Part shown: one piece after another, positions 1-64,000 of the stretch | How the letters are laid out: every line of letters starts with the position of its first letter | How positions within the stretch are numbered: the stretch's first letter is position 1 | From: a virus | Direction: 5' to 3' (one strand) | DNA: 64,000 nucleotides | IMG/VR virus record: IMGVR_UViG_3300042453_004661 | Span: 32,001-96,000 of that record | The notes under the pieces: model-generated | What the model saw: only the letters and a program-made list of their open reading frames with translations | The model's database searches: none | What the model was told of the DNA's origin: nothing | Position numbers and translations under genes: made by a program

Positions 1-507
1 GAAACTCTTGCTATCGCTATGGATATCAGCGTTAGTGTTCGCAGTTCAGTAAGAGAGACTTATGTGATGGGCGAACTAAATCCAGTCGCACTAGATCCTG
101 TTGCAATTGATGTTGATTGCTCAATCGGTCGAGTAATTCCTGTTAATGCATCAACTCCAACAAGCGGTCCAAATTCTGAGCCCCCTGCCAAGAGGCCAGA
201 AGGAACTGCTGCAGAACCTTCAACTGGTAAAGACAGTGCCAGGGGTGGAAGTACAGCGACTTCAGCTATCCAGTTAGGCCTTGAAGATCAAATCAATAAA
301 ATCCTTACCGCAGACACTATCCAGATTGAAATAGTCGATAAGATAAGCGGAGCAACTATCGCTGTTGTCAAAGAGGCTCGCTTTGCTGGTCGTTCGATCT
401 CTACTGGAGCTGGCGATGTCGCTTCTGAGCGTCTTAATTTTGTTGGAATTTACGATGCCGGATACGGCGGAAATGAAAATCCAACCACAACTGGTTACGG
501 ACTATAA
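1..507 (+). CDS. Tail tube-like protein (5' truncated by window)
   Basis: Frame is open from base 1 (ETLAIAMDISVSV...). The beta-rich ~170 aa pattern (ETYVMGELNPVALDP; IQIEIVDK...ARFAGRS...ERLNFVG) resembles myophage tube proteins, and the gene lies upstream of the chaperone and tape-measure genes. Confidence 0.6.
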   Translation, partial: ETLAIAMDISVSVRSSVRETYVMGELNPVALDPVAIDVDCSIGRVIPVNASTPTSGPNSEPPAKRPEGTAAEPSTGKDSARGGSTATSAIQLGLEDQINKILTADTIQIEIVDKISGATIAVVKEARFAGRSISTGAGDVASERLNFVGIYDAGYGGNENPTTTGYGL

Positions 508-517
508 GAGGTAGTTT

Positions 518-1483
518 ATGAAACGCTTTGGCGATTTTATTTTGATTGGTGATCAAGATCTAAAGAAGGGCGAAAAGCAAGAGAGCCCTAAAACAGATCG
601 CATTGCCAAGGCAAAAGATATCTTGGAAAAAGCCAAGATCAAAAAAGAAAAATTGGCTGGGCCAAATGACTTCATGAATGACCCAAAGAACGAGGCATCA
701 AATGTTAAAAAGTATGATGAACTCGTTTCTGCATCTACCAGCCCGGGCGGTGGTGGAGCTACTGGCAAGTCTATGGATCAGTCCAAGAAGAAAATAGACG
801 CACAAAAAGCTGGTTATACCATGAAAGACGACAAGCCTCACCCAAAAGACTCTCCTGAAGATAAGGCCCACGATGTCGTAGAAGGTGGCGAAAAAGTTTC
901 TGATGCTGTTGACGAAGTAAAAGGCGACCCAAAAGAAATGTTTGGACACCTTCGTTCTTATCGTGAGATGAAGCAACAAGGCAAAGGCGATGAATGGAAA
1001 AGATCTCCAGACAATGCTGAAGTTGGCAAATCTGGCGTATCAGATCCTATGCTTATGTCTCTTAAGCAACAGAAAGAAGAGATGGACAAGCGTTGCTGGG
1101 AAGGCTACGAGCCTACCCCAGGCAAGAAAGCTTATGAAAAAGGATCTTGCCAGCCTGCCAAGAAAGCAATGGACAAGAATGATCCTGCTGTCTCCGGAAC
1201 TAAAGTAGAGTCTCAGCAGTCTGGTGAAATTGGTAATCATGCCAAGGCAAAAGAAGACTCACTCAGTCCTCTTATGCATGAGCCTAAGCAGATGATTGCT
1301 GAACCAGTAGGCGACAAGTACGCAAAAGGTTCGATGAAGAAATCAATGAAAGAAGGCGGAGGTATTGAATGGACCGATGCAGACCTCAAGCTCGGGCTTG
1401 CCTTCTCTGCAGGAGCTAAAGTAGGGGCAACCGAAGGCCCTAACCTTTCTGCTCAGCCATTGGGGAATAAAGATAAAAAGTAA
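518..1483 (+). CDS. Charged low-complexity protein with multiple hydrophobic-x-K|S/A/G-like motifs; putative internal head protein
   Basis: 321 aa, K/E/D-rich, RBS GAGG upstream. Motifs DLKKG, ILEKA, EVGKS, EMDKR, AMDKN, SMKKS, and a small CWEGY...GSC mini-module. Confidence 0.55.
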   Translation: MKRFGDFILIGDQDLKKGEKQESPKTDRIAKAKDILEKAKIKKEKLAGPNDFMNDPKNEASNVKKYDELVSASTSPGGGGATGKSMDQSKKKIDAQKAGYTMKDDKPHPKDSPEDKAHDVVEGGEKVSDAVDEVKGDPKEMFGHLRSYREMKQQGKGDEWKRSPDNAEVGKSGVSDPMLMSLKQQKEEMDKRCWEGYEPTPGKKAYEKGSCQPAKKAMDKNDPAVSGTKVESQQSGEIGNHAKAKEDSLSPLMHEPKQMIAEPVGDKYAKGSMKKSMKEGGGIEWTDADLKLGLAFSAGAKVGATEGPNLSAQPLGNKDKK

Positions 1484-1498
1484 TCAAGCTTCGTCCCC

Positions 1499-1563
1499 GG
1501 GCGGGGGCGCTGTTGAGCGACGCTCCAAAACGCAACTTGCCTTGTCTCTGGTTGCGACCGCCC
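1499..1563 (+). ncRNA. Putative structured intergenic RNA element (three-way junction)
   Basis: GC-rich intergenic stretch: GGGCGG(1499-1504)/CCGCCC(1558-1563), GGGCG(1505-1509)/CGCTC(1521-1525, one G-U pair), CGCAAC(1531-1536)/GTTGCG(1551-1556). Confidence 0.3.
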
Positions 1564-1573
1564 AAGATTCAAT

Positions 1574-2062
1574 ATGAGACCATTAGTAATATCAGGACAA
1601 AGAGTAGTGGTTTCGCTAGACGCAGAGCCTTATGCTTTTGGCGCTGTATTAGATTATACAATCGATACCCAGGTTTCTGAGTTCGGCGGTATAGATTCTA
1701 TGCTTCCAATTGAATTATCTCCAGAAAGACTCCGGGTCACAATGTCCATGAGAATCTTCAGGACAATTGATAATGATCCATCTGCCACTGGCGTATACTT
1801 CCAAAAAAGCACCAAGGCAGAAAAAGATCAAGAAGACTTTGCCTCCAAAAAGTACATCACTATTGAGATTAGAGACAGGCAAACAGACCAGACGATCATG
1901 TTTATCCCTAGGGCTCTCGTATCTGCCCGTAGCGCCTCTGTCGATGCAGAAGGCCTTATGACCGAGAACTGGTCTATTGTAGGGATTGGATTCATAGGTT
2001 CAGAATCGTCTGCCCAGGGCATCCTGGATAGGGCAATCAACACCTTCAAGAATCCTGTATAA
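1574..2062 (+). CDS. Second tail tube-like protein
   Basis: 162 aa with the same architecture as 1-507 (ISGQRVVV...EFGGIDSMLPIELSPE...ITIEIRDRQTDQTI...ENWSIVGIG). Confidence 0.6.
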   Translation: MRPLVISGQRVVVSLDAEPYAFGAVLDYTIDTQVSEFGGIDSMLPIELSPERLRVTMSMRIFRTIDNDPSATGVYFQKSTKAEKDQEDFASKKYITIEIRDRQTDQTIMFIPRALVSARSASVDAEGLMTENWSIVGIGFIGSESSAQGILDRAINTFKNPV

Positions 2063-2069
2063 ACTTCTG

Positions 2070-2098
2070 TTGACATATCAGATCTCCTTTGGTATCAT
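2070..2098 (+). promoter_or_regulatory. Sigma70-type promoter with extended -10
   Basis: TTGACA(2070-2075), 17-bp spacer, TATCAT(2093-2098) preceded by TGG; AAGGAG RBS before the ATG at 2117. Confidence 0.75.
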
Positions 2099-2116
2099 AT
2101 TCCTTAAGGAGACCCT

Positions 2117-2623
2117 ATGTATAACCCATCCCCCAAACTCGTTAGTGAAGCAAGAGACCATGAGCTTTCGGCTGTTCAAGAAGTCGTAGCTAAGCTTGAC
2201 CCCCAACCCAACAAAGAAGTCGATACCGACATGCTTTTCAAAGAGTCAGAAAATGCTATGGTCAAGTATGGATTCATTGAAAAAGGTGATGGCACAGTCG
2301 GGATTACAGAGAAAGGCCAGATCCTTCTCTCTATCTTGTTCGCCCGGACCCAGGCTCTCTCCGAGTTTGTACTGCATGTAGATATGCCTCCCCAGGACAT
2401 GAAAAAGATCATTTCCTCCTTGTCTGATAAGGAATTGTCAGAAGAAGGCATTGCCACAGCAGTCATGACTTTGCTCAAGCATAGCAAGTCAGGACAGCCT
2501 GGTCTCTTGCTTAACTTCTTCAGCTTCTTGGTCTATAGGGCTATTGCAAGAGTCTCTGAAGTCTATGGCGACGACGATGGGACTACCCCTACCGGAGCCC
2601 CAAGTGGCACGACTCTCCATTAA
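2117..2623 (+). CDS. Hypothetical protein
   Basis: 168 aa ORF with its own promoter and a strong RBS (AAGGAG); no family recognised. Confidence 0.7.
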   Translation: MYNPSPKLVSEARDHELSAVQEVVAKLDPQPNKEVDTDMLFKESENAMVKYGFIEKGDGTVGITEKGQILLSILFARTQALSEFVLHVDMPPQDMKKIISSLSDKELSEEGIATAVMTLLKHSKSGQPGLLLNFFSFLVYRAIARVSEVYGDDDGTTPTGAPSGTTLH

Positions 2624-2633
2624 GGTATAATAG
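2622..2633 (+). promoter_or_regulatory. Putative phage late-promoter motif AAGGTATAATAG
   Basis: Intergenic motif shared with 12225-12239, 32052-32066 and 26781-26790; no -35 box recognised. Confidence 0.5.
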
Positions 2634-2650
2634 AACTAAGGAGAATCATT

Positions 2651-3070
2651 ATGCTTTTGCCACAGATTGAAACCCAGATCGAGTTTGAATGTACTGGAGA
2701 AACGACCAGTAAAAGGTATTCAGGCTCGTTCACAGTAAAGAGTGTCTTAAATAATTTTGAGGCAACAGAAGTAGCTCTACGCACAGATCGTTACAATGGA
2801 GGTAGTCAGACGATTCCTGTTCAGATTGCACTCTTCAACAGAGCAGTAGCTGAGCTTGAACTTCGAGTCAAATCTTCTCCTGAGTGGTGGTCCAAGTCCG
2901 ACTCGGGAAGGCTGATCTTTGACCAAAATGTGGTCTTTGAACTTTTCAACAAAGTTCTCGAAGCTCAAAAAGAATGGAAAGATCGCCTCAATCAAGAAGC
3001 GGTAAAGTCTGAGTCTGCAAGCAAATCCAAGAAAAACAAAAAAGAATCAGATCAAGAAGGCCAAGGCTGA
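2651..3070 (+). CDS. Tail assembly chaperone (putative)
   Basis: 139 aa (YSGSFTVK...LELRVKSSPEWW...VFELFNKVLE), located between the tube genes and the tape measure gene; RBS AAGGAG. Confidence 0.6.
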   Translation: MLLPQIETQIEFECTGETTSKRYSGSFTVKSVLNNFEATEVALRTDRYNGGSQTIPVQIALFNRAVAELELRVKSSPEWWSKSDSGRLIFDQNVVFELFNKVLEAQKEWKDRLNQEAVKSESASKSKKNKKESDQEGQG

Positions 3071-3132
3071 GCCTTTCTTGGATTAGCTCATCGCAGTTAT
3101 AAAGCAGACCGTTATGCTCTGCTATCCTACAA

Positions 3133-3591
3133 ATGAGCAAGACAGTACACTGGGCAGAGATAGATAGATTAGTTCTAGCGCATCACAGGGAGGACCCCAC
3201 CTCTTCTCTGGATGCGCTTGAGCGTTATTTGCGTAAGTGGTGGTGCATCACTTATGAGCGCCCGTTTAAAGATCCCCTACTCGACCAGTACACCCTTGAC
3301 GAGCTGGTCTATGAATTCCTGAGTAAACACTACCTAAAGCCTGAGAACGACCCTGACAAGATCGAGGCCGAGCGTAAAAAGGCTAGCGAAGACGAAGAGT
3401 GGGCGTCTAGGATGGTAGAGCAAGAGCTTAAAAAGATGCAGGCCAATGTAAATCAATTAGCCGAAGTAGCATCTGATAAAACCCCCAAAAAATCAAGGGC
3501 TAAGAAGAAGAAGCAAGATATTGCGGAAGAGTTGCCGGATATCATCTCTACCAAATTTGACTTGCCCGATCCAGGCGATAATAAGACTTGA
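3133..3591 (+). CDS. Second tail assembly chaperone-like protein (putative)
   Basis: 152 aa (WWCITYERPFKDPLLDQYTLDELVYEF) immediately before the tape measure gene. Confidence 0.5.
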   Translation: MSKTVHWAEIDRLVLAHHREDPTSSLDALERYLRKWWCITYERPFKDPLLDQYTLDELVYEFLSKHYLKPENDPDKIEAERKKASEDEEWASRMVEQELKKMQANVNQLAEVASDKTPKKSRAKKKKQDIAEELPDIISTKFDLPDPGDNKT

Positions 3592-3598
3592 GGTCTAA

Positions 3599-6292
3599 AT
3601 GGCAGGCAATAAATATAGCTCAGAATTATTACTACAAGGCAAGTTTGAGTTCGACCAGAACTCTTTGTCGGTCGCTGCACAGTTTACCCAGGAGCTAGTA
3701 AAAGTCATCGAAGGCCCTCTCCAGGAGATGAGCCAGAGGATTGTTAATAATCTATTTGGCCGTCAAGGCATCGGCGGTGGGATGCCTTCCGGGATGCTCC
3801 AGCACCAGAGCGGATTGGCAGTTCCTAGCCATATGGTCCCAGGCGCAGGCGCATCAGGCCCTACCCCGCCCCCTCCTCCGATACAGCAATTAGGGGTTCA
3901 TGGCATAGTAGGCGGGCCCATGGCTCAGCTTCCTCCTCAATTGCAGTCCTACATGGAAAGGTTTGCAAGTCCTCACGATGTCGGATTGCAAGAGCGATTA
4001 TTATCACAGAGTCCTTATACTGGGCAAAGAAATATCGCCATGATGATGCAAAAGGCCCAAAGGTCCGGGCTTGATGTCTATAGCAATCTAAGCGAAGAGC
4101 AAAAGAAAAGCTTTGCAAAAGAGGCAGAATCTGTTCAGGGCGATATTGCCACATTGATAAAGCAGGGGACCGATTTACAGAAACAATATACAACCAGCAT
4201 TCAAAAGGCCCAGTCTGAAGTCGGCACACTACGAAGCTATAGTGAGGCACTCCAAAAAGATCCGAATATGGCTCAGGAAATGTATAAGGGCATGTCGGAG
4301 AATCTTAAAAAAGTAATTGACGAATACAATACAGCAGATCCTAAGACCAGGAGAGATCCTGTGGTAGCTGTCCTCGAGAGAATAGAAAGACTACAACAAG
4401 AGAGCGTAGAGTCTGAAAGACAAACTTCTGCTGGCATTCAAAAGCTAAAAGGCGAAAGAGAAGCCCTACTTGCTCCGACCGAAGCAGACGAGGAGACGAG
4501 GGGCGCAAGAAGAGCCAGAAGAATACAGACTATGGCAAATGTCGCCGGACTCGTTGGGTCTGCAGTTGCTTTTGGCGCACAAGTTCCATACATGATGGAA
4601 GAAAGAGAAGCTTCTGCAGCAGAGCTTGAAAGAGGATCAGCAAGGGCCCTACAATCTGGGAATATCAATAGATATATGGCCATGCAAGAGCTTGGTGGGG
4701 ATACTGCCTTGACCGAAAGATCTAGAAGATCCGCACTTCTAAGCGGTGTTGGGCAAATCCTTGGAGGTGTCGGTATAGGTGCAGCTGGGATTATGTCCGG
4801 GATTGGTGCTGTTCCAGCCGTTATTGCTGGTGGAGGCATGGCGATCAGTGGGGCCCACACTCTAATGAACATGGAGTCCCAAGCCGTATCGTTTAGAGAA
4901 AGAGAAATAGAATCCAGGCTTGGTCAAACAAGAGAATTTCGAGATGCTTCGTCCCGGGCCAGAGCCCAAGCCATACAGTCTTTTGAGACAGCAAGAGGTA
5001 TGGGCGATCAATCTCTTGAAGATTTATTGTACGGCGGAGTCAGTATTGGATCTGCTCGAAGTCAATTGAGGGCCGGGATCGCAGGGGCCGGGACCAGGGA
5101 GCAAGAGGCTGAAGCCATAAGAAGATTTCGTGACGCATCTGCGGGCGGAACAAGAGCCTTGAGCGGGCAGTCATTAAGAGAATACGCTGCAGAGAGGGGC
5201 ATAGATTATGGACAGCTTGCCCCAGTGATTGGCGAAATGGGAGGCAGGGCGAGGACAGCAGGCGGATACTCTCCCATGCAGGAATCTATCAATCTAGCTA
5301 CTCTTGGGATCGGGGCCGGGACTCAAGCTGAACTATTGTATGGCCAAGGCCGTGGCGCAGATGGCGCTCGGATGGACCCAAGGCAAGCATTTGCTCAGAT
5401 TAAAGATATGTATGCCGAGACTTTTGCCACTGGAATTGAAAAGAGCCAGCTCCCCAGGGCCATGGAAAGATTTGGCCAGATGGCTGCATCGATTGGGTAT
5501 GGCGGTACTGCAGTAGCTCAAGAACAGATGCGTCGAGCCACGACTATGGCTGGCGGTATGTTTGGTGAAGGATACGGTGGGGCCCAGCTTGATTTTGCAA
5601 ATAGGATGCAAAGGTTTCAATTTGGCGGTGGGCCACTAGGCTCTGGCGGTCTCGGAAATGCCATGGCGATGTCTGCAATGGGTAATATTCTTCAGGGGAC
5701 CCAAGTCGGCGGAAAAAGTTTGCAAGATACACTCGGAGGAAATGCTGGCGTTGTATCTATGATGCTTGCTCAGCAGGGCCAAACCGATGAGAGCATGAAA
5801 ACCATCTTAATGAAAGCGGGCGGGATGAGCGAGCAAGATGCGGCCGCCGCAGTTAAGCAGTTGGGTGGAGCAAAAGGCCTTGAATCCATGCGAACAAAAG
5901 GCATGGTTGGGGCATATGGCGGTATAGGTGAAGGACCTCTTGGTTTCCTAACTGCCATGATGACAGGGGCAGAAGGTGGAGCGCAAATGGAAGCCGCACT
6001 AAAATCCCCTTCCGCAATGCAGAAACTAACTCAGCCCAAAACTGCCGAAGAGATGGCAAAAGAAGCAGACGCCAGGAAGCTCGCAGATGCTGGTATAATT
6101 CCAGACTCTCTTGGTGGCAAAGCTAGGGCGCAAGAGCTTGGCGTTGAGTCAGCAGAATTATCTGCAGCATTCTCTACACTTAAAGCAGAGCTTCCTACTT
6201 TTGCAAACTCAATAAGAATAGTCAATGAAGCAATTGAGAATGCGGTAAAGACGATGCAAGAAAAGAAAGCATCTAATTCGTTCGGGAATTGA
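3599..6292 (+). CDS. Tape measure protein
   Basis: 897 aa, A/G/M/Q-rich and helical, with hydrophobic Gly-rich segments (GVGIGAAGIMSGIGAVPAVIAGG); canonical position after the chaperones. Confidence 0.75.
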   Translation: MAGNKYSSELLLQGKFEFDQNSLSVAAQFTQELVKVIEGPLQEMSQRIVNNLFGRQGIGGGMPSGMLQHQSGLAVPSHMVPGAGASGPTPPPPPIQQLGVHGIVGGPMAQLPPQLQSYMERFASPHDVGLQERLLSQSPYTGQRNIAMMMQKAQRSGLDVYSNLSEEQKKSFAKEAESVQGDIATLIKQGTDLQKQYTTSIQKAQSEVGTLRSYSEALQKDPNMAQEMYKGMSENLKKVIDEYNTADPKTRRDPVVAVLERIERLQQESVESERQTSAGIQKLKGEREALLAPTEADEETRGARRARRIQTMANVAGLVGSAVAFGAQVPYMMEEREASAAELERGSARALQSGNINRYMAMQELGGDTALTERSRRSALLSGVGQILGGVGIGAAGIMSGIGAVPAVIAGGGMAISGAHTLMNMESQAVSFREREIESRLGQTREFRDASSRARAQAIQSFETARGMGDQSLEDLLYGGVSIGSARSQLRAGIAGAGTREQEAEAIRRFRDASAGGTRALSGQSLREYAAERGIDYGQLAPVIGEMGGRARTAGGYSPMQESINLATLGIGAGTQAELLYGQGRGADGARMDPRQAFAQIKDMYAETFATGIEKSQLPRAMERFGQMAASIGYGGTAVAQEQMRRATTMAGGMFGEGYGGAQLDFANRMQRFQFGGGPLGSGGLGNAMAMSAMGNILQGTQVGGKSLQDTLGGNAGVVSMMLAQQGQTDESMKTILMKAGGMSEQDAAAAVKQLGGAKGLESMRTKGMVGAYGGIGEGPLGFLTAMMTGAEGGAQMEAALKSPSAMQKLTQPKTAEEMAKEADARKLADAGIIPDSLGGKARAQELGVESAELSAAFSTLKAELPTFANSIRIVNEAIENAVKTMQEKKASNSFGN

Positions 6293-6294
6293 TT

Positions 6295-7971
6295 ATGAGC
6301 GGAAGTATACATTCAACAGCACCTGACGCATTTGTTCAGTTTTGGTCATTCAATATGGAGAAGCTTACTGACAAAGACGGGAATGCTGTTCCAAACAACT
6401 CCGCAGTCATGGGTGTATCTGAAGTAATCGCCCAAAAAGAAATTATCAGCATCAATACATCTAAGTCCAAATCGTCTGGTGGGACATTTCAAATTGTCCT
6501 CGCTTCTGATGTCAATTGGAAGAAAGCAGTACCAGTAGGATCTTGGTGCTTTATTCACATTAGCGATAATCAACTCACAGGGAAAGAAGGCGTCGAGCCT
6601 TACGGCGGGCTAAAGATGATTGGCATTGTAAAGTCCGTGAGAAGAAAAGAAACGATCATGCCAGAGATTGGGACTAGGACAGTCAGGTATGTAATATCTG
6701 GCGAAGACTTTCAGTCCATGTTTTCGGCAAAAGTATTCATCAGTCCCGAGATTACAGAAGGTAACGGCCAAAATGCAGTTACATCTCTTGCTGTGCTTGG
6801 CAAGCTTTTTACGGACACGATAGCAAAGTCCCCAGATGTTATCGTGAATAGCTTAATCGATGCAATCCTGGGCGATGCCGGGACCACTTTTGATGTCAAG
6901 GATACAGACGGTAAAGTCAGTAAAAAGAAGAGCATTGTATCTTCATTCAGGGCCGGGTTTGGTATAGAAGTACCGCAAGAGGTATTCAAGAAGATTAGAG
7001 GAGAAAATGGTGTGCTTTTCTCCAAGATGATAAATAGATATATCTTCAAGCCACTACTTGGAAAGATATCGTCTTTTATTCCCAGCTTTTCTGATCAAAC
7101 AGAGCTATGGAGTGCAATTCACACATACTCTAATCCGGTATTGAACGAAGTCTACACCGAGCTACTTCCTGCGAATGTAAACGGAAAGACCAGGCTTATG
7201 CCCAGTTTTATCATGAGGCCAGTTCCATTCTCCATGAACCCCCCAAAAGGGACGGAGGCTTCTACGATAAAATTCTTGTCATCAGTCAAGAGGGCCAAGC
7301 CAATCGATCCGAATAAGTTAGGTAGGAACAAGGCAGAAGAGCAAAGAAAGAAATCGACTGAAGTGACACAAAATGTCGGGAATCATTTCTATGTCTCGAG
7401 GCAAATATTTGAGGACGAGATCTTATCGTTCGACGACGGCAAATCAGATACAGAGCGTTTGAATTTCTTTTTGGTGTCATCGACTATTGCAGGATCTGCG
7501 GATGCTATTATCCAAATCAATAATGCCAAAGGCATATCCAACATGGCCAACCCCGCCTCGGCTAAGCGCCATGGCTTGAGGCCTTTCATCTTCACAACCA
7601 ACTACGATACTCTACAGCAAGGCGATACGACTTTTGCAATCATGACTAATATAGTCAAAGATATGTATCAAAATGGCCATCTATATGAAAATGGGTTCAT
7701 GACTATTGTTGGAACGCCTAGCCATATCCCCGTGGGGACAAACATCTTGTTGCCAGAGCGTGGATGGATTGCCCATGTCGAAGCCGTCACGCATGAGTTC
7801 AATGTAGAGCCCAGCGTCGGCCATAAAAGCTATTACACCAATATTGCCTTTACCCGCCTGATGAGAACTGACGGAAATCCAATCGATAATTCTAATGGCG
7901 CAGTCACCGAGGGTAAATTAGGAGAATGGGACCGGGGAGTTACCGCAGTACCTAAAAGGAAGGGCACATGA
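6295..7971 (+). CDS. Baseplate hub / tail-tip protein (gp27-like, putative)
   Basis: IISINTSKSK...GTFQIVL, YVISGEDF and AHVEAVTHEF pattern; lies between tape measure and spike. ATG at 6295, alternative TTG at 6289. Confidence 0.6.
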   Translation: MSGSIHSTAPDAFVQFWSFNMEKLTDKDGNAVPNNSAVMGVSEVIAQKEIISINTSKSKSSGGTFQIVLASDVNWKKAVPVGSWCFIHISDNQLTGKEGVEPYGGLKMIGIVKSVRRKETIMPEIGTRTVRYVISGEDFQSMFSAKVFISPEITEGNGQNAVTSLAVLGKLFTDTIAKSPDVIVNSLIDAILGDAGTTFDVKDTDGKVSKKKSIVSSFRAGFGIEVPQEVFKKIRGENGVLFSKMINRYIFKPLLGKISSFIPSFSDQTELWSAIHTYSNPVLNEVYTELLPANVNGKTRLMPSFIMRPVPFSMNPPKGTEASTIKFLSSVKRAKPIDPNKLGRNKAEEQRKKSTEVTQNVGNHFYVSRQIFEDEILSFDDGKSDTERLNFFLVSSTIAGSADAIIQINNAKGISNMANPASAKRHGLRPFIFTTNYDTLQQGDTTFAIMTNIVKDMYQNGHLYENGFMTIVGTPSHIPVGTNILLPERGWIAHVEAVTHEFNVEPSVGHKSYYTNIAFTRLMRTDGNPIDNSNGAVTEGKLGEWDRGVTAVPKRKGT

Positions 7972-8984
7972 TTAAACGAGATGGCCATGGTGGCGTATTG
8001 CCGACTTCTATACCCTCATTTGAATCAAAGTCTGTTGAGCAAGAGTTCATGGCCAACAATACCATATACGAGGCCGAGATCGAAAAGGTATATGCGGTAG
8101 ACGACCCCGACAATAAATTCCAAAGTGCAAACTTTACAGTATGCGACATCATCCTTCGCAAGGCCAATGGATCTTCCGAGCCAGTTAAGAATTGCAGGCT
8201 AATGCAGCCAGCATGGGGCGGGACTCCCAACAACTTTCTCGAAACTCTCCAGGTAGATCCGGGCCCAAGCGCATCGTCGGCCAAGAACCCCAGATCCCAA
8301 AAAAGATCCAACTATGTTCTCGTCGCCTTTATCAACGGACGCAAAGACTATGGCGTTATCCTGGGCGGGCTTCCTCATGCCAATCCGGTAGCCAGGAAAA
8401 GGCGTCCGTCCAAGAAGAAAGGCGTATACCTCGAGGCAGAGTTCCAGGGCCTGAATTGGAAGATTAACAATGACGGCTCTATGGAAATGATATTCAATGG
8501 GCCCAGGAACGACAAAGGCGAGATCGTTGGCAAAGATGGCCCCACCACAGTAAAGATCGACCCAAAAGGTAACTTCCAGATCAGCACCAATAATCAACAG
8601 ACATTCAGTATTGATAGAGAAAAACAGACCGTATCGGTCGATTGTGGCCCTACCAAGTTTGTCATGGACGGCAAGGCCGACAAGATCACGGCCAAGTCAA
8701 AGACTGTAGAAACATTAGGGTCTGCGACCAACAGAGTCCATGGCGATAAGGTTAAGATATCCAAGTCTCCAACATCAGAACCTACCGAGCCTTTTGTCCT
8801 TGGCAATGTATTTGTCCAGATGATGCAGAAGCTCATCACGGCTATATCTAATCATCAGCATATCGGAAACCTAGGCGTCCCAACTCCTCCGCCTATTAAC
8901 AAGGCCGAATTCGAGAGCCTAAAGTCCTCGCCTATTGCAGACAAGAAGATCCTGTCAGACTTCATTACGGGTGAAAAAGGGTAA
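7968..8984 (+). CDS. Baseplate central spike (gpV/gp5-like)
   Basis: OB-fold-like N-terminus (VLVAFING...GVILGG), beta-helix-like middle, C-terminal HxH (NHQHIGNLGVPTPPP) typical of metal-binding spike tips. Confidence 0.7.
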   Translation: MIKRDGHGGVLPTSIPSFESKSVEQEFMANNTIYEAEIEKVYAVDDPDNKFQSANFTVCDIILRKANGSSEPVKNCRLMQPAWGGTPNNFLETLQVDPGPSASSAKNPRSQKRSNYVLVAFINGRKDYGVILGGLPHANPVARKRRPSKKKGVYLEAEFQGLNWKINNDGSMEMIFNGPRNDKGEIVGKDGPTTVKIDPKGNFQISTNNQQTFSIDREKQTVSVDCGPTKFVMDGKADKITAKSKTVETLGSATNRVHGDKVKISKSPTSEPTEPFVLGNVFVQMMQKLITAISNHQHIGNLGVPTPPPINKAEFESLKSSPIADKKILSDFITGEKG

Positions 8985-8987
8985 TGT

Positions 8988-9680
8988 ATGCCAGTGCCCC
9001 AGGGATCAGCCTTGTATTCTGGTGTAGTGTCTAGATTGCCAAAGGAATTCGATACTTCTCACGGTCCCTTGAAGGATTTTATCCAAAATCTATGCCAAGA
9101 CATAGCATTGGCCTGGACTCTTTGGCATGCTGGTCTGCTCGGGGGAAGTAATAATGTAAGTGGATTAGGCATAGGTGGATGGGTTGGTAGTGGCGGTGGG
9201 GGAAAGTTGACCCAAACAGTACCATTCAATATCATCCATACCTGGCCAAAATCCGATCCAGATGGCTATTGGAATATTTTTAAGTCTGCAATAACGGCTG
9301 ACTACAAAGAAAAGTTTTCCAAATACGCCGACAGCTTTTCGTTTTCATCAGTACCATATGTTGGAGTTTGTGCAGCGACACCGTTAAGCCCGGGGCCGTT
9401 TTTCGCAACCAATATCCCTGGTCCTCTTGTGGCGTACAAAGCATCAGCAAGCGATCCCAAACAAATAGCAGAAGGAATAAGAGGCAAATTGCCGTCTAAG
9501 TGGTCAGAAAATAAAGATCCATTACAGAAATGGCTCGTTGCCCTCGAGGGGGCGACCGTAGAGCAGTTCGCCATATGGGAAAGCACTTCCCAGTTTGTTG
9601 GCGATACTGTGGCAGGGACAGGATCTCCAGGAGCAGGGGCAGGGTCCGGAACATCTAACGGAACAGGAAAGATAGTATAA
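8988..9680 (+). CDS. Gly-rich spike-associated structural protein (hypothetical)
   Basis: 230 aa, closely packed between the spike gene and the next baseplate gene. Confidence 0.55.
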   Translation: MPVPQGSALYSGVVSRLPKEFDTSHGPLKDFIQNLCQDIALAWTLWHAGLLGGSNNVSGLGIGGWVGSGGGGKLTQTVPFNIIHTWPKSDPDGYWNIFKSAITADYKEKFSKYADSFSFSSVPYVGVCAATPLSPGPFFATNIPGPLVAYKASASDPKQIAEGIRGKLPSKWSENKDPLQKWLVALEGATVEQFAIWESTSQFVGDTVAGTGSPGAGAGSGTSNGTGKIV

Positions 9681-12217
9681 TGTCGAGCAAAAAATCAAAA
9701 AAAACATCATTGACAAGAGGGATCAGGTACGACAATGCATTGAAGTCTGCTGGATTTCAAGATAATTATCGTTACTATTTTAGAATAAAAGAAGCGAGAG
9801 CAGATGGGACTACCGAGCAGAGCGACCCCACCAATGCTTCGCAAACCTCATCCTTTAAGAAAGAAGACAATACTGGAGCGATAATTATTAAAGAGGTTCA
9901 GGCCTGGGCAGATCCTGGGACAGAGTCTATTATCGCATTAGACATTCCTCCTTCCGCAGTAACAATTACCTCGCCATTTGCCATTTCTGTTATCGCAACA
10001 AACAAAGGCATTCTCGAGGAGCATAACGGTCTTGTATTTAAGACAATCGTAATATCAGGTAATACTGGCATACTCCCAAGAGACCGACAAGGTGCGCTTT
10101 CCGGCAAGGCTAAAAACACCTGGCTCAGCAACTATCTTCCAGAAACTGGAGCATCAGTCAATAAGCTTGTGGGGTCAATAAAGAAACTGGTCAATCCATC
10201 GAATAGCGATATACCCAGTGAAGCAGACTACAATCGGTTTGCAACAAACCCCAGCACCGGATATGCAAAATTTTGGAGATTACACAATTTCTTAGTTTCT
10301 TATGCAGACGCAAAAAAGAGTGGGCGATGGAAGAATGCTCGCTTAGTTTTTGGATGCCCTAAAGACAACATTGAATATGTTTGCACTCCTATTCAATTTG
10401 AGATGAAGAGAGATGCATCGAGGCCTCTTACATACAATTACATGATTGTATTGAAGGCCTGGGAGCTGACAAAGCCATTCTTCCCGGCGATTAAAGATCT
10501 ACAGATTCCTAGTCCCCGAAACCCTGGAGCCATAAAGGATCTTGCCAATTCTGTTATGTCTGCAAGAGATGTTATACAGAATGGCCGAAATGTATTGCTT
10601 GGTGTCAATAATGATATTCAATCAGTCCTAAATGTAGCTTCACAAGTTATTTTCTTTACCAAGGACCTGGCTGGGCTTGCGACTGATATTCTTGATTTTC
10701 CTACATTATTTCTCAATAATATAGATCAAATGATCGTAGGATCTTGGGAGCAAATGGCTGCGGCCATGGAGACTGCATTTCAGAGCGGTGACGAGAGGCT
10801 AAAAAGGGTTCTTGGTGGGGTCAGGCCGTTTGATAATTCAGCGTCGGAAGCTGTTGGCGCCGGGTCGTCTGTAGCCTCTGCTCAATCAAACTCCCCAACA
10901 GGAACATCTTTTGACCCAAAGACTTCCCAAAGCACTCCCGCAAAATTATCTGCAGAAAGTTTTGCTCGATATGCCCTTCAGAATTCGGCAATCGGGTCAA
11001 GCATCAATTTGGACTCAATCGCTCTTCCTGACAATCTTAAACAGGATTTAGAATCACAAAAAGAAGAAGCCAGGAATATAACAACTGGTGACATTCGGGA
11101 TCTGCAGGCTGATTTGCAGAATACATCGGATAATCTTGCCCAGTCTATCGGGCTAATGGATGAAGCCTATGCGACTACCTATGGATTGCCCCCACCAGAC
11201 CTTGGTCGGGCTCCAACAGAGGATGACATCATATTGATGGCTTCATTGCAAGAGCAGAAAGACGGATTTGGATCTCTTCTTTCTACCGGAGAGCTATTGA
11301 AAGAAGCCTCTGCAGATCCTTTTGTGTCGGCCAATAATAATCTTCCAGAAGATGATGCAATAAATGCTCCTCCTTCAGCCTTCTTGACAAGGATCAATAA
11401 CGGGGAAAACTTACAAGATGTTGCAGGAAGGACCTTGGGGGATTCCTCTAGGTGGAGAGAGATCGCAATCCTCAATGACCTAAAGCCCCCATATGTTACA
11501 TCTCAGCTTCTGTCTAAGACTTTTACAGCTCCGTTTGGCCGGACGGTATTGGTATCAGATGCCAGCGATTTAGCCATTGGGGAATATGTGACTATATTTG
11601 CCACATCATCAACTCGGCGTAAGATTTTAAATATAGAAAATTTTGACTCATCATTCAGGATTACTTTTGACGGCCCAGATAATCTTTCGGCTTTTGTGTC
11701 CTCACCTGTCAAGAATCTATTGTATGCCCAGGCTGGCACTGTTGTTTCTGGAGATCCTATCCTAATTCCATCAGCAGGAGAAGCAGAAGATCTATCTACA
11801 CTTAGGCCAACTCCTCTTAATTCCCGACTCAGTAACGCTGAAAAGATCTTTAAAATCGATCTAGCGGTTAATGATTCTGGCGACTTTATCCTAAGTGGAG
11901 ATGGAGACATCAAGAGAAGTTATGGATATGACAATGCTATTCAGGCCATAAAGCTTGCCTTATCGGTTGAAAAAGGCGAACTTGAAAGGCATCCAAGCTA
12001 TGGCGTAGGCATTCCAATTGGATCTAGAAACAGCGACTTAGGCGTAAATCAGCTTGATAATCTTGTAAGGGAGCAAATCACATCAGATCCTAGATTTACC
12101 GATGTTGATACTCAGGTTAAGGTAAATGGATCTGAGGTCAGGATTGAAGTATTAGCTAGAGGGGCAGAAAGCACTGGACTTATCCCGATTGAATTCAGGG
12201 TTGGAGATCCAGAGTAG
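9680..12217 (+). CDS. Baseplate protein: tube-initiator-like N-terminus + LysM-like domain + gp25-like C-terminus
   Basis: LysM/tail-X-like ENLQDVAGRTLGDSSRWREIAILNDLKPPY; C-terminal DLAV...GYDNAIQAIKLALSVEKGELERHPSYGVG...SDPRF resembling gp25/wedge subunits. Confidence 0.65.
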   Translation: MSSKKSKKTSLTRGIRYDNALKSAGFQDNYRYYFRIKEARADGTTEQSDPTNASQTSSFKKEDNTGAIIIKEVQAWADPGTESIIALDIPPSAVTITSPFAISVIATNKGILEEHNGLVFKTIVISGNTGILPRDRQGALSGKAKNTWLSNYLPETGASVNKLVGSIKKLVNPSNSDIPSEADYNRFATNPSTGYAKFWRLHNFLVSYADAKKSGRWKNARLVFGCPKDNIEYVCTPIQFEMKRDASRPLTYNYMIVLKAWELTKPFFPAIKDLQIPSPRNPGAIKDLANSVMSARDVIQNGRNVLLGVNNDIQSVLNVASQVIFFTKDLAGLATDILDFPTLFLNNIDQMIVGSWEQMAAAMETAFQSGDERLKRVLGGVRPFDNSASEAVGAGSSVASAQSNSPTGTSFDPKTSQSTPAKLSAESFARYALQNSAIGSSINLDSIALPDNLKQDLESQKEEARNITTGDIRDLQADLQNTSDNLAQSIGLMDEAYATTYGLPPPDLGRAPTEDDIILMASLQEQKDGFGSLLSTGELLKEASADPFVSANNNLPEDDAINAPPSAFLTRINNGENLQDVAGRTLGDSSRWREIAILNDLKPPYVTSQLLSKTFTAPFGRTVLVSDASDLAIGEYVTIFATSSTRRKILNIENFDSSFRITFDGPDNLSAFVSSPVKNLLYAQAGTVVSGDPILIPSAGEAEDLSTLRPTPLNSRLSNAEKIFKIDLAVNDSGDFILSGDGDIKRSYGYDNAIQAIKLALSVEKGELERHPSYGVGIPIGSRNSDLGVNQLDNLVREQITSDPRFTDVDTQVKVNGSEVRIEVLARGAESTGLIPIEFRVGDPE

Positions 12218-12224
12218 CCTAGAT

Positions 12225-12239
12225 AAGGTAAAATAGTAA
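12225..12239 (+). promoter_or_regulatory. Putative late-promoter motif AAGGTAAAATAGTAA
   Basis: 14 of 15 nt identical to 32052-32066; intergenic, just upstream of the baseplate-J gene. Confidence 0.5.
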
Positions 12240-12243
12240 TAAT

Positions 12244-15200
12244 ATGGCAGATATAGTTCTAAGAAGTCTACAGCAAATTGAGGGCCGGATGATTGCCAAG
12301 CTATTGGCTGAAACCGACCTAAACGATCTATCTCCCGGGTCTGTATGGCTCACCATGATCGAGGCAGCTGCCGGGTCAGACTTTCAGACTGAAGGCAAGC
12401 TTCTTCAGTTGATGAATATCAGAAACCTTGACAAGACCACGGGGACAGACCTTGAGAAGCTGGCCCTAGAGCTTGGCGTAACGCCCAGCCGGATTGGGGC
12501 TAGTCCAGCTCGAGCCAAGGTTACTATAGGCGATTCTGCGTTTACCAAAGTTTTTTCAAATATCTACTCAGGCCTATCGAGCCCCGTCGCTGGCGATACA
12601 TCTATTGCGATTGTCGATGGATCAGGATTCTCGGCATCTGGCACTATCTACATCGCCCGTGGCTTTGCTTCTTACGAAGCCGTATCTTATATTTCTGCCG
12701 TTGACAGTGGCCCGTACTGGACCCTCACTCTATCAAGTCCTCTCGGCAAAGATCACTTGGTAGGCGAAGAGGTTGTTTTGGCCCAGGGAGGCAATCGCCT
12801 TATCCCTGCCGGGACAACAGTCAGTGCAGGATCTGGGGTCGATTTTAACACCATTGTTGACTACACGATTCTTGATGGAGAAGATTCTCTTCCTAATATT
12901 GATGTAACAGCAAGTACACCAGGAGAATCTGGCAATGTAGGCCGTAACAAGATTACGCAGTTTAGCGGATCTCCATTCTCGACGGCCACAGTCACTAACC
13001 CAGATCCCGCTAACGGCGGTAAAGAATCTGAAACCGATGCTGAACTTAGGCAACGGGTAAAAGATCATGTCCACAATCTTGGCCGTGGTACAAAGAAAGC
13101 TATTTATCGTGCCGTAATCGGCGTGTCTGATCCAGACGAAGGCAAGAGGGTTATCTCTGCATTCCTTCGTGAGCCAGCCGAGGCAGGACAGATTGGTGTA
13201 TTGTTTATCGATGACGGCACAGGATTCGCACCAACATTCTCCGGAATAGGCGAAGAAGTCCTCGTCACCTCTGCAGCTGGAACCGAGCAATTCCTTCAGC
13301 TCCAGAAATGGCCAGTCGTTAAGGCCCAGGCAGCTTCTATCTCTCTCGAGCCCTTTAAGTTGGTAGGCGGGGAGCAATTCTTGTTCGAGGTAGATGGCAC
13401 TACTGAGACCCAAACAATTCCATCTTCTTATTTCCGCTCTCCAGGTGTCGTAACTGCTCAGGAAATAGCCGAAGCTATCAATACTATCTATACAACAGTC
13501 GAGGCCCGGGCCAAAGACGGTAGGCTATTTGTTACCCCCACCGCAAGCGACCCTGACTATATCCGAGTCGGCGTTGCAACAAACGATGCAAATGCATCAG
13601 TTCGATTCCCTACCAATCGCCAATACACTATCCGCCTCTATAAGAACGATGTCCTTCTAGAGAAGTCTGGTCGTGCAGGAAGCCTTCAGTCCAAGCCTAA
13701 CAGCCAGTGGCCAGTATTTGCTAGCTCCGAAACTATCCAGCTCCAGGTAGACGGGATTGCATTCGGCATGTTGATTACTTTTACCGATGCAGACTTTGCG
13801 GCCAATACATCCTCGCTCACTATCAATGGCGCAAGTGCCAGCGATTGGGTCAAGATCTTCAATCTTAGAATCCCTGGCATCCAGGCAAAAGCTAATGACG
13901 ATGGATCTTTCACCCTCACATCAAACCTTGGGAATAACGACAAGTCCGAAGTCAAGATAATCGGTGGGTCGCTAAACGGGACCTTATTCGAGCCATTTGC
14001 AGGAACTACTGGTAAAGGATCTGACTTCAAACTCAATAGATTGCTTGGCCAGATCGAACTAGCTGAAAGGCTTGTGGAAGGCGATGAGTTAAAAGCTGGG
14101 ACAGTAAATACTCGAGCATTCTTTGACACAACAGAAAATGCCAGCTTCAATCTTCCTCTTACTCTCGGGTCTCCCGGGCGCATGGTTATCGTAGCTAATG
14201 CGACTACCGCAAGCGTTGCCGTGGCTCAGACCGGAGTCATTACTTTTACAATTCCGACCGCAGGAGTCCAGAGAATCGCTGGATCTGCAGGCCAATTCTC
14301 GTCTGTGCGTAAAGACGATTATGCATTCCTATACAATACTCCAAGGAATGCATTGCTCAAGGTTAAAGATGTCGATCCTGCTGGGGCATATGTAGACTTT
14401 TTTGATCCTGCCCCTACCGGAGGATCTGCAACTATTAACGGAGCAAGTATCCGTATTAGTTTCTTTAGGACATCTGGCATTCCACAGGTATTTGAGCTTC
14501 CAGTTGGCCCAGAAGTGACTGGGTCTGATCTAGCTACTGCATTTAATGCTCAGATTACTGGAGCAAAAGCAAGCATCACAAATGGTGGAGCCGTCAGGTT
14601 CCAGACTCTTAGGTTTTCTTCTGAAGGAGGCCTAGGTCTTCCAGTCATTGCCGGGTCTGCATTCAATCTTGGAATTGATGAAGGAAGCTTGCAGTCAAAC
14701 GATCCGCATGTCGCATCTATTGAGTCTGCAGATTTGGCCGGATATCCGACTGGTCGATTCACAATAGCAACAGCCGACAATACTTTGCCATATACCCAAC
14801 TAAACGCAAGCGGAACCCCATTCCCTGATGTCTCATTTGCCAATAGGCCAGTATTGACCTATATCGGATCGGCCCAGGCGATTATCCGTCAGCCACAAGA
14901 AAAGCTTAGCTCGAGCCAGCTATTGCTCAGAAACTATACCCCATTCCAGAATATCGGCTTAGGTGCTGACATGAGAGGCACAACCTCTGACGGTCTCGAG
15001 CTTGGCGAAAAAGACAATATCGTATTCTTGATTGACGACGATGCGACCCAAAAGACTTTTGATATCCCGATGAACCTCCAGGGTCAAGTGGCTGGCCCAT
15101 CTGTACCAAACCTTTTCCAGTTTGATGCCAATGATTCGTCTGGCGCTAATCTAGGAACTTCTAGCCGTTGGCTTGGATATGAGTTTGCAGACTATAAGCT

Positions 15201-18033
15201 TCTATTGAGGGCTAGAAAAGACCTCGTCACACAAGGTCCAAATACCGGAATTAGGATCAGGTCTGTCGGATATGGCGATAATGGCAAAAAGATTCGGGCA
15301 GGATTGGTTTATCCATCGGCTCCTCTTACTGCCCCATCTGCAAGTTATGAGTTTGATGCAGTCAATGAAACAATCAGCATCAATTCTGTTATGGGATCTG
15401 GCGCCGAAAGAATCATCGGCATGGGCCCAAATGCCCCTATCTATGTTTCGTATACGGGCTCTGGCCCATATACCTACAGAGTCCAGATGATTCCTCCTGT
15501 CGATCTTTCTAGCGTATTAGTCAATGACATGTGCGCCTTGGCTGATCAGACATTCAGCTCTGCCAACAGAGCAACCATGAGAGTGACAGCAATCACTAAC
15601 TTGGTAGACTCGGCAAAGACTTTCCAGCATTTGGTTGAGGAAGCCAAGGGCGATATCGTTGGCGGTACAAGCTTGTCGCTTACGACCTCTACTACTCAGA
15701 CTATTCGTCCAGGCGATAAGATTGTTAAAAAGTCATTGTATGCCCAGGCGTCAGTGATCGGGGCATCTACGGTCGATGTTCCTGTAGCTTCTAACTTCTC
15801 TGCTGGCCCATCAACTTTTACAGCAAATGCTATTACATTCAACTATACTTCATACACCAGTGCGACTGGTCAGTTTGCCGGGGTCACTCCTGCGCCTACA
15901 GGCTTGATTAACCCGGGCGATGATATTGTTCAGAGTGTAGCAAATGAAACTTCTTATGTAGTTTCTGGATCTGGGCCCTACACTATCTCCCCATCAATTG
16001 GAAGTGGTTCCAATTTCATTTACGAGATTACCCACGCTTCTTTGACCGCAAATGCTCCGATCTCTTTTTCTCCTGCTGTCAATGACAAGCTCCAGGTTCT
16101 TTCAAATATCTACAACATAAATACCATATTCTCTGCTACAGAATTTGGTGTTAATAATCCATTCCAGTTCACTGGATCTCAGGCGGGTGTATTTAGCAGG
16201 GTCATCCTTACCCTTAGCAGGCAACAGCCTGGGGTCAACGAGAGCGTCAATGCATTGAGTGCCCAATCTTTAAGGGTATTTGAGCTAGATGCAACGGTTA
16301 ATAATGCCCAGGCCATGATCGACGCTATCAACAATACTGCAGGAGTAAATCTTCTTGTAGAAGCCCTTAGCTCTAGTGGCTCAGATGGTACGGGAGTATT
16401 GACTCAGTCTACCGAAGATGTATTAGGCTCTGCATACGAATCACTCCTCAATGGGTCAGGAGTCATCTCTAGTTCGGCAAACTCTAGTCCCAATATGACA
16501 CTTAAGTATGCTCTAGATATGCCTCTTGAAATCGGGGAATTATTTAAAATTCAGCCAATCACGCCGAAGAACGCTGCAGACCATCTTGCAAAGAAGCAGA
16601 TTTCTGGTCTCTCTGTTGCAGCTGATGTCGCACTCGTCAATGTAGGCCGTAGCGTCCAGGTCAGCTCCAAGGTTCCTGGGGGATTTGGTCAGGTTTATGC
16701 GGTTGGCGGAAGAGCATCAAGCTCAACATTCCTTGATGTCAAGAATAATATCCAGGAAATCAGTGCCACCAAAGCAATTATCGAGCTAGATGCTTCTGCT
16801 CGAGAAGTCGTCCAGCCAGGCCATTTGGTGAAAGTTAGCCAGACTGGTCTTGCCAAGAAAGAATGGACCGCTGGAAGCCCGACCCCTACTGACACTATTG
16901 AGATCACGATCCCGTCTACAGGCGTAGGTCAGATTACTTGCTCAAAACCTTTTGCTTCTATTTATTCTTACACCCACACCGGAACAGTAGTATGGGCGGT
17001 AAGAAAACTGTCAAGGAATAGATACAGGTATGAGGCAATCTCTGGCACAGCAACTCTTCCTGCAGGCTATCAGTCTGGCGACTGGGTGCTTGTCGGGAAC
17101 GGATCAGCATATGCAGGGATTACACCTCCTAGCCTCTTCGCAAGTGCCAACCAAGGACTATTCCAGATAGTAGAAGCAGGATCTGTCTATTTTGATGTCG
17201 ATAATTCTTCTGGTGTAGAAGAGTATGTTTCTGCAAGTGCTAGCCCATTCTTGTTTGCGCCTTACCATTCTGCCCAGGTAGGCGACAAGATCGTACTCGA
17301 TGCCGAGGCCCCGGTTGCTACAGCCAACAAGGGCACATTCACTATTACTGAAGTAGTTGATGCGAATACAGTTAAGTATACTAATCCATCAGTTGAAATC
17401 CAGGCCCCAGTTGCGTTTGGGCCAATAACATCTTCTGTATATCTTTTGGACAGGGGATATTCAACTTATCGTCGAGTCGTTATGGTTCTACCGAAACCTT
17501 CCGATCCTTCTACACGATCTCTCATGGTCGTTACACCAGGGTACGATATGGCATTATTCAGCGAGTCTGCTAGTGCCCGAATTGAATTGCCAAACCGCCT
17601 CGGGTTCTCTTCCCAGCCAGTCCCGGGCATGAACGGGTATTCCTACTGGATCGGCCTCAAGCAAAGGGTTCAATACACCCTGGACGGATATGCTCCAGAC
17701 TCTGCTACATTCCCAGGTGTACGAGCTGCAGGGGTAGCGATTGAAGCAAGGGAGCCCCAGATCCAACGGGTTAGCTTGTCTATCAGGATCAAGACCAAAG
17801 AAGGGGTAGCCCTAAGTAGCATCTCTGACAGCATCAAGAATGCCGTAGTCGGATATGTCAACTCACTTGGTCTTGGCCAAGATGTTGTAATCTCAGAGAT
17901 TATTTCTTTGATTCAACAGACATCCGGGGTCGATGCGGTAGTATTTTTAATTCCAGCACCCGGCACTGAGCGTATTACAATAGCAGATAAGGCTATTGCA
18001 AGAACTAGCTCTAATGATGTGGTGTTGTCATGA
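12244..18033 (+). CDS. Giant baseplate J-like wedge protein
   Basis: Baseplate_J hallmarks (GTDLEKLA...G; ASTPGESGNV; NPDPANGGKESETDAELRQR; C-terminal YVNSLGLGQDVVISEII...GVDAV), with more than 1300 aa of inserted beta-rich domains. Confidence 0.8.
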   Translation: MADIVLRSLQQIEGRMIAKLLAETDLNDLSPGSVWLTMIEAAAGSDFQTEGKLLQLMNIRNLDKTTGTDLEKLALELGVTPSRIGASPARAKVTIGDSAFTKVFSNIYSGLSSPVAGDTSIAIVDGSGFSASGTIYIARGFASYEAVSYISAVDSGPYWTLTLSSPLGKDHLVGEEVVLAQGGNRLIPAGTTVSAGSGVDFNTIVDYTILDGEDSLPNIDVTASTPGESGNVGRNKITQFSGSPFSTATVTNPDPANGGKESETDAELRQRVKDHVHNLGRGTKKAIYRAVIGVSDPDEGKRVISAFLREPAEAGQIGVLFIDDGTGFAPTFSGIGEEVLVTSAAGTEQFLQLQKWPVVKAQAASISLEPFKLVGGEQFLFEVDGTTETQTIPSSYFRSPGVVTAQEIAEAINTIYTTVEARAKDGRLFVTPTASDPDYIRVGVATNDANASVRFPTNRQYTIRLYKNDVLLEKSGRAGSLQSKPNSQWPVFASSETIQLQVDGIAFGMLITFTDADFAANTSSLTINGASASDWVKIFNLRIPGIQAKANDDGSFTLTSNLGNNDKSEVKIIGGSLNGTLFEPFAGTTGKGSDFKLNRLLGQIELAERLVEGDELKAGTVNTRAFFDTTENASFNLPLTLGSPGRMVIVANATTASVAVAQTGVITFTIPTAGVQRIAGSAGQFSSVRKDDYAFLYNTPRNALLKVKDVDPAGAYVDFFDPAPTGGSATINGASIRISFFRTSGIPQVFELPVGPEVTGSDLATAFNAQITGAKASITNGGAVRFQTLRFSSEGGLGLPVIAGSAFNLGIDEGSLQSNDPHVASIESADLAGYPTGRFTIATADNTLPYTQLNASGTPFPDVSFANRPVLTYIGSAQAIIRQPQEKLSSSQLLLRNYTPFQNIGLGADMRGTTSDGLELGEKDNIVFLIDDDATQKTFDIPMNLQGQVAGPSVPNLFQFDANDSSGANLGTSSRWLGYEFADYKLLLRARKDLVTQGPNTGIRIRSVGYGDNGKKIRAGLVYPSAPLTAPSASYEFDAVNETISINSVMGSGAERIIGMGPNAPIYVSYTGSGPYTYRVQMIPPVDLSSVLVNDMCALADQTFSSANRATMRVTAITNLVDSAKTFQHLVEEAKGDIVGGTSLSLTTSTTQTIRPGDKIVKKSLYAQASVIGASTVDVPVASNFSAGPSTFTANAITFNYTSYTSATGQFAGVTPAPTGLINPGDDIVQSVANETSYVVSGSGPYTISPSIGSGSNFIYEITHASLTANAPISFSPAVNDKLQVLSNIYNINTIFSATEFGVNNPFQFTGSQAGVFSRVILTLSRQQPGVNESVNALSAQSLRVFELDATVNNAQAMIDAINNTAGVNLLVEALSSSGSDGTGVLTQSTEDVLGSAYESLLNGSGVISSSANSSPNMTLKYALDMPLEIGELFKIQPITPKNAADHLAKKQISGLSVAADVALVNVGRSVQVSSKVPGGFGQVYAVGGRASSSTFLDVKNNIQEISATKAIIELDASAREVVQPGHLVKVSQTGLAKKEWTAGSPTPTDTIEITIPSTGVGQITCSKPFASIYSYTHTGTVVWAVRKLSRNRYRYEAISGTATLPAGYQSGDWVLVGNGSAYAGITPPSLFASANQGLFQIVEAGSVYFDVDNSSGVEEYVSASASPFLFAPYHSAQVGDKIVLDAEAPVATANKGTFTITEVVDANTVKYTNPSVEIQAPVAFGPITSSVYLLDRGYSTYRRVVMVLPKPSDPSTRSLMVVTPGYDMALFSESASARIELPNRLGFSSQPVPGMNGYSYWIGLKQRVQYTLDGYAPDSATFPGVRAAGVAIEAREPQIQRVSLSIRIKTKEGVALSSISDSIKNAVVGYVNSLGLGQDVVISEIISLIQQTSGVDAVVFLIPAPGTERITIADKAIARTSSNDVVLS

Positions 18034-18233
18034 AAGAATTTAAAAAACTACTCGATTGTCTTAACCGTCAAGTTTCTGAGCTAGAGCTATCTTGTAAAGC
18101 CAAAGATGCTAAGATAGCGGAACTTGAAAAGAAGTTGACAGAAGTCAATAAAAAAGGTATAAAAGATAAGTGGGACAAGCCACAGGAAGACCAGGCGGAG
18201 ACTGCCCACGCAAAAGCTAGCAAAAGTCAATAG
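18030..18233 (+). CDS. Small coiled-coil protein
   Basis: 67 aa; ATGA overlap with the J stop codon; heptad pattern. Confidence 0.5.
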   Translation: MKEFKKLLDCLNRQVSELELSCKAKDAKIAELEKKLTEVNKKGIKDKWDKPQEDQAETAHAKASKSQ

Positions 18234-18242
18234 AAATAGTTT

Positions 18243-19562
18243 ATGAGCAAACTACCTCCATTTTTTTCTAAGACCCAAGACCTTCAAAAAGCCGAGGATG
18301 AGACTATCAATCCTACGCTTGGCCTTGAGACTCCAAAGAAAATCATCAAGCTTAAAGAAGGACACAATAAAGGCCGTCAGGCTAAGGTAGTAGCTGAAAA
18401 CTCCCAAGAATTTAAGATCGTCCCCAGGACCAATCAAAAACCATTTAAGGTAGCTGGGGGGCCAGCCGATACTGCTGGTCAAATTCTTGATGAAGCAAAT
18501 AGTCCAATTGTATGGGAAAAGAATCGTAAACATGATATTTTGGCCCCAGGTGGGATTCACAAGAAAGAACACGAAGAAAAAGTAAAGAATATCTACCAAC
18601 CTAAAAAGGCCGAGCCTAATTTTGTATTTACAAAAGACAATCACCACCAAGGCATCCCTCATGATGAAGATCAAAAGAATCTAATTCATGGCATTGATCT
18701 TCGTGAGATTAAAAAGCTTGGCGATGCGGGAGGCGACTCAGATGACCTTGGATGGACCGCCGAGTGGGCAGCTTGTGGTGTTGGCAAGAATAAAGCCGGG
18801 AAAAGCTGTCTCGTCAAGGGTAGGATGCCGGATGAATTTCTAGATAAAAATTCTGGCATTGGTCGAGAGATGGCGTCAGATTATAAGTTATTCAGTACGG
18901 CACAGAGAGAAGCCGTTTATTACAATATAGCAAAAGCATTAGGGCTTCATAAATACATTCCTGTTACATCTGTTGTCCACGATCAAACCAAGGCCCCTGT
19001 AAAAAACTTTAAGAGGGCCCCACAGGATCATGGCCAGGCTGGCAATCATTACTCTGTCATGGAAATGATTCCAAATGCCAAGCATTACTCGGGCCTCCCC
19101 TCACAACTCGGCACAATGAAGAGAGCCCATGACAGTGGGGACCTACACAAGCTTGGCCTTATGAATGCTTTTTTGTATAATACAGATAGACATGGCAAGA
19201 ACTTCATGTTTAGTGAAAATAACAATAATTTTCACCTGATTGACCATGGCCTTACTTTTGGATATCGTGGAAGGCCATTTGTTATGCCTGCCTATCTTAG
19301 GATCGCCCATCTCGAGCATCGGCTTCCTGATGAAATACATCCGGAAGCCAGAAACTGGATCAATAATCTCAATATTGATGACATAAAAAAAGAGCTAGAC
19401 TCCCACGACATACCTATTCAGCACAAAAGAGCTACATTGGCTGCAATTCGAAAAGCAAAAGAATCGATTGGTGGAGATCCAGAGAATAAAAGAGCGTTTA
19501 GCTCACATCTAAGAGAGATAAGTAATGCAGGATTAAGATCATTCCTTAGAGGAGATGATTAA
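18243..19562 (+). CDS. PI3/PI4-kinase/HipA-like atypical kinase
   Basis: CLVKG (beta3 Lys), QREAVYY (alphaC Glu), catalytic NTDRHGKN, Mg-binding LIDHG; N-terminal DLQK|A motif. Confidence 0.75.
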   Translation: MSKLPPFFSKTQDLQKAEDETINPTLGLETPKKIIKLKEGHNKGRQAKVVAENSQEFKIVPRTNQKPFKVAGGPADTAGQILDEANSPIVWEKNRKHDILAPGGIHKKEHEEKVKNIYQPKKAEPNFVFTKDNHHQGIPHDEDQKNLIHGIDLREIKKLGDAGGDSDDLGWTAEWAACGVGKNKAGKSCLVKGRMPDEFLDKNSGIGREMASDYKLFSTAQREAVYYNIAKALGLHKYIPVTSVVHDQTKAPVKNFKRAPQDHGQAGNHYSVMEMIPNAKHYSGLPSQLGTMKRAHDSGDLHKLGLMNAFLYNTDRHGKNFMFSENNNNFHLIDHGLTFGYRGRPFVMPAYLRIAHLEHRLPDEIHPEARNWINNLNIDDIKKELDSHDIPIQHKRATLAAIRKAKESIGGDPENKRAFSSHLREISNAGLRSFLRGDD

Positions 19563-21401
19563 ATGATCAAATTAGGGTATTACAAATTTGGACATATTGA
19601 TCATGAATCTGGAGCCATGGCCGATGAAGGTATCGTGCATGTTGATGGAGAACATGTATCTGTAGTAGACGACCATGCGGGATACTTGGCGACTATTATC
19701 CCAGACGGATCTGTTGGTATGGAAGAAGGTGAGCATATTATGCGAAGCATCAATATGAATCAGTATTCCAGGTTTGTCTACATAGGCGATAAAGAAGAAG
19801 ATATTGCCGAGCATTATAATCCAGTTAATGCCAGTCCCGAACTCGAGAAGGGCATCAAGGACATGATGGCAGGAGCCATGATGGGTATTGCAGGCGCAGG
19901 CGGGATGCTGTATGCGCCTAGCGCAACAAACCAATCTGCAGTATCTAGCCCATCAGTTCCTGTTAGCCGGGCCAGCTCTGACTCTGAAATTGTTGACAAC
20001 CTTGCAAGGATCGAGTCTAGCGGTGGAAAGAATGTAGTCCACGGCATGACCGGAGACTCTGTCCATACAGATATTCAAAGAGCAGTTGGGCATACCGGAA
20101 ACCTCCCGTCTTCTGTAATTGAAGAGTCTGCAAAGAATCCGTATTTAAAAAATACCGATATCGGTCAAGGCGTTAGAAGAATTGCTGGGCTTGAGGGCTT
20201 TGCAACAGGAAACACATACAACACCAGATCCTATATTGAAAAGACTCCGGCAAAAGAAAAGTCAAAACATTACGCCAAGATCAACAAAATTACTCAGAAT
20301 CCTGAAAATGACCGAAAGATTACTGAGGCTCGAATCAAAAACCACCGAGACATATTTTCCGAACTCACCAAAGACCCGCATGAGCTAGAACTTTTGATTG
20401 CTCATGCTCATCATAATTATTACCTAAATACCAAGAAAATCTTCAGAAAGCATGGCATTAAAGGGATTATCAATCATGCCGGGGCAGAAGGTAATTATGT
20501 GAAAAAGTATGCCGAGACACTTCCTGATGGACATCCTACTAAAAACCTTTTTAATAAGCATTACAAGAAGAAATTCTTCAAGAAAAGCATTGCCGAAGAT
20601 TATGAGCTAGAGGATCTTCAAAAGTCTACCAAGCAATATAAAGAAATGCTTGGCGATGTAACCCAACACAAAGAAGCTTTTGATGTTGCAAAGAAAATGC
20701 CCAATTCAAACTGGGGAACTTGGGTCATTAGAAACTACAAGCAAAATCCAGAAAAATTTCATAGCTTAAAAGAAGAAATTGTAAATCATGCCGGACTTCA
20801 TGAGAATCTCGAATATTCTGGCGTTAGATTTGATAAAGAGCATGACTTTGATCATGGCATAGGCATGCTTAGGGATGCAAATAAGAAATTTGAAGAAAGA
20901 TTCTCTAAAGATACGCACATCATAATCCCGCAAGGTGAAAAAAAGGTCATGGATGCTGGAGATGGAATGGCTTGGTTTTCGGCTGGGAAATCATGGTGTC
21001 CCAGGGAAGCCAAAGCTATGGGCCATTGTGGGAATCAGCCTTCCGCAAGGCCTTTTCATGACTTATTTTCATTAAGAACTGTCCACAAGGTAAATGGCAA
21101 GGAATACCATGAGCCTCATGTCACTTTTATTCTTGATAAAGAAAATAACACTTTTGGAGAAATGAAGGGCCGGACAAACAAAAAACCAACTAAGCAATAT
21201 CATAATGCAATTGCCCAATTGTTGGCTAGGGGATATGTTCCGTTTGGTGGAGTCCATGCCCCAGACCAAGATTTTCATATTGACGATTTGAGTCCGGAAT
21301 TGAAGAAATTTGTTGCCGAAAAAAATATACGAGCCTTTATCAACTCTTCTGATCCAGAGTTGTCAGCAAAAGCTCTAGAGGCATCTATGGGGCGTTCTTA
21401 A
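19563..21401 (+). CDS. Polyvalent protein: lysozyme/SLT-like domain + PcfJ-like domain
   Basis: ELEK|G linker, hydrophobic stretch, LARIESSGGKN (SLT-like ES motif); linker FFKK|S..DLQK|S; then EAKAMGHCG...FSLR...PHVTF...EMKGRTNKKP, which is PcfJ-like. Confidence 0.55.
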   Translation: MIKLGYYKFGHIDHESGAMADEGIVHVDGEHVSVVDDHAGYLATIIPDGSVGMEEGEHIMRSINMNQYSRFVYIGDKEEDIAEHYNPVNASPELEKGIKDMMAGAMMGIAGAGGMLYAPSATNQSAVSSPSVPVSRASSDSEIVDNLARIESSGGKNVVHGMTGDSVHTDIQRAVGHTGNLPSSVIEESAKNPYLKNTDIGQGVRRIAGLEGFATGNTYNTRSYIEKTPAKEKSKHYAKINKITQNPENDRKITEARIKNHRDIFSELTKDPHELELLIAHAHHNYYLNTKKIFRKHGIKGIINHAGAEGNYVKKYAETLPDGHPTKNLFNKHYKKKFFKKSIAEDYELEDLQKSTKQYKEMLGDVTQHKEAFDVAKKMPNSNWGTWVIRNYKQNPEKFHSLKEEIVNHAGLHENLEYSGVRFDKEHDFDHGIGMLRDANKKFEERFSKDTHIIIPQGEKKVMDAGDGMAWFSAGKSWCPREAKAMGHCGNQPSARPFHDLFSLRTVHKVNGKEYHEPHVTFILDKENNTFGEMKGRTNKKPTKQYHNAIAQLLARGYVPFGGVHAPDQDFHIDDLSPELKKFVAEKNIRAFINSSDPELSAKALEASMGRS

Positions 21402-21425
21402 TATTAGATTGGTAATATAAGGTGT

Positions 21426-24400
21426 ATGGCTATCCCGCCCAAAAAAATCTATACCCAGATGCAAAAGTCTGATTCAGATGGCCAGGCTCCTATCTCTTTT
21501 AATTTTAAAAGCCTTAAGCCGGAGCAGAAAGCAAAATTCCTTCAAAATCCTAATCTTCATCCAGATATACTTCATAAGTTAAGTGAGGATGATAATTTAA
21601 AGTTGTCAATAGCAGAGAATCCTAATACTCGCTCAGACACACTTCATAGGCTAAGCGATAGTGAGTATGGGATTGTAAGGGGTGCAGTAGCAGAGCATCC
21701 AAATACCCACCCAGACACGCTTCATAAGTTAAGTGAAGATAGGGATGATGATGTGAGGAGGATGGTAGCAGAGAATCCCAATGCCCATCCGGATACAATT
21801 CATAAGCTGAGTGGGGATAAGAATTCGCGTGTAAGGGAGGCAGTAGCAAAGCATCCTAACACCCATCCAGATATACTTCATAAGTTAAGTGGGGATAATT
21901 CTTTTATTGTAAAAGGAGCAGTAGCGAGAAATCCTAATGCCCATCCAGACACGCTTCGTAAGTTGAGTGAAGATGAGGGGGATTGGTCTGTAAGGGAGGC
22001 GGTAGCAAAGCATCCTAATATTCATCCGGACACGCTTCATAGGCTAAGTGAGAGTGAGTATGAGACTGTAAGGGAGGCAGTAGCAAGGAATCCAAATGCC
22101 CACCCAGATATACTTCATAAGTTGTGGAAAGACAAGTGGCCAAGAGTAAGATCTGCAGTAGCAGAGCATCCTAATACCCGCTCAGATATACTTTTTGGAT
22201 TATGTTACGATAGGGATTTTGAAGTAAGGGCTGGGGCAGCAAGAAATCCAAATATTCGTCCAGCTCTACTTGATAAGTTAAGTAGGGATACTCATTGGCC
22301 TGTAAGACAGGCAGCAGCAGAGCATCCTAATAACCATCCGGATATGCTTGATAAGTTAAGTAGGGATGTGGAGTGGGATGTAAGAGAAGCAGCCCGTAAA
22401 AACCCTAACCATCCAAATAACCAGATGAAAAAGTCTGATTCAGATAGCCAGACCCCTATCTCTTTTAATTTTGCAAACCTTAAGCCGGAGCAGAAAGCAA
22501 AATTCCTTCAAAACCCCAATGTTCATCCTAATGCGCTTCATGCTTTAAGCGGGGATGAGAATCATGAAGTAAGATTTGCAGTAGCAAAGCATCCTAATGC
22601 CCATCCAGATACACTTCATGGACTAAGTGAAAGAGAAGATGAGAATGAAAGTATAAGGCAGGCAGTAGCAAAACATCCAAATACCCATCCAGACACGCTT
22701 CATAAATTGAGTAAGGATGACGATTTAAAGCGGTTTGTGGCAATTCACCCAAATACCCATCCAGACACGCTTAATAGGTTAAGTAAAGACAAGTGGTCAG
22801 GAGTAAGAAGGGAGGTAGCAAGGAATCCAAATGCCCATCCAGATCTACTTCATAAGCTGAGCGAGGACAGGGATGTGTATGTAAGGGAAGGGGCAGCAAG
22901 GAATCCAAATGCCCATCCAGATCTACTTCATAAGTTAAGCGGGGATGAGAATCATGAAGTAAGATTTGCAGTAGCAAAGCATCCTAATGCCCATCCAGAT
23001 ACACTCCATAAGTTGAGTGGGGATAGCTTCGACTACAGCATAAGGGAGGCGGTAGCAATTCATCCCAATACCCATCCAGACATACTTCATAATTTAAGCG
23101 AGGATGAACATCTTTATGTAAGAGATGCAGTAGCAAAGAATCCAAATACCCGTCCAGATACTCTTCATAAATTGAGCGGGGATGAGGATGTAGATATAAG
23201 ACAGATAGTGGCCAGGAGTGCTAATGCTGGTCCAGAAACACTTCATAAGCTGAGTGGGGATAGGTCTTTTATTGTAAAAATGGAAGTGGCAAGGAATCCT
23301 AATACTCACCCAGATACACTTCATAAGCTGAATGGGGATGAGTCTTTTACTATAAGAGAGGCGGCCCGTAAAAACCCTAACCATCCAAATAACCAGATGA
23401 AAAAGTCTGATTCAGATAGCCAGACCCCTATCTCTTTTAATTTTGCAAGCCTTAAGCCGGAGCAGAAAATAAAATTCCTTCGAAACCCCAATGTTCGGCT
23501 TGATCTACTTCAGCAGTTAAGTGAGGATGAGGATGGAGATGTAAGGCAGGCAGTAGCGAAACATCCTAATACCCATCTAGATATAATTCATAAGTTGAGT
23601 GGGGATGAGCATAGCGGTACAAGGGCTATAGTAGCAAGGAATCCCAATATCCGTCCAAATATACTTCATGCATTAAGTCACGATAGGGATTTTGAAGTAA
23701 TGGCTGGGGCAGCAAGGAATCCAAATGCACATCCAGAAATACTTCAGAGGTTGAGTGAACATGAACATCCGTATGTAAGAATAGCGGTAGCAGAGAATCC
23801 TAATACCCATCCAGATATACTTCATAAGCTTAGTCAGGATGCGTATCAGCCTGTAAGAATGGCGGTAGCAAACCATAAAAATACCCACCCAGATATACTT
23901 AATGTGCTGAGTGATGATAAGGACGAGCTTATAAGAGAGGGGGTAGCAAAGAATCGCAATACCCATCCAGATACAATTCATAAGCTGAGTGGCGATAAGG
24001 ATGAGGATGTAAGATATGCGGTAGCAAGGAATCCAAATGCCCACCCAGATATACTTCATAGGCTGAGTCAAGACGATAATAGGTATGTAAGACAGGCGGT
24101 AGCACGACATCCCAGCACCCATCCAGACACGCTTCATAAATTAAGTGGGGATGAATTTTCTAGCGTAAGACAGGGATTGGCAATGAATCCTAATACTCAT
24201 CCGGATATGCTCAATAAGTTGGGCGGGGACAGAGATGGAGATGTAAGAGAAGCAGTAGCAAAACATCCAAATACCCATCCAGACACGCTTCGTAGGTTAG
24301 GTGGAGATTTAGATGTAGATGTAAGATATGCAGCCCTTCAACATCCTAACCATCCAAATAACCAGATGAAAAAGTCCGGTTCTACTCAGTTTGAAGACCC

Positions 24401-26762
24401 ATGGGACCAGGCTAAATACGATAGGGAAGAAGAGCAGTCTCTTGATAAAGCAGAATTCCTCACCGATGAAGATATTGCTTCAGATGACAAGGCTGATGGC
24501 ATTTATTTAATACCCCATAGCCATGAAAAAGATAGGATTGCTTCTTCAAGCAAATTTCATGGCACAGAGCTTAAGAGCGCATCAACACTATACAGGCATT
24601 ACAAGCATACTCCCCACCATCCTGTATCTCTTGGTCTCAAGTATTTGATTCATAGAATAGAAAATGCAAAAGACTATGACGAGGGGAATGCAGAAGAGCT
24701 AGATAATGATTTCTTGCAATTACATCAAGCGGGTAAGGCTTCAGAGAAAAACGGGTGGGTTAAATCTAGAGATTTGCAAGAATTTTATGAGAATCATGGC
24801 AAAAGACTAATTCCCCAGCTTATTGGTCACAAAAATAAGCTAGCAGAAGTCATCATGAAGCATCATCCGGAGTCAGTTGTCTATATTGATGGAAAACCGC
24901 ATGTAGCATTGACCAGGGGTCTAAATACTAAGATGCCAACCCAAGACCATGCATTGGCTAGCTATGCAGATAAAGACAATACTGGATTTGGCAGTCATAT
25001 GCATCATAGGTTTGTACCTCTTGATAATCTTTGGTATTCATATGCGTACGGCCCATACCCAGCTACAAGCCCAAGTTTTGGAAACGAACACGAATATCTT
25101 GTTTCTCCCCATAAGATCGTACCAGCAAAAAAAGAAGATATTAAAGAGATAGCCGGGAATAGAACTCTGTCACATGGATATATGCCTAATCTGGAAAGTG
25201 ACATAATAAATAACAAATTGTCTTTGGAAGATTTGCGTAAGGTTCATCCAGCATTGCTAGGAAGGGTCGTAATGAATTCTCTGGGCAATCGAGACCAGGA
25301 AACTCATGAGAAAGTTATTGATCATGTTTTGGACAAATTAGATCAACAAATTAAGTCTCCCAACATGAATAGCGACCTGGTCGGTTCCTTGCTCAATTCT
25401 TTGAAAAATGGCACTCTCAATACCTCAAAAGACATGACACATAGGGTTATACAAAAGATATCTGAAATTAACCATCGAGATCATGGGCATGTCTTGGCAA
25501 ATGATGCAACTTCCAAAATGAATGAAATAATAAGTAGGGAAGCGGGCGGCCTTCACGAAAAGACCTACAGAACTGCATTCGATCATGCGAAGTCGGCTTT
25601 TACATTAGAGGCTCAGAATTTAATGTTTGGCCTTGCTCAAAATCCATTCAGTCCTCAAGATGTGCTTCATGAATTATCCAATAGCGAAGTGCCTGGCATG
25701 AAAGAAAAAGTGGCAAGCAATTCAAATACTCATTCCGACACGCTCCATATCCTGTCTAATTTAGAAGACAATAGAGTTAAGCTTGCTGTTGCAGATAATC
25801 GATCTACTCACCCCAATACACTTCATGATATGGTAAAAAAGACAAAAACTCCAAAATCAATACACGGAACTTTGCCTCTTCCGGAAGATCATGATAATCT
25901 TAAGTTGCATAAAGTAATTGCTACCAATCCAAATACAATGGATGAAACTCATCATTTATTGATGGATAAATACCCATACTCAAGCCTTCCCGCACAAGCG
26001 ACTGATATCGGCATGCGTATTGCTTCTAATCCAAATATTTCAGATTCAATGATGAATAAGTTAAGCGTGAGTAGTTCGCCTGGAGTAAGGCGGAATATTG
26101 CCAGTAACTTAAAAACTAATGCAGATCTACTCCATAAACTAAGTGAAGATAATGATGATCATGTTAAATTCGCAGTAGCAAGCAATGAGAATACCCGCTC
26201 AGACACACTTCATAAACTAAGTGAAGATAGATATAATTTTGTAAGAACTGCAGTAGCAGAGCATCCCAATACCCATCCAGATACTCTTCATGCGATGAGT
26301 GAAGATCCAGTTGATGGAGTAAGGCGATCAGTAGCGGGAAGGTTAAATACTCGTCAAGATACGCTTCATAAAATGAGTGAGGATAAGTGGGCAGGAGTAA
26401 GGCAAGAGGTAGCAAGGAATCGCAATGCCCATCCAGACACACTTCATAAATTGAGCAATGATGAATATCTTGGCGTAAGAGAAGTGTTAGCAAGAAATCC
26501 AAGTATCCGCCAGGACACGCTTCATGTTTTAAGTAAGGATAAGGAAGATATGATAAGGCGGTCGGTAGCAAATCATCCTAATACCCATCCAGATACACTT
26601 CATGAGCTTAGTCAGGATTATAATGAGTTTGTAAGGGGGTCGGTGGCAAAAAATCCAAATACTCACCCAGACCTACTGGATAAGCTAAGTAAAGATGAAA
26701 GTCATGATGTAAGATGGGCAGTAGTAAATAATCCTAACTATAAGCCTAAGAATATGGGATAA
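21426..26762 (+). CDS. LRV/HEAT-repeat polyprotein with an internal ADP-ribosyltransferase-like domain
   Basis: Three units of 12 x ~26-aa repeats (VRxAVAxNPNTHPDTLHKLSxD) separated by QMxK|S linkers; then LTRG...LASY...NEHEYLV (R-S-ExE); then further C-terminal repeats. Confidence 0.8.
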   Translation: MAIPPKKIYTQMQKSDSDGQAPISFNFKSLKPEQKAKFLQNPNLHPDILHKLSEDDNLKLSIAENPNTRSDTLHRLSDSEYGIVRGAVAEHPNTHPDTLHKLSEDRDDDVRRMVAENPNAHPDTIHKLSGDKNSRVREAVAKHPNTHPDILHKLSGDNSFIVKGAVARNPNAHPDTLRKLSEDEGDWSVREAVAKHPNIHPDTLHRLSESEYETVREAVARNPNAHPDILHKLWKDKWPRVRSAVAEHPNTRSDILFGLCYDRDFEVRAGAARNPNIRPALLDKLSRDTHWPVRQAAAEHPNNHPDMLDKLSRDVEWDVREAARKNPNHPNNQMKKSDSDSQTPISFNFANLKPEQKAKFLQNPNVHPNALHALSGDENHEVRFAVAKHPNAHPDTLHGLSEREDENESIRQAVAKHPNTHPDTLHKLSKDDDLKRFVAIHPNTHPDTLNRLSKDKWSGVRREVARNPNAHPDLLHKLSEDRDVYVREGAARNPNAHPDLLHKLSGDENHEVRFAVAKHPNAHPDTLHKLSGDSFDYSIREAVAIHPNTHPDILHNLSEDEHLYVRDAVAKNPNTRPDTLHKLSGDEDVDIRQIVARSANAGPETLHKLSGDRSFIVKMEVARNPNTHPDTLHKLNGDESFTIREAARKNPNHPNNQMKKSDSDSQTPISFNFASLKPEQKIKFLRNPNVRLDLLQQLSEDEDGDVRQAVAKHPNTHLDIIHKLSGDEHSGTRAIVARNPNIRPNILHALSHDRDFEVMAGAARNPNAHPEILQRLSEHEHPYVRIAVAENPNTHPDILHKLSQDAYQPVRMAVANHKNTHPDILNVLSDDKDELIREGVAKNRNTHPDTIHKLSGDKDEDVRYAVARNPNAHPDILHRLSQDDNRYVRQAVARHPSTHPDTLHKLSGDEFSSVRQGLAMNPNTHPDMLNKLGGDRDGDVREAVAKHPNTHPDTLRRLGGDLDVDVRYAALQHPNHPNNQMKKSGSTQFEDPWDQAKYDREEEQSLDKAEFLTDEDIASDDKADGIYLIPHSHEKDRIASSSKFHGTELKSASTLYRHYKHTPHHPVSLGLKYLIHRIENAKDYDEGNAEELDNDFLQLHQAGKASEKNGWVKSRDLQEFYENHGKRLIPQLIGHKNKLAEVIMKHHPESVVYIDGKPHVALTRGLNTKMPTQDHALASYADKDNTGFGSHMHHRFVPLDNLWYSYAYGPYPATSPSFGNEHEYLVSPHKIVPAKKEDIKEIAGNRTLSHGYMPNLESDIINNKLSLEDLRKVHPALLGRVVMNSLGNRDQETHEKVIDHVLDKLDQQIKSPNMNSDLVGSLLNSLKNGTLNTSKDMTHRVIQKISEINHRDHGHVLANDATSKMNEIISREAGGLHEKTYRTAFDHAKSAFTLEAQNLMFGLAQNPFSPQDVLHELSNSEVPGMKEKVASNSNTHSDTLHILSNLEDNRVKLAVADNRSTHPNTLHDMVKKTKTPKSIHGTLPLPEDHDNLKLHKVIATNPNTMDETHHLLMDKYPYSSLPAQATDIGMRIASNPNISDSMMNKLSVSSSPGVRRNIASNLKTNADLLHKLSEDNDDHVKFAVASNENTRSDTLHKLSEDRYNFVRTAVAEHPNTHPDTLHAMSEDPVDGVRRSVAGRLNTRQDTLHKMSEDKWAGVRQEVARNRNAHPDTLHKLSNDEYLGVREVLARNPSIRQDTLHVLSKDKEDMIRRSVANHPNTHPDTLHELSQDYNEFVRGSVAKNPNTHPDLLDKLSKDESHDVRWAVVNNPNYKPKNMG
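21456..24362 (+). repeat. Three tandem ~970-bp units (966, 972, 969 bp), each built from 78-bp repeats
   Basis: The CAGATG(C/A)AAAAGTC linker starts at 21456, 22422, 23394 and 24363. About 84 bp is identical between ~22392-22475 and ~23364-23447. Confidence 0.85.
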
Positions 26763-26780
26763 TTGCATTTACCCCCGTAA

Positions 26781-26790
26781 GGGTATAATG
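26781..26790 (+). promoter_or_regulatory. Putative late-promoter motif GGGTATAATG
   Basis: Intergenic GGTATAAT. A TTGCAT lies upstream but with only a 15-bp spacer. Confidence 0.4.
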
Positions 26791-26819
26791 TTCTTGTCGG
26801 CACAAAATCAATAACCCAT

Positions 26820-29800
26820 ATGTCAAAATCCCATAAAAAACAAGATGTTAAGAATGCAAGCTCGGGAAATCCTAGTTCTGGTATGCCAGAAAAGGTCCCA
26901 GGCGGTCTCTCGTCCGGCAAAAGCCCCAAGGATTTTGATCAACAGAAGCTAGCTGACGGTATCAAGGTCGAAATGGAGCATACGACAGATAAGGACATAG
27001 CTCAAGAGATTGCTATGGACCATCTGAGCGAAGATCCTGACTACTACAAGAAGCTCAAGGCTATTGAGGCAAAAAAGTCCGAACCACTTTCAAAGCCATA
27101 CGCTTCCGAGGCTCAGCGTCGATGGGCTCATACCCCGGCTGGCAAAGAAGCCCTGGGTGGAGAAAAAGCTGTAGCTCATTGGAATAAGGAGTCAAAAGGT
27201 AAGAAATTGCCAGAGCGGGTAGAGAAGTCCGAGACCGCACCATCCGAAGCTCCTTCACAAGAAGATCTATCTCAGCAATATGAAAAGCTATTGCATAATC
27301 ATTATCCAAAAGACTTTGTCGATACCGTAATCCGTGGAGACAAAGCATCTGCCCAATTTCTGGGAGGTCCGATATCTCATGAAAAGCATGGCAATTTGAT
27401 TGTCCGATACGCCGAAGGCCCGAAGAGTCTTGGCATTATGGGGCTATTTTCTGCTACTGGTCGTATCCGCCCATCGGAAGCAGAAGGCATTAAGAGCTGG
27501 CTTGGCCGAGCAAGATCGTCGTTAGATCAGGGCAAAGATGTTTATGTCAGCTTAAATCATCATTCTGAGCCTATTTTTATGAGGGCTCTCAAGGGTGGCG
27601 ATTTTGACTCAGAAACATTGTCTTCTCACGATTTTCCCTGGGGTACTTGGAAAACAGTAAAAGTTAGTAAGAAAAACATGGCTAAATCTGAAGACTTTGA
27701 AAAAGGAGCTAAGGGCGATTGGCAAAAGGAAGGCTACACAATCCACTATACCACCCCCAAAACAAGGCGAGCTTTTGCAACAAAAATTGGCTCACCACTT
27801 GTGGAAGATGGGGCAGTAAATGGCGATCACACTATTTGGGCTGTAAGCCCATCTGGAAAGAAGGTTGGGCATTTAGATATCGATAACCACCAAGATAATA
27901 GCATGTTTGCTCTTGAGACAGAAGTTGATGAAGATCATCAGAGAAAAGGCCTAGCCTCGGCCATGTACCGATTGGCAGAAGAAAAAACGGGAAGAAAATT
28001 CTCACCAAGCCCTCATCAAACAGATGAAGGTGCAGCTATCTGGAACCAGCCTAACCGCCCATTTGGTAAATCTGAAGATTTTGAAAAGGCGAGAGAGCCA
28101 GAGCCGGACTTTGATGTTGGGGCTGTATCAACGAGTAGCGATACCGAAAAAAAGCCCAAAGCTTCTGAATTAAATATCACGGTCAAAGGCAAGCCTGTTG
28201 CTCCTAATCTAGACATCAAAAATGCCGTTAAGTCTGAATTTGATCACAAAAACGGAATACTCCATACACCCAGAGGAAGCTTTCAGTTAAGGTTTCCAGA
28301 AAAAGGTGACAAGAAATATAAGAAGATTTTGAATTCCCCAGAAATTCAAGAAGTCCATAGAAGAGCTATGAAGAATTGGTTTAGGCTCAACGAAGTAGTT
28401 AGAAATGGCGGGCATCTTCCTGACGAGGTTGTGGCTCATGCAAATTTATTTTCTATCTTGTCTGCCAATACACCAGTTCCACAAACTGAACTTCTTTACT
28501 CAAGATTAAAAGATGTAATGGGACAACAAGGGCTTGATCCTAGAACAAAGAAATTTGGAGAAGCATTTTTGCCTGGCGGTGAAGGCCGGGAAGGCTGGAG
28601 AGCATCCGATAGCCCAACAGAAATGCCAGAACACTCGAGGGAATACTGGGAAGGAAGAGCAAAACCCACTATCACACAAATGAGGGCCAGTAAAGGAACT
28701 GGAAGGCAGGCCGGAGATATTGTTAAGCTCGGGTCTCTTGATGCATTTAGTGACAGGATTCAAAAATACCCACAGGCCCATAGATATATTGCAGATCTAG
28801 TTGCTCAGCATGGTGGGGATACCCAAAAGATCGTATCCCAGATGATGGCCGATAGATCAAATGGAAAACTCCCCGATGATCATCCAATGCAAATTGGCGT
28901 AGGCCTTGGATCTAAGACTTCACGATTTGCCGTATCAATGATGGGCGGAGGCCAATCTGTTGTCCCTGATACCCATTTTGTAAGGCACATATTTGGACTT
29001 GATTCAAATACGGATTCAGATACAATCCACTATCTCAAGAATGTTTTGTGGAAATACAAAAATCATCATATTTTGAACTCATTGGATCAATTTTACAGAG
29101 AAAATCATCCTGCCGTAGATTTTGTCAAGAATGCATACTTTGGCGGTAAGGATGATCCTCATTCGGTATTTCCGGCATTCTGGCTACACTGGCTAGGCAT
29201 TTCTCCGCACGAAAGAGAACAAGGGATTGGCAAGCCAGAAGGGGCCAAAAACATTAGCGATCATACTCCTTACTTCGACACCGCAAACGAGATCCTTGAT
29301 AGGCATGGGCTTGGAAATATTATTACCAAGTCCGAAGACGAGGAAAGACCACTGGTTCATAGAACTGCAAGTGCAGTTCATGAAATTGCCGAGAAGCTCG
29401 GAACATCTTTTGCTTCTATGATTTACTACTCCCATATCGTTCCTAAGCTTTTGGGAGAAACAACAGAAGATCATCATACGCATGCGATAGATGTAAATAA
29501 AGCCAAAAAAGTTCTTAAGCTTGCTAAGAGCCTGCTTATGGAAAAAATTGGTCAAATGACTCACAATACCCAGCCACTCTCTGTTGGGCATGATGTTTTT
29601 CAAAAAGAACTAGAATCTATCATGGGCGGATTCTCTGTTGACAACGGAGGACTTAGGTCAATGAATGACAAGAAAAAGTCTGAAGATCGTTCAAATTCAT
29701 TGAGTCAAGTTCCCAAAAAACACAGAAAGAAATTTGAAAAAGCGATGGACGAGGCCAAAAAGAAAGACAGCGTGTATGGCAGGCTCGTAATGCTTAAGTC

Positions 29801-29822
29801 CAAGATTAAGGATAAAAAGTAA
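26820..29822 (+). CDS. Polyvalent protein: DUF5661-like + small modules + GNAT acetyltransferase + HhH DNA-glycosylase-like domain
   Basis: GIKVEMEHT...IAMDHLSEDPDYYKKL; PYASEAQRRWAH mini-module; GNAT motif A VDEDHQRKGLASAMY...QTDEGAAIW; HhH-like GLGSKTSRF...VVPDTHFVRH. Domains are separated by K|S linkers. Confidence 0.7.
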   Translation: MSKSHKKQDVKNASSGNPSSGMPEKVPGGLSSGKSPKDFDQQKLADGIKVEMEHTTDKDIAQEIAMDHLSEDPDYYKKLKAIEAKKSEPLSKPYASEAQRRWAHTPAGKEALGGEKAVAHWNKESKGKKLPERVEKSETAPSEAPSQEDLSQQYEKLLHNHYPKDFVDTVIRGDKASAQFLGGPISHEKHGNLIVRYAEGPKSLGIMGLFSATGRIRPSEAEGIKSWLGRARSSLDQGKDVYVSLNHHSEPIFMRALKGGDFDSETLSSHDFPWGTWKTVKVSKKNMAKSEDFEKGAKGDWQKEGYTIHYTTPKTRRAFATKIGSPLVEDGAVNGDHTIWAVSPSGKKVGHLDIDNHQDNSMFALETEVDEDHQRKGLASAMYRLAEEKTGRKFSPSPHQTDEGAAIWNQPNRPFGKSEDFEKAREPEPDFDVGAVSTSSDTEKKPKASELNITVKGKPVAPNLDIKNAVKSEFDHKNGILHTPRGSFQLRFPEKGDKKYKKILNSPEIQEVHRRAMKNWFRLNEVVRNGGHLPDEVVAHANLFSILSANTPVPQTELLYSRLKDVMGQQGLDPRTKKFGEAFLPGGEGREGWRASDSPTEMPEHSREYWEGRAKPTITQMRASKGTGRQAGDIVKLGSLDAFSDRIQKYPQAHRYIADLVAQHGGDTQKIVSQMMADRSNGKLPDDHPMQIGVGLGSKTSRFAVSMMGGGQSVVPDTHFVRHIFGLDSNTDSDTIHYLKNVLWKYKNHHILNSLDQFYRENHPAVDFVKNAYFGGKDDPHSVFPAFWLHWLGISPHEREQGIGKPEGAKNISDHTPYFDTANEILDRHGLGNIITKSEDEERPLVHRTASAVHEIAEKLGTSFASMIYYSHIVPKLLGETTEDHHTHAIDVNKAKKVLKLAKSLLMEKIGQMTHNTQPLSVGHDVFQKELESIMGGFSVDNGGLRSMNDKKKSEDRSNSLSQVPKKHRKKFEKAMDEAKKKDSVYGRLVMLKSKIKDKK
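27683..28087 (+). repeat. 21-bp direct repeats (20/21 identical) encoding KSEDFEK, flanking the GNAT module
   Basis: taaatctgaagactttgaaaa (27683-27703) and taaatctgaagattttgaaaa (28067-28087). Confidence 0.8.
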
Positions 29823-29824
29823 AT

Positions 29825-32044
29825 ATGCCAGTAATCACGGTTGCATCAGTAACGCCAGCCACGATAACAGTTCCAGCTACTTCTCCATTTGCTGTAGGGC
29901 CAGATGCTATTGTGATTAAAGATCAATTCATGACTTACGAGTCGTATAATTCAGCCACTGGCTTATTTGTTGGCGTAGTGCCAAATCCAATTAGCCTTGG
30001 CGTAACTGTTGGCGATGTGATTGAGCAGGCTACCCAGGAGCAAAAAAGAGTCAATTCAGCCTATGAAAGACTGCTATCAAAGTTTCCTAAGAGATACCAA
30101 GTCAAGGGCACAAAGTATCTAAAAGCTTTATTGCAGGCATTGGCTAAGGGCGACGGGTTTATCGATTATGAGGTTGAGGCCGTCAGGGATAATCTTCTTG
30201 TGATGTCAGCAATCGGTAAATATCTAGATCGATTGGCTGGGCAATACGGCGTAGTCCGTGGCCAAGGTAGTGGCGTTCAAGATCCTGACTTCAGAAAGCT
30301 TGTTCCATTGGTCGGGATGAGCCCAAAGCAGATCACAAATATCCTAAATAAAGTTATCGATGTTGTATATGGTCCTTTTGCTTCTCATGCAAATGTTACC
30401 TGTTCTTTACCGGAGCCATACAATTTTCAAAACGGATGGAGCTTGCTACTTGTCGTTGACGGCAGAGAGACCCAGGTTAAGTTTCAGTCTTCAGACTTTG
30501 CTTCTATATCAAATGCATCTGCCGAAGAAGTCGCCAATATCATTACCCAAAGAACAGATGGAAAAGTTACGGGCCAAGTTATTACGAATGTAAGGACTGG
30601 GGAAAAGTTTGTCAACATCAGGACATCAACGGTAGGCGCCCAGGGCTTTATCCGGGTGTTGGGTGGGGAATGCCAAAGCAAGATGAGGTTTCCAATAATT
30701 CGCCCCACCATCATGAGTAGTGCGGTATGGAATGTCGTCCGGGTTGGTGGAACAGACGAAGTCGAATTCCAGCTAGTTTCTGGTCTTTCTCCTGCCATGA
30801 AAAATGCTGGTGTTCAAGCTGGAGACTATGTCACGATCAGGCCTGATTCCGGATTCAATGTTGCAAACGCAGGAAGCTTTGAAGTAACCTACGCCGACAA
30901 CAATGTATTCAGAGTCAAAAACCCTACCGGAGTTCCAGAGTCTGGGATCACGAATGTAAATATGGATGATTTTACATTCTTCCAGTCTAGAACAGCCAAT
31001 ATTCTCCTTTCAAGCAGGCCTGCCACAGTTATCGAGACTGCTCCGAATGAGCTAACTGTTATCTTGCCAGTGACTTCGCCTCTCGTTAAAAGGACGCTGA
31101 AGGGATCTCACCATTTGCGTGGCGGTCTAACAAATTGCATCTCAGTCACATCCAATACTGTTGAGCTTGGATCTTCTGCAGAGTTTCCTGCAGACGGAGG
31201 TTGCGTCCAGCCTACATCTTCCAGGAATACGGCAAGAGGTATTGTTTCAGCAAAAACATCTACCACGATTAGCCTTATTTCAGCAGAAGGGTGGCCGACC
31301 CGTGGCGCTGTGTGGTCCCAGGTAACTGGTGATTTTTATTACTATTCTGGAATATCTGGCAACACACTTACTGGCGTATCTCCATCTCCGCCTAACTCAA
31401 TCATCAGCGGAGAGTGCAAGTATTCGGAAAGATATTCTTTTACAGCGATTTCAGGCAACACTTTGACAGGCGTCTATCCTGATCCTGTTAATCTACTTAA
31501 TAGAGAGGTAACACAAGGATCGTCCCAGCTCGTAGATGAATACGAGGGATCTTTCTTGTATGATCTTTCTGCTCCTTTTATCGGCGCCTCAGAAAACACA
31601 ACAATATCAGAACAAATTGATCAGGGATCTGCCAGGACCGTAATCCAGGTAGGAAATGTATCTGACTTCCCGGACAAAGGATATATTGTGTTCCGCTTTG
31701 GTGAAGACGGGCAAGAAGGCCCGGTTCGGTATCAGGCAAAAGTAGGAACAGAAGCTTTAGTTATTGACCCTGGTCATGTGTTCAAAAATACACACCGATC
31801 TGGGGCAGGAATAAGACTCGTAAGGAAAATCGGGTCATACATACCTAGAGCAACGGGAGATGATCTAGCTGTCTATCTGACATCTACATCCCCTGCTAGG
31901 GATCTAATCGCAAATTACCTAAGAAGCATCGCTGCATCCGGAGTAAAAGTAAAGTTTGAAATTAGAATTCCTGACCAAAAATGGGAAGTATTGCCTAATC
32001 TATACACGACCATTCCGCTCGACAATAGCCTAGTTCCACCCTAA
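29825..32044 (+). CDS. Baseplate wedge protein (gpI-like partner of J, putative)
   Basis: SAIGKYLDRLAGQYGVVR...DPDFRKL N-terminal motif and C-terminal LRSIAASGVKVKF, typical of the wedge gene that follows J. Confidence 0.65.
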   Translation: MPVITVASVTPATITVPATSPFAVGPDAIVIKDQFMTYESYNSATGLFVGVVPNPISLGVTVGDVIEQATQEQKRVNSAYERLLSKFPKRYQVKGTKYLKALLQALAKGDGFIDYEVEAVRDNLLVMSAIGKYLDRLAGQYGVVRGQGSGVQDPDFRKLVPLVGMSPKQITNILNKVIDVVYGPFASHANVTCSLPEPYNFQNGWSLLLVVDGRETQVKFQSSDFASISNASAEEVANIITQRTDGKVTGQVITNVRTGEKFVNIRTSTVGAQGFIRVLGGECQSKMRFPIIRPTIMSSAVWNVVRVGGTDEVEFQLVSGLSPAMKNAGVQAGDYVTIRPDSGFNVANAGSFEVTYADNNVFRVKNPTGVPESGITNVNMDDFTFFQSRTANILLSSRPATVIETAPNELTVILPVTSPLVKRTLKGSHHLRGGLTNCISVTSNTVELGSSAEFPADGGCVQPTSSRNTARGIVSAKTSTTISLISAEGWPTRGAVWSQVTGDFYYYSGISGNTLTGVSPSPPNSIISGECKYSERYSFTAISGNTLTGVYPDPVNLLNREVTQGSSQLVDEYEGSFLYDLSAPFIGASENTTISEQIDQGSARTVIQVGNVSDFPDKGYIVFRFGEDGQEGPVRYQAKVGTEALVIDPGHVFKNTHRSGAGIRLVRKIGSYIPRATGDDLAVYLTSTSPARDLIANYLRSIAASGVKVKFEIRIPDQKWEVLPNLYTTIPLDNSLVPP

Positions 32045-32051
32045 CCTTAAA

Positions 32052-32066
32052 GAGGTAAAATAGTAA
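32052..32066 (+). promoter_or_regulatory. Putative late-promoter motif GAGGTAAAATAGTAA
   Basis: Near-identical to 12225-12239; followed by an AGGAG RBS. Confidence 0.5.
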
Positions 32067-32079
32067 CAGGAGTAATTAA

Positions 32080-35000
32080 ATGGCCGTACTACAACGGGTC
32101 GCCCTATACCCCAACGAACGATTAGACATACCCGATGCAAGATCTCTTGAAGGATTCAGTTTAAATGACTGGAGATTCTTCATTAAGGGGATCATGGCTG
32201 GCCAGTCCTATGTCATTCAGGGATTCGAAGTATCCAACTATGCTAATATCTTCTTGGTCCCGGGATTCAAGCTTAGGCTAAATACGGTTGCCCTGCTCCA
32301 CCCAAATGCAACTAGCCAGGCTGCAGGATTTTACATTACAAACGGGCAAGAGCCTGATGCTACCGTTACGCTATCTTCAAATGCCGTCAATTATGTCGAA
32401 GCTGACATGACGACACTGTCCGGCACTCCTGATGTCCGGGCATTTTGGGACCCAGGCGCAAACTCTGGAGCTGGCGGAGAATATACTGATACGATTGATA
32501 CCGTTATCAATCTTCAACTTACGGTTGCGTCGAATGTTTCTGGATTTACTTCTGGAAAAATCCCTCTATATAAAGTTACCACAAACACATCCGGTGTGGT
32601 AACTTCTTTAACAGATTGCCGTCCAATGTTTTTCAGACTTGGTACTGGCGGAAACTCTCCAGATCCTTTTGCTTCCTATGCATGGCCTAGTTTGCCTAGC
32701 GCATCCAAAGCTCGTCAAGAGGGTGCAGTAACAGTTACGACTGCCACCACAAGCAATGCGCCATTCCAGGGTGGCGATAAGAACATCAAGACACTCAAGG
32801 AGTGGATGGATGCGGTCATGACCGTCATCCGTGAGATCAAGGGCACTACCTATTGGTACACTGGCACTACCGGATCTCCTCTTGTTAATGCATACCAGAA
32901 CGCAGCTCTCACTATCCTCCTTGGCGGTACGCTTAAACAGCTAGGCACAACAAGGATTGTAAAGAATGTCAGCTCATCAACTGTTTCGGTTGATATCGGA
33001 TCTATATTTGATGTAGGCCCCAGCTCTTTTGTTCACAACACTACGACATACACCTATAGCTCATTCTCTTCTGCTACTGGGGTATTCAGTGGGGTTAGTC
33101 CGAATCCCGTTGGAAGCATTACCGTAGGAGATGCTATTCGTCAAGGTCCATATGGACACCTCCAGCTTCAAGATGGATCGACCGTCTATAGGATGGGTCG
33201 TACATTTAACAATTCAATAGCTGCATTCAGCGATATTGATTTGTCCCCTTTGTCCCAGAGAAATCTATATATTATTCTTCCGGTTGCCGATGAAAATGCC
33301 GTACATGGATTCGGTGACGATGGCGCAACTCCCGTTAAGCCAAAGCTTGTAACTGCTGTCTCTTCAATTGATATCAATGTCGGTACTGGCGGTAACTATG
33401 CCTCTGGCGGTGGCAAGATCCTTATCCGTGGCACAGAATTTACATACACATCTTATGTTCCTGCCACTGGGCTCTTTTCTGGAATTAGTCCAGATCCTAC
33501 TGGTGTTGTTCAAGTTGGCGATACAGCATACGCCTGCCCGAGTGGAGGCGTGGGGTATTTGCATGTATCTTCAAGGGATCAGATTCCTGGCCAAACAGGC
33601 GCAATATCCGAAGGAGCAGAAAGGGTATTTTGGCTCGCTGTTTATGACGGCGTAAGCACTATCAGGACTCGAGACGGTGCAGTTCAGCCGGGAGAGGTCA
33701 TCCAGGTAGGTAACAACGATACCACAAATATCATTCAGTATATTGGATCTACTGGTCCATCCGATAACTTCCCGGTTTATAATGTCTTGTCGATTCCAAA
33801 CGGAACAGACCTTACAAATGCAATTAGGGTTGCATTTGAAATTATCGAGACACCAATCTACGACGAGACTGTTACGGTCCCGATTGAAGATGTCGCTCTT
33901 TACTGGCCTGCTTCTGCACCAGTCGATGGTCCGGTTATCGATGCAACAAACAAGGCATTCTCTCAAGGCTTTACATCTTTAGGCAACTTTAGTTTGGGGT
34001 CTATCAAGTTCAAGGCTCGAGAAGTAGGCGCACCAGATGCTTTTTATATTTGCGAAATTAGGGATAATATTGGCGGATCTCCTGGCCCAACAGTATTGGG
34101 AACATCTACTCTATTCCAGGCAGGAACCCTTACAGCTCCATTTAGCGATGTTACTTTCTATTTCCCCACCCCGGTCTCCGTAGCTAACGGTCAAATTTAC
34201 CATGCAGTAGTAAAGGTCCAGGGGTCGCCTCTTGTTCTTGACGCATCTAACTACAGTATTTTTGGGGTCGGCGCATCTAATCCATATGCTGGTGGCCAAG
34301 CCTTCAGTTCTACAGATGCCGGGGTAACTTTTGCTCCAGATACATGGGACCTACATTTTTATGCCCAAGACGATTCTGGCTTGGCTCCGCTAGACATTAC
34401 AGGCCTCCCCCTCAATACCAAGACTCTTTTGCCGGGATCATACAATGTTGGCACAGACGCTCTTGTCGTTTATGTCGATGGCGTACTCATGGAGCCAAAT
34501 CAAGATTACACAGAATTTAGTACAAACTCCATCAGATGGCTTAAACCTGTTACTGCTGGAGGAAGGATTAGGTTCAGGATTGGAAATATCGGCGGAGCAA
34601 TGACTTCGCTCTCCAGTGGCTCCCTACAGAGTGCCTATGACTCTGGAAGCAATATCAATACTACTCCAGGAAATCCTGTCACGATCTTGGCAGCTACAGG
34701 AAAAGCCTTGTCCGTTCAAGGAGATATGGAAGTTACTGGTCTAATAGATCCGACTGGTATTCAATTTACCCCAGTTCCTTCTAATCCATTCCCTACAGGC
34801 CAGATCGGTATCTGGGTCGATTCAGACGATGAGCTATTGCGCTATACAAAACAAACTGGTGAAGTTGTAAATGTAGGCGAAGTTATTGAAGATCTCGGCG
34901 GTAACTCACAGCATCTTTCGAGAGTTAAGCTTAATAATTCTGGCGCCACTATCCCTTCTGGCTCAGCCGTATGCATTAAGTCTGATGGGTCAATAAGCCT

Positions 35001-35283
35001 TGCTGACGCAGATGATCCTGCTAATGCTATCTTTTTTGGGATTACAGCAGAATCAATTCCTCACGGATCTTCTGGGAAAGTAATTTACAATGGAGTTGTA
35101 GCAGGAATATTGACCGGATTAGGGCTTACTAGCGGTACATACCTGTGGCTATCTACCACTCCAGGCCAGCTATCTACTTCGCCCCCCACGACTCAAGGCT
35201 CTTACCTTGTAATTGTTGGAATAATTGACGGAAATGATCTAATTATACAAACTCAGGTAAGTGGACAGGTAAACGGATCTTGA
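32080..35283 (+). CDS. Baseplate-attached tail fibre/structural protein
   Basis: 1067 aa, beta-rich; LVVYVDGVLMEPNQDYTE module; C-terminal GSAVCI...LADAD...GITAE...LSTTPGQL module typical of virion proteins. Confidence 0.6.
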   Translation: MAVLQRVALYPNERLDIPDARSLEGFSLNDWRFFIKGIMAGQSYVIQGFEVSNYANIFLVPGFKLRLNTVALLHPNATSQAAGFYITNGQEPDATVTLSSNAVNYVEADMTTLSGTPDVRAFWDPGANSGAGGEYTDTIDTVINLQLTVASNVSGFTSGKIPLYKVTTNTSGVVTSLTDCRPMFFRLGTGGNSPDPFASYAWPSLPSASKARQEGAVTVTTATTSNAPFQGGDKNIKTLKEWMDAVMTVIREIKGTTYWYTGTTGSPLVNAYQNAALTILLGGTLKQLGTTRIVKNVSSSTVSVDIGSIFDVGPSSFVHNTTTYTYSSFSSATGVFSGVSPNPVGSITVGDAIRQGPYGHLQLQDGSTVYRMGRTFNNSIAAFSDIDLSPLSQRNLYIILPVADENAVHGFGDDGATPVKPKLVTAVSSIDINVGTGGNYASGGGKILIRGTEFTYTSYVPATGLFSGISPDPTGVVQVGDTAYACPSGGVGYLHVSSRDQIPGQTGAISEGAERVFWLAVYDGVSTIRTRDGAVQPGEVIQVGNNDTTNIIQYIGSTGPSDNFPVYNVLSIPNGTDLTNAIRVAFEIIETPIYDETVTVPIEDVALYWPASAPVDGPVIDATNKAFSQGFTSLGNFSLGSIKFKAREVGAPDAFYICEIRDNIGGSPGPTVLGTSTLFQAGTLTAPFSDVTFYFPTPVSVANGQIYHAVVKVQGSPLVLDASNYSIFGVGASNPYAGGQAFSSTDAGVTFAPDTWDLHFYAQDDSGLAPLDITGLPLNTKTLLPGSYNVGTDALVVYVDGVLMEPNQDYTEFSTNSIRWLKPVTAGGRIRFRIGNIGGAMTSLSSGSLQSAYDSGSNINTTPGNPVTILAATGKALSVQGDMEVTGLIDPTGIQFTPVPSNPFPTGQIGIWVDSDDELLRYTKQTGEVVNVGEVIEDLGGNSQHLSRVKLNNSGATIPSGSAVCIKSDGSISLADADDPANAIFFGITAESIPHGSSGKVIYNGVVAGILTGLGLTSGTYLWLSTTPGQLSTSPPTTQGSYLVIVGIIDGNDLIIQTQVSGQVNGS

Positions 35284-35392
35284 TAACTATTTGATCTGTA
35301 TTATCTTTGTCAATTAGACCTAGCGTCTAAGCTGATTGCTCTATAATGTAAATACAATTTAGGCCTATCATCGAGGCAACATAGGGGGCAAA

Positions 35393-38300
35393 ATGGCTTT
35401 TATCAAAACACTCAAGTTTCTCAACGGGATAGTCACAGAGATTGACTTATCCAATGATTCATTAGTAGCTAAGTCTATAAAAGTTGGCGGTAATTCCGGA
35501 ACAGAATTAACGAAAGCCGCGCTAGATACTCTCGTATCTGGGCTTTCTGAAGCTTCTGGCTTACACAATCACAATTCGATATACTTTTCTAAATCAGAGT
35601 TTATTAACTCTACCTTTGGCGCACCTGATGCAGACAAGCCAGTAAAGTCAAATGGATCTGGAAGAATCTCAGCCTCTTTCCTTAACTACTCGGGATTTGC
35701 CTCCCACTCTAATCTTTCTAATCTTTCTTCTGATGATCACACCCAATACCATACCGATGCCCGTGGTGATATTAGGTACTTCACAAAATCTGAATTCATC
35801 AATTCTTCAGCCGGATCTGCAGATGCAAATAAGCCAGTAAAGACAAACTCATCCGGTAAAGTTGACCCCTCTATGGTCGATGCCGGAGCTGTTGACCACA
35901 ATTCCCTTAATGGACTTCAGGGCGGTGTAGCGTCAGGCGGTGGCGGTGGAATAATCGTTAATTCGCTCCCAGAGCCAACAAGTAGTACATATCAGCTTAA
36001 TGTCACGACTGCTGGATTGGGCGGCTATACTATTGGGTTGAATTCTGTAACGGCCTCTCCTCTTCAAAGATTTACGATGTCCGGCGCATCGATCTCTCAA
36101 GCCGTCTTTGCATACAATAAATCCGACAATTCATCAGTTCCACCATTAGCTTTTTATGAAGCAGTAATCTATAAGCTCTCTGGAAATTTAGTTGAAGGAA
36201 TGACTACAAGTCCAGATCCAGCAAATGTAAATAATCCAGTAGCTATATCTAATCCGATTTTAGTTTCTTCGGTCGAGCTTGGGACAGATAAAAATATTAC
36301 ATTTACATTTAACTCCATGGCGTTGGAGGATGGGCAAGATTATGCGCTTGCCATGAGGCTTCAAGTTCCAACCGCCGATCTTAATTTTGCATCGGCAATG
36401 TCTACAAGAATCTTCCTACAAAATATTGCAGGAAGATCAAGTGATCCTGGAATCCTGCAAAGTTTTGGATATTGGTATTTAAGCACTCAATTTAGTAGCA
36501 TTTCTTCTTACCCATACCTTAAAATAAAAATTGAGGGACCAAGCTCAGAGTATTATCACCTTTCCGAAACCCAGCACTCTACTCTCACTGGCGGATCTGA
36601 CGCTTCTTCTCTCCACAATCACAATACTCAATATTACACTAAGAGCCAAGTAGACACTAGCCTATCTGCTAAACCAAATTCTACCGCAGTAATGTTGCTC
36701 AACGGCACTCAGGCCATGACAGCAACTATGGATCTTGGCGGTAATCGTATTACAAATCTTGCTTCGCCATCTGGATCTTCTGACGCAGTAAGAAAACAAG
36801 ATCTTGATGATCTTGATGCCTTAGTGTTTAAAAAAGACGGATCAGTATCTGCTACCGGAGATTTTGACCTAGATGGAAACAAAATCATCGGATTGGCAAA
36901 TCCAACAAATGATACGGACGCTGCAACTAAGGGTTATGTAGATAACAAGATTACCGGGGTTTCTTGGAGACAGCCTGCTCGTACAATAAACATTGTTTCA
37001 ACCAGCCTTCCTACTGGAACTGGATATTCTCATGACGGAATTGTGCATGTCAATGGGGACAGAGTGCTATTTACTGGCCTTTCTTCTCCTACAGCAAATA
37101 ATAAAGTCTACAAGCTTTCTGGAGTTGGATCTTCAATTACTTGGTCAGTTGAAACTGATGGCCAAGCAGGAGATGGGTCTCCAACAGACGGCGACGCTAT
37201 CTATATTCAAGAAGGCACTACCAACGGAGACAGCCAGTGGAACTATAACGGAAGTGCTTTCGTTCAGTTCTCTGGAGCTGGACAGATTCAGGCTGGCGTA
37301 GGTCTTTCTAAGTCTGGTAATACTATTAGCGCCAATCTAGGTGCTGGTATTGCGGAGCTTCCTACTGGAGAAATTGGCGTAGATGTCCGTTCTTCTGGTG
37401 GGCTAATGCTTACAGAAGATGGCATCATGTCGTCTACTGCCTCTGCAGCCCAGCTTGCAATCAGGTTAAATGGATCTAGCCTAGATGTCTCGAGTAATGG
37501 TCTAAAAGTATCTGATTCCGGGGTAGATACATCTCAAATTGCAAATGGTGCAATTACTACTGAAAAACTTTCTGATGGGTCTGTAACCTCTTCCAAGCTT
37601 TCCTCAAGCGCTTCTGTAGATGCAGACAGGGCTGTTGGCACAGATCACATCAAGGATAGTGCAGTAACTGCTAGTAAGATTGCTTCTAATGCGGTAGATG
37701 AAAACAAGCTCGCCTCATCAGTTGCCGGAAGCGGTCTTTCTGGCGGAGCAGGATCTGCGCTTTCTGTAAATGTAGACAACACTACTATTGAAATAGCTTC
37801 TGATCAATTACAGATTAAAAATGGCGCAATTGATAGAACTAAAATTGGTGTAAATGCTGTTGGTAGTTCAGAAATTGAATTTGGCACAGGTCCAAGCCAA
37901 GTAAATGCTAGCAGTCTTCCTATCGTAGATTCCGCAGGGGTTCTTTCTGCCACTACAGTAGAAGATGCACTTGCCGAAATTGTTGCAAGTCAAATTATCA
38001 GATCAGAAATGTCTGGTGAGGCAATCTCTGTTGGGGATCTAGTAGCAATCCGTCGTGATGCAAATGGATATGAAAGAGTGTTCAAAGCCAGTGCGGCTTC
38101 GTCTGGAAACCAACAATTTGCCAGCCGTATTATCCAAGATCTTACCTATACCTCTAAAATCTATTCTGGTAATGACATAACCATTAACTATATCAAGCCA
38201 GTCAGCATAAATCAGCCATTGGTTGTTTCTGTTGTAGACAGAGCTATCACGGTCTATCTTGCTACTGACGGATCTGCAGCCGCTACCTCTACGGCCTCTG

Positions 38301-38707
38301 ATATCAAAAGTGCAATCGAAGCAGATGCTACTGCAAATGCTCTTGTAAGCATCTCTGTTTCTGGTACTGGATCTACTATTCAGGTTTCTACCGCATCATT
38401 GCCCTTGCTTGGTGGAATGAGCTATAACGACAATGGTCGTTGGGAAGTATACGGAATGGCACTTGAGAGCGCCGGATCTGCAGATGTCTTTGTCAAAGTA
38501 AAGATCTCTGGAAAATTGATGTGTAACTTTGTTACCGTACCAGCCTCTTCAGATATTGGCAAATCCGTATTCCTTTCTATCAATAGTGGATTAGCCTCGC
38601 TCTCTGTTCCTTCTGCTCCGGGGGATGCTGTCGTATACCTTGGAAGGCTAGTTTCTGCAAATGAGGTAGAATTTAGGTGTACCTCCTTGAGGGGTGTCTT
38701 AGGATAA
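35393..38707 (+). CDS. Tail fibre protein
   Basis: HNH/HTQY motifs, MDLGGNRITNLASP..DAV and KIIGLANPTNDTDAATKGYVD fibre repeats, IANGAITTEKL repeats. Confidence 0.7.
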   Translation: MAFIKTLKFLNGIVTEIDLSNDSLVAKSIKVGGNSGTELTKAALDTLVSGLSEASGLHNHNSIYFSKSEFINSTFGAPDADKPVKSNGSGRISASFLNYSGFASHSNLSNLSSDDHTQYHTDARGDIRYFTKSEFINSSAGSADANKPVKTNSSGKVDPSMVDAGAVDHNSLNGLQGGVASGGGGGIIVNSLPEPTSSTYQLNVTTAGLGGYTIGLNSVTASPLQRFTMSGASISQAVFAYNKSDNSSVPPLAFYEAVIYKLSGNLVEGMTTSPDPANVNNPVAISNPILVSSVELGTDKNITFTFNSMALEDGQDYALAMRLQVPTADLNFASAMSTRIFLQNIAGRSSDPGILQSFGYWYLSTQFSSISSYPYLKIKIEGPSSEYYHLSETQHSTLTGGSDASSLHNHNTQYYTKSQVDTSLSAKPNSTAVMLLNGTQAMTATMDLGGNRITNLASPSGSSDAVRKQDLDDLDALVFKKDGSVSATGDFDLDGNKIIGLANPTNDTDAATKGYVDNKITGVSWRQPARTINIVSTSLPTGTGYSHDGIVHVNGDRVLFTGLSSPTANNKVYKLSGVGSSITWSVETDGQAGDGSPTDGDAIYIQEGTTNGDSQWNYNGSAFVQFSGAGQIQAGVGLSKSGNTISANLGAGIAELPTGEIGVDVRSSGGLMLTEDGIMSSTASAAQLAIRLNGSSLDVSSNGLKVSDSGVDTSQIANGAITTEKLSDGSVTSSKLSSSASVDADRAVGTDHIKDSAVTASKIASNAVDENKLASSVAGSGLSGGAGSALSVNVDNTTIEIASDQLQIKNGAIDRTKIGVNAVGSSEIEFGTGPSQVNASSLPIVDSAGVLSATTVEDALAEIVASQIIRSEMSGEAISVGDLVAIRRDANGYERVFKASAASSGNQQFASRIIQDLTYTSKIYSGNDITINYIKPVSINQPLVVSVVDRAITVYLATDGSAAATSTASDIKSAIEADATANALVSISVSGTGSTIQVSTASLPLLGGMSYNDNGRWEVYGMALESAGSADVFVKVKISGKLMCNFVTVPASSDIGKSVFLSINSGLASLSVPSAPGDAVVYLGRLVSANEVEFRCTSLRGVLG

Positions 38708-38715
38708 GGTGACAA

Positions 38716-39003
38716 ATGGCTCTCATACTTAAATTAGTAGATGGAATTCCCTTCATGGTAGATATATCTACCGGAGGCGTTAGCTATGACGAAGAAGAAC
38801 TACTTACTTCGCCATTGGTTGCTAATTCCAACTATACTATTCCAAATTCAAAAACATACAATTTAGGTCAGTATGATCTTCAGGTTTTTGTTGATGGTAT
38901 AGCTCAAAGGGTCGGAACAGACTATCAAGAAGTCAGCACTACACAAATTAGGTTCCCCGGAAAAATGATCGAATCCGGCCAAAGAATAAGGATTAGGAGA
39001 TAA
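38716..39003 (+). CDS. Small virion structural protein
   Basis: 95 aa; LQVFVDGIAQRVGTDYQE module shared with 32080 and 46614. Confidence 0.6.
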   Translation: MALILKLVDGIPFMVDISTGGVSYDEEELLTSPLVANSNYTIPNSKTYNLGQYDLQVFVDGIAQRVGTDYQEVSTTQIRFPGKMIESGQRIRIRR

Positions 39004-39005
39004 AA

Positions 39006-41918
39006 ATGCCTATATTACCTACAAGTAGGACAATCCCACAAACAAAAGATATTGCACAAGTATCTGCATTGCCTCTTCGTGTTGGATCACAGGCAAGGCA
39101 AGATCTTGACAGTGTTTTAGTGGCTGTAGACTCGGCGCTTGATACCGAAGCCGTTGCAAGGCAGAATGCTGATAATACCATATCCGCAAACCTTGCGGCC
39201 CACATTGCTTCAACTACTGCCCACCCAGCCTCGAGCATTACTGCAGTAAGCCAAGAGCGTGGCGCAGTAGTGGCCTCTGCTCTTCGCCCTATTGATTCTT
39301 TTGCGTCAATCAACAATAACAACTTAAATACATTTGGGCAAAGATTTACTTCCTTAGTAACCTCTACCCTTAATAGCATTAGGCTTGATCTTAGAAAGAT
39401 TGGAAGCCCCACTGGAAGCGTTAGCGTAGATGTATATACGAATAGCGCCGGAGTGCCCGGGTCTCTATTGGCATCCTCTGGATCTGTATCTGTTGCATCT
39501 ATTCGTCAAGAGCCTGGATATTTGACGGAGTTTACATTTTCTACCCCGGCATCTTTGACTGCATCCACAGATTATGTCTTAGTAATCAATAGCTCTGCGG
39601 TATCGCTTGCTGATTCTGCAAACTATATTCAGGTGGGGTCTGACTCTTCTGCATCCTATGGCAAATTTGCCGTAGCTTCGACTAATGGTGGATCTACTTG
39701 GTCGGTCCAGACATATGCACTATTTATGCAGGCAAATTCTGCTCCTGCGACAAAAGTTCAAGATTATTTGGACAATCTTGTTGCAGAATACAGAAATGCC
39801 GACATCGTTGAAGCTGCAGAGCGCTTTAGTCAAGATTCTTTAATCAATTCAAGGATCGATACTGAAATTGCCCAGCTTAGAGCAACAGCTAATAATCCAA
39901 ATAATAAAGTTGTAAATATTGCAAGCTCTATTGCAACAAGGCCTGATGGGACACAGCTTAGATTGCCAAATGGATCTTTGCTTACTGACTTTACTGGTGG
40001 AAGCATCAATTTTGCAACTGGTGCAGTTACTGGATCAGTAGGTTCTTTTTCTAGAATCAATTTTTCAGGCCAAGCGGGTAAATGGGCAAAATATTCTTTG
40101 ATCCTTTTGCCGACTCAGCCGGACGCAGTATTAGTCGTTCCTGGAATCAATTACTACGCTTCTCTATCTGCAGCCCAAAACGACACTAGCGATCCTTCTG
40201 TTTCGGGCGGGATTCCTATTGCAATTATCTGCGTACAGGATAACGGATCTGGTGGCACAGGCACTATCAATGATATTGCACAAAGCCACATCATGCAAGT
40301 TAGGGCTTCTGGATCAGGATCAGGTGGATCTGGATCGGGATCTCCGTTGGACCCAGATCAAGAATCAAATTATGCATTTTATGCCCGATCTGATTTTTCT
40401 GTTGACAAAAAGCTTTTCTATGGTTCTATTTCAGGATCTGCTGTAGATCAAATCCTTGGTCTTGGAAGGATTTCTTTTACAGGAAATGGGATCTTTAACA
40501 GTAGCAATTTGGTTGGTGAGCAACAAAGACAAGAAGCGAATGTCATCAACAGGGCGACAGTAAAACTTCGTTACGATAGTAACTTCAAAGATCCTGCCCC
40601 TATCGTTTCTTTATCTCGAAATGGCGGTATTACATACCAGACCGCAACACTCTCTAACCCAGCAAGCTCTACGGAGCTTTGGCTTGCAGATGCTACTTGG
40701 TCTAGTCAAGAATCTGGACAGAATACCACAACAGCAACTCCGATCAGCGATAGAATGATATCTACCTCATTCTCTCCAGCTTACGATCAGGTAGTAACTT
40801 CTTTTGCTGTTTATATGCGTACTGCTTCTTCATCTGGAACAATAACTGCATATATTAGAAATACTGCTTCCGGTGGGATTATTCCTACTACGGTAGTGGC
40901 CCAGTCTGCTGTCGTCCTTAATTGCGGAGCAGATATTGTTAATACTTTTGCATATTTTACATTTCCAATTTCAGCAGTAACTCTAAAGGCTGGGACAACA
41001 TATGCCCTAACCGTAGAGGGAAGTTCTGGCGTAACCATCTCTAGCGTATTGGGATCTACAAGTCTTTCCAATTCGCTTGGATTTGTTTTTGATGGGGCAG
41101 TAAATTCTGGATCTGGCTGGTCGGGAAACCCTAGTGGAATTCCTGTTATAGTTAATTCAGCCGGAACCGATCTTAGGCTCAGGGTACAATCTTCCGTACC
41201 TACTACCGAGCATAGGCTTCTTGGATTTGGCGTTGACTTTGTCTTGGTTGGGCCAGCAACTGTCAGTGGCATGTTTGGCCAAGAAGCAAGGACCATTACG
41301 GCCACCGAGGCTAGTACCGGGATTGTTACATTTAGTAGCTTGACCTATGTGCCTGGAGCTAGACAGCTATACGCAAAAAGTCTTGGACACCTTTATATGG
41401 GTCCTGAAGACTTTGTTGAATTAGCTCCTAACCAGATTCAATTTACTCCTGGATTCTTTATCGCTGGACAAGTAGTTGTATTCTTCGTGGCATATGGCCT
41501 AGTTGATGGGACCTCAAGCGAGTCTCTTCCTAAGATCAATGCTCTTGAAGAAATAATTGTAGGAACTCCTGCCCAAGTATCTGCTGGAATGGCCGGATAT
41601 TCTAATCTTCAAGGAGCTATTTCAATAGCTTCTCCGGGCCAAAGGATAGCGCTCTTAAGGGGTGTATTTACCGGGCCTATTACCATAGACAGAGAAGTTC
41701 ATATTTATGGTCGTGGTAGAGGAAGCGAAATCTCTGGAACTATCACTATTTCATCTACTGGCGGAGGCACATCAATAAAAAATTGCAGACTCAATGGAAA
41801 TACTTCAATTGATACTCTTGCAAAAAATGTTGTTGTATGCGATAATTGGGTAGCGCCTACATTTAATGTATCTGGCGGAACTAACTCATTTATCTTGAAT
41901 CTCGGAGAGGTGGTATAG
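39006..41918 (+). CDS. Tail fibre/spike protein with C-terminal beta-helix-like domain
   Basis: AHIASTTAHPASSI fibre motif, ARQNAD coil, C-terminal YSNLQGAI...IALLRGVF...IYGRG pectate-lyase-like start. Confidence 0.6.
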   Translation: MPILPTSRTIPQTKDIAQVSALPLRVGSQARQDLDSVLVAVDSALDTEAVARQNADNTISANLAAHIASTTAHPASSITAVSQERGAVVASALRPIDSFASINNNNLNTFGQRFTSLVTSTLNSIRLDLRKIGSPTGSVSVDVYTNSAGVPGSLLASSGSVSVASIRQEPGYLTEFTFSTPASLTASTDYVLVINSSAVSLADSANYIQVGSDSSASYGKFAVASTNGGSTWSVQTYALFMQANSAPATKVQDYLDNLVAEYRNADIVEAAERFSQDSLINSRIDTEIAQLRATANNPNNKVVNIASSIATRPDGTQLRLPNGSLLTDFTGGSINFATGAVTGSVGSFSRINFSGQAGKWAKYSLILLPTQPDAVLVVPGINYYASLSAAQNDTSDPSVSGGIPIAIICVQDNGSGGTGTINDIAQSHIMQVRASGSGSGGSGSGSPLDPDQESNYAFYARSDFSVDKKLFYGSISGSAVDQILGLGRISFTGNGIFNSSNLVGEQQRQEANVINRATVKLRYDSNFKDPAPIVSLSRNGGITYQTATLSNPASSTELWLADATWSSQESGQNTTTATPISDRMISTSFSPAYDQVVTSFAVYMRTASSSGTITAYIRNTASGGIIPTTVVAQSAVVLNCGADIVNTFAYFTFPISAVTLKAGTTYALTVEGSSGVTISSVLGSTSLSNSLGFVFDGAVNSGSGWSGNPSGIPVIVNSAGTDLRLRVQSSVPTTEHRLLGFGVDFVLVGPATVSGMFGQEARTITATEASTGIVTFSSLTYVPGARQLYAKSLGHLYMGPEDFVELAPNQIQFTPGFFIAGQVVVFFVAYGLVDGTSSESLPKINALEEIIVGTPAQVSAGMAGYSNLQGAISIASPGQRIALLRGVFTGPITIDREVHIYGRGRGSEISGTITISSTGGGTSIKNCRLNGNTSIDTLAKNVVVCDNWVAPTFNVSGGTNSFILNLGEVV

Positions 41919-41919
41919 T

Positions 41920-43182
41920 GTGCCTATTATTACTAACCTTAGCCTAGGCGGTGGAATTACTGTTGCCAACACCTTTTCTACCCCGGTAAATGTATCTAGC
42001 ACTATATCTATTCCTGATGATAAAGATAGGCTAGTTTATGTGACTGGCAATGCATCAAGGTCTTCTGGAAACAGCCCAGCAGGTGCTGATACATCCTGGC
42101 GATCTATCTGTTGGTCCCCAGAAAGAAGATTGTTTGTCGCCGTTGGCCGAAGTGAAGACACAGGGGCCGCTCGATGTGCAACCTCACCTGATGGAATTAC
42201 CTGGACAGCCCGAAGCCCGCAAAGTGGTTCTTGGTGGTCCGTCTGCTGGTCCCCAGAAAGAGGATTATTTGTTGCTGTTGCGGGAACCGGAACCACTCAA
42301 AGAGTCATGACTTCACCGGATGGCATTACTTGGACCGCTAGAACAACTCCTGGCACAAATGAATGGTATTCCGTATGCTGGTCTCCGGAAAGAGGCTTAT
42401 TTGTAGCCGTTGCAGCCTCTGGGACAAATGGCGTAATGACTTCTCCTGATGGAATTACATGGACAGCCGGGACATCACCGAGCGAAAGCTGGCGTTCTGT
42501 CTGCTGGTCCCCAGAAAGAGGCTTATTTGTTGCCGTTGCACCTGGATTGCTTTCCAACACAGTAATGACTTCGCCAGATGGGATTACCTGGACTGCTAGG
42601 GCGCCTGCTGTGGGTAATGAATGGAATTGCGTTTGTTGGTCTCCTGAAAGAGGATTGTTTGTTGCGGTGGCTAAAATAGGAGGGGCATCACCTCAAAGGG
42701 CTATGACTTCACCGGATGGAATTAACTGGACTGCTAGGACAACCCCCGCAAGTAGATATTTTGATTCTGTATGCTGGTCTCCGGAGAGGGGTTTATTTAT
42801 AGCTGTTGGAGAATTTAACCATCTAATGACTTCTTCCGATGGAATTACTTGGACATTAAGAAGTTTGATTATTACTTCTGGGTATGCCATAGTATGGTCT
42901 TCTCAATTAGGAAGATTTGTTTCGTCTGGTTTTTCAACTACATTTGACTTAATCAATCTTGCTCAATTTAATGCCTCTCCAATACAAAACGGCCAAAAAG
43001 AAGGTCAAAGACTTATTTTGGTGGGAACAGACAATTATAATGCTCCAGAACTAAGATCTATTGGAAATATTGATGCAATTAAAAATTCAAATGATCCTGT
43101 ATTTGCAATAGCCTCTCAAGATCAGTACGAGCTTAGATGGGATAGTGTTAATTCTAAATGGGTTAGAAGAGGAGATGTCTAA
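41920..43182 (+). CDS. Seven-bladed Asp-box (BNR) beta-propeller protein 1
   Basis: 7 repeats of WxSVCWSPERGLFVAV...MTSPDGITW between conserved N- and C-terminal segments; GTG start. Confidence 0.75.
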   Translation: MPIITNLSLGGGITVANTFSTPVNVSSTISIPDDKDRLVYVTGNASRSSGNSPAGADTSWRSICWSPERRLFVAVGRSEDTGAARCATSPDGITWTARSPQSGSWWSVCWSPERGLFVAVAGTGTTQRVMTSPDGITWTARTTPGTNEWYSVCWSPERGLFVAVAASGTNGVMTSPDGITWTAGTSPSESWRSVCWSPERGLFVAVAPGLLSNTVMTSPDGITWTARAPAVGNEWNCVCWSPERGLFVAVAKIGGASPQRAMTSPDGINWTARTTPASRYFDSVCWSPERGLFIAVGEFNHLMTSSDGITWTLRSLIITSGYAIVWSSQLGRFVSSGFSTTFDLINLAQFNASPIQNGQKEGQRLILVGTDNYNAPELRSIGNIDAIKNSNDPVFAIASQDQYELRWDSVNSKWVRRGDV

Positions 43183-44441
43183 TGCCTGTCGTCACTAACC
43201 TTAGCTTAGGCGGTGGAATTACTGTTGCTAATACCTTTTCTACCCCAGTAAATGTATCTAGCACCATCTCTATTCCTGATGATAAAGATAGAATGGTATA
43301 TGTGACTGGGACGAGTAGTTGGGTCAACAGGACGCATGGGGTTGCGGGGACTAATTGGAGATCTATATGCTGGTCTCCAGAAAGAGCAATATTTGTAGCC
43401 GTTGGCGGAAATGCAGTAATGACTTCTCCGGATGGAATTACTTGGACGGCCAGGACATCTGCTTCAAGCGTTAATTGGCAATCCATCTGCTGGTCCCCAG
43501 AAAGAGGCCTGTTTGTAGCTGTTGGGAATAATGCTGTTATGACTTCACCAGATGGCATTACATGGACATCCAGAACGGCTGCAGCAAATAATCAATGGTA
43601 TTCTATTTGCTGGTCAAAAGAAAGAGGTTTATTTGTAGCTGTTGCATGGAGCGGTACGGGTAACAGAGTTATGACTTCGCCAGATGGAATTGCCTGGACA
43701 TCTAGAGCATCTGCTTTAGATAATGATTGGCTTTCCGTATGCTGGTCTCCAGAAAGAGGTTTATTTGTAGCTGTTGCAAGCTCTGGCACAGGCAACAGGG
43801 TTATGACTTCGCCAGATGGAATTGCTTGGACATCTAGGGCATCTGCAAATAATACTTATTCATGGTATTCTGTCTGCTGGTCTGCAGAAAGAGGTCTATT
43901 TGTTGCGGTCGGTAGTTTTTTTGATCTTACAGACCCAGTATCTACGGTAATGACTTCACTAGATGGGATTACTTGGACACAAAGGGCATCGTCAGCAAGC
44001 GTTGGGCTGGAGTATATATGCTGGTCTTCTGAAATGGGAATTTTTGTTGCCGTAGCTCCTGATGGTAATTTTGTTATTACATCATCAGACGGGATTACTT
44101 GGACACAAAGAAACTTTGGTTCATCGTCTACAGTCAATAGGCGCTCTATTTGTTGGTCTCCACAATTGGGGAAATTTATAATTATTGTTTTTGAAAATAT
44201 AGTTACGACATTTGATCTTTTTCAATTTAATGCCTTTCCAATACAGAATGGTCAAAAAGAAGGCCAAACACTAATTCTTGTGGGCACAGATGATTATAAT
44301 GCTCCAGAAATAAAATCTATTGGGAATCTTGATTCGCTTAAGAATGCAAATGACAAGTGCATTCCCATTTCCTCACAAAAAGTATACTCTTTTGAATGGG
44401 ATAGTGTCAACTTAAAATGGATAAGAAGGAGTAATGGATAA
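43182..44441 (+). CDS. Seven-bladed Asp-box beta-propeller protein 2
   Basis: Paralogue of 41920; 7 repeats. Confidence 0.75.
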   Translation: MPVVTNLSLGGGITVANTFSTPVNVSSTISIPDDKDRMVYVTGTSSWVNRTHGVAGTNWRSICWSPERAIFVAVGGNAVMTSPDGITWTARTSASSVNWQSICWSPERGLFVAVGNNAVMTSPDGITWTSRTAAANNQWYSICWSKERGLFVAVAWSGTGNRVMTSPDGIAWTSRASALDNDWLSVCWSPERGLFVAVASSGTGNRVMTSPDGIAWTSRASANNTYSWYSVCWSAERGLFVAVGSFFDLTDPVSTVMTSLDGITWTQRASSASVGLEYICWSSEMGIFVAVAPDGNFVITSSDGITWTQRNFGSSSTVNRRSICWSPQLGKFIIIVFENIVTTFDLFQFNAFPIQNGQKEGQTLILVGTDDYNAPEIKSIGNLDSLKNANDKCIPISSQKVYSFEWDSVNLKWIRRSNG

Positions 44442-45742
44442 TGCCTATTATTACTAATCTTAGTTTAGGCGGTGGAGAAGTTACTGTTGCCAACACCTTT
44501 TCTACCCCAGTAAATGTATCTAGCACTATATCTATTCCTGATGATAAAGATAGAATGGTATATGTGACCGGAACAAGTAGTTGGGTATCCAGAAGCACTC
44601 CCACAAGCAACAACTTTAGATCTGTTTGCTGGTCCCCAGAAAGAGGTTTGTTTGTTGCTGTTTCAAATACTGGAACAGTAAGCGATAAAGTAATGACTTC
44701 ACCGGATGGAATTACTTGGACATCTAGATCGGTTCCTGCATCTAACAATTCATGGTTTTCTGTATGCTGGTCTCCGGAAAGAGGCTTATTTGTTGCTGTT
44801 GCAAATTCTGGCGCATCGTTTGATATTGTAATGACTTCACCAGATGGAATTACTTGGACCTCTAGGTCGTCTGCTCAAAATAATAACTTTAATTCTGTCT
44901 GCTGGTCCCCAGAAAGAGGACTGTTTGTTGCTGTTGCAGCAACGGGTTCGGCAGGAGGAGTAATAACCTCACCAGATGGAATTAGCTGGACACTAAGATT
45001 TGCTTCAGCCCTAAATGCATGGCAATCAGTCTGCTGGTCCCCAGAAAGAGGACTGTTTGTTGCTGTTTCGAGTAGCGGTACGGCCAACAGAGTTATGACT
45101 TCGCCAGATGGAATTACTTGGACATCGAGAAATACCACGGGACTAGATAGCCTTTGGAGATTTGTCTGTTGGTCTCCAGAAAGAGGTTTATTTGTAGCCG
45201 TTGCAAGTAGTGGGACAAATCAAATAATGACTTCGCCAGATGGGATTACTTGGACGGCCAGGACTGCGCCCAATACAAATACATGGTATTCCGTATGCTG
45301 GTCTTCTGAAATGGGAATTTTTGTTGCCGTTGCGGCTGGGACAAATGGTGTAATGACTTCGCCAGATGGGATTACTTGGACGGCCAGAGCTTCTCTTGCA
45401 TCAAGTCAAGATTGGCGTTGCGTATGCTGGTCTCCTCAGTTAGGAGAATTTGTTGCGACAGCCCTTACCGGAACGCTTAATCGAGTCATGACACTAGATC
45501 TTCCTCAGTTAAATTCTACTCCAATACAAAATGGGCAAAAAGAAAGTCAAAAGCTTATTTTGGTAGGAACGGATGGCTATAATGCCCCAGAAGTAAAAAC
45601 GATTGGCAATATTGAATCAAGAAAAAACTCAAATGATAAATGCCTAGTCTTGGGCTCCCAAAAAAGATTTGAATTTAGATGGGATAGTGTTAATTCTAGA
45701 TGGGTTAGGCAAAAGCCTAAAAAGAACAAAACTGGATATTAA
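44441..45742 (+). CDS. Seven-bladed Asp-box beta-propeller protein 3
   Basis: Paralogue of 41920; 7 repeats. Confidence 0.75.
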   Translation: MPIITNLSLGGGEVTVANTFSTPVNVSSTISIPDDKDRMVYVTGTSSWVSRSTPTSNNFRSVCWSPERGLFVAVSNTGTVSDKVMTSPDGITWTSRSVPASNNSWFSVCWSPERGLFVAVANSGASFDIVMTSPDGITWTSRSSAQNNNFNSVCWSPERGLFVAVAATGSAGGVITSPDGISWTLRFASALNAWQSVCWSPERGLFVAVSSSGTANRVMTSPDGITWTSRNTTGLDSLWRFVCWSPERGLFVAVASSGTNQIMTSPDGITWTARTAPNTNTWYSVCWSSEMGIFVAVAAGTNGVMTSPDGITWTARASLASSQDWRCVCWSPQLGEFVATALTGTLNRVMTLDLPQLNSTPIQNGQKESQKLILVGTDGYNAPEVKTIGNIESRKNSNDKCLVLGSQKRFEFRWDSVNSRWVRQKPKKNKTGY

Positions 45743-45748
45743 GGATTT

Positions 45749-46537
45749 ATGCCAAGCATAAGACAGATTGAAGTCATAGGAAGGCTTACCAAGGTATCGT
45801 CAAACACGATATCTCTTTCTGCATCAAGAATAAATATTGGAGCATTTCAGTATTATACTCCATCCCTCCTTTGCAACACAAGCGTCATAGGGGCTGGAGG
45901 AGTAGACTCTGCGATTCAGTCATGGAAACTTTATTATGTCTATGTCGTAGTCACTAGCCTTAACAGGACAATCGAACTCATAGCTAGCACATCGCCTTCT
46001 GCCCCGGCAGGGTTTACTGCTTTTAGGCTTGTAGGGTATTTTGATACTATTTCATCGGGTGCGGTTAATGGAGTGGCGAATTCAATTGAGGGTGGGGTTG
46101 GCGATATCAAGTCTGCCCACATGACCGAAGTAGAATTTGTCAATGCAAATGGCCCAGGATGGATCTTGGCCGATGGCAGAAATGTAGCCGGAAGTGCGTG
46201 GGCCACAGCTAATAGCGCAACCAACATTCCTGACGCTAGGGGTATGGTATTACGGGGCAAAAATAATGGAAGAGCCGATGGAAATCAGAACCCAGCAGGG
46301 GATAAAGTTCTTGGTGAATTTGAGGGAGATCAAATGCAGGGGCATGTTCATGGGACAAATATTCATGATGATGCCGTAGGTGGGAGCGGAAGATCTTTTG
46401 GGCAAATGCAGTTTGATAATCCAAATCAAATTTTTACAACTGTTCCAATTAACGATGGAACAAATGGAAATCCCAGAACCGGACCTGAAACCCGCATGAA
46501 AAATATCACCGTAAACTATTTCATAAAAGTCAATTAA
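45749..46537 (+). CDS. Short tail-fibre / tail-collar-like protein 1
   Basis: GWILADGR...IPDARGMVLRG...QGHVH...ETRMKNITVNYFIKVN collar/tip pattern. Confidence 0.7.
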   Translation: MPSIRQIEVIGRLTKVSSNTISLSASRINIGAFQYYTPSLLCNTSVIGAGGVDSAIQSWKLYYVYVVVTSLNRTIELIASTSPSAPAGFTAFRLVGYFDTISSGAVNGVANSIEGGVGDIKSAHMTEVEFVNANGPGWILADGRNVAGSAWATANSATNIPDARGMVLRGKNNGRADGNQNPAGDKVLGEFEGDQMQGHVHGTNIHDDAVGGSGRSFGQMQFDNPNQIFTTVPINDGTNGNPRTGPETRMKNITVNYFIKVN

Positions 46538-46613
46538 ATCAATCATTAAGGTCTAGATAAGAGACCTACCCCTTTTGGGTTAAAATATAGACAGAAGATC
46601 TATAGGAGAAAAT

Positions 46614-49475
46614 ATGTCAGTTAGAGGCTCAGACGGCAAAAATTTTAGAAGGATTCCAAGGACTTCTGGCGACCGAATTCCTGCGGTCGGCATCAGAAGG
46701 CCTCGAGTTGTTTATACTGCGGTCGGGGGAGAAACCTCTATCGACCTAAATACTCTTACTCCTAGGATTTCTTACCAACCCGGCCAGGCTCAGCTTGAGC
46801 TTAAGTCTTCTTTGGGCTCAATGATTTCTGGCGTAGACTTTTTTGAAAACTCAGGAACCTCAATCGGATTCCCTACCCCGGGCCTTACTGCTGGCGAGAT
46901 TATAGAGATTACTCAAACTCTTCAGTATTCTGGAAACCTTGTTGCCCAAGTCCGTCCAGACGAATATTCCGCTATAGCAACTGCTGGTCAGACTATTATT
47001 GATGCAGACTTTTCTTGGCCACTTAATCAAAATCCAGGTAAGCGCCACGGAGCTATTCAGGTATTTATCAACGGGATACTCCAGCAAAGAGGATCTACTC
47101 AAGATTATGTAGAGACCCAGATTGGCACAAGCACCAATACCAATCGTATTACTTTGAATTCTGCTTTGATTGGTGGAGAAAATATCTCTATCATTCGTTT
47201 GTATCAGGCCATAGATGAGACTGCTGCATCGACTCAGTTCAATAATACAAGACTTACCGATATTCAAGAAACCTTTAGGACTGGATTCGAACCATATGTA
47301 GACGAGTCAGTCAACATGATCAATGTTCCTTCGACTCAAATCGTGAATCGAGCAAGGATTCCCGATCTCACTCAAGACCTGAAGGTCAGGCTTGGGATTG
47401 AGAGAGTAATGACTCAATTTGCGTATCAGCTTCAAAATGAATTTGGACCAAATGGAGAAACTGTATGGGGCATACAAAATGACTCCAGAGGGCTTGTAAG
47501 ATTGGTTGGAAGCGGTTTTGTAAACTATAATGACAGCTATGGACAAAAACCATGGTCAACAACTACAAATGACTATATTGAAATAATATTTTATGGAACT
47601 GGTCTAAACTTATTGACCAGCCTAGACAATGTCGCAAGAGATTGGCGAGTCTCTGTAGACGGTGGGACAGAAGGATCAAACATTTATTTGACCTATTCAA
47701 ATGTCTTAATAGCTACAAATAACAATGTAAACCAAACCATAAATGTGGCGAATGGGCTTACTCCAGGAATTCATACTGTAAAAATTAGACAGAATAATGC
47801 TAACGGAATTGGATTGTCAGGATATGAAGTTATCAATGCTTCATCTACATTTTCAAGCAATTTGGTAGTAAACCCAGGCGTTGCATATTCTTCTGGTCGA
47901 AAGCTTTCTCTACTTTCGCAGTCAACCTCACTTCTTAGCAAGCCAGTATCGTTAACTGGCACAAAAGGCGGTCGAGTTGTTACTTATCTTGATGTTGATG
48001 GAACAGTAAAGCAAGCCGTAAATGCGACAAATGCCAGTCAATTAACCCTCTCCTCTGCAGATCACACAAACGAAGAGGCCGTAAGGGTTTATAATTTTAG
48101 GGAGTTTGGATCTGGTAGGGCCGATGATTTTTCAATTGGCACAACCGCAACAAATTATTCCTATACATTAGATGATGGAACCACCACGCTTGTAGGCTCG
48201 AGTACCGGGACTACAGTTTTTCAGGGCGTGGATGGAATTACTTTTGCAAGCTCTGCATCATTTATTACAATCATCTTTGTTGGCACTGGGATAGATGTTC
48301 ATTTTGCCACCGACACCGGAACATCAGGACAAGTCACCGTATTTATCGATGGAATTACTGGTGGAAATATGACTTTAACTGCAGGCAATGGAATTCGATC
48401 TTACAAAATTGCCTCTGGACTTGCTTATGGAACTCATACCGTTAAGATACAAAGAAATACAGCGACGAACTTTACTGTTCCAAGGTTCACTGTGTATCAG
48501 CCGAAAAAGCCGTCTATTCCTACTGGATCGGCTGAGCTTGCTGACTACAATGTAATGGGAAATTATGTTAGCGCAATTCAGAGTGGGCTAATAGACACCA
48601 TATCTTCAGGCGTCCTGCACAAACAGTCTACAAGAGAAGCCGCATATGTTGGGACTTGGTCAGCATTTTACGCTTCTCCAAATGTAATTGGCGCTCAATA
48701 TACCTCATCTAGCACAATTGGTAACTATGTAGAGTATACATTCTATGGAACTGGGGTAAATATAATTGCCTCTGGCGGGACTACAACAATTCAATTAGAC
48801 GGATCAAACTATACAGGATCGGCAACTGCTGTAGGTACGGGATCTTCCTGGACAGCCGGGACCAGCACATGGGTTGGAGCATCAACAAATGGAGCTGGCT
48901 TAATTATTTCTGGGCTTAACTTAAAGCTTTGGAGGATTAGGATCACCCTATCTGCAGCTACTGCATTCTTTTTCCATGCAATCCATGTCATTACTCCAAT
49001 ACACGCAGTCGCATCGACTATTCCTGCCGAAGTTCAAAATGCACTTCCTGTGGGAAGCTGTTCTCTTTCAGACTCAAGAGCTGTTTCTCCAATTAAGTCT
49101 GAAAAACAAAAAAAGAATTGGGCTCAAGCGGTTGGGGTTACAAGCAGCCCCACAACTACCTCGACCACTGCCGTCCCGTTAAGGGATATGAGTTGCACAG
49201 TCAGAACAAATGGCGGTGATTTAATAATTAGCTATTCCGTAGTTCTTGGGAATAGCAATACTGTCTCTCCAGCAATAACTATTTGTTTAAATGGTGTTCA
49301 ACTCAGCGGAAAATATGCAGGCAACAATGCCATGGGGTCAATTTTAATTTCTGATATTTTACGCATTTCGGTTTCGCCTGGAGTTCATAAAGTAGATCTA
49401 TACTGGGCAGCTGGCCCAGGCGCTACTGTTACCGCAAATGGAACAAACAGAACCCTGCTTGTAGAAGAGGTATAA
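46614..49475 (+). CDS. Tail fibre / receptor-binding protein with carbohydrate-binding-like domains
   Basis: Repeated xFyGTG...VSVDG...GLxxGxHTVKI jelly-roll modules; IQVFINGILQQ..DYVE module. Confidence 0.6.
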   Translation: MSVRGSDGKNFRRIPRTSGDRIPAVGIRRPRVVYTAVGGETSIDLNTLTPRISYQPGQAQLELKSSLGSMISGVDFFENSGTSIGFPTPGLTAGEIIEITQTLQYSGNLVAQVRPDEYSAIATAGQTIIDADFSWPLNQNPGKRHGAIQVFINGILQQRGSTQDYVETQIGTSTNTNRITLNSALIGGENISIIRLYQAIDETAASTQFNNTRLTDIQETFRTGFEPYVDESVNMINVPSTQIVNRARIPDLTQDLKVRLGIERVMTQFAYQLQNEFGPNGETVWGIQNDSRGLVRLVGSGFVNYNDSYGQKPWSTTTNDYIEIIFYGTGLNLLTSLDNVARDWRVSVDGGTEGSNIYLTYSNVLIATNNNVNQTINVANGLTPGIHTVKIRQNNANGIGLSGYEVINASSTFSSNLVVNPGVAYSSGRKLSLLSQSTSLLSKPVSLTGTKGGRVVTYLDVDGTVKQAVNATNASQLTLSSADHTNEEAVRVYNFREFGSGRADDFSIGTTATNYSYTLDDGTTTLVGSSTGTTVFQGVDGITFASSASFITIIFVGTGIDVHFATDTGTSGQVTVFIDGITGGNMTLTAGNGIRSYKIASGLAYGTHTVKIQRNTATNFTVPRFTVYQPKKPSIPTGSAELADYNVMGNYVSAIQSGLIDTISSGVLHKQSTREAAYVGTWSAFYASPNVIGAQYTSSSTIGNYVEYTFYGTGVNIIASGGTTTIQLDGSNYTGSATAVGTGSSWTAGTSTWVGASTNGAGLIISGLNLKLWRIRITLSAATAFFFHAIHVITPIHAVASTIPAEVQNALPVGSCSLSDSRAVSPIKSEKQKKNWAQAVGVTSSPTTTSTTAVPLRDMSCTVRTNGGDLIISYSVVLGNSNTVSPAITICLNGVQLSGKYAGNNAMGSILISDILRISVSPGVHKVDLYWAAGPGATVTANGTNRTLLVEEV

Positions 49476-49476
49476 A

Positions 49477-49848
49477 ATGGTTTTTGATATTATTTATCCA
49501 TGGAAATCTTACAAAATTCATCTTCCATCTCTTCATATGTTGATGAAGTCATCCGTAAAGGGATACATTGGCATGTCTGCAGATGATCGTTTGACAATCC
49601 ATTTGTCAGAAGAGCCGTCTGATCTAATGAAAGATCGAGTTCAGATGATGATGGACGCCCTCAATGAAGAAGAAGAGTCTCAAAAGATTGAACAAGACAA
49701 AAAGCGTGACGAAGCCCTTAAGATGGCCAAGAATGAAATCACAAATATGTTTTGGGATTCAATGATTCCTGCAGAAAGAAAAATAGTCATGGGCCATAAT
49801 CTCGAGATTTCTGACTTGGACGATCTCGTAAAAAAATACATCAAATAA
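49477..49848 (+). CDS. Hypothetical protein (possible fibre chaperone)
   Basis: 123 aa helical protein immediately after a fibre gene. Confidence 0.5.
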   Translation: MVFDIIYPWKSYKIHLPSLHMLMKSSVKGYIGMSADDRLTIHLSEEPSDLMKDRVQMMMDALNEEEESQKIEQDKKRDEALKMAKNEITNMFWDSMIPAERKIVMGHNLEISDLDDLVKKYIK

Positions 49849-49864
49849 TTTTTAGGAAGAAAAT

Positions 49865-52048
49865 ATGTCTCAAGGACCAAAGAGCTTATATGATGATCAC
49901 CTTCAAACTGTCACAGAGATAGTTGAAGACCTAGGTCTTGTTAGCGGAACTGTTGGGCCTCCTGGCCCTGTTGGTCCCGAAGGTCCCGAGGGCAAGTCTG
50001 CATATGAAGTTGCAATCAGCCCTCCAAATAATTTTCAAGGAACCGAAGCGCAATGGCTAGAAAGCCTAAAAGGCGAAAAAGGCGATGAAGGCAAGTCTGC
50101 TTATCAGATTGCGATCAGTCCCCCTCATAATTTTCAAGGAACCGAAGCGCAATGGCTTGAAAGCCTTGAAGGCAAGTCTGCGTATGAAGTTGCAGAGTCT
50201 ATTGGAGCGCCAAATACAGGCACTGAAGCTGAATGGATTGCAAGCTTAAAAGGCGAAAAAGGCGACAAAGGCGACAAGGGAGACCAGGGCGAAATCGGAC
50301 CTATCGGACCCCAGGGTCCCGAAGGCGGTCCTCCCGGTCCAGAAGGCCCTGCGGGCCCTGCTGGAGAAGATGGTCTTTCTGCATATGACATTGCCTTTGC
50401 TCTTGATTCATCAATTGGAGGCGAATCTCAATGGATTGCCAGCTTAAAAGGCGAAAAGGGGGACAAGGGCGACCAAGGCTTTATGGGGCCCGCTGGCCCG
50501 GATGGGCTCTCTGCATATCAAATTGCACAACAACCTCCTCATAATTTTGTAGGAAGTGAAGCAGACTGGTTGGAAAGCCTTAAAGGAGAAGCGGGGTCGG
50601 ATGGACTTTCTGCATATCAAGTCGCATTGGACAATGGGTTTGAAGGAGATTCAGTCCAGTGGCTTGAAAGCTTAAAAGGGCCAAAAGGCGACCAGGGTGA
50701 AAAAGGCGACAAAGGCGACCAGGGCTTTGCGGGGCCTGCTGGGGCAGAAGGACCTTCTGCATATGACATTGCCTTTGCTCTTGATTCATCAATTGGAGGC
50801 GAAGCCCAGTGGCTAGAAAGTTTAAAAGGACCAAAAGGCGATGAAGGCGATATAGGCCCTGCCGGGCCAAAAGGCGACCAGGGCGATCCAGGACCAGTGG
50901 GGCCAGTAGGTCCAGCCGGGCCAGCAGGGCCAGCAGGAGAAAAAGGCGATCAGGGCGATCCTGGACTTTCTGCATATCAAGTTGCAGTAGCAAATGGCGA
51001 TCCAAATACAGAAACCGTATCGCAATGGCTTGAAAGCTTAAAGGGTGAGCAGGGTGAAAAAGGCGACAAGGGCGATCCAGGAATTCAGGGATTGCCCGGA
51101 AGCGTCGGCCCTGCCGGACCAGCAGGAGAAAAAGGCGATCCAGGCGATGACGGGCTTTCTGCATATGAGATTGCAATCAGCCCCCCAAATAATTTTCAAG
51201 GGACTGAGGCCGAATGGCTTGCAAGTCTTAAAGGCGAAAAAGGTGATAAGGGTGACGATGGAGATGTAGGCCCAGCGGGTCCAGTCGGGCCACAGGGTTT
51301 GCCTGGAAATGTTGGACCAGCAGGGCCAGCAGGAGAAAAAGGCGATCAGGGAGACCCGGGACTTTCTGCATATCAGATTGCGCAACAGTTTCCTTATAAT
51401 TTTTCGGGAACCGAGGCAGAATGGCTTGCAAGCCTAAAAGGCGAGCAAGGCGATGTGGGGCCAGCCGGACCAGCGGGGCCAGCCGGAGAAGTTGGGCCAG
51501 CGGGACCAGCGGGAGAAAAAGGCGACCAGGGCGATCCAGGTCAGCCATTTACAATAGCAAAAATATATGCATCCCTAGGCGATCTTCAGGCTGATACTTT
51601 TCCTTCAGGAATATTGCCGGGTCAGTTTGCAATCGTATCTTCAAATGTAAACGATCCCGACAATGCCAAGCTTTATAGATGGGATGGGATTCAATATACA
51701 TTTATTGTAGACATGAGCGGAGCCCCCGGGTCTGGCGGAGGATCTGGCTCTTCCATGTCCGTAAATGGATTGATTGAAGATCCAAAAGTAAAAAGCTATG
51801 TGTTGATTCAGTCTGCTCCATCTTCTGGAACAATAACCTCGTTAAAAGCTCAGACATCAAGCGGTAGCTGTACTGTCCAAATTTACAAAAACAGTGTGGC
51901 GCAATCTGGATCTACACTTGTTGTTGATAACCTAGTAGAGGCGTCTTTGGTATTGTCTATTGCTGTAGCAGAAGATGACAATATTGCCTTAGTCGTAACG
52001 GCTACTACATTTGCTGAAGACTTGTCTTTTAGCTTAAAAATCATATGA
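49865..52048 (+). CDS. Collagen-like fibre protein
   Basis: Gly-X-Y tracts ([15 protein letters not shown]) interrupted by ten G(K/L/P)SAYxxA...WL(E/A)SLxG modules. Confidence 0.85.
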
Positions 52049-54153
52049 AGTACATATACATTCCAAAAGTATACAATTCTTTAAGGATTTCTAATCGAGT
52101 AAATAATCAGCCCTCGGGAGCCGGGGCAAACCTCAATAAGACACTTGCAAGGGGAATTAGAATTTCTCCGACCATAGGGCTTGGAAATAATAATCAAATA
52201 AGTTTTAGTTTTTGCATAAGACCAGCCTTTTTTTCAGAACTTCTTAGGCTATATTCGGTTGCTACTGGGGCTATGGCGCAAAATCTATCACTGAGTGATG
52301 GGTCGATTGCGACAACCGGGATCGGCTTTTCTGCAATTTCATCAAGAAGCGATGGCTCTACTTTATCTCAAATAAATATAAATAACTCACTTGCCGATAC
52401 AGAAAAATGGATAACAGTATTGTTGACAATTGATGCCGTTCCAGCGACAAAGACAATGAGTCTATACATAAACGGCTATCTATTTAGAACAGTCACTACT
52501 ACAACAAGCTTTAACTATACATCTAGTTTTTTAGAGTCTTATTTTTTAACAAGCTTTATAGGGACAATAAGAAGTTTTCAAATTTGGAATTCTTTTTTTA
52601 ACTCAACCGAAGCTTTAAGCCTTCATAATTCTGCGCTTGCAAGACAAGAATCTTCATTCCCCACCATTTTTTCTTCAAAAAATCTAAGACAAGGATTCAT
52701 TTTTGAAAGCAACAAAATTACTAAGGGTACAAATTCAATTGATATTTCATTAAATGATTGGACAACTCCAGCGTCAGATCCACCCGCACTTTCGATTACG
52801 GCAACAACAACATCCGGAAATACAACAATTAGTGGAATAACAAGCACAACAGCTATTAAAGTCGGAATGGTTGTGTTTGGGTCTGGAATACAGTCAGCAA
52901 CTAGAGTAACATCAGTTGCAGCGAATTCAATAGTTGTATCAAAAGCTCCAACAGCATCCGCAACTGTAAGCTTGAATTTTTATCCAAGAAATATTTGGAA
53001 ACTTGGATCTTTCTATTCATCTATTACTGGAGGAAATACTCTTTACATATCATGTGATGATGGCTCAACTGCTGGATATGTGGATGGCACTACGGCATCG
53101 TATGTGTATAAAGACATTGCCGTAACATCTAGCGCATCGATTCTTTCTCTAAAATGTTTTTTACCAAGAGAAAGCTCATCGGCTGATTTTTTTAAGATTT
53201 TGATTTCAAATACTAGCTTTGCGCCAGTTAATGATACTGAATACAATGCCTCTTTGCCTAATGGTGGATCTTATGGAAATGCTAACATATTAAAACAAAG
53301 CATGAATTTTGTTTATGATGGATATGGGGGTCATGGAAGGCCAAACGATGAAAAAACAATAAATTACGACCTAAGCGATTATGAAGGGCAAACGGTAAGA
53401 GTGATTTTGTGTTTTCGTGCAGACACTTCAATTAACTCTATAGATGGCACAGCGGGCCCGGTTGCTGTATTGTCTGCAAAAATGATCGAAAAATCCACAA
53501 TCGAAGGAATTATTTCTAGAGATTCTTTGGGTCAGCTTATTCCAAACGGAGATTTTGAGCAAGGCACTACTAATTGGAATTTTGCAAATCAGACAAATGC
53601 TTGGGTTATTGGTCCTGCTGATAAGCTTTATAGAAATAGAGCTTTATACATATCTTCAGACAACGGCATTTCTTCTGCCTATAACGCAAGCTCTGTATCT
53701 ATTTCTCATGCATGGACAAACATTACCCTTTCGGACTCTAATCCAAGAATAAAATTTGCCGTTAAAGCGGGAGGGGAAGGGTCTCCTGGAGCTTTTGATT
53801 ATTTAAAAATTCGTGTTGTAAGCGATCCTAATAATTCATTCAGCGCTTCCAGCCTAGCGAGTCCGGTAGCAGGAACTCTTGCTATATCCGGGACCTCAAT
53901 ACACGATCAGAATATAAACCTAACAAGTGGCTGGACACTATATGAAATAAATCTTACCGGACTTTTTTTACAAACTTTTGGTGTTCGACTTGTTTTTACT
54001 TGGGTAAATGACTCAGGTGCAGCAACTCAGCCGGGGGCCGTAATCGATGGCGTGTCTGTGTCAAATAACTCAAATGTATCTATGGGTCCATATGAGCCAA
54101 TAACTTTACCAATGATATTTAATTTTATGGAGTTTACGGATGATGCTCCTTAA
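52045..54153 (+). CDS. LamG/ConA-like + adhesin-like domain protein
   Basis: LamG-like W..V..T.D...MSLYING...GTIRSFQIWN; C-terminal NGDFE...ALYISSDNG...RLVFTWVND...IDGVSV jelly-roll; visibly more AT-rich than its neighbours. Confidence 0.6.
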   Translation: MKYIYIPKVYNSLRISNRVNNQPSGAGANLNKTLARGIRISPTIGLGNNNQISFSFCIRPAFFSELLRLYSVATGAMAQNLSLSDGSIATTGIGFSAISSRSDGSTLSQININNSLADTEKWITVLLTIDAVPATKTMSLYINGYLFRTVTTTTSFNYTSSFLESYFLTSFIGTIRSFQIWNSFFNSTEALSLHNSALARQESSFPTIFSSKNLRQGFIFESNKITKGTNSIDISLNDWTTPASDPPALSITATTTSGNTTISGITSTTAIKVGMVVFGSGIQSATRVTSVAANSIVVSKAPTASATVSLNFYPRNIWKLGSFYSSITGGNTLYISCDDGSTAGYVDGTTASYVYKDIAVTSSASILSLKCFLPRESSSADFFKILISNTSFAPVNDTEYNASLPNGGSYGNANILKQSMNFVYDGYGGHGRPNDEKTINYDLSDYEGQTVRVILCFRADTSINSIDGTAGPVAVLSAKMIEKSTIEGIISRDSLGQLIPNGDFEQGTTNWNFANQTNAWVIGPADKLYRNRALYISSDNGISSAYNASSVSISHAWTNITLSDSNPRIKFAVKAGGEGSPGAFDYLKIRVVSDPNNSFSASSLASPVAGTLAISGTSIHDQNINLTSGWTLYEINLTGLFLQTFGVRLVFTWVNDSGAATQPGAVIDGVSVSNNSNVSMGPYEPITLPMIFNFMEFTDDAP

Positions 54154-54168
54154 TCTATCGAGGCTAAA

Positions 54169-55026
54169 ATGCCAAGCATAAAAGGGCCGGATAGCCCTAT
54201 CAATTTAATCACAATAGTCTCTGCCAATACAGTTCAGGTTCCTGCATCTGTATCTAGTCCATTGGTCATGACTATTGCTGGCCAGCAATATAGGATTGTG
54301 TCCAACTTACTGCTAGACACTACTAAGGTAGGAGCTGGCGGTCTTGATGTCGGACCAGTATCCGCAAGCGCCTATTCCATACACCTGGTAGTTCACGAAA
54401 GAACACTTGCTCTTGTCGCTTCTTTATCTTCTTCAGCCCCTTCTGGATTTACTGCTTTTAGGTTAATAGGCCGAATGATTGTCATGAATGTTAATGGCAC
54501 ATTTAGGGTCGTATTAGCAAATACTTCACTAAACATATCTCTTTCTGACTTAAATCCAATAGGCATGGTCGTGTCGAGCATGCTGACCGAGGATCAATTT
54601 CAAAGACTAAATGGATCTGGATGGATTTTAATGGATGGCAGAAGCGTGACCGGATCTACCTATGCTAATATTACAGGTAGCAATAATATTCCTGACGCTA
54701 GAGGTCTTGTTCTTCGCGGAAAGAATAACGGAAGAGGAGATGGCGCTCAGAATCCAGATGGAGACTTTGATTTGGGATTGTATCAAGGAGATACATATGC
54801 AAGCCACAAGCATGCAATTACACTATCTCATGAAGCAAACGGAGGCAAAGACGGCTCCGGATGGCCTGCCGTAGACTTTAGCGGTCCTATAGTTTTTCAC
54901 AATGAATTTCAAGCTAGTGGAGCAGAATCGTTCAATAATGGAGTAGGAAACCCCTTGCATAATAGCGGTGGAAACGAAACCCGCATGAGAAACATAACAG
55001 TAAATCATTTCATAAGGATCAACTAA
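54169..55026 (+). CDS. Short tail-fibre / tail-collar-like protein 2
   Basis: Shares the MPSI N-domain with 45749; collar motifs; SHKH; ETRMRNITVNHFIRIN. Confidence 0.7.
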   Translation: MPSIKGPDSPINLITIVSANTVQVPASVSSPLVMTIAGQQYRIVSNLLLDTTKVGAGGLDVGPVSASAYSIHLVVHERTLALVASLSSSAPSGFTAFRLIGRMIVMNVNGTFRVVLANTSLNISLSDLNPIGMVVSSMLTEDQFQRLNGSGWILMDGRSVTGSTYANITGSNNIPDARGLVLRGKNNGRGDGAQNPDGDFDLGLYQGDTYASHKHAITLSHEANGGKDGSGWPAVDFSGPIVFHNEFQASGAESFNNGVGNPLHNSGGNETRMRNITVNHFIRIN

Positions 55027-55027
55027 T

Positions 55028-56350
55028 ATGCCAAGCATAAGAGGAACAGATACTCAAGTTACTTTAATTAGCATAACATCTTCTACTGCAATTCAGATTT
55101 CTGCATCTGTATCTAGTCCATTCTTGGCCACAATTGGTGGACAGCAATACAGGAGGACAACCCCTCTTACTTTAGACATCAGCGTTTCTGGGGCAGGAGG
55201 AATAGATACAGGAGCTGTTGGAGCAAATACTTATTTTATTTTCTTGACCGTAAACCTAGGAGGGCTCGCTCTTGTTGCTTCCTTATCGTCTTCCGCCCCT
55301 ACAGGATTTTCTGCATCAAGACTTATAGGGCGAATGGTTGTCGGATACAACGCAAATGTATTGAATGTTTTGCTTGCTAGCCCAGAAGATATTTATCAAG
55401 TTAATCTCAATGAAAAAGCTCCCAATATACTCGTAAATGGAGATATGGCAATTGCTCAAAGAGGAGTAGGGCCAACTGCCATAACTAGCTCCGTGAGATT
55501 TGTCGTTGATCGCTGGAATACATTCAGGACAACGGACGCTACTGGACTTACGGCAAGTAGACAATTAAGTGGCATCGCTTCTCTACCGTACTGCTATCGC
55601 CTACAAAGAAATAGCGGAGACACAAGCACACAAAAGCTTATTACTCTTCAAAATGTTATTACAGAAAATGCTCTTAAATATTCTGGTAAAGTCGTAACCC
55701 TAAGCTTTTACGCTAGGCGTGGCCCAACGGCTTCATCTAGCTCTCTGGCTGTTATTTTTGCTTCTGGAACAGGAACTAATCAATCTCTTAGAACTGGATA
55801 TACCGGACAAGTAACGGTTATGAGTACATCTGTTACATTGACCACTAGCTGGCAAAGATTTTCTTTTGCATTGCTTATTCCCTCTAGCTCAACACAATTT
55901 GCCCCAAGCTTTGAATATACTCCAACAGGAACTGCTGGGGCGAATGATTATTTTGAACTTACTGGAGTCATGTTAAATGAGGGTGGCATCCAAGACTATC
56001 GTGGAGTAGGCCCCAATCTTGCTGATGATTTTATAGCGTGTCAGCAATATTATGAACTAATTCAAGGATTCGTTGGATACTGCGAAGGAACTGCAACCGC
56101 CTCTATTACAGGAAATTTTGCGGTCCAAAAATGGACAGTCCCAACAATACTTACCATTGGAAGCGTGGGAATGAGGGCCCCATCAGGAGGCCAAGACTTT
56201 ACTTCTGCCTCGCCCACCATAGCTAACCAGACTGCGACTGTAAAAGGATTTTGGACTCAGGTAACTGGTTTTGCAAGTTTGCCTAATACTCTTCCAATAA
56301 CAGACAGGGTCTTTAACTCAAATATACGGGCTGAAGCCGAAATTTATTAA
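55028..56350 (+). CDS. Tail fibre protein with carbohydrate-binding-like domain
   Basis: MPSI N-domain plus NILVNGDMAIAQRG...DRW...VTLSFYAR...WQRFS...CQQYY, a common phage fibre domain. Confidence 0.7.
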   Translation: MPSIRGTDTQVTLISITSSTAIQISASVSSPFLATIGGQQYRRTTPLTLDISVSGAGGIDTGAVGANTYFIFLTVNLGGLALVASLSSSAPTGFSASRLIGRMVVGYNANVLNVLLASPEDIYQVNLNEKAPNILVNGDMAIAQRGVGPTAITSSVRFVVDRWNTFRTTDATGLTASRQLSGIASLPYCYRLQRNSGDTSTQKLITLQNVITENALKYSGKVVTLSFYARRGPTASSSSLAVIFASGTGTNQSLRTGYTGQVTVMSTSVTLTTSWQRFSFALLIPSSSTQFAPSFEYTPTGTAGANDYFELTGVMLNEGGIQDYRGVGPNLADDFIACQQYYELIQGFVGYCEGTATASITGNFAVQKWTVPTILTIGSVGMRAPSGGQDFTSASPTIANQTATVKGFWTQVTGFASLPNTLPITDRVFNSNIRAEAEIY

Positions 56351-56359
56351 GGAGAACCT

Positions 56360-56860
56360 ATGCCAGCCACACCAAAATTAAATATTACTAGATCCCTAAC
56401 TCAAGGCGATTTAAATCCTATTGGCATGGTTGTATCAAGCATGCTAACTGAAGCTCAATTTCAAAACCTAAATGGCACTGGATGGGTATTGATGGATGGA
56501 AGATCTGTGGCTGGGTCTGCCTATGCATCGGTGACAGGCAATGCCTCAATTCCTGATGCTAGAGGCATGGTATTGCGTGGTAAAAACAACTCGAGAGCTG
56601 ACGGAAATCAAAACCCAGCAGGAGATAGGGCGCTAGGCGAATTCGAAGGCGATCAAATGCAGGGGCATCATCATTCATATTTTGGTGCAAATAATACGGG
56701 CACTGGCTCTAATTCTTTTACAATTCAAAATAATATATTTGGGCCATTCACTGGAGCAGTATCTTCTCCAACAAATGATGGCACTAACGGACCCCCTCGC
56801 ACCGGAAATGAAACTCGAATGAAAAATATAACACTCAACCATTTCATAAGGATCAACTAA
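56360..56860 (+). CDS. Short tail-collar-like protein 3
   Basis: Collar motifs; QGHHH; ETRMKNITLNHFIRIN. Confidence 0.7.
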   Translation: MPATPKLNITRSLTQGDLNPIGMVVSSMLTEAQFQNLNGTGWVLMDGRSVAGSAYASVTGNASIPDARGMVLRGKNNSRADGNQNPAGDRALGEFEGDQMQGHHHSYFGANNTGTGSNSFTIQNNIFGPFTGAVSSPTNDGTNGPPRTGNETRMKNITLNHFIRIN

Positions 56861-56861
56861 T

Positions 56862-57428
56862 ATGCCAGCCACACCAAGACTTTCAGTATCAGGATCAGGA
56901 GCTTCCCAGTCTCTTTCTGTGGGATCATTTACCGTAAAAACATCGGACCTAAACCCCGTAGGCATGGTTGTGTCAAGCATGCTTACTGAAGCTCAGTTTC
57001 AGGCACAGAATGGCACTGGATGGGTATTGATGGATGGAAGAAATGTGTCGGGGTCTGCCTATGCCACCATTACCGGAAGCACTACAGTCCCCGACGCTAG
57101 AGGCATGATTCTTCGTGGTAAGAATAATGGAAGGTCCGATGGAAGCCAAAATCCAGATGGCGACTCAAGTTTAGGCGCTTATCAAGGGGACAATTTCGGA
57201 AGCCATAGACATAACTATGGTCCAGATGGCGGAACTGATGGAACGCACAATAGGCAAGTCGTTTTTAATAGCTCTCCAACTGGTGGATCTGGTTCTTCTC
57301 CAATTGGATTTGGCCAGGCGTTTAATGGTGGTGGAGGATCGGGCCACTGGATGGGAATTTACAACAGCGGCGGAAACGAAACTCGTATGAGAAACATAAC
57401 CGTCAACCACTTCATCAAGATCAACTAA
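56862..57428 (+). CDS. Short tail-collar-like protein 4
   Basis: Collar motifs; SHRH; ETRMRNITVNHFIKIN. Confidence 0.7.
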   Translation: MPATPRLSVSGSGASQSLSVGSFTVKTSDLNPVGMVVSSMLTEAQFQAQNGTGWVLMDGRNVSGSAYATITGSTTVPDARGMILRGKNNGRSDGSQNPDGDSSLGAYQGDNFGSHRHNYGPDGGTDGTHNRQVVFNSSPTGGSGSSPIGFGQAFNGGGGSGHWMGIYNSGGNETRMRNITVNHFIKIN

Positions 57429-57460
57429 ATTAGTAGTTGTAAAAAAATACAAAATAATTC

Positions 57461-57489
57461 TTGATTCATTTTGTCCAAAAATGTATTCT
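57461..57489 (+). promoter_or_regulatory. Early sigma70-type promoter with AT-rich UP element
   Basis: TTGATT(57461-57466), 17-bp spacer, TATTCT(57484-57489); A-tract upstream; same -10 type as the promoters at 62253 and 62635. Confidence 0.6.
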
Positions 57490-57495
57490 GAATAC

Positions 57496-58251
57496 ATGAA
57501 GGACGCAATTCAAATCAATCAAGAGCAAATGCAACAAGTAATGAACTCTGAAGTAATCTTTGTAAACCATTCTGGGGGCAAAGATTCTCAAGCCATGATG
57601 GCATACATCATGACCCTTGGCTTTAAGGGAGAGATTGTTGTGGTTCACTCTGACCTTGGAGAGATGGAGTGGGAGCCTATGCATCACTTCATCCAGGCCA
57701 ACAGCTTTGGCCTTCCTGTCCATGTTGTTAAGCCTGAGCTTGACTTTTTTCAACTGTGTCGCAAGTACAACCGCCTTCCTTCTGGCCTCGCCCGGTTTTG
57801 CACCAGCGAACTCAAAACTCGCCCTATTTCAAAATTCATTAAGGAATACATGGCATCTAAGGGCTATACCAAGGCAGTCAATGCAATTGGAATTAGGGCT
57901 GAAGAGTCTCCAGCTCGAGCCAAGAAAGAGCCCTTCAAGAAAAGCAAAATCTCTACTAAGGCCCATAATATCATTGAATGGTTTCCTATTTTTGATATGA
58001 AAATTGGAGATGTTTGGTTTCAAATCAAAAAAGCAGGCCAACAGCCTCATCCTATTTACTCTAAAGGTTTCAGCCGTCTTTCTTGCGTATTCTGCGTATT
58101 TGGCAGGATTGAAGAACACAAAAAGGCTGCCCAGATGCGGCCTGAGCTTTTTCAAAAAATGGCTCAGCTTGAAGTTGAACTCAACAAAACCATCAGGCTC
58201 AAGCAAGTAGATGGTCAAAAGAAAAATAAATTCATGACCGAGTATTGCTGA
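57496..58251 (+). CDS. Phosphoadenosine-phosphosulfate reductase-family (PP-loop) protein
   Basis: SGGKDS PP-loop, RFCTSELK, GIRAEESPAR, RLSCVFC. The start is likely 57496, because 57481 lies inside the promoter. Confidence 0.8.
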   Translation: MKDAIQINQEQMQQVMNSEVIFVNHSGGKDSQAMMAYIMTLGFKGEIVVVHSDLGEMEWEPMHHFIQANSFGLPVHVVKPELDFFQLCRKYNRLPSGLARFCTSELKTRPISKFIKEYMASKGYTKAVNAIGIRAEESPARAKKEPFKKSKISTKAHNIIEWFPIFDMKIGDVWFQIKKAGQQPHPIYSKGFSRLSCVFCVFGRIEEHKKAAQMRPELFQKMAQLEVELNKTIRLKQVDGQKKNKFMTEYC

Positions 58252-58450
58252 TCTTGGAAACGCTGACATTGCCCATGATCACCAGCACATTATTTTTTCC
58301 AAACACTTTTGACGCCTTTTCCTTTATGGCCAAGAGAGCCTCATAGTCTTCCAGGTCAGGGAAGTGAAGAATGATTTTTTCTCCCTTATTGACCTTAATA
58401 GACTTAAAGCTTGCGATCTTGAAAGAATGAGTGTTTTGATTTTTGTTCAT
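58232..58450 (-). CDS. Hypothetical protein
   Basis: 72 aa; start overlaps the stop of the upstream minus-strand gene. Confidence 0.55.
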   Translation of the reverse strand: MNKNQNTHSFKIASFKSIKVNKGEKIILHFPDLEDYEALLAIKEKASKVFGKNNVLVIMGNVSVSKISNTRS

Positions 58451-58833
58451 AGCTTCTCCACAAATGATTTAACAAAAGCTCCACGAATAGTCACAAATGC
58501 CTCATCGCTCCTGGCACATCGAGTTAGCGTATTTTCTTGCACAAAAGAGTCAAATTTATATGGGTCATAAACAATACGGATTCTTGAATTCATATTTGGT
58601 TTTCTTGCATTCTTAATCCATATACCTTCTACGCCAGCGTGGACATTTTTTGACTCTTCGGCAATCACCCTCTGTCTACGCACCTCAGATACCTTAAATT
58701 TGCAATCCTTTAAGCTAATCGAGTCTACATGGGCAATTACCAGACCCGACTTGACATCCCTTACGCTTAAGCAGTTTTTGTGGAGATTCCTGTATACATA
58801 CACACGAATCCCGCTATTATTTTTCTTTTTCAT
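58447..58833 (-). CDS. Conserved phage hypothetical protein
   Basis: VYVYRNLHK..LSVR...FKVSE..RQRV...KNVHA...YDPYK pattern, recalled from many phage genomes; probable ATG at 58833. Confidence 0.65.
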   Translation of the reverse strand: MKKKNNSGIRVYVYRNLHKNCLSVRDVKSGLVIAHVDSISLKDCKFKVSEVRRQRVIAEESKNVHAGVEGIWIKNARKPNMNSRIRIVYDPYKFDSFVQENTLTRCARSDEAFVTIRGAFVKSFVEKL

Positions 58834-59086
58834 TCCAGTCGATTTCCAGCAATAGATCTTTAAAGCTTTCGCTGTCAATTATCGCAGAGAACCCAAGGCC
58901 AATCAGGGAGTCTCTGACGCTAATTGCCCTGGAAGCCCCCATTCGTGTCCTTGGGAATGCAACAGAGCAGTTTTGGATTCCAGACTTGGCAATCATTTCT
59001 ACAAGTCTTAGAGTCCCGGATAGATCTTTTGGTTCACGAAAAGATCTAGTCAGTTTCCTCGCTACTTTTGCGTCTAGTTTTTTCAT
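58817..59086 (-). CDS. Hypothetical protein
   Basis: Probable start MKKLDAK at 59086 (the track extends the ORF to 59140). Confidence 0.5.
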   Translation of the reverse strand: MKKLDAKVARKLTRSFREPKDLSGTLRLVEMIAKSGIQNCSVAFPRTRMGASRAISVRDSLIGLGFSAIIDSESFKDLLLEIDWNEKEK

Positions 59087-59216
59087 CTGGGCTTCCCTTT
59101 CCTTTGCATGCACAAACAGCTTTGCCGTCAAAGTATTCAATATCTTCCCCGCATTCTTTGCAGGACCTTACCTTCCTTAGATCATCTTCAAGAACCATTT
59201 CATCCCATTGTCTCAT
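59046..59216 (-). CDS. Small Zn-ribbon-like protein (56 aa, not in ORF track)
   Basis: Manual translation MRQWDEMVLEDDLRKVRSCKECGEDIEYFDGKAVCACKGKG...; CxxC...CxC; AAGGAG RBS upstream. Confidence 0.5.
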   Translation of the reverse strand: MRQWDEMVLEDDLRKVRSCKECGEDIEYFDGKAVCACKGKGSPDEKTRRKSSEETD

Positions 59217-59248
59217 TCATTCTCCTTTTTATTTTATCACAAAACTCA

Positions 59249-59689
59249 CTACCAAGCTATTCCCAAATCTATCGAAACAAAAGATCTGCCTGCTCCTGGA
59301 GTGGCAGAAACATGCTTGTAATTTACACCGATAGAAGAGCCAGAGCTGTCCCTTAACCCCACATAAAGGTCATGATTAAGATTTGGAAAATAGCTATTTA
59401 TTTGATTGTCTGGGGCAGAAACAAAAGCCAAACCATGAACGGATCTCAAGACTAAATAAGAGACTTTAATCTCAATCCCTAGCGAGGCATTAGAGAAGAA
59501 AGAAGACTTTGGACCAAGCCAAGCCCCTGCCTCATACTGATAAACGACCGAGCCAATCAGGTTATCTCTAAATCCAATCGAGGACATTACCGAACTGTCG
59601 GATGATGGAATGCTTGGGCCATGCCTAAAAAAGGATTCGGCAAAGCATGCCTGGGAGAGAAATAAGATCCCTATTAGGGCCCTGACCAT
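59249..59689 (-). CDS. Outer-membrane beta-barrel, PagL-like lipid A deacylase (putative)
   Basis: Signal peptide (MVRALIGILFLSQACFA), amphipathic beta strands, IGVNYKHVS (HxS) near the C-terminus, terminal aromatic W. Confidence 0.5.
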   Translation of the reverse strand: MVRALIGILFLSQACFAESFFRHGPSIPSSDSSVMSSIGFRDNLIGSVVYQYEAGAWLGPKSSFFSNASLGIEIKVSYLVLRSVHGLAFVSAPDNQINSYFPNLNHDLYVGLRDSSGSSIGVNYKHVSATPGAGRSFVSIDLGIAW

Positions 59690-59692
59690 AAT

Positions 59693-59833
59693 TCATCCCA
59701 TTAAGAAATAGTTGAAGAATCCATTATCTTCATATTCTTTTAGAATCTTGGCCAGTGGCTTTTTGAGCTTTTTAGGCTTCTTGGGTGATGCTTTGGTTTT
59801 CAGCTTCTTTTTCGATGAGCTTTGTTTTTTCAT
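59693..59833 (-). CDS. Small Lys-rich basic peptide (46 aa, not in ORF track)
   Basis: Manual translation MKKQSSSKKKLKTKASPKKPKKLKKPLAKILKEYEDNGFFNYFLMG; ATGA overlap with the AAA gene stop; fills the gap. Confidence 0.45.
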   Translation of the reverse strand: MKKQSSSKKKLKTKASPKKPKKLKKPLAKILKEYEDNGFFNYFLMG

Positions 59834-60765
59834 GGCGAGGCTTTCTTTCTAAGAAGCTTCTTCAAAGTCTTTATTGTAGATGATGCATTTTCATGATCCT
59901 GAACCCATGAATCTAGATCATATTCATTGTCATCATCTTTTCTGCCCACCCCAATAAATCGAGAAGATGAGTCTTTAATTAGCTGGATATACTGATCGAG
60001 AGGCTTCATCATGCAATAATGACCACGAAGGACCTCTCTTAGCTCATCGATAGTAAATCCTTCTGTCTTTTTTGCAATACTTTCTATAGCATCCTTATCA
60101 GAGATTTTGGTTGCCAAATATGCCTTTCTCGCATTGAGACTAGGAAATCCGACCTCGATTACAGAGGCAAATCTTCCGGGTCTTCTAATCCTGGCCGGGA
60201 TTCTTTCAATGTAATTTGTGGTGGCAATATACATTGCGTTCTTTTTTTGAACTTCACCATCAAGAACATGCAAAAGTCCGGTCTCGTCATTCTTTACATG
60301 CTCATCCATTTCTTCAAAAATAACTAAAACTCGAGTGTCTGGCTGAACAGAATCTAGGACATCGTATGTTGTTTTAAGAGAAGCTGGCTGTGGGTTAAAA
60401 AGAACAATCCCGCCAGAGGCTATTATCTTTTGAGAAACCCGACTAACAATGCATGTTTTTCCTGTTCCTGGGCTACCGTAGAGCAGGATATTCATCTTTT
60501 GAAGAAATCCAAAACTATCAAATCTGGACATGCATTCTGCAGATAGAAACATATCCATATCTTTCATGACGGAGTCGTATTCTGTTCCAGGTAAATCGAC
60601 GAGCTGATCATGGTTATTTTCCATGGCTACAAAAGTGACAGCGTCATTTCGCATATCCCAGTCAACTCGATAGACTCCGGGATCAAGAGTCTTATGAATA
60701 CTTACACCCGGAACAGGCTGGTATTCTTTGTCTACTTTTAGATATCCTTCGTACTTCTTAACCAT
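59830..60765 (-). CDS. AAA+ ATPase
   Basis: Walker A GSPGTGKT, Walker B VIFEEMD, sensor/SRH ATTNYIERIPARIRRPGRF. Confidence 0.9.
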   Translation of the reverse strand: MVKKYEGYLKVDKEYQPVPGVSIHKTLDPGVYRVDWDMRNDAVTFVAMENNHDQLVDLPGTEYDSVMKDMDMFLSAECMSRFDSFGFLQKMNILLYGSPGTGKTCIVSRVSQKIIASGGIVLFNPQPASLKTTYDVLDSVQPDTRVLVIFEEMDEHVKNDETGLLHVLDGEVQKKNAMYIATTNYIERIPARIRRPGRFASVIEVGFPSLNARKAYLATKISDKDAIESIAKKTEGFTIDELREVLRGHYCMMKPLDQYIQLIKDSSSRFIGVGRKDDDNEYDLDSWVQDHENASSTIKTLKKLLRKKASP

Positions 60766-60774
60766 GTTCGCCTC

Positions 60775-60847
60775 AAAAAATAAAAAGGGGAAGCTCTGGA
60801 TGAAAGGGAGGAAAGGGATTCATCGATATCCCCACAGAGCTTCCCCT
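60775..60847 (-). terminator. Intrinsic terminator-like structure with a large structured loop
   Basis: Perfect 13-bp inverted repeat (60786-60798 / 60835-60847) followed on the minus strand by TTTTATTTTTT. Confidence 0.65.
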
Positions 60848-60853
60848 ACTGAA

Positions 60854-61195
60854 TTACGCCTGTCCTTCCATTTGGGTGGAGGAAGCGGATCGGACAGTGA
60901 CGCTCTTCAGAAACTTAAGAAGAGATCCATCAAGACCAGACATTTCTTCGTCTGTATATTGAAGGGCTTTTGAAATATCATACAGTGTAACTTCAGATGC
61001 GGTTACTGTATATCCGCCTCGGGGGCCTCGTTGGCCATGGATCAGGCCTGCGCCACGCAGGCGTCGAGCAATCTGTTCCAGGAAGCTTACAGTGCCTCCT
61101 ACCTCTGTAACAAGATCAGATACTGGTCTTTTCTTAGTGGTGTCTAGTGACTTTACAATCTTTACGGCTAGCTCTAGTTTCTTTGGAATCTTCAT
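60854..61195 (-). CDS. Rrf2-family (IscR/CymR-like) transcriptional regulator
   Basis: SFLEQIARRLRGAGLIHGQRGPRGGY...VTLYDI signature; no Cys residues; AAGGAG RBS. Confidence 0.85.
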   Translation of the reverse strand: MKIPKKLELAVKIVKSLDTTKKRPVSDLVTEVGGTVSFLEQIARRLRGAGLIHGQRGPRGGYTVTASEVTLYDISKALQYTDEEMSGLDGSLLKFLKSVTVRSASSTQMEGQA

Positions 61196-61233
61196 ACTTT
61201 TTTCTCCTTTGGATTAAAACCAATCTAAATATA

Positions 61234-61242
61234 ATTATACCT
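61234..61242 (-). promoter_or_regulatory. AGGTATAAT motif upstream of the Rrf2 gene
   Basis: Same core as the putative late motif, on the minus strand. Confidence 0.4.
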
Positions 61243-61255
61243 ATTTAGTAGTGTT

Positions 61256-61277
61256 GTGGGGGGCCGAAGCCCCCCAC
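61256..61277 (-). terminator. Stable cUUCGg-tetraloop hairpin downstream of the DUF932-like gene
   Basis: Minus strand GTGGGGGGC-TTCG-GCCCCCCAC (9-bp stem). No U-tract follows, so it may be a stability or processing hairpin instead. Confidence 0.5.
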
Positions 61278-61285
61278 CATTCTCT

Positions 61286-62224
61286 TTAAGCAATCCGCTC
61301 AAAGACTTTTGTGATCTCTGCATCTTCAATTTCACTAGCCTGCTTAAGGAGGTTTGTGCCCCCATCTGCAAAGAGCTTTGCAACATTGTTGCGGATCTCC
61401 CTGTGACGGAGAGGAGAAAGCTCTCCCCCACGGCGACTGGTGGCCCAGGTGAAGCCATTATACATGGCCCATGCAGTTCTCTTAATTCCTTCTTGTTCTG
61501 CCCGATCACTCTCTACACAGTGCTTGGCAAAAGAAGCTACATTGAGAGGGAGAACTTTCTCTTTGACAGCGACTGCCACAGCCTTGACAGCAAGCTCTTT
61601 GGAGACTTCAGTCTGTCCAAGCTGGCGGTAGAAAGGAACCAGTTTGTTTTCAAAGTTTTCAAGAGCCATCTGAGCAGTCTGAAGAAGCCCTTCAACACTG
61701 ACTCCACCTACATGAAGGAAGCGCTGGCTGACATCTTTTACTGCAGACTTTGCCAGGTTCAGGCAGACAAGACGCATGGACTCAAGCTCAAGGGACAGGG
61801 CATTGAGGCCATCATAGCTATTGACCAGAGTCAGGACGGGATAAAGGACATCTCCTTTGTTGCCTGGAGTGATCTGGTATGGCTTCATAACCTGGAACTG
61901 AGCCATCATTTTGGCGCCATTCCGGTCAAGGCTTACATTCTTGAGGGAGAAGGGCATGCCTACATTATTCATGCCTTCAAATGCAGCCTGCAAAACATCT
62001 GCATGAGGAACCAGCTTGTATTCAGGGCTGGCATAGCCAAGAATCTGTGGGCCCTCTTGTCCATCCAGGCGAAAAATAGCATCCCGCTCTGTTTCCATAT
62101 TTTGCCCATTATGGGTAAAATTCATTCTTGCCCTGGTGACAGGGAAAGTTACAGCTTGAATAGCTGCCTGTTGATCTTCAGTTTCCAGTACCTTATAGTT
62201 CTTAAGTTCGATGATTTGGCTCAT
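61286..62224 (-). CDS. DUF932/DUF945-like protein
   Basis: ILGYASPEYKLVPH, LVNSYDG, RLVCLN, TAWAMYNGFT motifs; GGAGG RBS; own promoter. Confidence 0.75.
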   Translation of the reverse strand: MSQIIELKNYKVLETEDQQAAIQAVTFPVTRARMNFTHNGQNMETERDAIFRLDGQEGPQILGYASPEYKLVPHADVLQAAFEGMNNVGMPFSLKNVSLDRNGAKMMAQFQVMKPYQITPGNKGDVLYPVLTLVNSYDGLNALSLELESMRLVCLNLAKSAVKDVSQRFLHVGGVSVEGLLQTAQMALENFENKLVPFYRQLGQTEVSKELAVKAVAVAVKEKVLPLNVASFAKHCVESDRAEQEGIKRTAWAMYNGFTWATSRRGGELSPLRHREIRNNVAKLFADGGTNLLKQASEIEDAEITKVFERIA

Positions 62225-62252
62225 ACTTCCTCCTCTGAGCTGTTACTTGTAT

Positions 62253-62281
62253 AGAATAGCAAACAAATGATTATGGGTCAA
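62253..62281 (-). promoter_or_regulatory. Early sigma70-type promoter
   Basis: Minus strand TTGACC(62281-62276), 17-bp spacer, TATTCT(62258-62253), with an upstream A-tract. Confidence 0.7.
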
Positions 62282-62293
62282 TTCTTTTTTTTA

Positions 62294-62614
62294 TTATCTT
62301 TCCACCAACCTATCAATTATATCCATTAACATGTCGCAGTAAACATCTTTAACTACTGCCTTGGACTTCCAGGCGCCCTTCCAGACTCTGCCAATTTCGA
62401 CAGAATAGGTGTCATTGGCCATCAATCTAACCAAAACAATACCTTTATGTTTCATTCCATTTACCCTAAACTGAAGTCCTCCAAGGGTATAGTTTTCCTG
62501 AATCTTCCCTTCTTTTAGGGCAACATAATCTTTAGAACCCCATGCCCAAAATGCCATTGGGTCGGTTGCTTTAATCTGTTGTTGAATTGTGACGGCAACT
62601 TCATAAGGTGTCAT
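62294..62614 (-). CDS. Conserved phage/MGE hypothetical protein
   Basis: GGLQFRVNGMKHKG...DTYSVE...DVYCDML...ID.LVE; AAGGAG RBS; own promoter. Confidence 0.7.
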   Translation of the reverse strand: MTPYEVAVTIQQQIKATDPMAFWAWGSKDYVALKEGKIQENYTLGGLQFRVNGMKHKGIVLVRLMANDTYSVEIGRVWKGAWKSKAVVKDVYCDMLMDIIDRLVER

Positions 62615-62634
62615 TTTGCTCTCTCCTTACATTC

Positions 62635-62663
62635 AGAGTAACAAAACCCACCATATTGGTCAA
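62635..62663 (-). promoter_or_regulatory. Early sigma70-type promoter
   Basis: Minus strand TTGACC(62663-62658), 17-bp spacer, TACTCT(62640-62635), with an AT-rich UP region. Confidence 0.7.
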
Positions 62664-62707
62664 CAAAAAATAATCAATAAAATAAAAAATTTAAACTATT
62701 GATTTTA

Positions 62708-64000
62708 TTAAAGATCTAGGCGCTCTTCAATTACTTCGCCAGTTTCTGCATGAATTTCTTTTCGAGATGCAGAATGCCTTGCTAGCGTGTCGCACATTGG
62801 AAAATTAAAATCAATCACTAGGGATGTAGGTTTACGAGGGATTCCTGTCTCTGGATCTGGATCGTTTCTTAGGGCCCGGCCATCTGCTTGCCTTGTTTTT
62901 GATCTAGATGCTCCACCCTGAAGCTGAAACATAACATCAACCGGGATCAAATCTGTGCCCTCGCCAAGAGTGCTAGTGCCCATCAGAAGCTTTAGCTGTC
63001 TTTGGTTAAAAGCCTTCAGGTAGTTCTCATTTTCTTTACCGCCACCAACACAGACCCCGTATTCTACGCCAGACAAGTGTTCGGCAAATTTTTCAGCATG
63101 CTCTTTTTCATCAATTAAGATCAATACTGAAAGACCATCTTCCACAAATGCTTTAGCCATAGAAGCAACCTTAGCTGTCAAAAGGTCATTTCCCAGGACC
63201 CAGTTTTTGTAGCATTTTCCCTCATCGGGATCGTTTGTCGCTTCGGATCTTTGGACTCCAGTTTCGACTCTTTTGTTGTCTTTAGTTTTCCACTTCTTAA
63301 AGCTACCTTGTGTCCGATATACCGAATACACAAAATAAGTAGGTTTTGCTAGATATCCAGACTCAATTGCCTGGGATGCGGTGTATTTATACGCAATATC
63401 TCCAACCGCAGAATGTACGAGAATAGTACCGCCATCAGCTCTTTCTTCGTCTGCAGTAAGTCCAAACCTATATACTGCGTTAGGTATTTTTTCTACTACT
63501 GCGCCAAAGAAAGTGTCTGCAGCGACATGGTGAACCTCATCGGCAATGACCAGACTAATGTCATCAAATGTCCCGGGCTCTGAGGCATAGACAGATTGAT
63601 ATGTGGCAACAGTAATCCAGCAATCTTGTTTTCTTTTGCCAGAATATTCTCCAACCATCTTGTCCCCAAACCTGGCCTTGAATCTTCTTACTGTCTGATT
63701 CAGAATTGGAGTAGACGGCACAAGAAATATAGCCTTGCACCCTAGCTTAGCAATCAGCTCTTCGCCCAGAACCGTTTTGCCTACCCCAGTTGCGATCTTT
63801 AAGAGGCCATTTGATTTGCCCTCAAGAGCCTGGAGGGCTTCCTCTTGAGGCTTTCTTAGCTTTTTCTTTTCGCCTTTTTGACCAAGATGTTTTTTGTTTG
63901 GCTCGAAATTTCTGGTTTCATCTATTTGTACTGTAGCTTTGCCATTTAAGAATTCTATGGTTCGATCCAAAAGACCAATAGGCACAAGTAAAGAACTGCC
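62708..64000 (-). CDS. SF2 DExH helicase (UvsW-like), 5' truncated by window
   Basis: Q motif LRKPQ, ATGVGKT, DEVHH, GLTA, GEGTD, QADGRALR; frame open to the window edge. Confidence 0.9.
   Translation of the reverse strand, partial: GSSLLVPIGLLDRTIEFLNGKATVQIDETRNFEPNKKHLGQKGEKKKLRKPQEEALQALEGKSNGLLKIATGVGKTVLGEELIAKLGCKAIFLVPSTPILNQTVRRFKARFGDKMVGEYSGKRKQDCWITVATYQSVYASEPGTFDDISLVIADEVHHVAADTFFGAVVEKIPNAVYRFGLTADEERADGGTILVHSAVGDIAYKYTASQAIESGYLAKPTYFVYSVYRTQGSFKKWKTKDNKRVETGVQRSEATNDPDEGKCYKNWVLGNDLLTAKVASMAKAFVEDGLSVLILIDEKEHAEKFAEHLSGVEYGVCVGGGKENENYLKAFNQRQLKLLMGTSTLGEGTDLIPVDVMFQLQGGASRSKTRQADGRALRNDPDPETGIPRKPTSLVIDFNFPMCDTLARHSASRKEIHAETGEVIEERLDL

Follow-up and report, generated by a model that had tools for sequence, protein, structure and literature searches.

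The locus and its neighbors

The window analyzed here, 64,000 nucleotides of a contig from an uncultured Mx1-like phage, contains four genes whose ends agree with the original prediction, all on the + strand: gene 1 (18243..19562; 439 aa), gene 2 (19563..21401; 612 aa), gene 3 (21426..26762; 1778 aa), and gene 4 (26820..29822; 1000 aa). Upstream is the gene for a 1929-aa baseplate J-like protein (12244..18033, +; phrog_6, 2.3e-41; Baseplate_J, 4.3e-19), 30% identical to the J-like protein of Mx1. Downstream is the gene for a 739-aa protein (29825..32044, +) that has no family match and has a homologue in Mx1, annotated 'kelch repeat protein'. In Mx1 the J gene (130032-135683) is followed directly by this homologue (135962-138625), so genes 1 to 4 represent an 11.6-kb insertion relative to Mx1, a sign of a mobile block. 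The four genes had been placed between baseplate J and its wedge partner; the J assignment stands, whereas the partner is recognized through Mx1 synteny only. Their position is within the baseplate cluster and outside that of the head. The contig, about 75% complete, terminates in the gene after terminase, and the part present contains no protease, portal, or capsid gene.

Module composition

Gene 1 encodes a 16-residue N-terminal peptide, ending in a proposed cut site (L-Q-K|A, K16), and a PI3K/PI4K- or HipA-like kinase module. The kinase label is plausible: DRHGKN (315) and IDHG (333) are present, and the Pfam match to PI3_PI4_kinase (E 9.3e-6, 26.2 bits) lies just below the 27.1 cut-off.

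Gene 2 comprises three modules: an N-module (residues 1-96); a middle module (97-341) that starts with a hydrophobic helix, contains I-E-S-S-G-G, and may carry an SLT-like motif; and a Cys/His-rich module (355-612). Cutting is proposed at K96|G, K341|S, and K354|S, the latter two forming a pair (F-K-K341|S ... D-L-Q-K354|S; 20577..20630, +) directly before the C-terminal module. In P0057 this module has an identical start, D-L-Q-K-S-T-K-Q-Y. Gene 2 matches no family in Pfam, NCBIfam, or PHROGs, and the labels 'muramidase-like' and 'PcfJ-like', assigned to this locus earlier, find no support in Pfam, NCBIfam, or Atlas.

Gene 3 encodes a 14-residue N-terminal peptide; three LRV/HEAT cassettes (15-336, 337-660, and 661-983); a 25-residue spacer; and a central domain (about 1051-1244), to which a fourth LRV block is attached. 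The expected repeat solenoids are confirmed by the LRV match (E 9.4e-152). The conserved R/S/E pattern of the central domain is the sole basis for considering it a candidate ART. Proposed sites are K14, K336, K660, K983, and K1008; the cassette junction Q-M-K-K336|S-D (22425..22439, +) is repeated at 23397-23411 (K660) and 24366-24380 (K983). The cassettes are 55-59% identical to one another, and the 37-residue junction is 83-100% identical.

Gene 4 encodes DUF5661 (residues ~24-86), a 50-residue module (87-136), a module of unassigned family (137-289), a GNAT domain (296-417; label confirmed), and an HhH-GPD glycosylase-like domain (424-837, with further helices as far as 878); residues 904-1000 form a basic C-terminal tail. 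The DNA-glycosylase-like label has fold support (Z 11.9). A candidate active site (28896..28979, +) comprises a helix-hairpin-helix with Lys699 and, 18 residues on, P-D717-T-H-F; residues K699, P716, D717, T718, H719, and F720 are invariant in 7/7 aligned homologues. Lys699 and D717 may resemble K120 and D138 of endonuclease III.

Sites at module borders

Module borders are defined here as the edges of homology blocks shared with relatives that have different neighbors. These blocks are 2-87, 93-196, and 339-581 in gene 2, and 24-83, 87-136, 137-289, 290-419, 424/453-878, and 892-979 in gene 4; in both genes, block edges coincide with motif sites. Four gene 4 locations, all on the + strand, fall in AlphaFold segments with pLDDT<50: A-K-K86|S-E (27069..27083; segment 79-95), at the border between DUF5661 and the 50-residue module; V-E-K136|S-E (27219..27233; segment 126-145); the tandem pair M-A-K289|S-E-D-F-E-K295|G (27678..27710; segment 289-298), directly before GNAT; and the tandem pair F-G-K417|S-E-D-F-E-K423|A (28062..28094; segment 408-442), where GNAT meets the glycosylase-like domain. 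The tandem arrangement with an acidic spacer is thus real: K-S-E-D-F-E-K-G/A occurs twice, and the two copies show two synonymous differences.

In the AlphaFold model, most of the sites fall in low-confidence linkers. Eight of the ten proposed sites in gene 4 lie within pLDDT<50 segments, which cover 368 of its 1000 residues (binomial P 0.007; 0.069 when paired sites are counted once). Against this, K471, a strict-motif site, is within a confidently folded part of the model, and I-T-K837|S-E (29322..29336, +) is in a loop of the glycosylase-like domain (pLDDT ~61). K837 is invariant in 7/7 aligned homologues, and most Mx1-like proteins have K-S/A-E at the equivalent position (Mx1 itself has K-N-D); cutting at K837 is doubtful.

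An orientation-specific joint motif

All of the motif strings originally listed are found in the translations of the four proteins, although one listed instance, PLSK|P, is outside the rule. As first worded (hydrophobic-x-K|S/A/G; here [LIVMFA]-x-K-[SAG]), the loose motif exceeds shuffled sequences in the 1000-aa protein (15 sites vs 7.2; P=0.003) but not in the other three (5 vs 2.8, 4 vs 4.1, and 7 vs 6.6). A sharper motif, [LIVMFA]-x-K-[SA]-[ED], with the reversed pattern as control, occurs 11 times forward and once reversed in the four proteins, against a shuffle mean of 2.0; the maximum among 1000 shuffles is 7, and none reaches 11. No excess is seen in the remaining 113 ORFs of the contig (15 forward, 20 reversed, 14.1 expected), and the difference in density is marked (11 in 3829 aa vs 15 in 35,416 aa; Fisher's test, P=1.4e-5). 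P3 is L, I, M, V, or F in 42 of 55 K-[SA]-[ED] sites.

Since inspection of these four proteins served to define the sharper motif, the weight rests on independent protein sets. Enrichment is found in the related proteins P0006-P0011 (22 forward, 2 reversed, 4.7 expected); in another 42 proteins of the DUF5661 type (91 forward, 25 reversed, 26.1 expected); in 106 homologues of the gene 3 central domain (149 forward, 42 reversed, 53.9 expected), 38 of which lack any site; and in 120 proteins with a protease fusion (193 forward, 56 reversed, 66.3 expected). It is not found in 110 homologues of the gene 2 C-terminal module (31 forward, 51 reversed, 33.4 expected). A loose-motif site comes after 18 of 35 DUF5661 copies, vs 18.7% of random 28-residue windows. 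Among the relatives modules are reshuffled, their order differing in each, and the joint is retained. What is observed here is the motif itself, enriched in one orientation, located at module borders, and conserved across shuffled relatives.

Joints kept while module order changes would also be expected of recombination joints. The K-S-E sequences might then be conserved linkers that are never cut, serving as such joints, which would ease the swapping of modules, or as flexible helix-capping spacers, with each protein acting at full length, as the N4 virion RNA polymerase and some other polyvalent proteins do. The near-identical DNA of the three gene 3 cassette junctions fits this explanation, as does the description of certain polyvalent proteins as delivered in unprocessed form (Iyer et al., PMC5512222). 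However, codons vary across the other junctions (TCT, TCC, or AGC for Ser; AAA or AAG for Lys), which indicates selection on the peptide, not on the DNA. Moreover, forward sites outnumber reversed ones by 11 to 1 in the four proteins, by 193 to 56 in the protease fusions, and by 27 to 1 in the scaffold-like proteins described below, an asymmetry that suggests a peptide read in one direction. Uncut linkers are an unlikely explanation, and the head proteins considered next make them harder still to defend.

A probable link to head maturation

Mx1 and ten IMG/VR relatives encode a protein of 1137-1639 aa between the portal and capsid genes. Its N-terminal domain, in which a His and a Ser are invariant, is by structural modeling an assemblin-fold prohead protease: the model matches T4 gp21 (Z 8.3; 121 aligned residues at rmsd 3.6) and herpesvirus assemblins in 28 rows (Z 5.2-7.9), and the domain has 93 BFVD matches at E<=1e-3, of which many bear the name prohead protease. 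The remainder of the protein shows homology with residues 450-878 of gene 4 (E 1e-66) and with gene 1 (E 9e-16), whose counterpart in Mx1 is the C-terminal part of the protease polyprotein. Among the 120 metagenomic protease fusions, 100 contain the glycosylase-like domain and 68 the kinase. In relatives a segment resembling the capsid N-arm follows the protease domain; none of the four window proteins has one, which weighs against their packaging. DUF5661, in turn, is fused to a portal protein (P0041) and is also found within a DUF2213 head protein.

The head proteins of these phages, the protease included, contain the motif as well. Capsid N-termini have L-x-K|A-L-E-A-G in Mx1 and in 3/3 IMG/VR proteins, portal C-termini have a K|S-E site in 6/6, and scaffold-like proteins have 27 forward sites and 1 reversed (2.9 expected). 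From end to end, the Mx1-like capsid protein can be aligned with SPO1 gp6.1 (27% identity). The SPO1 capsid has N-K23|A-L-E-A-G, the A9 capsid has S-K23|S, and in the 244-aa SPO1 scaffold hydrophobic-x-K|S occurs 11 times; this recurrence at capsid N-termini and in a scaffold is hard to explain by linkers that stay intact. The terms protease, capsid, and proteom are all absent from the text that announced the Mx1 genome. That the relatives' head proteins contain the motif, and that homologous modules are fused to the protease, is likewise observed.

None of the four window proteins contains HExxH, so a trans-acting protease would be needed. It could be an enzyme other than the prohead protease: a zinc metallopeptidase in a partner polyprotein, a subtilase of the phage itself, or a host protease acting after injection. 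HExxH is present in the relatives P0008, P0009, P0010, and P0054, where zinc peptidases are possible; a Peptidase_S8 gene is found at L003:5854-6573 (E 6e-23); and Iyer et al. (PMC5512222) favor embedded metallopeptidases for processing. Nevertheless, the four proteins have no such motif of their own; the motif is common to capsid, scaffold, and portal proteins, including those of SPO1 and A9, whose head operons as annotated include protease, scaffold, and capsid genes; and Mx1-like cargo is fused to the assemblin-fold protease itself. Cutting by another enzyme is improbable.

The location of the genes suggests another possibility, that they encode tail or baseplate proteins and not capsid contents, either as tube-lumen cargo of the kind carried by contractile injection systems or as surface binders, with the LRV solenoids as receptor-binding or decoration modules. 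Genes 1 to 4 lie between baseplate J and its usual neighbor, on one strand and tightly packed with both flanks; and in a nearer relative (L021), where the equivalent polyprotein is encoded elsewhere within the virion region, its gene adjoins a homologue of a PHROG 'tail fiber protein'. Yet homologous modules are fused to prohead protease or portal, not to tail proteins, and the other ORFs of the contig, tail and baseplate included, show no excess of the motif. T4-type alt genes, whose product is packaged in the head, are also located beside baseplate genes, according to Iyer et al. (PMC5512222). A role in the tail is about as improbable as cutting by another enzyme.

A proposed model of packaged cargo

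The best reading of this locus is that the four genes encode head-packaged polyvalent cargo, cut by the prohead protease; from the evidence above, we put its probability at roughly 0.65. The joint matches the likely cutting rule of the capsid-maturation protease, which makes loading into the capsid and cutting into injected proteins probable. The original prediction of capsid-packaged polyproteins gains indirect support from the motif common to Mx1-like, SPO1, and A9 head proteins and from the modules fused to protease or portal; packaging, cleavage, ejection, and all of the enzymatic activities are inferred.

In this model, the genes would specify late-expressed polyvalent proteins built from swappable modules: a kinase; the hydrophobic-helix module, with its SLT-like motif, and the Cys/His module; three plus one LRV/HEAT solenoids around the R/S/E domain; and, in gene 4, DUF5661, the 50-residue and unassigned modules, GNAT, the HhH-GPD glycosylase-like domain, and the basic tail. 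The borders would be recognition sites for an assemblin-fold capsid-maturation protease of the SPO1/Mx1 group: a P1 Lys, preceded by a hydrophobic residue at P3 and followed by Ser, Ala, or sometimes Gly at P1' and by an acidic residue (Glu or Asp) at P2'. Paired sites would free an acidic spacer of 6-25 residues. Precursors would be co-assembled into the prohead, where the protease would then cut them along with the scaffold, portal, and capsid protein to yield about a dozen polypeptides. These would exit the capsid together with the DNA, and the host would be their target.

Comparison with known systems

Capsid proteins of HK97 and A511 are cut between Lys and Ser. The T4 and phiKZ cutting rules have Glu at P1, in contrast to the Lys of the present motif, and the present phages are relatives of SPO1 and Mx1 rather than of T4 or phiKZ. 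In T4 and in phiKZ-like phages, among them SPN3US, internal and ejected proteins, portal, capsid, and protease are all cut at one short motif, and head propeptides can undergo several cuts (PMC10052503). Of the sites mapped in SPN3US, 13 of 14 remove N-terminal propeptides; separation of multi-enzyme chains is not described in the parts of that paper drawn on here (PMC10052503).

For the polyvalent proteins of phages and conjugative elements, packaging and delivery along with DNA have been predicted (Iyer et al. 2017, PMC5512222), and the analogy to RNA-virus polyproteins, with peptidase release, has already been drawn there. Shared with the present locus are the combination of unrelated effector-type domains in one polypeptide (kinase, GNAT, candidate ART, nucleic-acid enzymes) and the position of the genes among virion genes. 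That study proposes embedded zinc metallopeptidases, whereas the four window proteins have no embedded peptidase; assemblin-like peptidases are rare and always C-terminal in its account, but N-terminal in the present relatives. Its main text lacks the word 'linker', and no junction motif was seen in the passages drawn on; here, a defined joint matches the sites in head proteins.

SPO1 and A9 have hydrophobic-x-K|S/A at matching places in capsid, scaffold, portal, and protease, but their annotated head operons include no cargo polyprotein. In the Mx1 protein WNM70322.1 ('putative prohead protease'), homologues of the gene 4 glycosylase-like domain (33% identity) and the gene 1 kinase (26% identity) are present, and members of this family have the modules fused to the protease, within the head operon. 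In the present phage, by contrast, these modules are encoded by separate genes, joined to other modules, and inserted in the baseplate operon.

A four-gene insertion among baseplate genes

The linear record of 124,585 bases (estimated completeness, 75%), of which the window covers bases 32001-96000, represents a contractile-tailed phage: it encodes a sheath, baseplate hub, wedge, and J proteins, and, at its far end, a terminase. Among named phages Myxococcus phage Mx1 is closest (sheath identity 34%), followed by the SPO1-like phages (about 25%). Between the baseplate genes lie four tightly packed plus-strand ORFs of 439, 612, 1778, and 1000 residues: gene 1 (18243-19562), gene 2 (19563-21401), gene 3 (21426-26762), and gene 4 (26820-29822). 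A 1929-residue Baseplate_J protein is encoded immediately upstream of them, and a 739-residue protein without family match downstream. The Mx1 homologues of both flanking genes adjoin directly (130032-135683 and 135962-138625), so genes 1-4 form an 11.6-kb insertion relative to Mx1. The G+C fraction of the block is 0.41-0.43, versus about 0.47 in the flanks, and its coding strand is richer in A.

Megablast comparison of the block with phages gave zero matches, scans of viral contigs with single proteins (gene 4 and gene 1) found no relative, and a PHROGs search with the four proteins and ten upstream ORFs gave almost none. Promoter and terminator sites in 17800-30100 are fewer than in shuffled sequence. 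The contig ends inside the gene after terminase and contains no protease, portal, or capsid gene; failure to find the protease (alignment A2) or the HK97-type capsid (PF05065) in it shows only that the record is incomplete. Head proteins were therefore checked for the motif described below in relatives only.

A joint at module borders

The original prediction was that a short motif, hydrophobic-x-K|S/A/G (the bar marks the proposed cut), recurs at domain boundaries in these four proteins. Every motif string that it listed is indeed present in the translations. The borders are borne out as well: in BLAST comparisons with relatives whose modules are reordered, the edges of homology blocks fall on these sites. 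The blocks are residues 24-83, 87-136, 137-289, 290-419, 424/453-878, and 892-979 in gene 4, and 2-87, 93-196, and 339-581 in gene 2. In an AlphaFold model of gene 4 (28-row alignment; mean pLDDT 63.9), eight of the ten proposed sites lie in segments with pLDDT below 50, which make up 368 of the 1000 residues (binomial P = 0.007, but only 0.069 with paired sites counted once). K471 sits in a confidently folded strand of the model and is probably a chance match; K837 sits in a loop within the large C-terminal domain. The three LRV cassettes of gene 3 are 55-59% identical overall, but identity rises to 83-100% in the 37 residues that span each junction.

How often does the motif occur? In its loose form, [LIVMFA]-x-K-[SAG], it exceeds shuffled sequence in gene 4 (15 versus 7.2, P = 0.003) but not in genes 1, 2, and 3 (5 versus 2.8, 4 versus 4.1, and 7 versus 6.6, respectively), so that this form is enriched in one protein of the four. 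The strict form, [LIVMFA]-x-K-[SA]-[ED], occurs 11 times forward and once reversed in the four proteins (shuffle mean 2.0, with none of 1000 shuffles above 7). This form is commoner here than elsewhere: the other 113 contig ORFs contain 15 forward and 20 reversed copies, with 14.1 expected (Fisher's test, P = 1.4e-5). The strict form was sharpened on these same four proteins, and the weight is therefore carried by independent sets. The nearest lineage has 55 K-[SA]-[ED] sites; 42 of them have L, I, M, V, or F at P3, 43 have Ser at P1', and 45 have Glu at P2'.

The strict sites elsewhere in the contig include two pairs. A tail-fibre-like protein (35393-38707) carries Y-F-S/T-K-S-E-F-I-N-S twice (residues 67 and 132), probably by chance. 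Upstream of the window, a 266-residue ORF (L003:8652-9449) has two sites, K85 and K100; it occupies the place where a nearer metagenomic relative (L021) has a 1693-residue cargo polyprotein.

The joints might be conserved linkers that are never cut, or mere products of recombination, as the near-identical DNA of the gene 3 cassette junctions would suggest. Between genes, however, the junction codons differ (serine is encoded by TCT, TCC, or AGC), which favours selection on the peptide. Uncut linkers or recombination joints are considered unlikely.

Reordered modules, conserved joints

A protein search with gene 4 recovered 50 proteins, including the query and one near-identical copy; many of them join DUF5661 to NUDIX, GNAT, kinase, ParB-like, ART-PolyVal, or portal domains. 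Proteins almost identical to those of the window are encoded on further contigs, P0055 on one of 113,691 bases and P0005 on one of 14,592. The six nearest (P0006-P0011) are 54-61% identical over the large domain and present the window's modules in other orders, with joints such as K-S-E-D-L-Q-K-G between them. The strict motif occurs 22 times forward and twice reversed in these six (4.7 expected), and 91 times forward and 25 reversed in 42 more distant proteins (26.1 expected). The 106 homologues of the gene 3 central domain contain 149 forward and 42 reversed copies (53.9 expected), although 38 of them have none. The loose motif follows DUF5661 in 18 of 35 copies, compared with 18.7% of random windows (P = 1.3e-5), and in a DUF5661-portal fusion (P0041) three joint sites stand ahead of the DUF5661 copy.

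No excess is seen in 110 homologues of the gene 2 C-terminal module, mostly proteins of about 600 residues on large contigs (31 forward, 51 reversed, 33.4 expected). The joint is therefore a property of a phage polyprotein lineage, not of all homologues. The DUF5661 copy of Vibrio phage VPs20, a phage with a different head-protein type, has no joint; this single case fits a lineage-specific code.

A probable tie to head maturation

Mx1 encodes a 1239-residue "putative prohead protease" that is homologous to gene 4 residues 450-878 (33% identity, E = 1e-66) and, in its C-terminal part, to gene 1 (E = 9e-16); its gene sits between those for portal and capsid. Relatives of the gene 4 large domain are encoded at 14 IMG/VR loci, ten of which have a polyprotein of 1137-1639 residues with the same architecture. 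(The ORF table of L009 equals that of L008; L013, L017, and L020, with no intact plus-strand polyprotein called, were left out of the polyprotein counts.) The gene order at these loci is terminase, portal, polyprotein, nucleotide cyclase, scaffold-like protein, and capsid protein.

Within the N-terminal 170 residues of the relatives' polyproteins, all 11 sequences compared have His at position 48 and Ser at position 130 (H48, S130). A model of this domain (mean pLDDT 62.6) matches T4 gp21 (5jbl_A; Z 8.3, rmsd 3.6, 121 aligned) and then 28 herpesvirus assemblin entries (Z 5.2-7.9), along with 93 BFVD models at E<=1e-3, many of them named prohead protease. Pfam, NCBIfam, and PDB sequence-profile searches gave no match. 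The model points to an assemblin-like fold with a conserved His and Ser. In a profile search, 638 longer proteins proved to contain this protease domain. Among the best 120 of them, a glycosylase-like domain is present in 100, a kinase in 68, and neither in nine; the strict motif occurs 193 times forward and 56 reversed in these 120 (66.3 expected).

A different protease might cut the joints. HExxH motifs occur in relatives, and the contig has a subtilase gene; HExxH is absent from all four proteins, and cutting by a different protease seems improbable. The subtilase gene (L003:5854-7315, genome 5854-7318; Peptidase_S8, E 6e-23) lies in the virion region upstream of the window and overlaps the start of a calcineurin-like phosphoesterase gene.

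Capsid proteins of HK97 and A511 are cut between Lys and Ser. Mx1-like capsid proteins (three of three from IMG/VR, plus Mx1) start with 10-14 residues ending in L-x-K|A-L-E-A-G, and a K|A-L-E-A-G segment also follows the protease domain in 50 of the best 120 fusions by strict pattern, always with K|A. All six portals of Mx1-like loci carry K|S-E close to their C-terminal end, and the scaffold-like proteins have five or six sites each (27 forward, 1 reversed, 2.9 expected). The same holds farther away. The Mx1-like capsid protein aligns full-length with SPO1 gp6.1; the SPO1 capsid protein has N-K23|A-L-E-A-G, its protease D-K169|S-L-E-A-G, and its scaffold 11 hydrophobic-x-K|S sites in 244 residues. 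In Brochothrix phage A9 the capsid protein has K23|S, and the same following residues appear after K162 of the protease. In relatives, then, cargo has its motif in common with capsid, scaffold, and portal proteins. L021 encodes a 1231-residue protease polyprotein with the motif (712-4404), and the position of its P0010-type cargo gene within the virion region differs from that in the window. That the four proteins instead belong to the tail or baseplate, among whose genes they are encoded, is given little credence.

A copy of the mature capsid N-terminus, 20-30 residues long, follows the protease domain in Mx1 (L001), at L007-L019, in L021 (712-4404), in SPO1 (L023), and in A9 (L024), with the same K|A or K|S site at its start as in the capsid protein. 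Through this copy the protease and its cargo may dock onto the shell. No such segment is found anywhere in the contig. Mx1-like phages also have a nucleotide cyclase, either beside the protease polyprotein or joined to it, and GGDEF occurs in many protease fusions; the contig encodes a stand-alone mCpol/Cas10-palm-like cyclase (L003:11732-12916, E 1.7e-13).

The modules

The original prediction also named the modules, and two of its labels are secure. Gene 3 consists of LRV arrays and a central domain (repeat profiles: LRV, E 9.4e-152; LRV_2, E 3.5e-87). Gene 4 contains DUF5661, GNAT, an HhH-GPD-like fold, and three other modules; its GNAT domain (296-417) scores 22.0 bits for Acetyltransf_1, against a cut-off of 20.7, and was the only match when ten cut-out modules were compared with Pfam and NCBIfam. 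Many GNAT chains match residues 298-417 at Z 7-8.6; Foldseek comparison of the whole 1000-residue model with PDB gave weak GNAT entries only.

The gene 1 candidate kinase module scores just below threshold for PI3_PI4_kinase (26.2 bits versus 27.1) and lower for HipA_C (24.2 versus 30.5); putative catalytic-loop motifs are present (DRHGKN at 315, IDHG at 333). For gene 4 residues 488-814, the best VIA-align match is the 8-oxoguanine DNA glycosylase 3n0u_A (Z 11.9, rmsd 3.8, 207 of 209 residues), helical folds with Z below 13 sometimes reflecting a common arrangement. Further matches are EndoIII-3 (Z 8.7), Mag1 (8.7), DUF2419 (8.4), OGG (7.6 and 7.5), and NTHL1 (7.3). K699 and D717 are invariant in seven of seven homologues: a Lys, then an Asp 18 residues on, after a helix-hairpin-helix, an arrangement that resembles endonuclease III. 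Sequence searches of Pfam, NCBIfam, and PDB gave no match for this domain.

In the gene 3 central domain (about 1051-1244), the predicted ADP-ribosyltransferase, conservation over 25 aligned homologues is 90% or higher at an R (in T-R-G), an S (L-A-S), and an E (E-x-E). None of the 25 matches a Pfam ART family, and the domain has no PDB sequence match and no usable ESM Atlas feature match.

The gene 2 labels fared less well. For the muramidase or SLT label (97-341), no Pfam, NCBIfam, or PHROG match was found, the ESM Atlas offered no usable feature match for this middle module, and an ESM Atlas SLT-cluster structural match reached TM of only 0.33/0.48; the sole pointer is an I-E-S-S-G-G motif, common to P0009-P0011. 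For the PcfJ label (355-612), Pfam and NCBIfam gave no match at E<=1, and none of the listed homologues has a precomputed PcfJ family. PDB sequence search of gene 2 gave no relevant match. Right after L-E-K|G, the middle module opens with a hydrophobic Gly/Ala/Met-rich stretch of about 20 residues (19851-19940), present at the same position in P0009-P0011; cleavage could expose this stretch as an N-terminus that inserts into membranes.

Two further modules recur elsewhere. The basic tail of gene 4 (892-979; 29493-29819) shares 69% identity with the C-terminus of P0013, a polyprotein that differs from it elsewhere, and may be a common terminal module for packaging or DNA binding. The Cys/His module at the C-terminus of gene 2 is very often fused directly to LRV or HEAT repeats (P0060-P0082); in the window the LRV gene comes right after it.

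Proposed loading, cutting, and ejection

Once sharpened, the motif observation holds up, and its interpretation is partly borne out by strong comparative evidence: the joint, the module borders, and the motif in head proteins of relatives. Packaging, cutting, and ejection we infer. In the reading favoured here, to which we give a probability of roughly two in three on comparative sequence grounds, the four precursors would be made late and enter the prohead as cargo. There the assemblin-fold protease would cut the joints, alongside the scaffold, portal, and capsid protein, yielding roughly 12-15 polypeptides plus short acidic spacers; the products would be ejected with the DNA. Genes 1 and 3 have short N-terminal peptides ending in the motif, similar in form to the targeting peptides that are cleaved from T4 internal proteins.

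A broader proposal, for which we put the chances at about even, is that the capsid-maturation protease of large myophages of the SPO1/Mx1 group also processes polyproteins, and that the hydrophobic-x-K|S/A-E joint is a portable "load and cut here" code for a capsid-borne arsenal. Any module, whether part of the protease or portal chain or encoded anywhere among the late genes, could then join the arsenal and be freed as a protein of its own. Its members would include an injected HhH-GPD glycosylase/lyase, together with a kinase, a candidate ADP-ribosyltransferase, an acetyltransferase, and diversifying LRV binders. Because the contig holds a glucosyltransferase-like gene, the candidate glycosylase may attack unmodified host DNA while base modification shields the phage genome. 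That gene (L004:4967-5830) is a homologue of beta-glucosyl-HMC-alpha-glucosyltransferase (phrog_842, 1.3e-51) and hints at modified phage DNA, which is relevant if a DNA glycosylase is injected.

Polyvalent proteins are widespread, and both their loading into virions and the separation of their domains are unsettled. The joint ties them to a testable protease rule common to capsid, scaffold, and portal proteins, and makes exact predictions, of cut sites as well as products, for about a dozen cargo proteins. The predicted cuts include those after K86, K136, K289/295, and K417/423 of gene 4 and, in Mx1, after K14 of the capsid protein and K242 of the protease polyprotein. Mx1, which is cultivable and has two of the same modules fused to its protease, offers a tractable model. 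If the rule is true, the joint could flag capsid cargo in metagenomic phages from sequence alone, and could help define the enzymes injected at the start of infection.

Comparison with known systems

T4 and phiKZ prohead proteases also process internal head proteins. For SPN3US, such processing by the prohead protease is well established (PMC10052503). Polyvalent proteins, according to Iyer et al. 2017 (PMC5512222), combine 2-15 unrelated effector-type domains in a single chain, and are likened there to viral polyproteins. The paper proposes embedded peptidases, zinc metallopeptidases above all, as the agents of release, and describes assemblin-like peptidases as rare and C-terminal. Genes 3 and 4 have the multi-domain composition of this class, and genes 1-4 its location: phage-encoded, among virion genes. 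By the Iyer et al. 2017 definition the four count as polyvalent proteins, with delivery alongside the DNA predicted.

In the excerpts available from the literature on prohead protease, polyproteins, and ejection proteins, no cut-site joints in polyvalent proteins were found. A literature search on DUF5661 found no mention. Related architectures may stand in the FTP files of Iyer et al. A search for virion proteomics came back empty, and the Mx1 genome announcement says nothing of protease, capsid, or proteome.

Three features distinguish the present system from known ones. The joint at module borders is defined and orientation-specific, and is the same as the head-protein sites of the SPO1/Mx1 group. 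The chains here have no peptidase of their own, so processing in trans is proposed. Finally, in contrast to the assemblin-like cases of Iyer et al., the family here is very large and has its protease at the N-terminal head of the cargo chain.

Follow-up and report, generated by a model that had tools for sequence, protein, structure and literature searches.

Within the 64,000-nucleotide window analyzed here (positions 32,001 to 96,000 of the IMG/VR virus record IMGVR_UViG_3300042453_004661; coordinates below are window positions), a single plus-strand open reading frame (ORF), 21426-26762, encodes a protein of 1,778 amino acids and contains the whole stretch, 21456-24362, that a first-pass annotation had described as three tandem solenoids and a possible natural binder repertoire. 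Its translation gives the N-terminal 983 residues of a multi-domain ("polyvalent") phage protein (Table 1). The ORF is uninterrupted and has a single good ribosome-binding site, AAGGTG, 3 nt ahead of the ATG at 21426. By profile it belongs to the LRV family, passing the curated cutoffs of both Pfam models (LRV, PF01816, 483.9 bits against a cutoff of 21.6, E 9.4e-152; LRV_2, PF25591, 286.8 bits against 27, E 3.5e-87), and it is the sole LRV gene in the 124.6-kb record, all 19 LRV_2 matches of which fall in its frame. No Pfam peptidase domain or nucleic-acid-binding family was found in the ORF, and PHROGs places it in neither a tail nor a baseplate family. The genes directly upstream are those of the baseplate wedge and hub, and tail fiber genes follow downstream; neighboring genes also carry GNAT/DUF5661, several large neighboring ORFs match no known family, and the Pfam match of the kinase-like gene at 18243-19562 falls just below the cutoff (26.2 versus 27.1 bits).

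Table 1. Features of the LRV-containing ORF and of its kinase-like neighbor, in window coordinates
Feature	Coordinates	Strand	Remarks
Whole ORF	21426..26762	+	leader, three LRV units, ART-like domain, helical region, fourth LRV array
N-terminal leader, 14 aa	21426..21467	+	ends QMQK just ahead of Ser15
LRV unit 1, aa 15-336, 322 aa	21468..22433	+	N-cap, 10 full repeats, C-cap
LRV unit 2, aa 337-660, 324 aa	22434..23405	+	60% aa identity to unit 1
LRV unit 3, aa 661-983, 323 aa	23406..24374	+	55-57% aa identity to units 1 and 2
Junction 1 (C-cap, QMKK/SDSD linker, N-cap)	22380..22529	+	near-identical DNA copy of junction 2
Junction 2 (C-cap, QMKK/SDSD linker, N-cap)	23352..23501	+	
Junction 3 (C-cap and QMKK/SGS, then non-repeat part)	24322..24382	+	85% identical to 61-nt junction core
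71-nt block	22545..22615	+	identical to 22935-23005 (71/71 nt)
Conserved domain, aa 984-1275	24375..25250	+	probably an R-S-ExE ADP-ribosyltransferase
R-S-ExE residues (codons)	R1164 24915; S1179 24960; E1221 25086; E1223 25092	+	from homologue alignment
Fourth, C-terminal LRV array, ~aa 1426-1778	25701..26762	+	~11-13 repeats
Neighboring PI3/4-kinase/HipA-like gene, 439 aa	18243..19562	+	17-aa leader ending LQK/AE

Repeat offsets of 966, 972, and 969 nt agree with the unit sizes first reported, in a frame that lies 12 nt upstream of the unit coordinates given here because QM[QK]K before each Ser had been counted into the unit. The described N-cap, SDSDxQxPISFNFxxLKPEQKxKFL, and C-cap, ...NPNHPNNQMKK, were seen in all three units; after the third C-cap, SGST stands instead of SDSD. 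A count of exactly 12 repeats per unit holds whether it is made by the [NH]PN anchors (12 per unit) or by the 24 helices in the AlphaFold model of unit 1. Ten of the 12 are complete internal repeats of the 26-aa type; of the other two, one is fused with the N-cap and the other is cut short within the C-cap. Single repeats run from 24 to 28 aa. The model (pLDDT 92.1, pTM 0.80), in which alternating 9- and 7-residue helices form 12 pairs, bears out the proposed LRV/HEAT-type alpha-solenoid: Foldseek aligned it with 1LRV (TMt 0.68, rmsd 3.9 over 222 columns, 24% identity), with PP2A-A HEAT repeats, and with artificial alphaRep proteins, and 1LRV is the sole PDB sequence match (E 0.005). AlphaFold leaves linkers of approximately 10 to 15 poorly ordered residues between units. 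Each unit has a mass of approximately 36 kDa and a near-neutral pI of 6.5 to 6.7, on which ground we rejected a role as a DNA mimic. The modules look like binding scaffolds. The C-terminal fourth array carries a related C-cap, NNPNYKPKNMG, followed directly by the stop codon.

The DNA of the junctions is far more uniform than that of the repeats. Junctions 1 and 2 are identical at 140 of 150 nt (93%) with flanks at approximately 55 to 73%, and dS in the caps is 0 to 0.07 versus 0.6 to 0.9 in the repeat framework. The last codons of the leader align with the inter-unit junctions as well (82 of 89 nt identical from 21457), QM[QK]K-S being common to the leader end and all unit linkers. Interior repeats, in turn, show no positional homology among units (nucleotide identity 0.664 versus 0.665): the best nucleotide match of any repeat is only 69 to 79%, and one of 30 repeats has its positional partner as that match; recent triplication with shuffling alone was rejected on these grounds. 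Within unit 2, the block at 22935-23005 lies five repeats downstream of its identical copy, and this 71-nt identity, variable loop included, is a recent conversion or duplication. A diversity-generating retroelement was rejected, RVT_1 having no match in the 124.6-kb record; variation is spread beyond any single region and extends to silent sites of the framework. Internal starts at the in-frame ATG of each QMKK were also rejected, as no Shine-Dalgarno-like stretch lies upstream and they would yield nested products rather than separate ones. The array probably originated when a unit was duplicated along with its putative leader cleavage site; since then, gene conversion or selection would have kept the junctions alike, and the interior repeats would have diverged and been reshuffled.

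Across the 30 internal repeats, entropy is high at register positions 24, 25, 26, 1, and 4 (2.7 to 3.4 bits), with intermediate values at 8 and 22 and none at all at A7 and L20. Variation is greatest in the loop that precedes the first (VR) helix and, within this helix, at positions 1, 4, and 8. The loop positions had been described as strongly variable and often aromatic, and every aromatic example given was found. Aromatic residues occupy 24 of the 165 variable positions (14.5% versus 7.9% in the proteome, p 0.0035), aliphatic residues are depleted, and Cys is absent. Asp and Glu reach 35% versus 11.7%, an enrichment that is to be expected at a helix N terminus. On its exposed side, the second helix is conserved, with H13, H18, and K/R19 in nearly every repeat, which could mean that the repeats share a single ligand instead of meeting many; conservation at these positions is lower in older foreign arrays, P0009 and P0010 among them. 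Codon-level conservation of the framework, as first claimed, is real and exceeds the codon bias of the genome: V2 is encoded by GTA in 22 of 23 cases (genome, 34%), A7 by GCA in 27 of 30 (33%), L17 by CTT in 25 of 27 (34%), and S21 by AGT in 20 of 25 (9%).

The combination of constant scaffold and variable surface had been read as the mark of a repertoire, a reading that did not survive comparison with other arrays. The entropy profile is common to seven unrelated foreign LRV arrays and to the C-terminal array of the protein itself (Pearson r 0.55 to 0.83, the value for the C-terminal array being 0.83; P0120, in which the repeat pattern found no repeats, was left out), and fixed frames with variable positions are thus ordinary for the LRV family. 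Natural HEAT-like families in general have position-specific variable sites that are used in binding, as described in PMC3754942. Nor did dN/dS, a comparison suggested in the first-pass annotation, show diversifying selection. Over 435 repeat pairs, the variable positions have diverged at least as far as the silent framework sites (dN 1.30 versus dS 0.71), and the ratio in variable codons is approximately 1 and saturated, so that neutral and diversifying evolution are not separable there; the framework, with omega of 0.2 to 0.37, is under purifying selection. The phage is uncultured, and the contigs that cover the units come from three lake metagenomes. Repeat-level polymorphism, another suggested sign of a repertoire, did not appear in them: the X1 contigs (share 0.87, possibly the source sample) and small X2 and X3 pieces, all Logan contigs, showed no differences and no joints in the covered unit parts, which is weak evidence in assemblies that are blind to rare or copy-number variants. 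Shares of 0.10 are not taken here as evidence of habitat.

A comparison with orthologues, likewise suggested, found no relative with capped units in searches of LRV representatives, with the junction peptide, or with the caps in metagenomes. Neither cap occurs in any of the 150 best of 13,410 LRV database representatives, and only 2 of these 150 have the His-rich [NH]PNxHPD anchor; the 53-aa junction peptide had no match in longer proteins, which is weak evidence; and none of the 151 pattern matches to the cap peptides in a metagenome scan was a relative. By megablast, the ORF had no match in 50,697 phage records, and tblastn with unit 2 returned one weak match, in Moorella phage MTATph1 (37.6% identity over 29% of the query), in a search whose repeat filter may hide further matches.

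Behind the third unit lies a domain that has relatives. Residues 984-1275 are probably an R-S-ExE ADP-ribosyltransferase (ART): R, S, and ExE, the pattern of R-S-E (Alt/VIP2-like) ARTs, are invariant in eight of eight aligned homologues (R181, S196, E238, and E240 of the alignment), and all 15 of the 15 best rows of a wide VIA-align search are ART or ART-fold toxin domains, at Z scores of only 3.3 to 3.9. The model of the domain has a pLDDT of 68; the domain matched no Pfam family, nothing by Foldseek at E <= 0.001, and nothing by tblastn, and as a single query against viral contigs it also had no match, the alignment query alone succeeding. Further copies of the domain were found in 7 database proteins, at 7 viral loci, and at 30 metagenome loci. 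Relatives that carry it are mostly without LRV units and combine it with NUDIX, VTC (in one relative), PI3/4-kinase-like, and LRV/HEAT parts, and the family is therefore modular. In relatives P0002-P0005, an LRV or helical-repeat array also stands C-terminal to the ART-like domain.

A short motif, [LM]-x-K-[SAG]-[DE], closes both the N-terminal leader and the units at the junctions, and the leader of the kinase-like neighbor is similar. We used the five-residue form because the looser [LM]xK[SAG] is not enriched genome-wide (60 versus 60.9 expected); it was chosen, ahead of the counts in relatives, from the phage's own sites and from P0002-P0004, members of the first set of relatives whose sequences had already been inspected. 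The four ORFs at 18243-29822 contain 6 sites versus 0.9 expected (reached in 0 of 1,000 shuffles), three of which, in ORF 21426-26762, are copies of one duplicated junction and not independent; with units 2 and 3 removed, there are 4 versus 0.8 expected (11 of 1,000 shuffles), and the remaining 125 ORFs of the record have 4 versus 6.9 expected. Fourteen related giant proteins contain 23 sites versus 4.8 expected (0 of 1,000 shuffles). In a second set, made up of 15 metagenome relatives from other uncultured phages that were inspected only after the pattern had been fixed, 15 sites were found versus 4.06 expected (1 of 1,000 shuffles). Five control patterns, permuted or altered, were counted as well: three agreed with expectation and two ran mildly above it. 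Sixteen of the 30 metagenome loci were examined: L016, L027, and L030 were excluded as contigs of viral loci L007, L013, and L011, a further 11 short or apparently duplicate loci were left out by a choice made before counting, and L036, identical to L014, was dropped from the motif count. In many relatives with linkers that are not otherwise related, the motif is enriched in the stretches between domains, a distribution that fits putative processing sites.

Cleavage into separate units, as originally proposed, thus gains indirect support from the leader motif, the leader of the neighbor, and the enrichment, but neither a protease nor a major capsid gene was found. Neither PF03420 nor PF07068, the T4-type protease and capsid families, on which the control genomes were silent too, nor PF05065 nor PF04586 matched the record (75% complete) or four relatives, and no Pfam peptidase family was found in the scanned neighboring genes; a weak PHROG "protease" match falls on a distant 312-aa gene. 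The terminase lies at the contig end, and the head module is therefore probably absent from the record.

We favor, at somewhat less than an even chance, the reading that the protein is a multi-domain ("polyvalent") effector polyprotein delivered by the virion and that the units are its binding modules. It would be made late together with the products of the neighboring baseplate genes, packed into the virion, and carried into the host with the DNA, a delivery that would resemble those of T4 Alt and of giant-phage ejection proteins. A putative protease cutting after Lys in [LM]-x-K/[SAG]-[DE] would remove the leader and free three solenoids, the enzyme, and the enzyme's own solenoid. The freed solenoids may then serve as protein-binding scaffolds, in which the acidic and aromatic variable stripe, running from the pre-VR loop along one side of the VR helix, would give each unit a distinct surface. 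The units might then differ in specificity and inhibit host defense proteins, as the first-pass annotation suggested. Rather improbable, in our estimate, is the further proposal that the units are self-contained, evolvable binder cassettes, cleaved at [LM]-x-K/S-D and injected with specificities of their own. The 150-nt near-identical junctions would then be recombination handles for gain, loss, and exchange of units, and the codon-frozen framework blocks would be handles for shuffling variable loops between repeats, a shuffling that would account for the lost positional homology.

The protein may instead remain uncut, which we regard as unlikely, though deserving serious weight. The solenoids would form a long jointed N-terminal arm of the ART-like enzyme, as a scaffold or as target- or virion-docking modules, and the conserved junction would be a mere flexible hinge inherited by duplication. 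The ORF is uninterrupted, with one good ribosome-binding site; there is no peptidase domain inside the protein and no protease was found in the record, gene conversion alone can account for the identity of the junctions, and the arrays that follow the ART-like domain in relatives suggest that repeats and enzyme may act as one. A hinge would, however, make no sense at the end of a 14-aa leader, which the same motif closes, and the recurrence of the motif between domains of relatives with unrelated linkers also argues against inheritance as a hinge. The location of the gene between baseplate wedge and hub genes and tail fiber genes, the nearly identical lengths of the three units, and the several large neighboring ORFs without a known family would suit a structural part of the virion, the solenoids being a baseplate- or tail-associated fiber, spacer, or decoration and their equal length a dimensional requirement. 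We consider this quite improbable: the same polypeptide contains an enzyme-like domain that in relatives is fused to NUDIX and kinase-like domains, as is typical of effectors, PHROGs gives neither a tail nor a baseplate family, and since relatives with the enzyme-like domain mostly do without the units, these are dispensable for any conserved structure.

We also give little credence to a recent lineage-specific repeat expansion without specific partners, in which the units would be a tolerated soluble spacer and the variable residues would drift neutrally. The generic entropy pattern, omega near 1 at variable codons, the restriction of the capped unit to this sequence among all those found, and the signs of ongoing conversion or duplication in the 71-nt block are all compatible with such an expansion, but the frame has been kept open across 2.9 kb of repeats, the framework is under purifying selection, the composition of the variable positions is nonrandom, and the caps are strictly conserved. 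Binding of a periodic polymer, in which the His/Lys stripe would hold nucleic acid, polyphosphate, or a cell wall polymer and the variable loops would modulate or read it with a TALE- or PUF-like logic, draws on the conserved, exposed H13, H18, and K/R19 on the short helix of nearly every repeat and on the VTC (polyphosphate-related) domain of one relative; it is extremely improbable given the near-neutral pI of the units and the lack of any match to a nucleic-acid-binding family, and there is no repeat-by-repeat code with which to compare it.

If the effector polyprotein reading is correct, a phage joins several different binding proteins to a protein-modifying enzyme in one precursor split by a simple linker code, the idea of polyvalent proteins extends to repeat-protein binders, and there is a testable cleavage motif for a giant-protein family seen in dozens of uncultured phage contigs. 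Were the units exchangeable cassettes in addition, a phage effector polyprotein would contain a natural library of binders that is modular at the DNA level, and [LM]-x-K/[SAG]-[DE] would be a new processing code for giant effectors of uncultured phages. The units are small, confidently modeled, naturally capped, and free of Cys at the 165 variable positions, and they may be of use as a scaffold for protein engineering. Should the reading fail, what is left is a lineage-specific expansion, of no unusual kind, in a common repeat family.

The units resemble the LRV family (PF01816/PF25591; 1LRV of Azotobacter vinelandii) in profile, fold, and entropy profile and differ from it in the 26-aa repeat with its [NH]PNxHPD anchor, in the dedicated N- and C-caps, and in the arrangement of three equal units in tandem inside a multi-domain phage protein. 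Small phage LRV proteins ("Leucine rich repeat variant [uncultured Caudovirales phage]" in UniProt) share fold and family, and the best BFVD matches are A0A6J5NQI3 (235 aa, 31% identity, TMt 0.69), A0A6J5PUA4, and A0A6J5NW00; an HPD-type anchor is present on contig L006. Those proteins are separate small genes or have another N-terminal domain, whereas here head-to-tail units and an enzyme share one ORF. Processing in T4 and phiKZ-like phages cuts after Glu, and the putative site here lies after Lys. With T4 Alt, the protein shares a short leader with a putative protease site, an ART-like enzyme, and a gene beside baseplate genes; PMC5512222 states that ART genes of the T4 Alt family occur in association with those of the baseplate and that Alt is packaged into the virion and injected. 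In giant phages such as SPN3US, packaged and ejected proteins are reported to be cut by a prohead protease (PMC10052503, PMC5694885, and PMC7411985). Compared with the cargo of T4 and SPN3US, several modules occur here in one precursor rather than one gene per cargo protein. As in the polyvalent proteins of Iyer et al. (2017, PMC5512222), a giant phage protein joins several unrelated modules, and the domain order is shuffled among relatives; unrelated effector-type domains are recombined among them (LRV and ART-like; NUDIX, VTC, and kinase-like). Polyvalent proteins are predicted there to be delivered with the DNA and proteolytically processed, and a processing peptidase (zincin-like MPTase or assemblin-like) is what ORF 21426-26762 and its scanned neighbors lack; a text search found neither LRV nor HEAT mentioned in the main text of PMC5512222. 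Like alphaRep and DARPin proteins, finally, the units are capped alpha-solenoids with a fixed framework and few variable positions per repeat, and the alphaRep matches of unit 1 (6fsq, 6bzx, 4zv6, and 4xl5) reach 20 to 21% identity. The variable positions of alphaRep (18, 19, 22, 23, 26, and 30) form the concave face, as PMC3754942 describes, whereas the units vary in the pre-VR loop and the VR helix and conserve the exposed side of the second helix.

The three repeat units lie within a single plus-strand open reading frame (ORF) of 1,778 aa, ORF 21426-26762, with an AAGGTG ribosome-binding site 3 nt upstream of its ATG. The window covers bases 32001 to 96000 of an IMG/VR virus record (124,585 bases; estimated completeness 75%), all 19 LRV_2 matches of which fall in this one frame. 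Pfam matches the ORF to LRV (PF01816, E 9.4e-152) and LRV_2 (PF25591, E 3.5e-87), and Tandem Repeats Finder places 78-nt arrays in four blocks along it. After a 14-aa leader come units of 322, 324, and 323 aa with a mutual identity of 55 to 60%, each of which opens with the N-cap SDSDxQxPISFNFxxLKPEQKxKFL and closes with NPNHPNNQMKK. The 12 [NH]PN anchors per unit represent 10 complete 26-aa repeats, one repeat merged with the N-cap, and one truncated in the C-cap. The first-pass annotation had described three tandem capped units of 12 repeats, an architecture that is borne out here with a unit start merely 12 nt off.

An AlphaFold2 model of unit 1, built from the alignment of the three units (pLDDT 92.1, pTM 0.80), has 24 helices, in which a 9-residue VRxAVA helix (positions 26 to 8 of the repeat register) alternates with a 7-residue PDTLHKL helix (register 14 to 20); residues 1 to 9 are disordered. 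Foldseek matched the model to the HEAT repeats of PP2A-A, to 1LRV (TMt 0.68, rmsd 3.9), which is also the sole PDB sequence match, and to artificial alphaRep proteins. Pfam, the model, and the Foldseek matches agree that the earlier call of an LRV/HEAT-type solenoid was right.

Neither cap occurs in the best 150 LRV representatives, and none was found by junction-peptide search or metagenome scan, so the capped triple unit seems to be confined to this lineage. The [NH]PNxHPD anchor is uncommon (2 of the 150 best representatives) and recurs in one phage contig, L006, where it is joined to a different N-terminal domain. The top matches of a BFVD fold search were small proteins of uncultured phages annotated as LRV, and we found no relevant literature on LRV repeats in phages. 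In the present phage, the LRV theme takes a fused tandem-array form.

New here is the pairing of near-identical junctions with scrambled unit interiors. The junctions (C-cap, QMKK|SDSD linker, and N-cap) at 22380-22529 and 23352-23501 are identical at 140 of 150 nt, and dS is 0 to 0.07 in the caps versus 0.58 to 0.89 in the framework. The best nucleotide match of an interior repeat is its positional partner in just 1 of 30 cases, and positional pairs share on average 0.664 of their nucleotides, as against 0.665 for non-positional pairs from different units and 0.661 for pairs from the same unit, so that positional homology is absent among the interior repeats. One 71-nt block, spanning a variable loop, occurs in identical form at 22545-22615 and at 22935-23005, which points to ongoing conversion or duplication; no reverse transcriptase was found in the 124,585-base record. 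Some framework codons are frozen (V2 is GTA in 22/23, A7 is GCA in 27/30, and L17 is CTT in 25/27), and S21 is AGT in 20/25 though only 9% of the Ser codons in the genome are AGT. The L20 codon is free, differing in 75% of repeat pairs, and codon freezing thus exceeds codon bias at some framework positions only. Across 435 repeat pairs, the framework has a dS of 0.71 and a dN of 0.21 and the five most variable codons a dN of 1.30 and a dS of 1.14; change at the variable residues thus equals or exceeds that at silent framework sites, with saturation and possible homology-limited gene conversion of the framework leaving dN/dS no discriminator between diversifying selection and neutral drift.

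One lake-water run accounted for 87% of sampled words and two others for 10%. Contigs of the three lake runs break at the repeated junctions and, where they cover the units, contain no differences inside them, although contigs hide minor variants. A low-depth contig piece from one run (X3), covering 22389-22503, carries the junction with 8 changes and different sequence upstream, and may come from a relative with the same junction in another context.

Homology of the junction DNA extends into the N-terminal leader, whose end reads TQMQK|S where the junctions read NQMKK|S, suggesting that the duplicated unit included a leader site; the neighbouring 439-aa kinase-like protein begins with a comparable leader of 17 aa, with LQK|AE at its end. 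The pattern [LM]-x-K-[SAG]-[DE] occurs 6 times in the four ORFs at 18243-29822 versus 0.9 expected (0 of 1,000 shuffles reach 6) and, with units 2 and 3 removed, 4 times versus 0.8 (11 of 1,000 shuffles). There is no excess in the remaining 125 ORFs of the record (4 versus 6.9 expected), nor genome-wide for a looser four-residue form. Fourteen related giant proteins contain 23 sites against 4.8 expected (0 of 1,000 shuffles), and 15 further relatives from metagenomes, uninspected before the pattern was fixed, contain 15 against 4.06 (1 of 1,000 shuffles), counts that are not fully independent since the relatives are partly akin to one another. Three of five control patterns tried on the metagenome relatives occurred as often as expected, and the other two were slightly in excess (counts reached by 12 and 26 of 300 shuffles). 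In several relatives one site falls at an equivalent position, directly behind the conserved FEDPWD helix with which the enzyme-like module starts. Taken together, these counts are good evidence for a functional linker motif, which would be new as a feature common to a family of giant phage proteins. It recurs between the domains of giant proteins with putative ADP-ribosyltransferase (ART) domains from many uncultured phage contigs (18243-29822 of the window and loci L007 to L043), and may be a common processing or linker code for such proteins.

The enzyme-like domain of the LRV protein has 7 homologues among 5.8 billion proteins, every one within a giant protein that also bears NUDIX, VTC, PI3/4-kinase-like, or LRV_2 domains, and additionally matches 7 viral loci and 30 from metagenomes. 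Several relatives have a helical or LRV-type array after the enzyme-like domain; LRV units of the present type are missing from most relatives. In an eight-sequence alignment, Arg, Ser, and ExE do not vary. An AlphaFold model of the domain is mediocre (pLDDT 68), and Foldseek returned zero matches with it. The best 15 rows of an exhaustive VIA-align search are ADP-ribosyltransferases or ART-fold toxin domains, with Z scores of 3.3 to 3.9 only; 13 of them are named as one or the other, and the remaining two, anthrax lethal factor and RHS2, we take to have the ART fold too. The domain is a probable ADP-ribosyltransferase, and the fusion of LRV units to a putative Alt-like enzyme domain is likewise new. 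One database relative, P0004, has two ART-like copies (blastp segments 118-330 and 367-662) followed by an LRV array with a C-cap resembling that of the present phage and then a kinase-like domain.

Tail-fibre genes, one of them collagen-like, lie downstream of the LRV ORF, and tail sheath and terminase genes are located elsewhere in the record, in which, at 75% completeness, neither a capsid nor a protease gene could be recognised. DUF5661 is found both in ORF 26820-29822 and at the end of relative P0006, which suggests that the ORF belongs to the same modular effector set.

Coordinates of the LRV units, neighbouring genes, and related loci
Feature	Coordinates	Remarks
ORF of unknown family, 321 aa	518-1483	motif-like sites near N-terminus: DLKK|GE (residue 15), ILEK|AK (residue 36)
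Baseplate hub/wedge gene	9680-12217	directly upstream of LRV ORF
gp6-like wedge gene, 1,929 aa	12244-18033	directly upstream of LRV ORF
PI3/4-kinase/HipA-like protein, 439 aa	18243-19562	among baseplate genes; Pfam matches slightly below cut-off; in relatives, a kinase of this type and the ART-like domain are fused in a single polypeptide
Unit 1	21468-22433	aa 15-336
Unit 2	22434-23405	aa 337-660
Unit 3	23406-24374	aa 661-983
Enzyme-like domain		aa 984-1275; followed by a fourth, C-terminal LRV array
ORF with DUF5661 (E 6.6e-12), 1,000 aa	26820-29822	weak GNAT acetyltransferase match
Tail-fibre-region paralogues	41920-45742, 54169-56350, 56360-57428	tandem genes with near-identical N-termini: three of ~420-433 aa, two of 285/440 aa, two of 166/188 aa; look like exchangeable receptor-binding cassettes
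GroEL-like chaperonin	L004:7851-9566 (genome 103750-105465)	phage-encoded; phrog_5725, E 5.4e-95; the adjoining gene (312 aa) has a weak PHROG match to "protease"
Phage contig with HPD-type anchor	L006:1-2144	tandem paralogous genes: ~250-aa N-terminal globular domain (no Pfam family) plus 4-6 LRV repeats; one copy apparently frame-disrupted

The first-pass annotation had read the constant scaffold with variable positions as a possible binder repertoire. The pattern itself is present: among 30 internal repeats, entropy is 2.7 to 3.4 bits at register 24, 25, 26, 1, and 4, falls to about 2.1 to 2.5 bits at register 8 and 22, and vanishes at A7 and L20; the exposed short-helix residues H13, H18, and K/R19 are conserved. 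Register 1, 4, and 8 are spaced i, i+3, i+7 and, with the preceding loop, must make one continuous stripe down the solenoid. As an argument for a repertoire, however, the pattern is generic, since the entropy profile is matched by the C-terminal array of the same protein (r 0.83) and by seven unrelated LRV arrays from database matches (Pearson r 0.55 to 0.77; an eighth was excluded for yielding zero repeats with the repeat pattern used), in which register 1, 4, 8, and 24 to 26 are likewise among the most variable. Natural HEAT-like repeats also combine a fixed frame with variable positions, according to the alphaRep paper (PMC3754942), and the pattern is thus a family property and alone no sign of a repertoire. 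Composition is the remaining argument for a putative binding surface: of the 165 variable residues, 14.5% are aromatic, versus 7.9% in the phage proteome (p 0.0035), and 35% are Asp/Glu, with few aliphatic residues and zero Cys. Helix N-termini favour acidic residues too, an alternative source of the Asp/Glu excess.

The proposed repertoire of binders that differ in specificity once cleaved apart is plausible but not proven, and its chief sequence argument is generic to the family. We lean, tentatively and at somewhat under even chances, toward units that would be cleaved and delivered with the virion as binding modules; the linker motif offers indirect evidence for proteolysis at its sites. 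That the solenoids instead serve as an uncleaved arm of the ART-like enzyme we consider somewhat less likely. Smaller odds go to a structural role, to polymer binding, and to units without function.

Among known systems, the phage "polyvalent protein" class (PMC5512222) is the best architectural fit for the 1,778-aa protein, with the difference that a text search of that paper met no mention of LRV or HEAT repeats and the present protein has LRV arrays. The logic of the architecture is similar to that of T4 Alt and the internal proteins.
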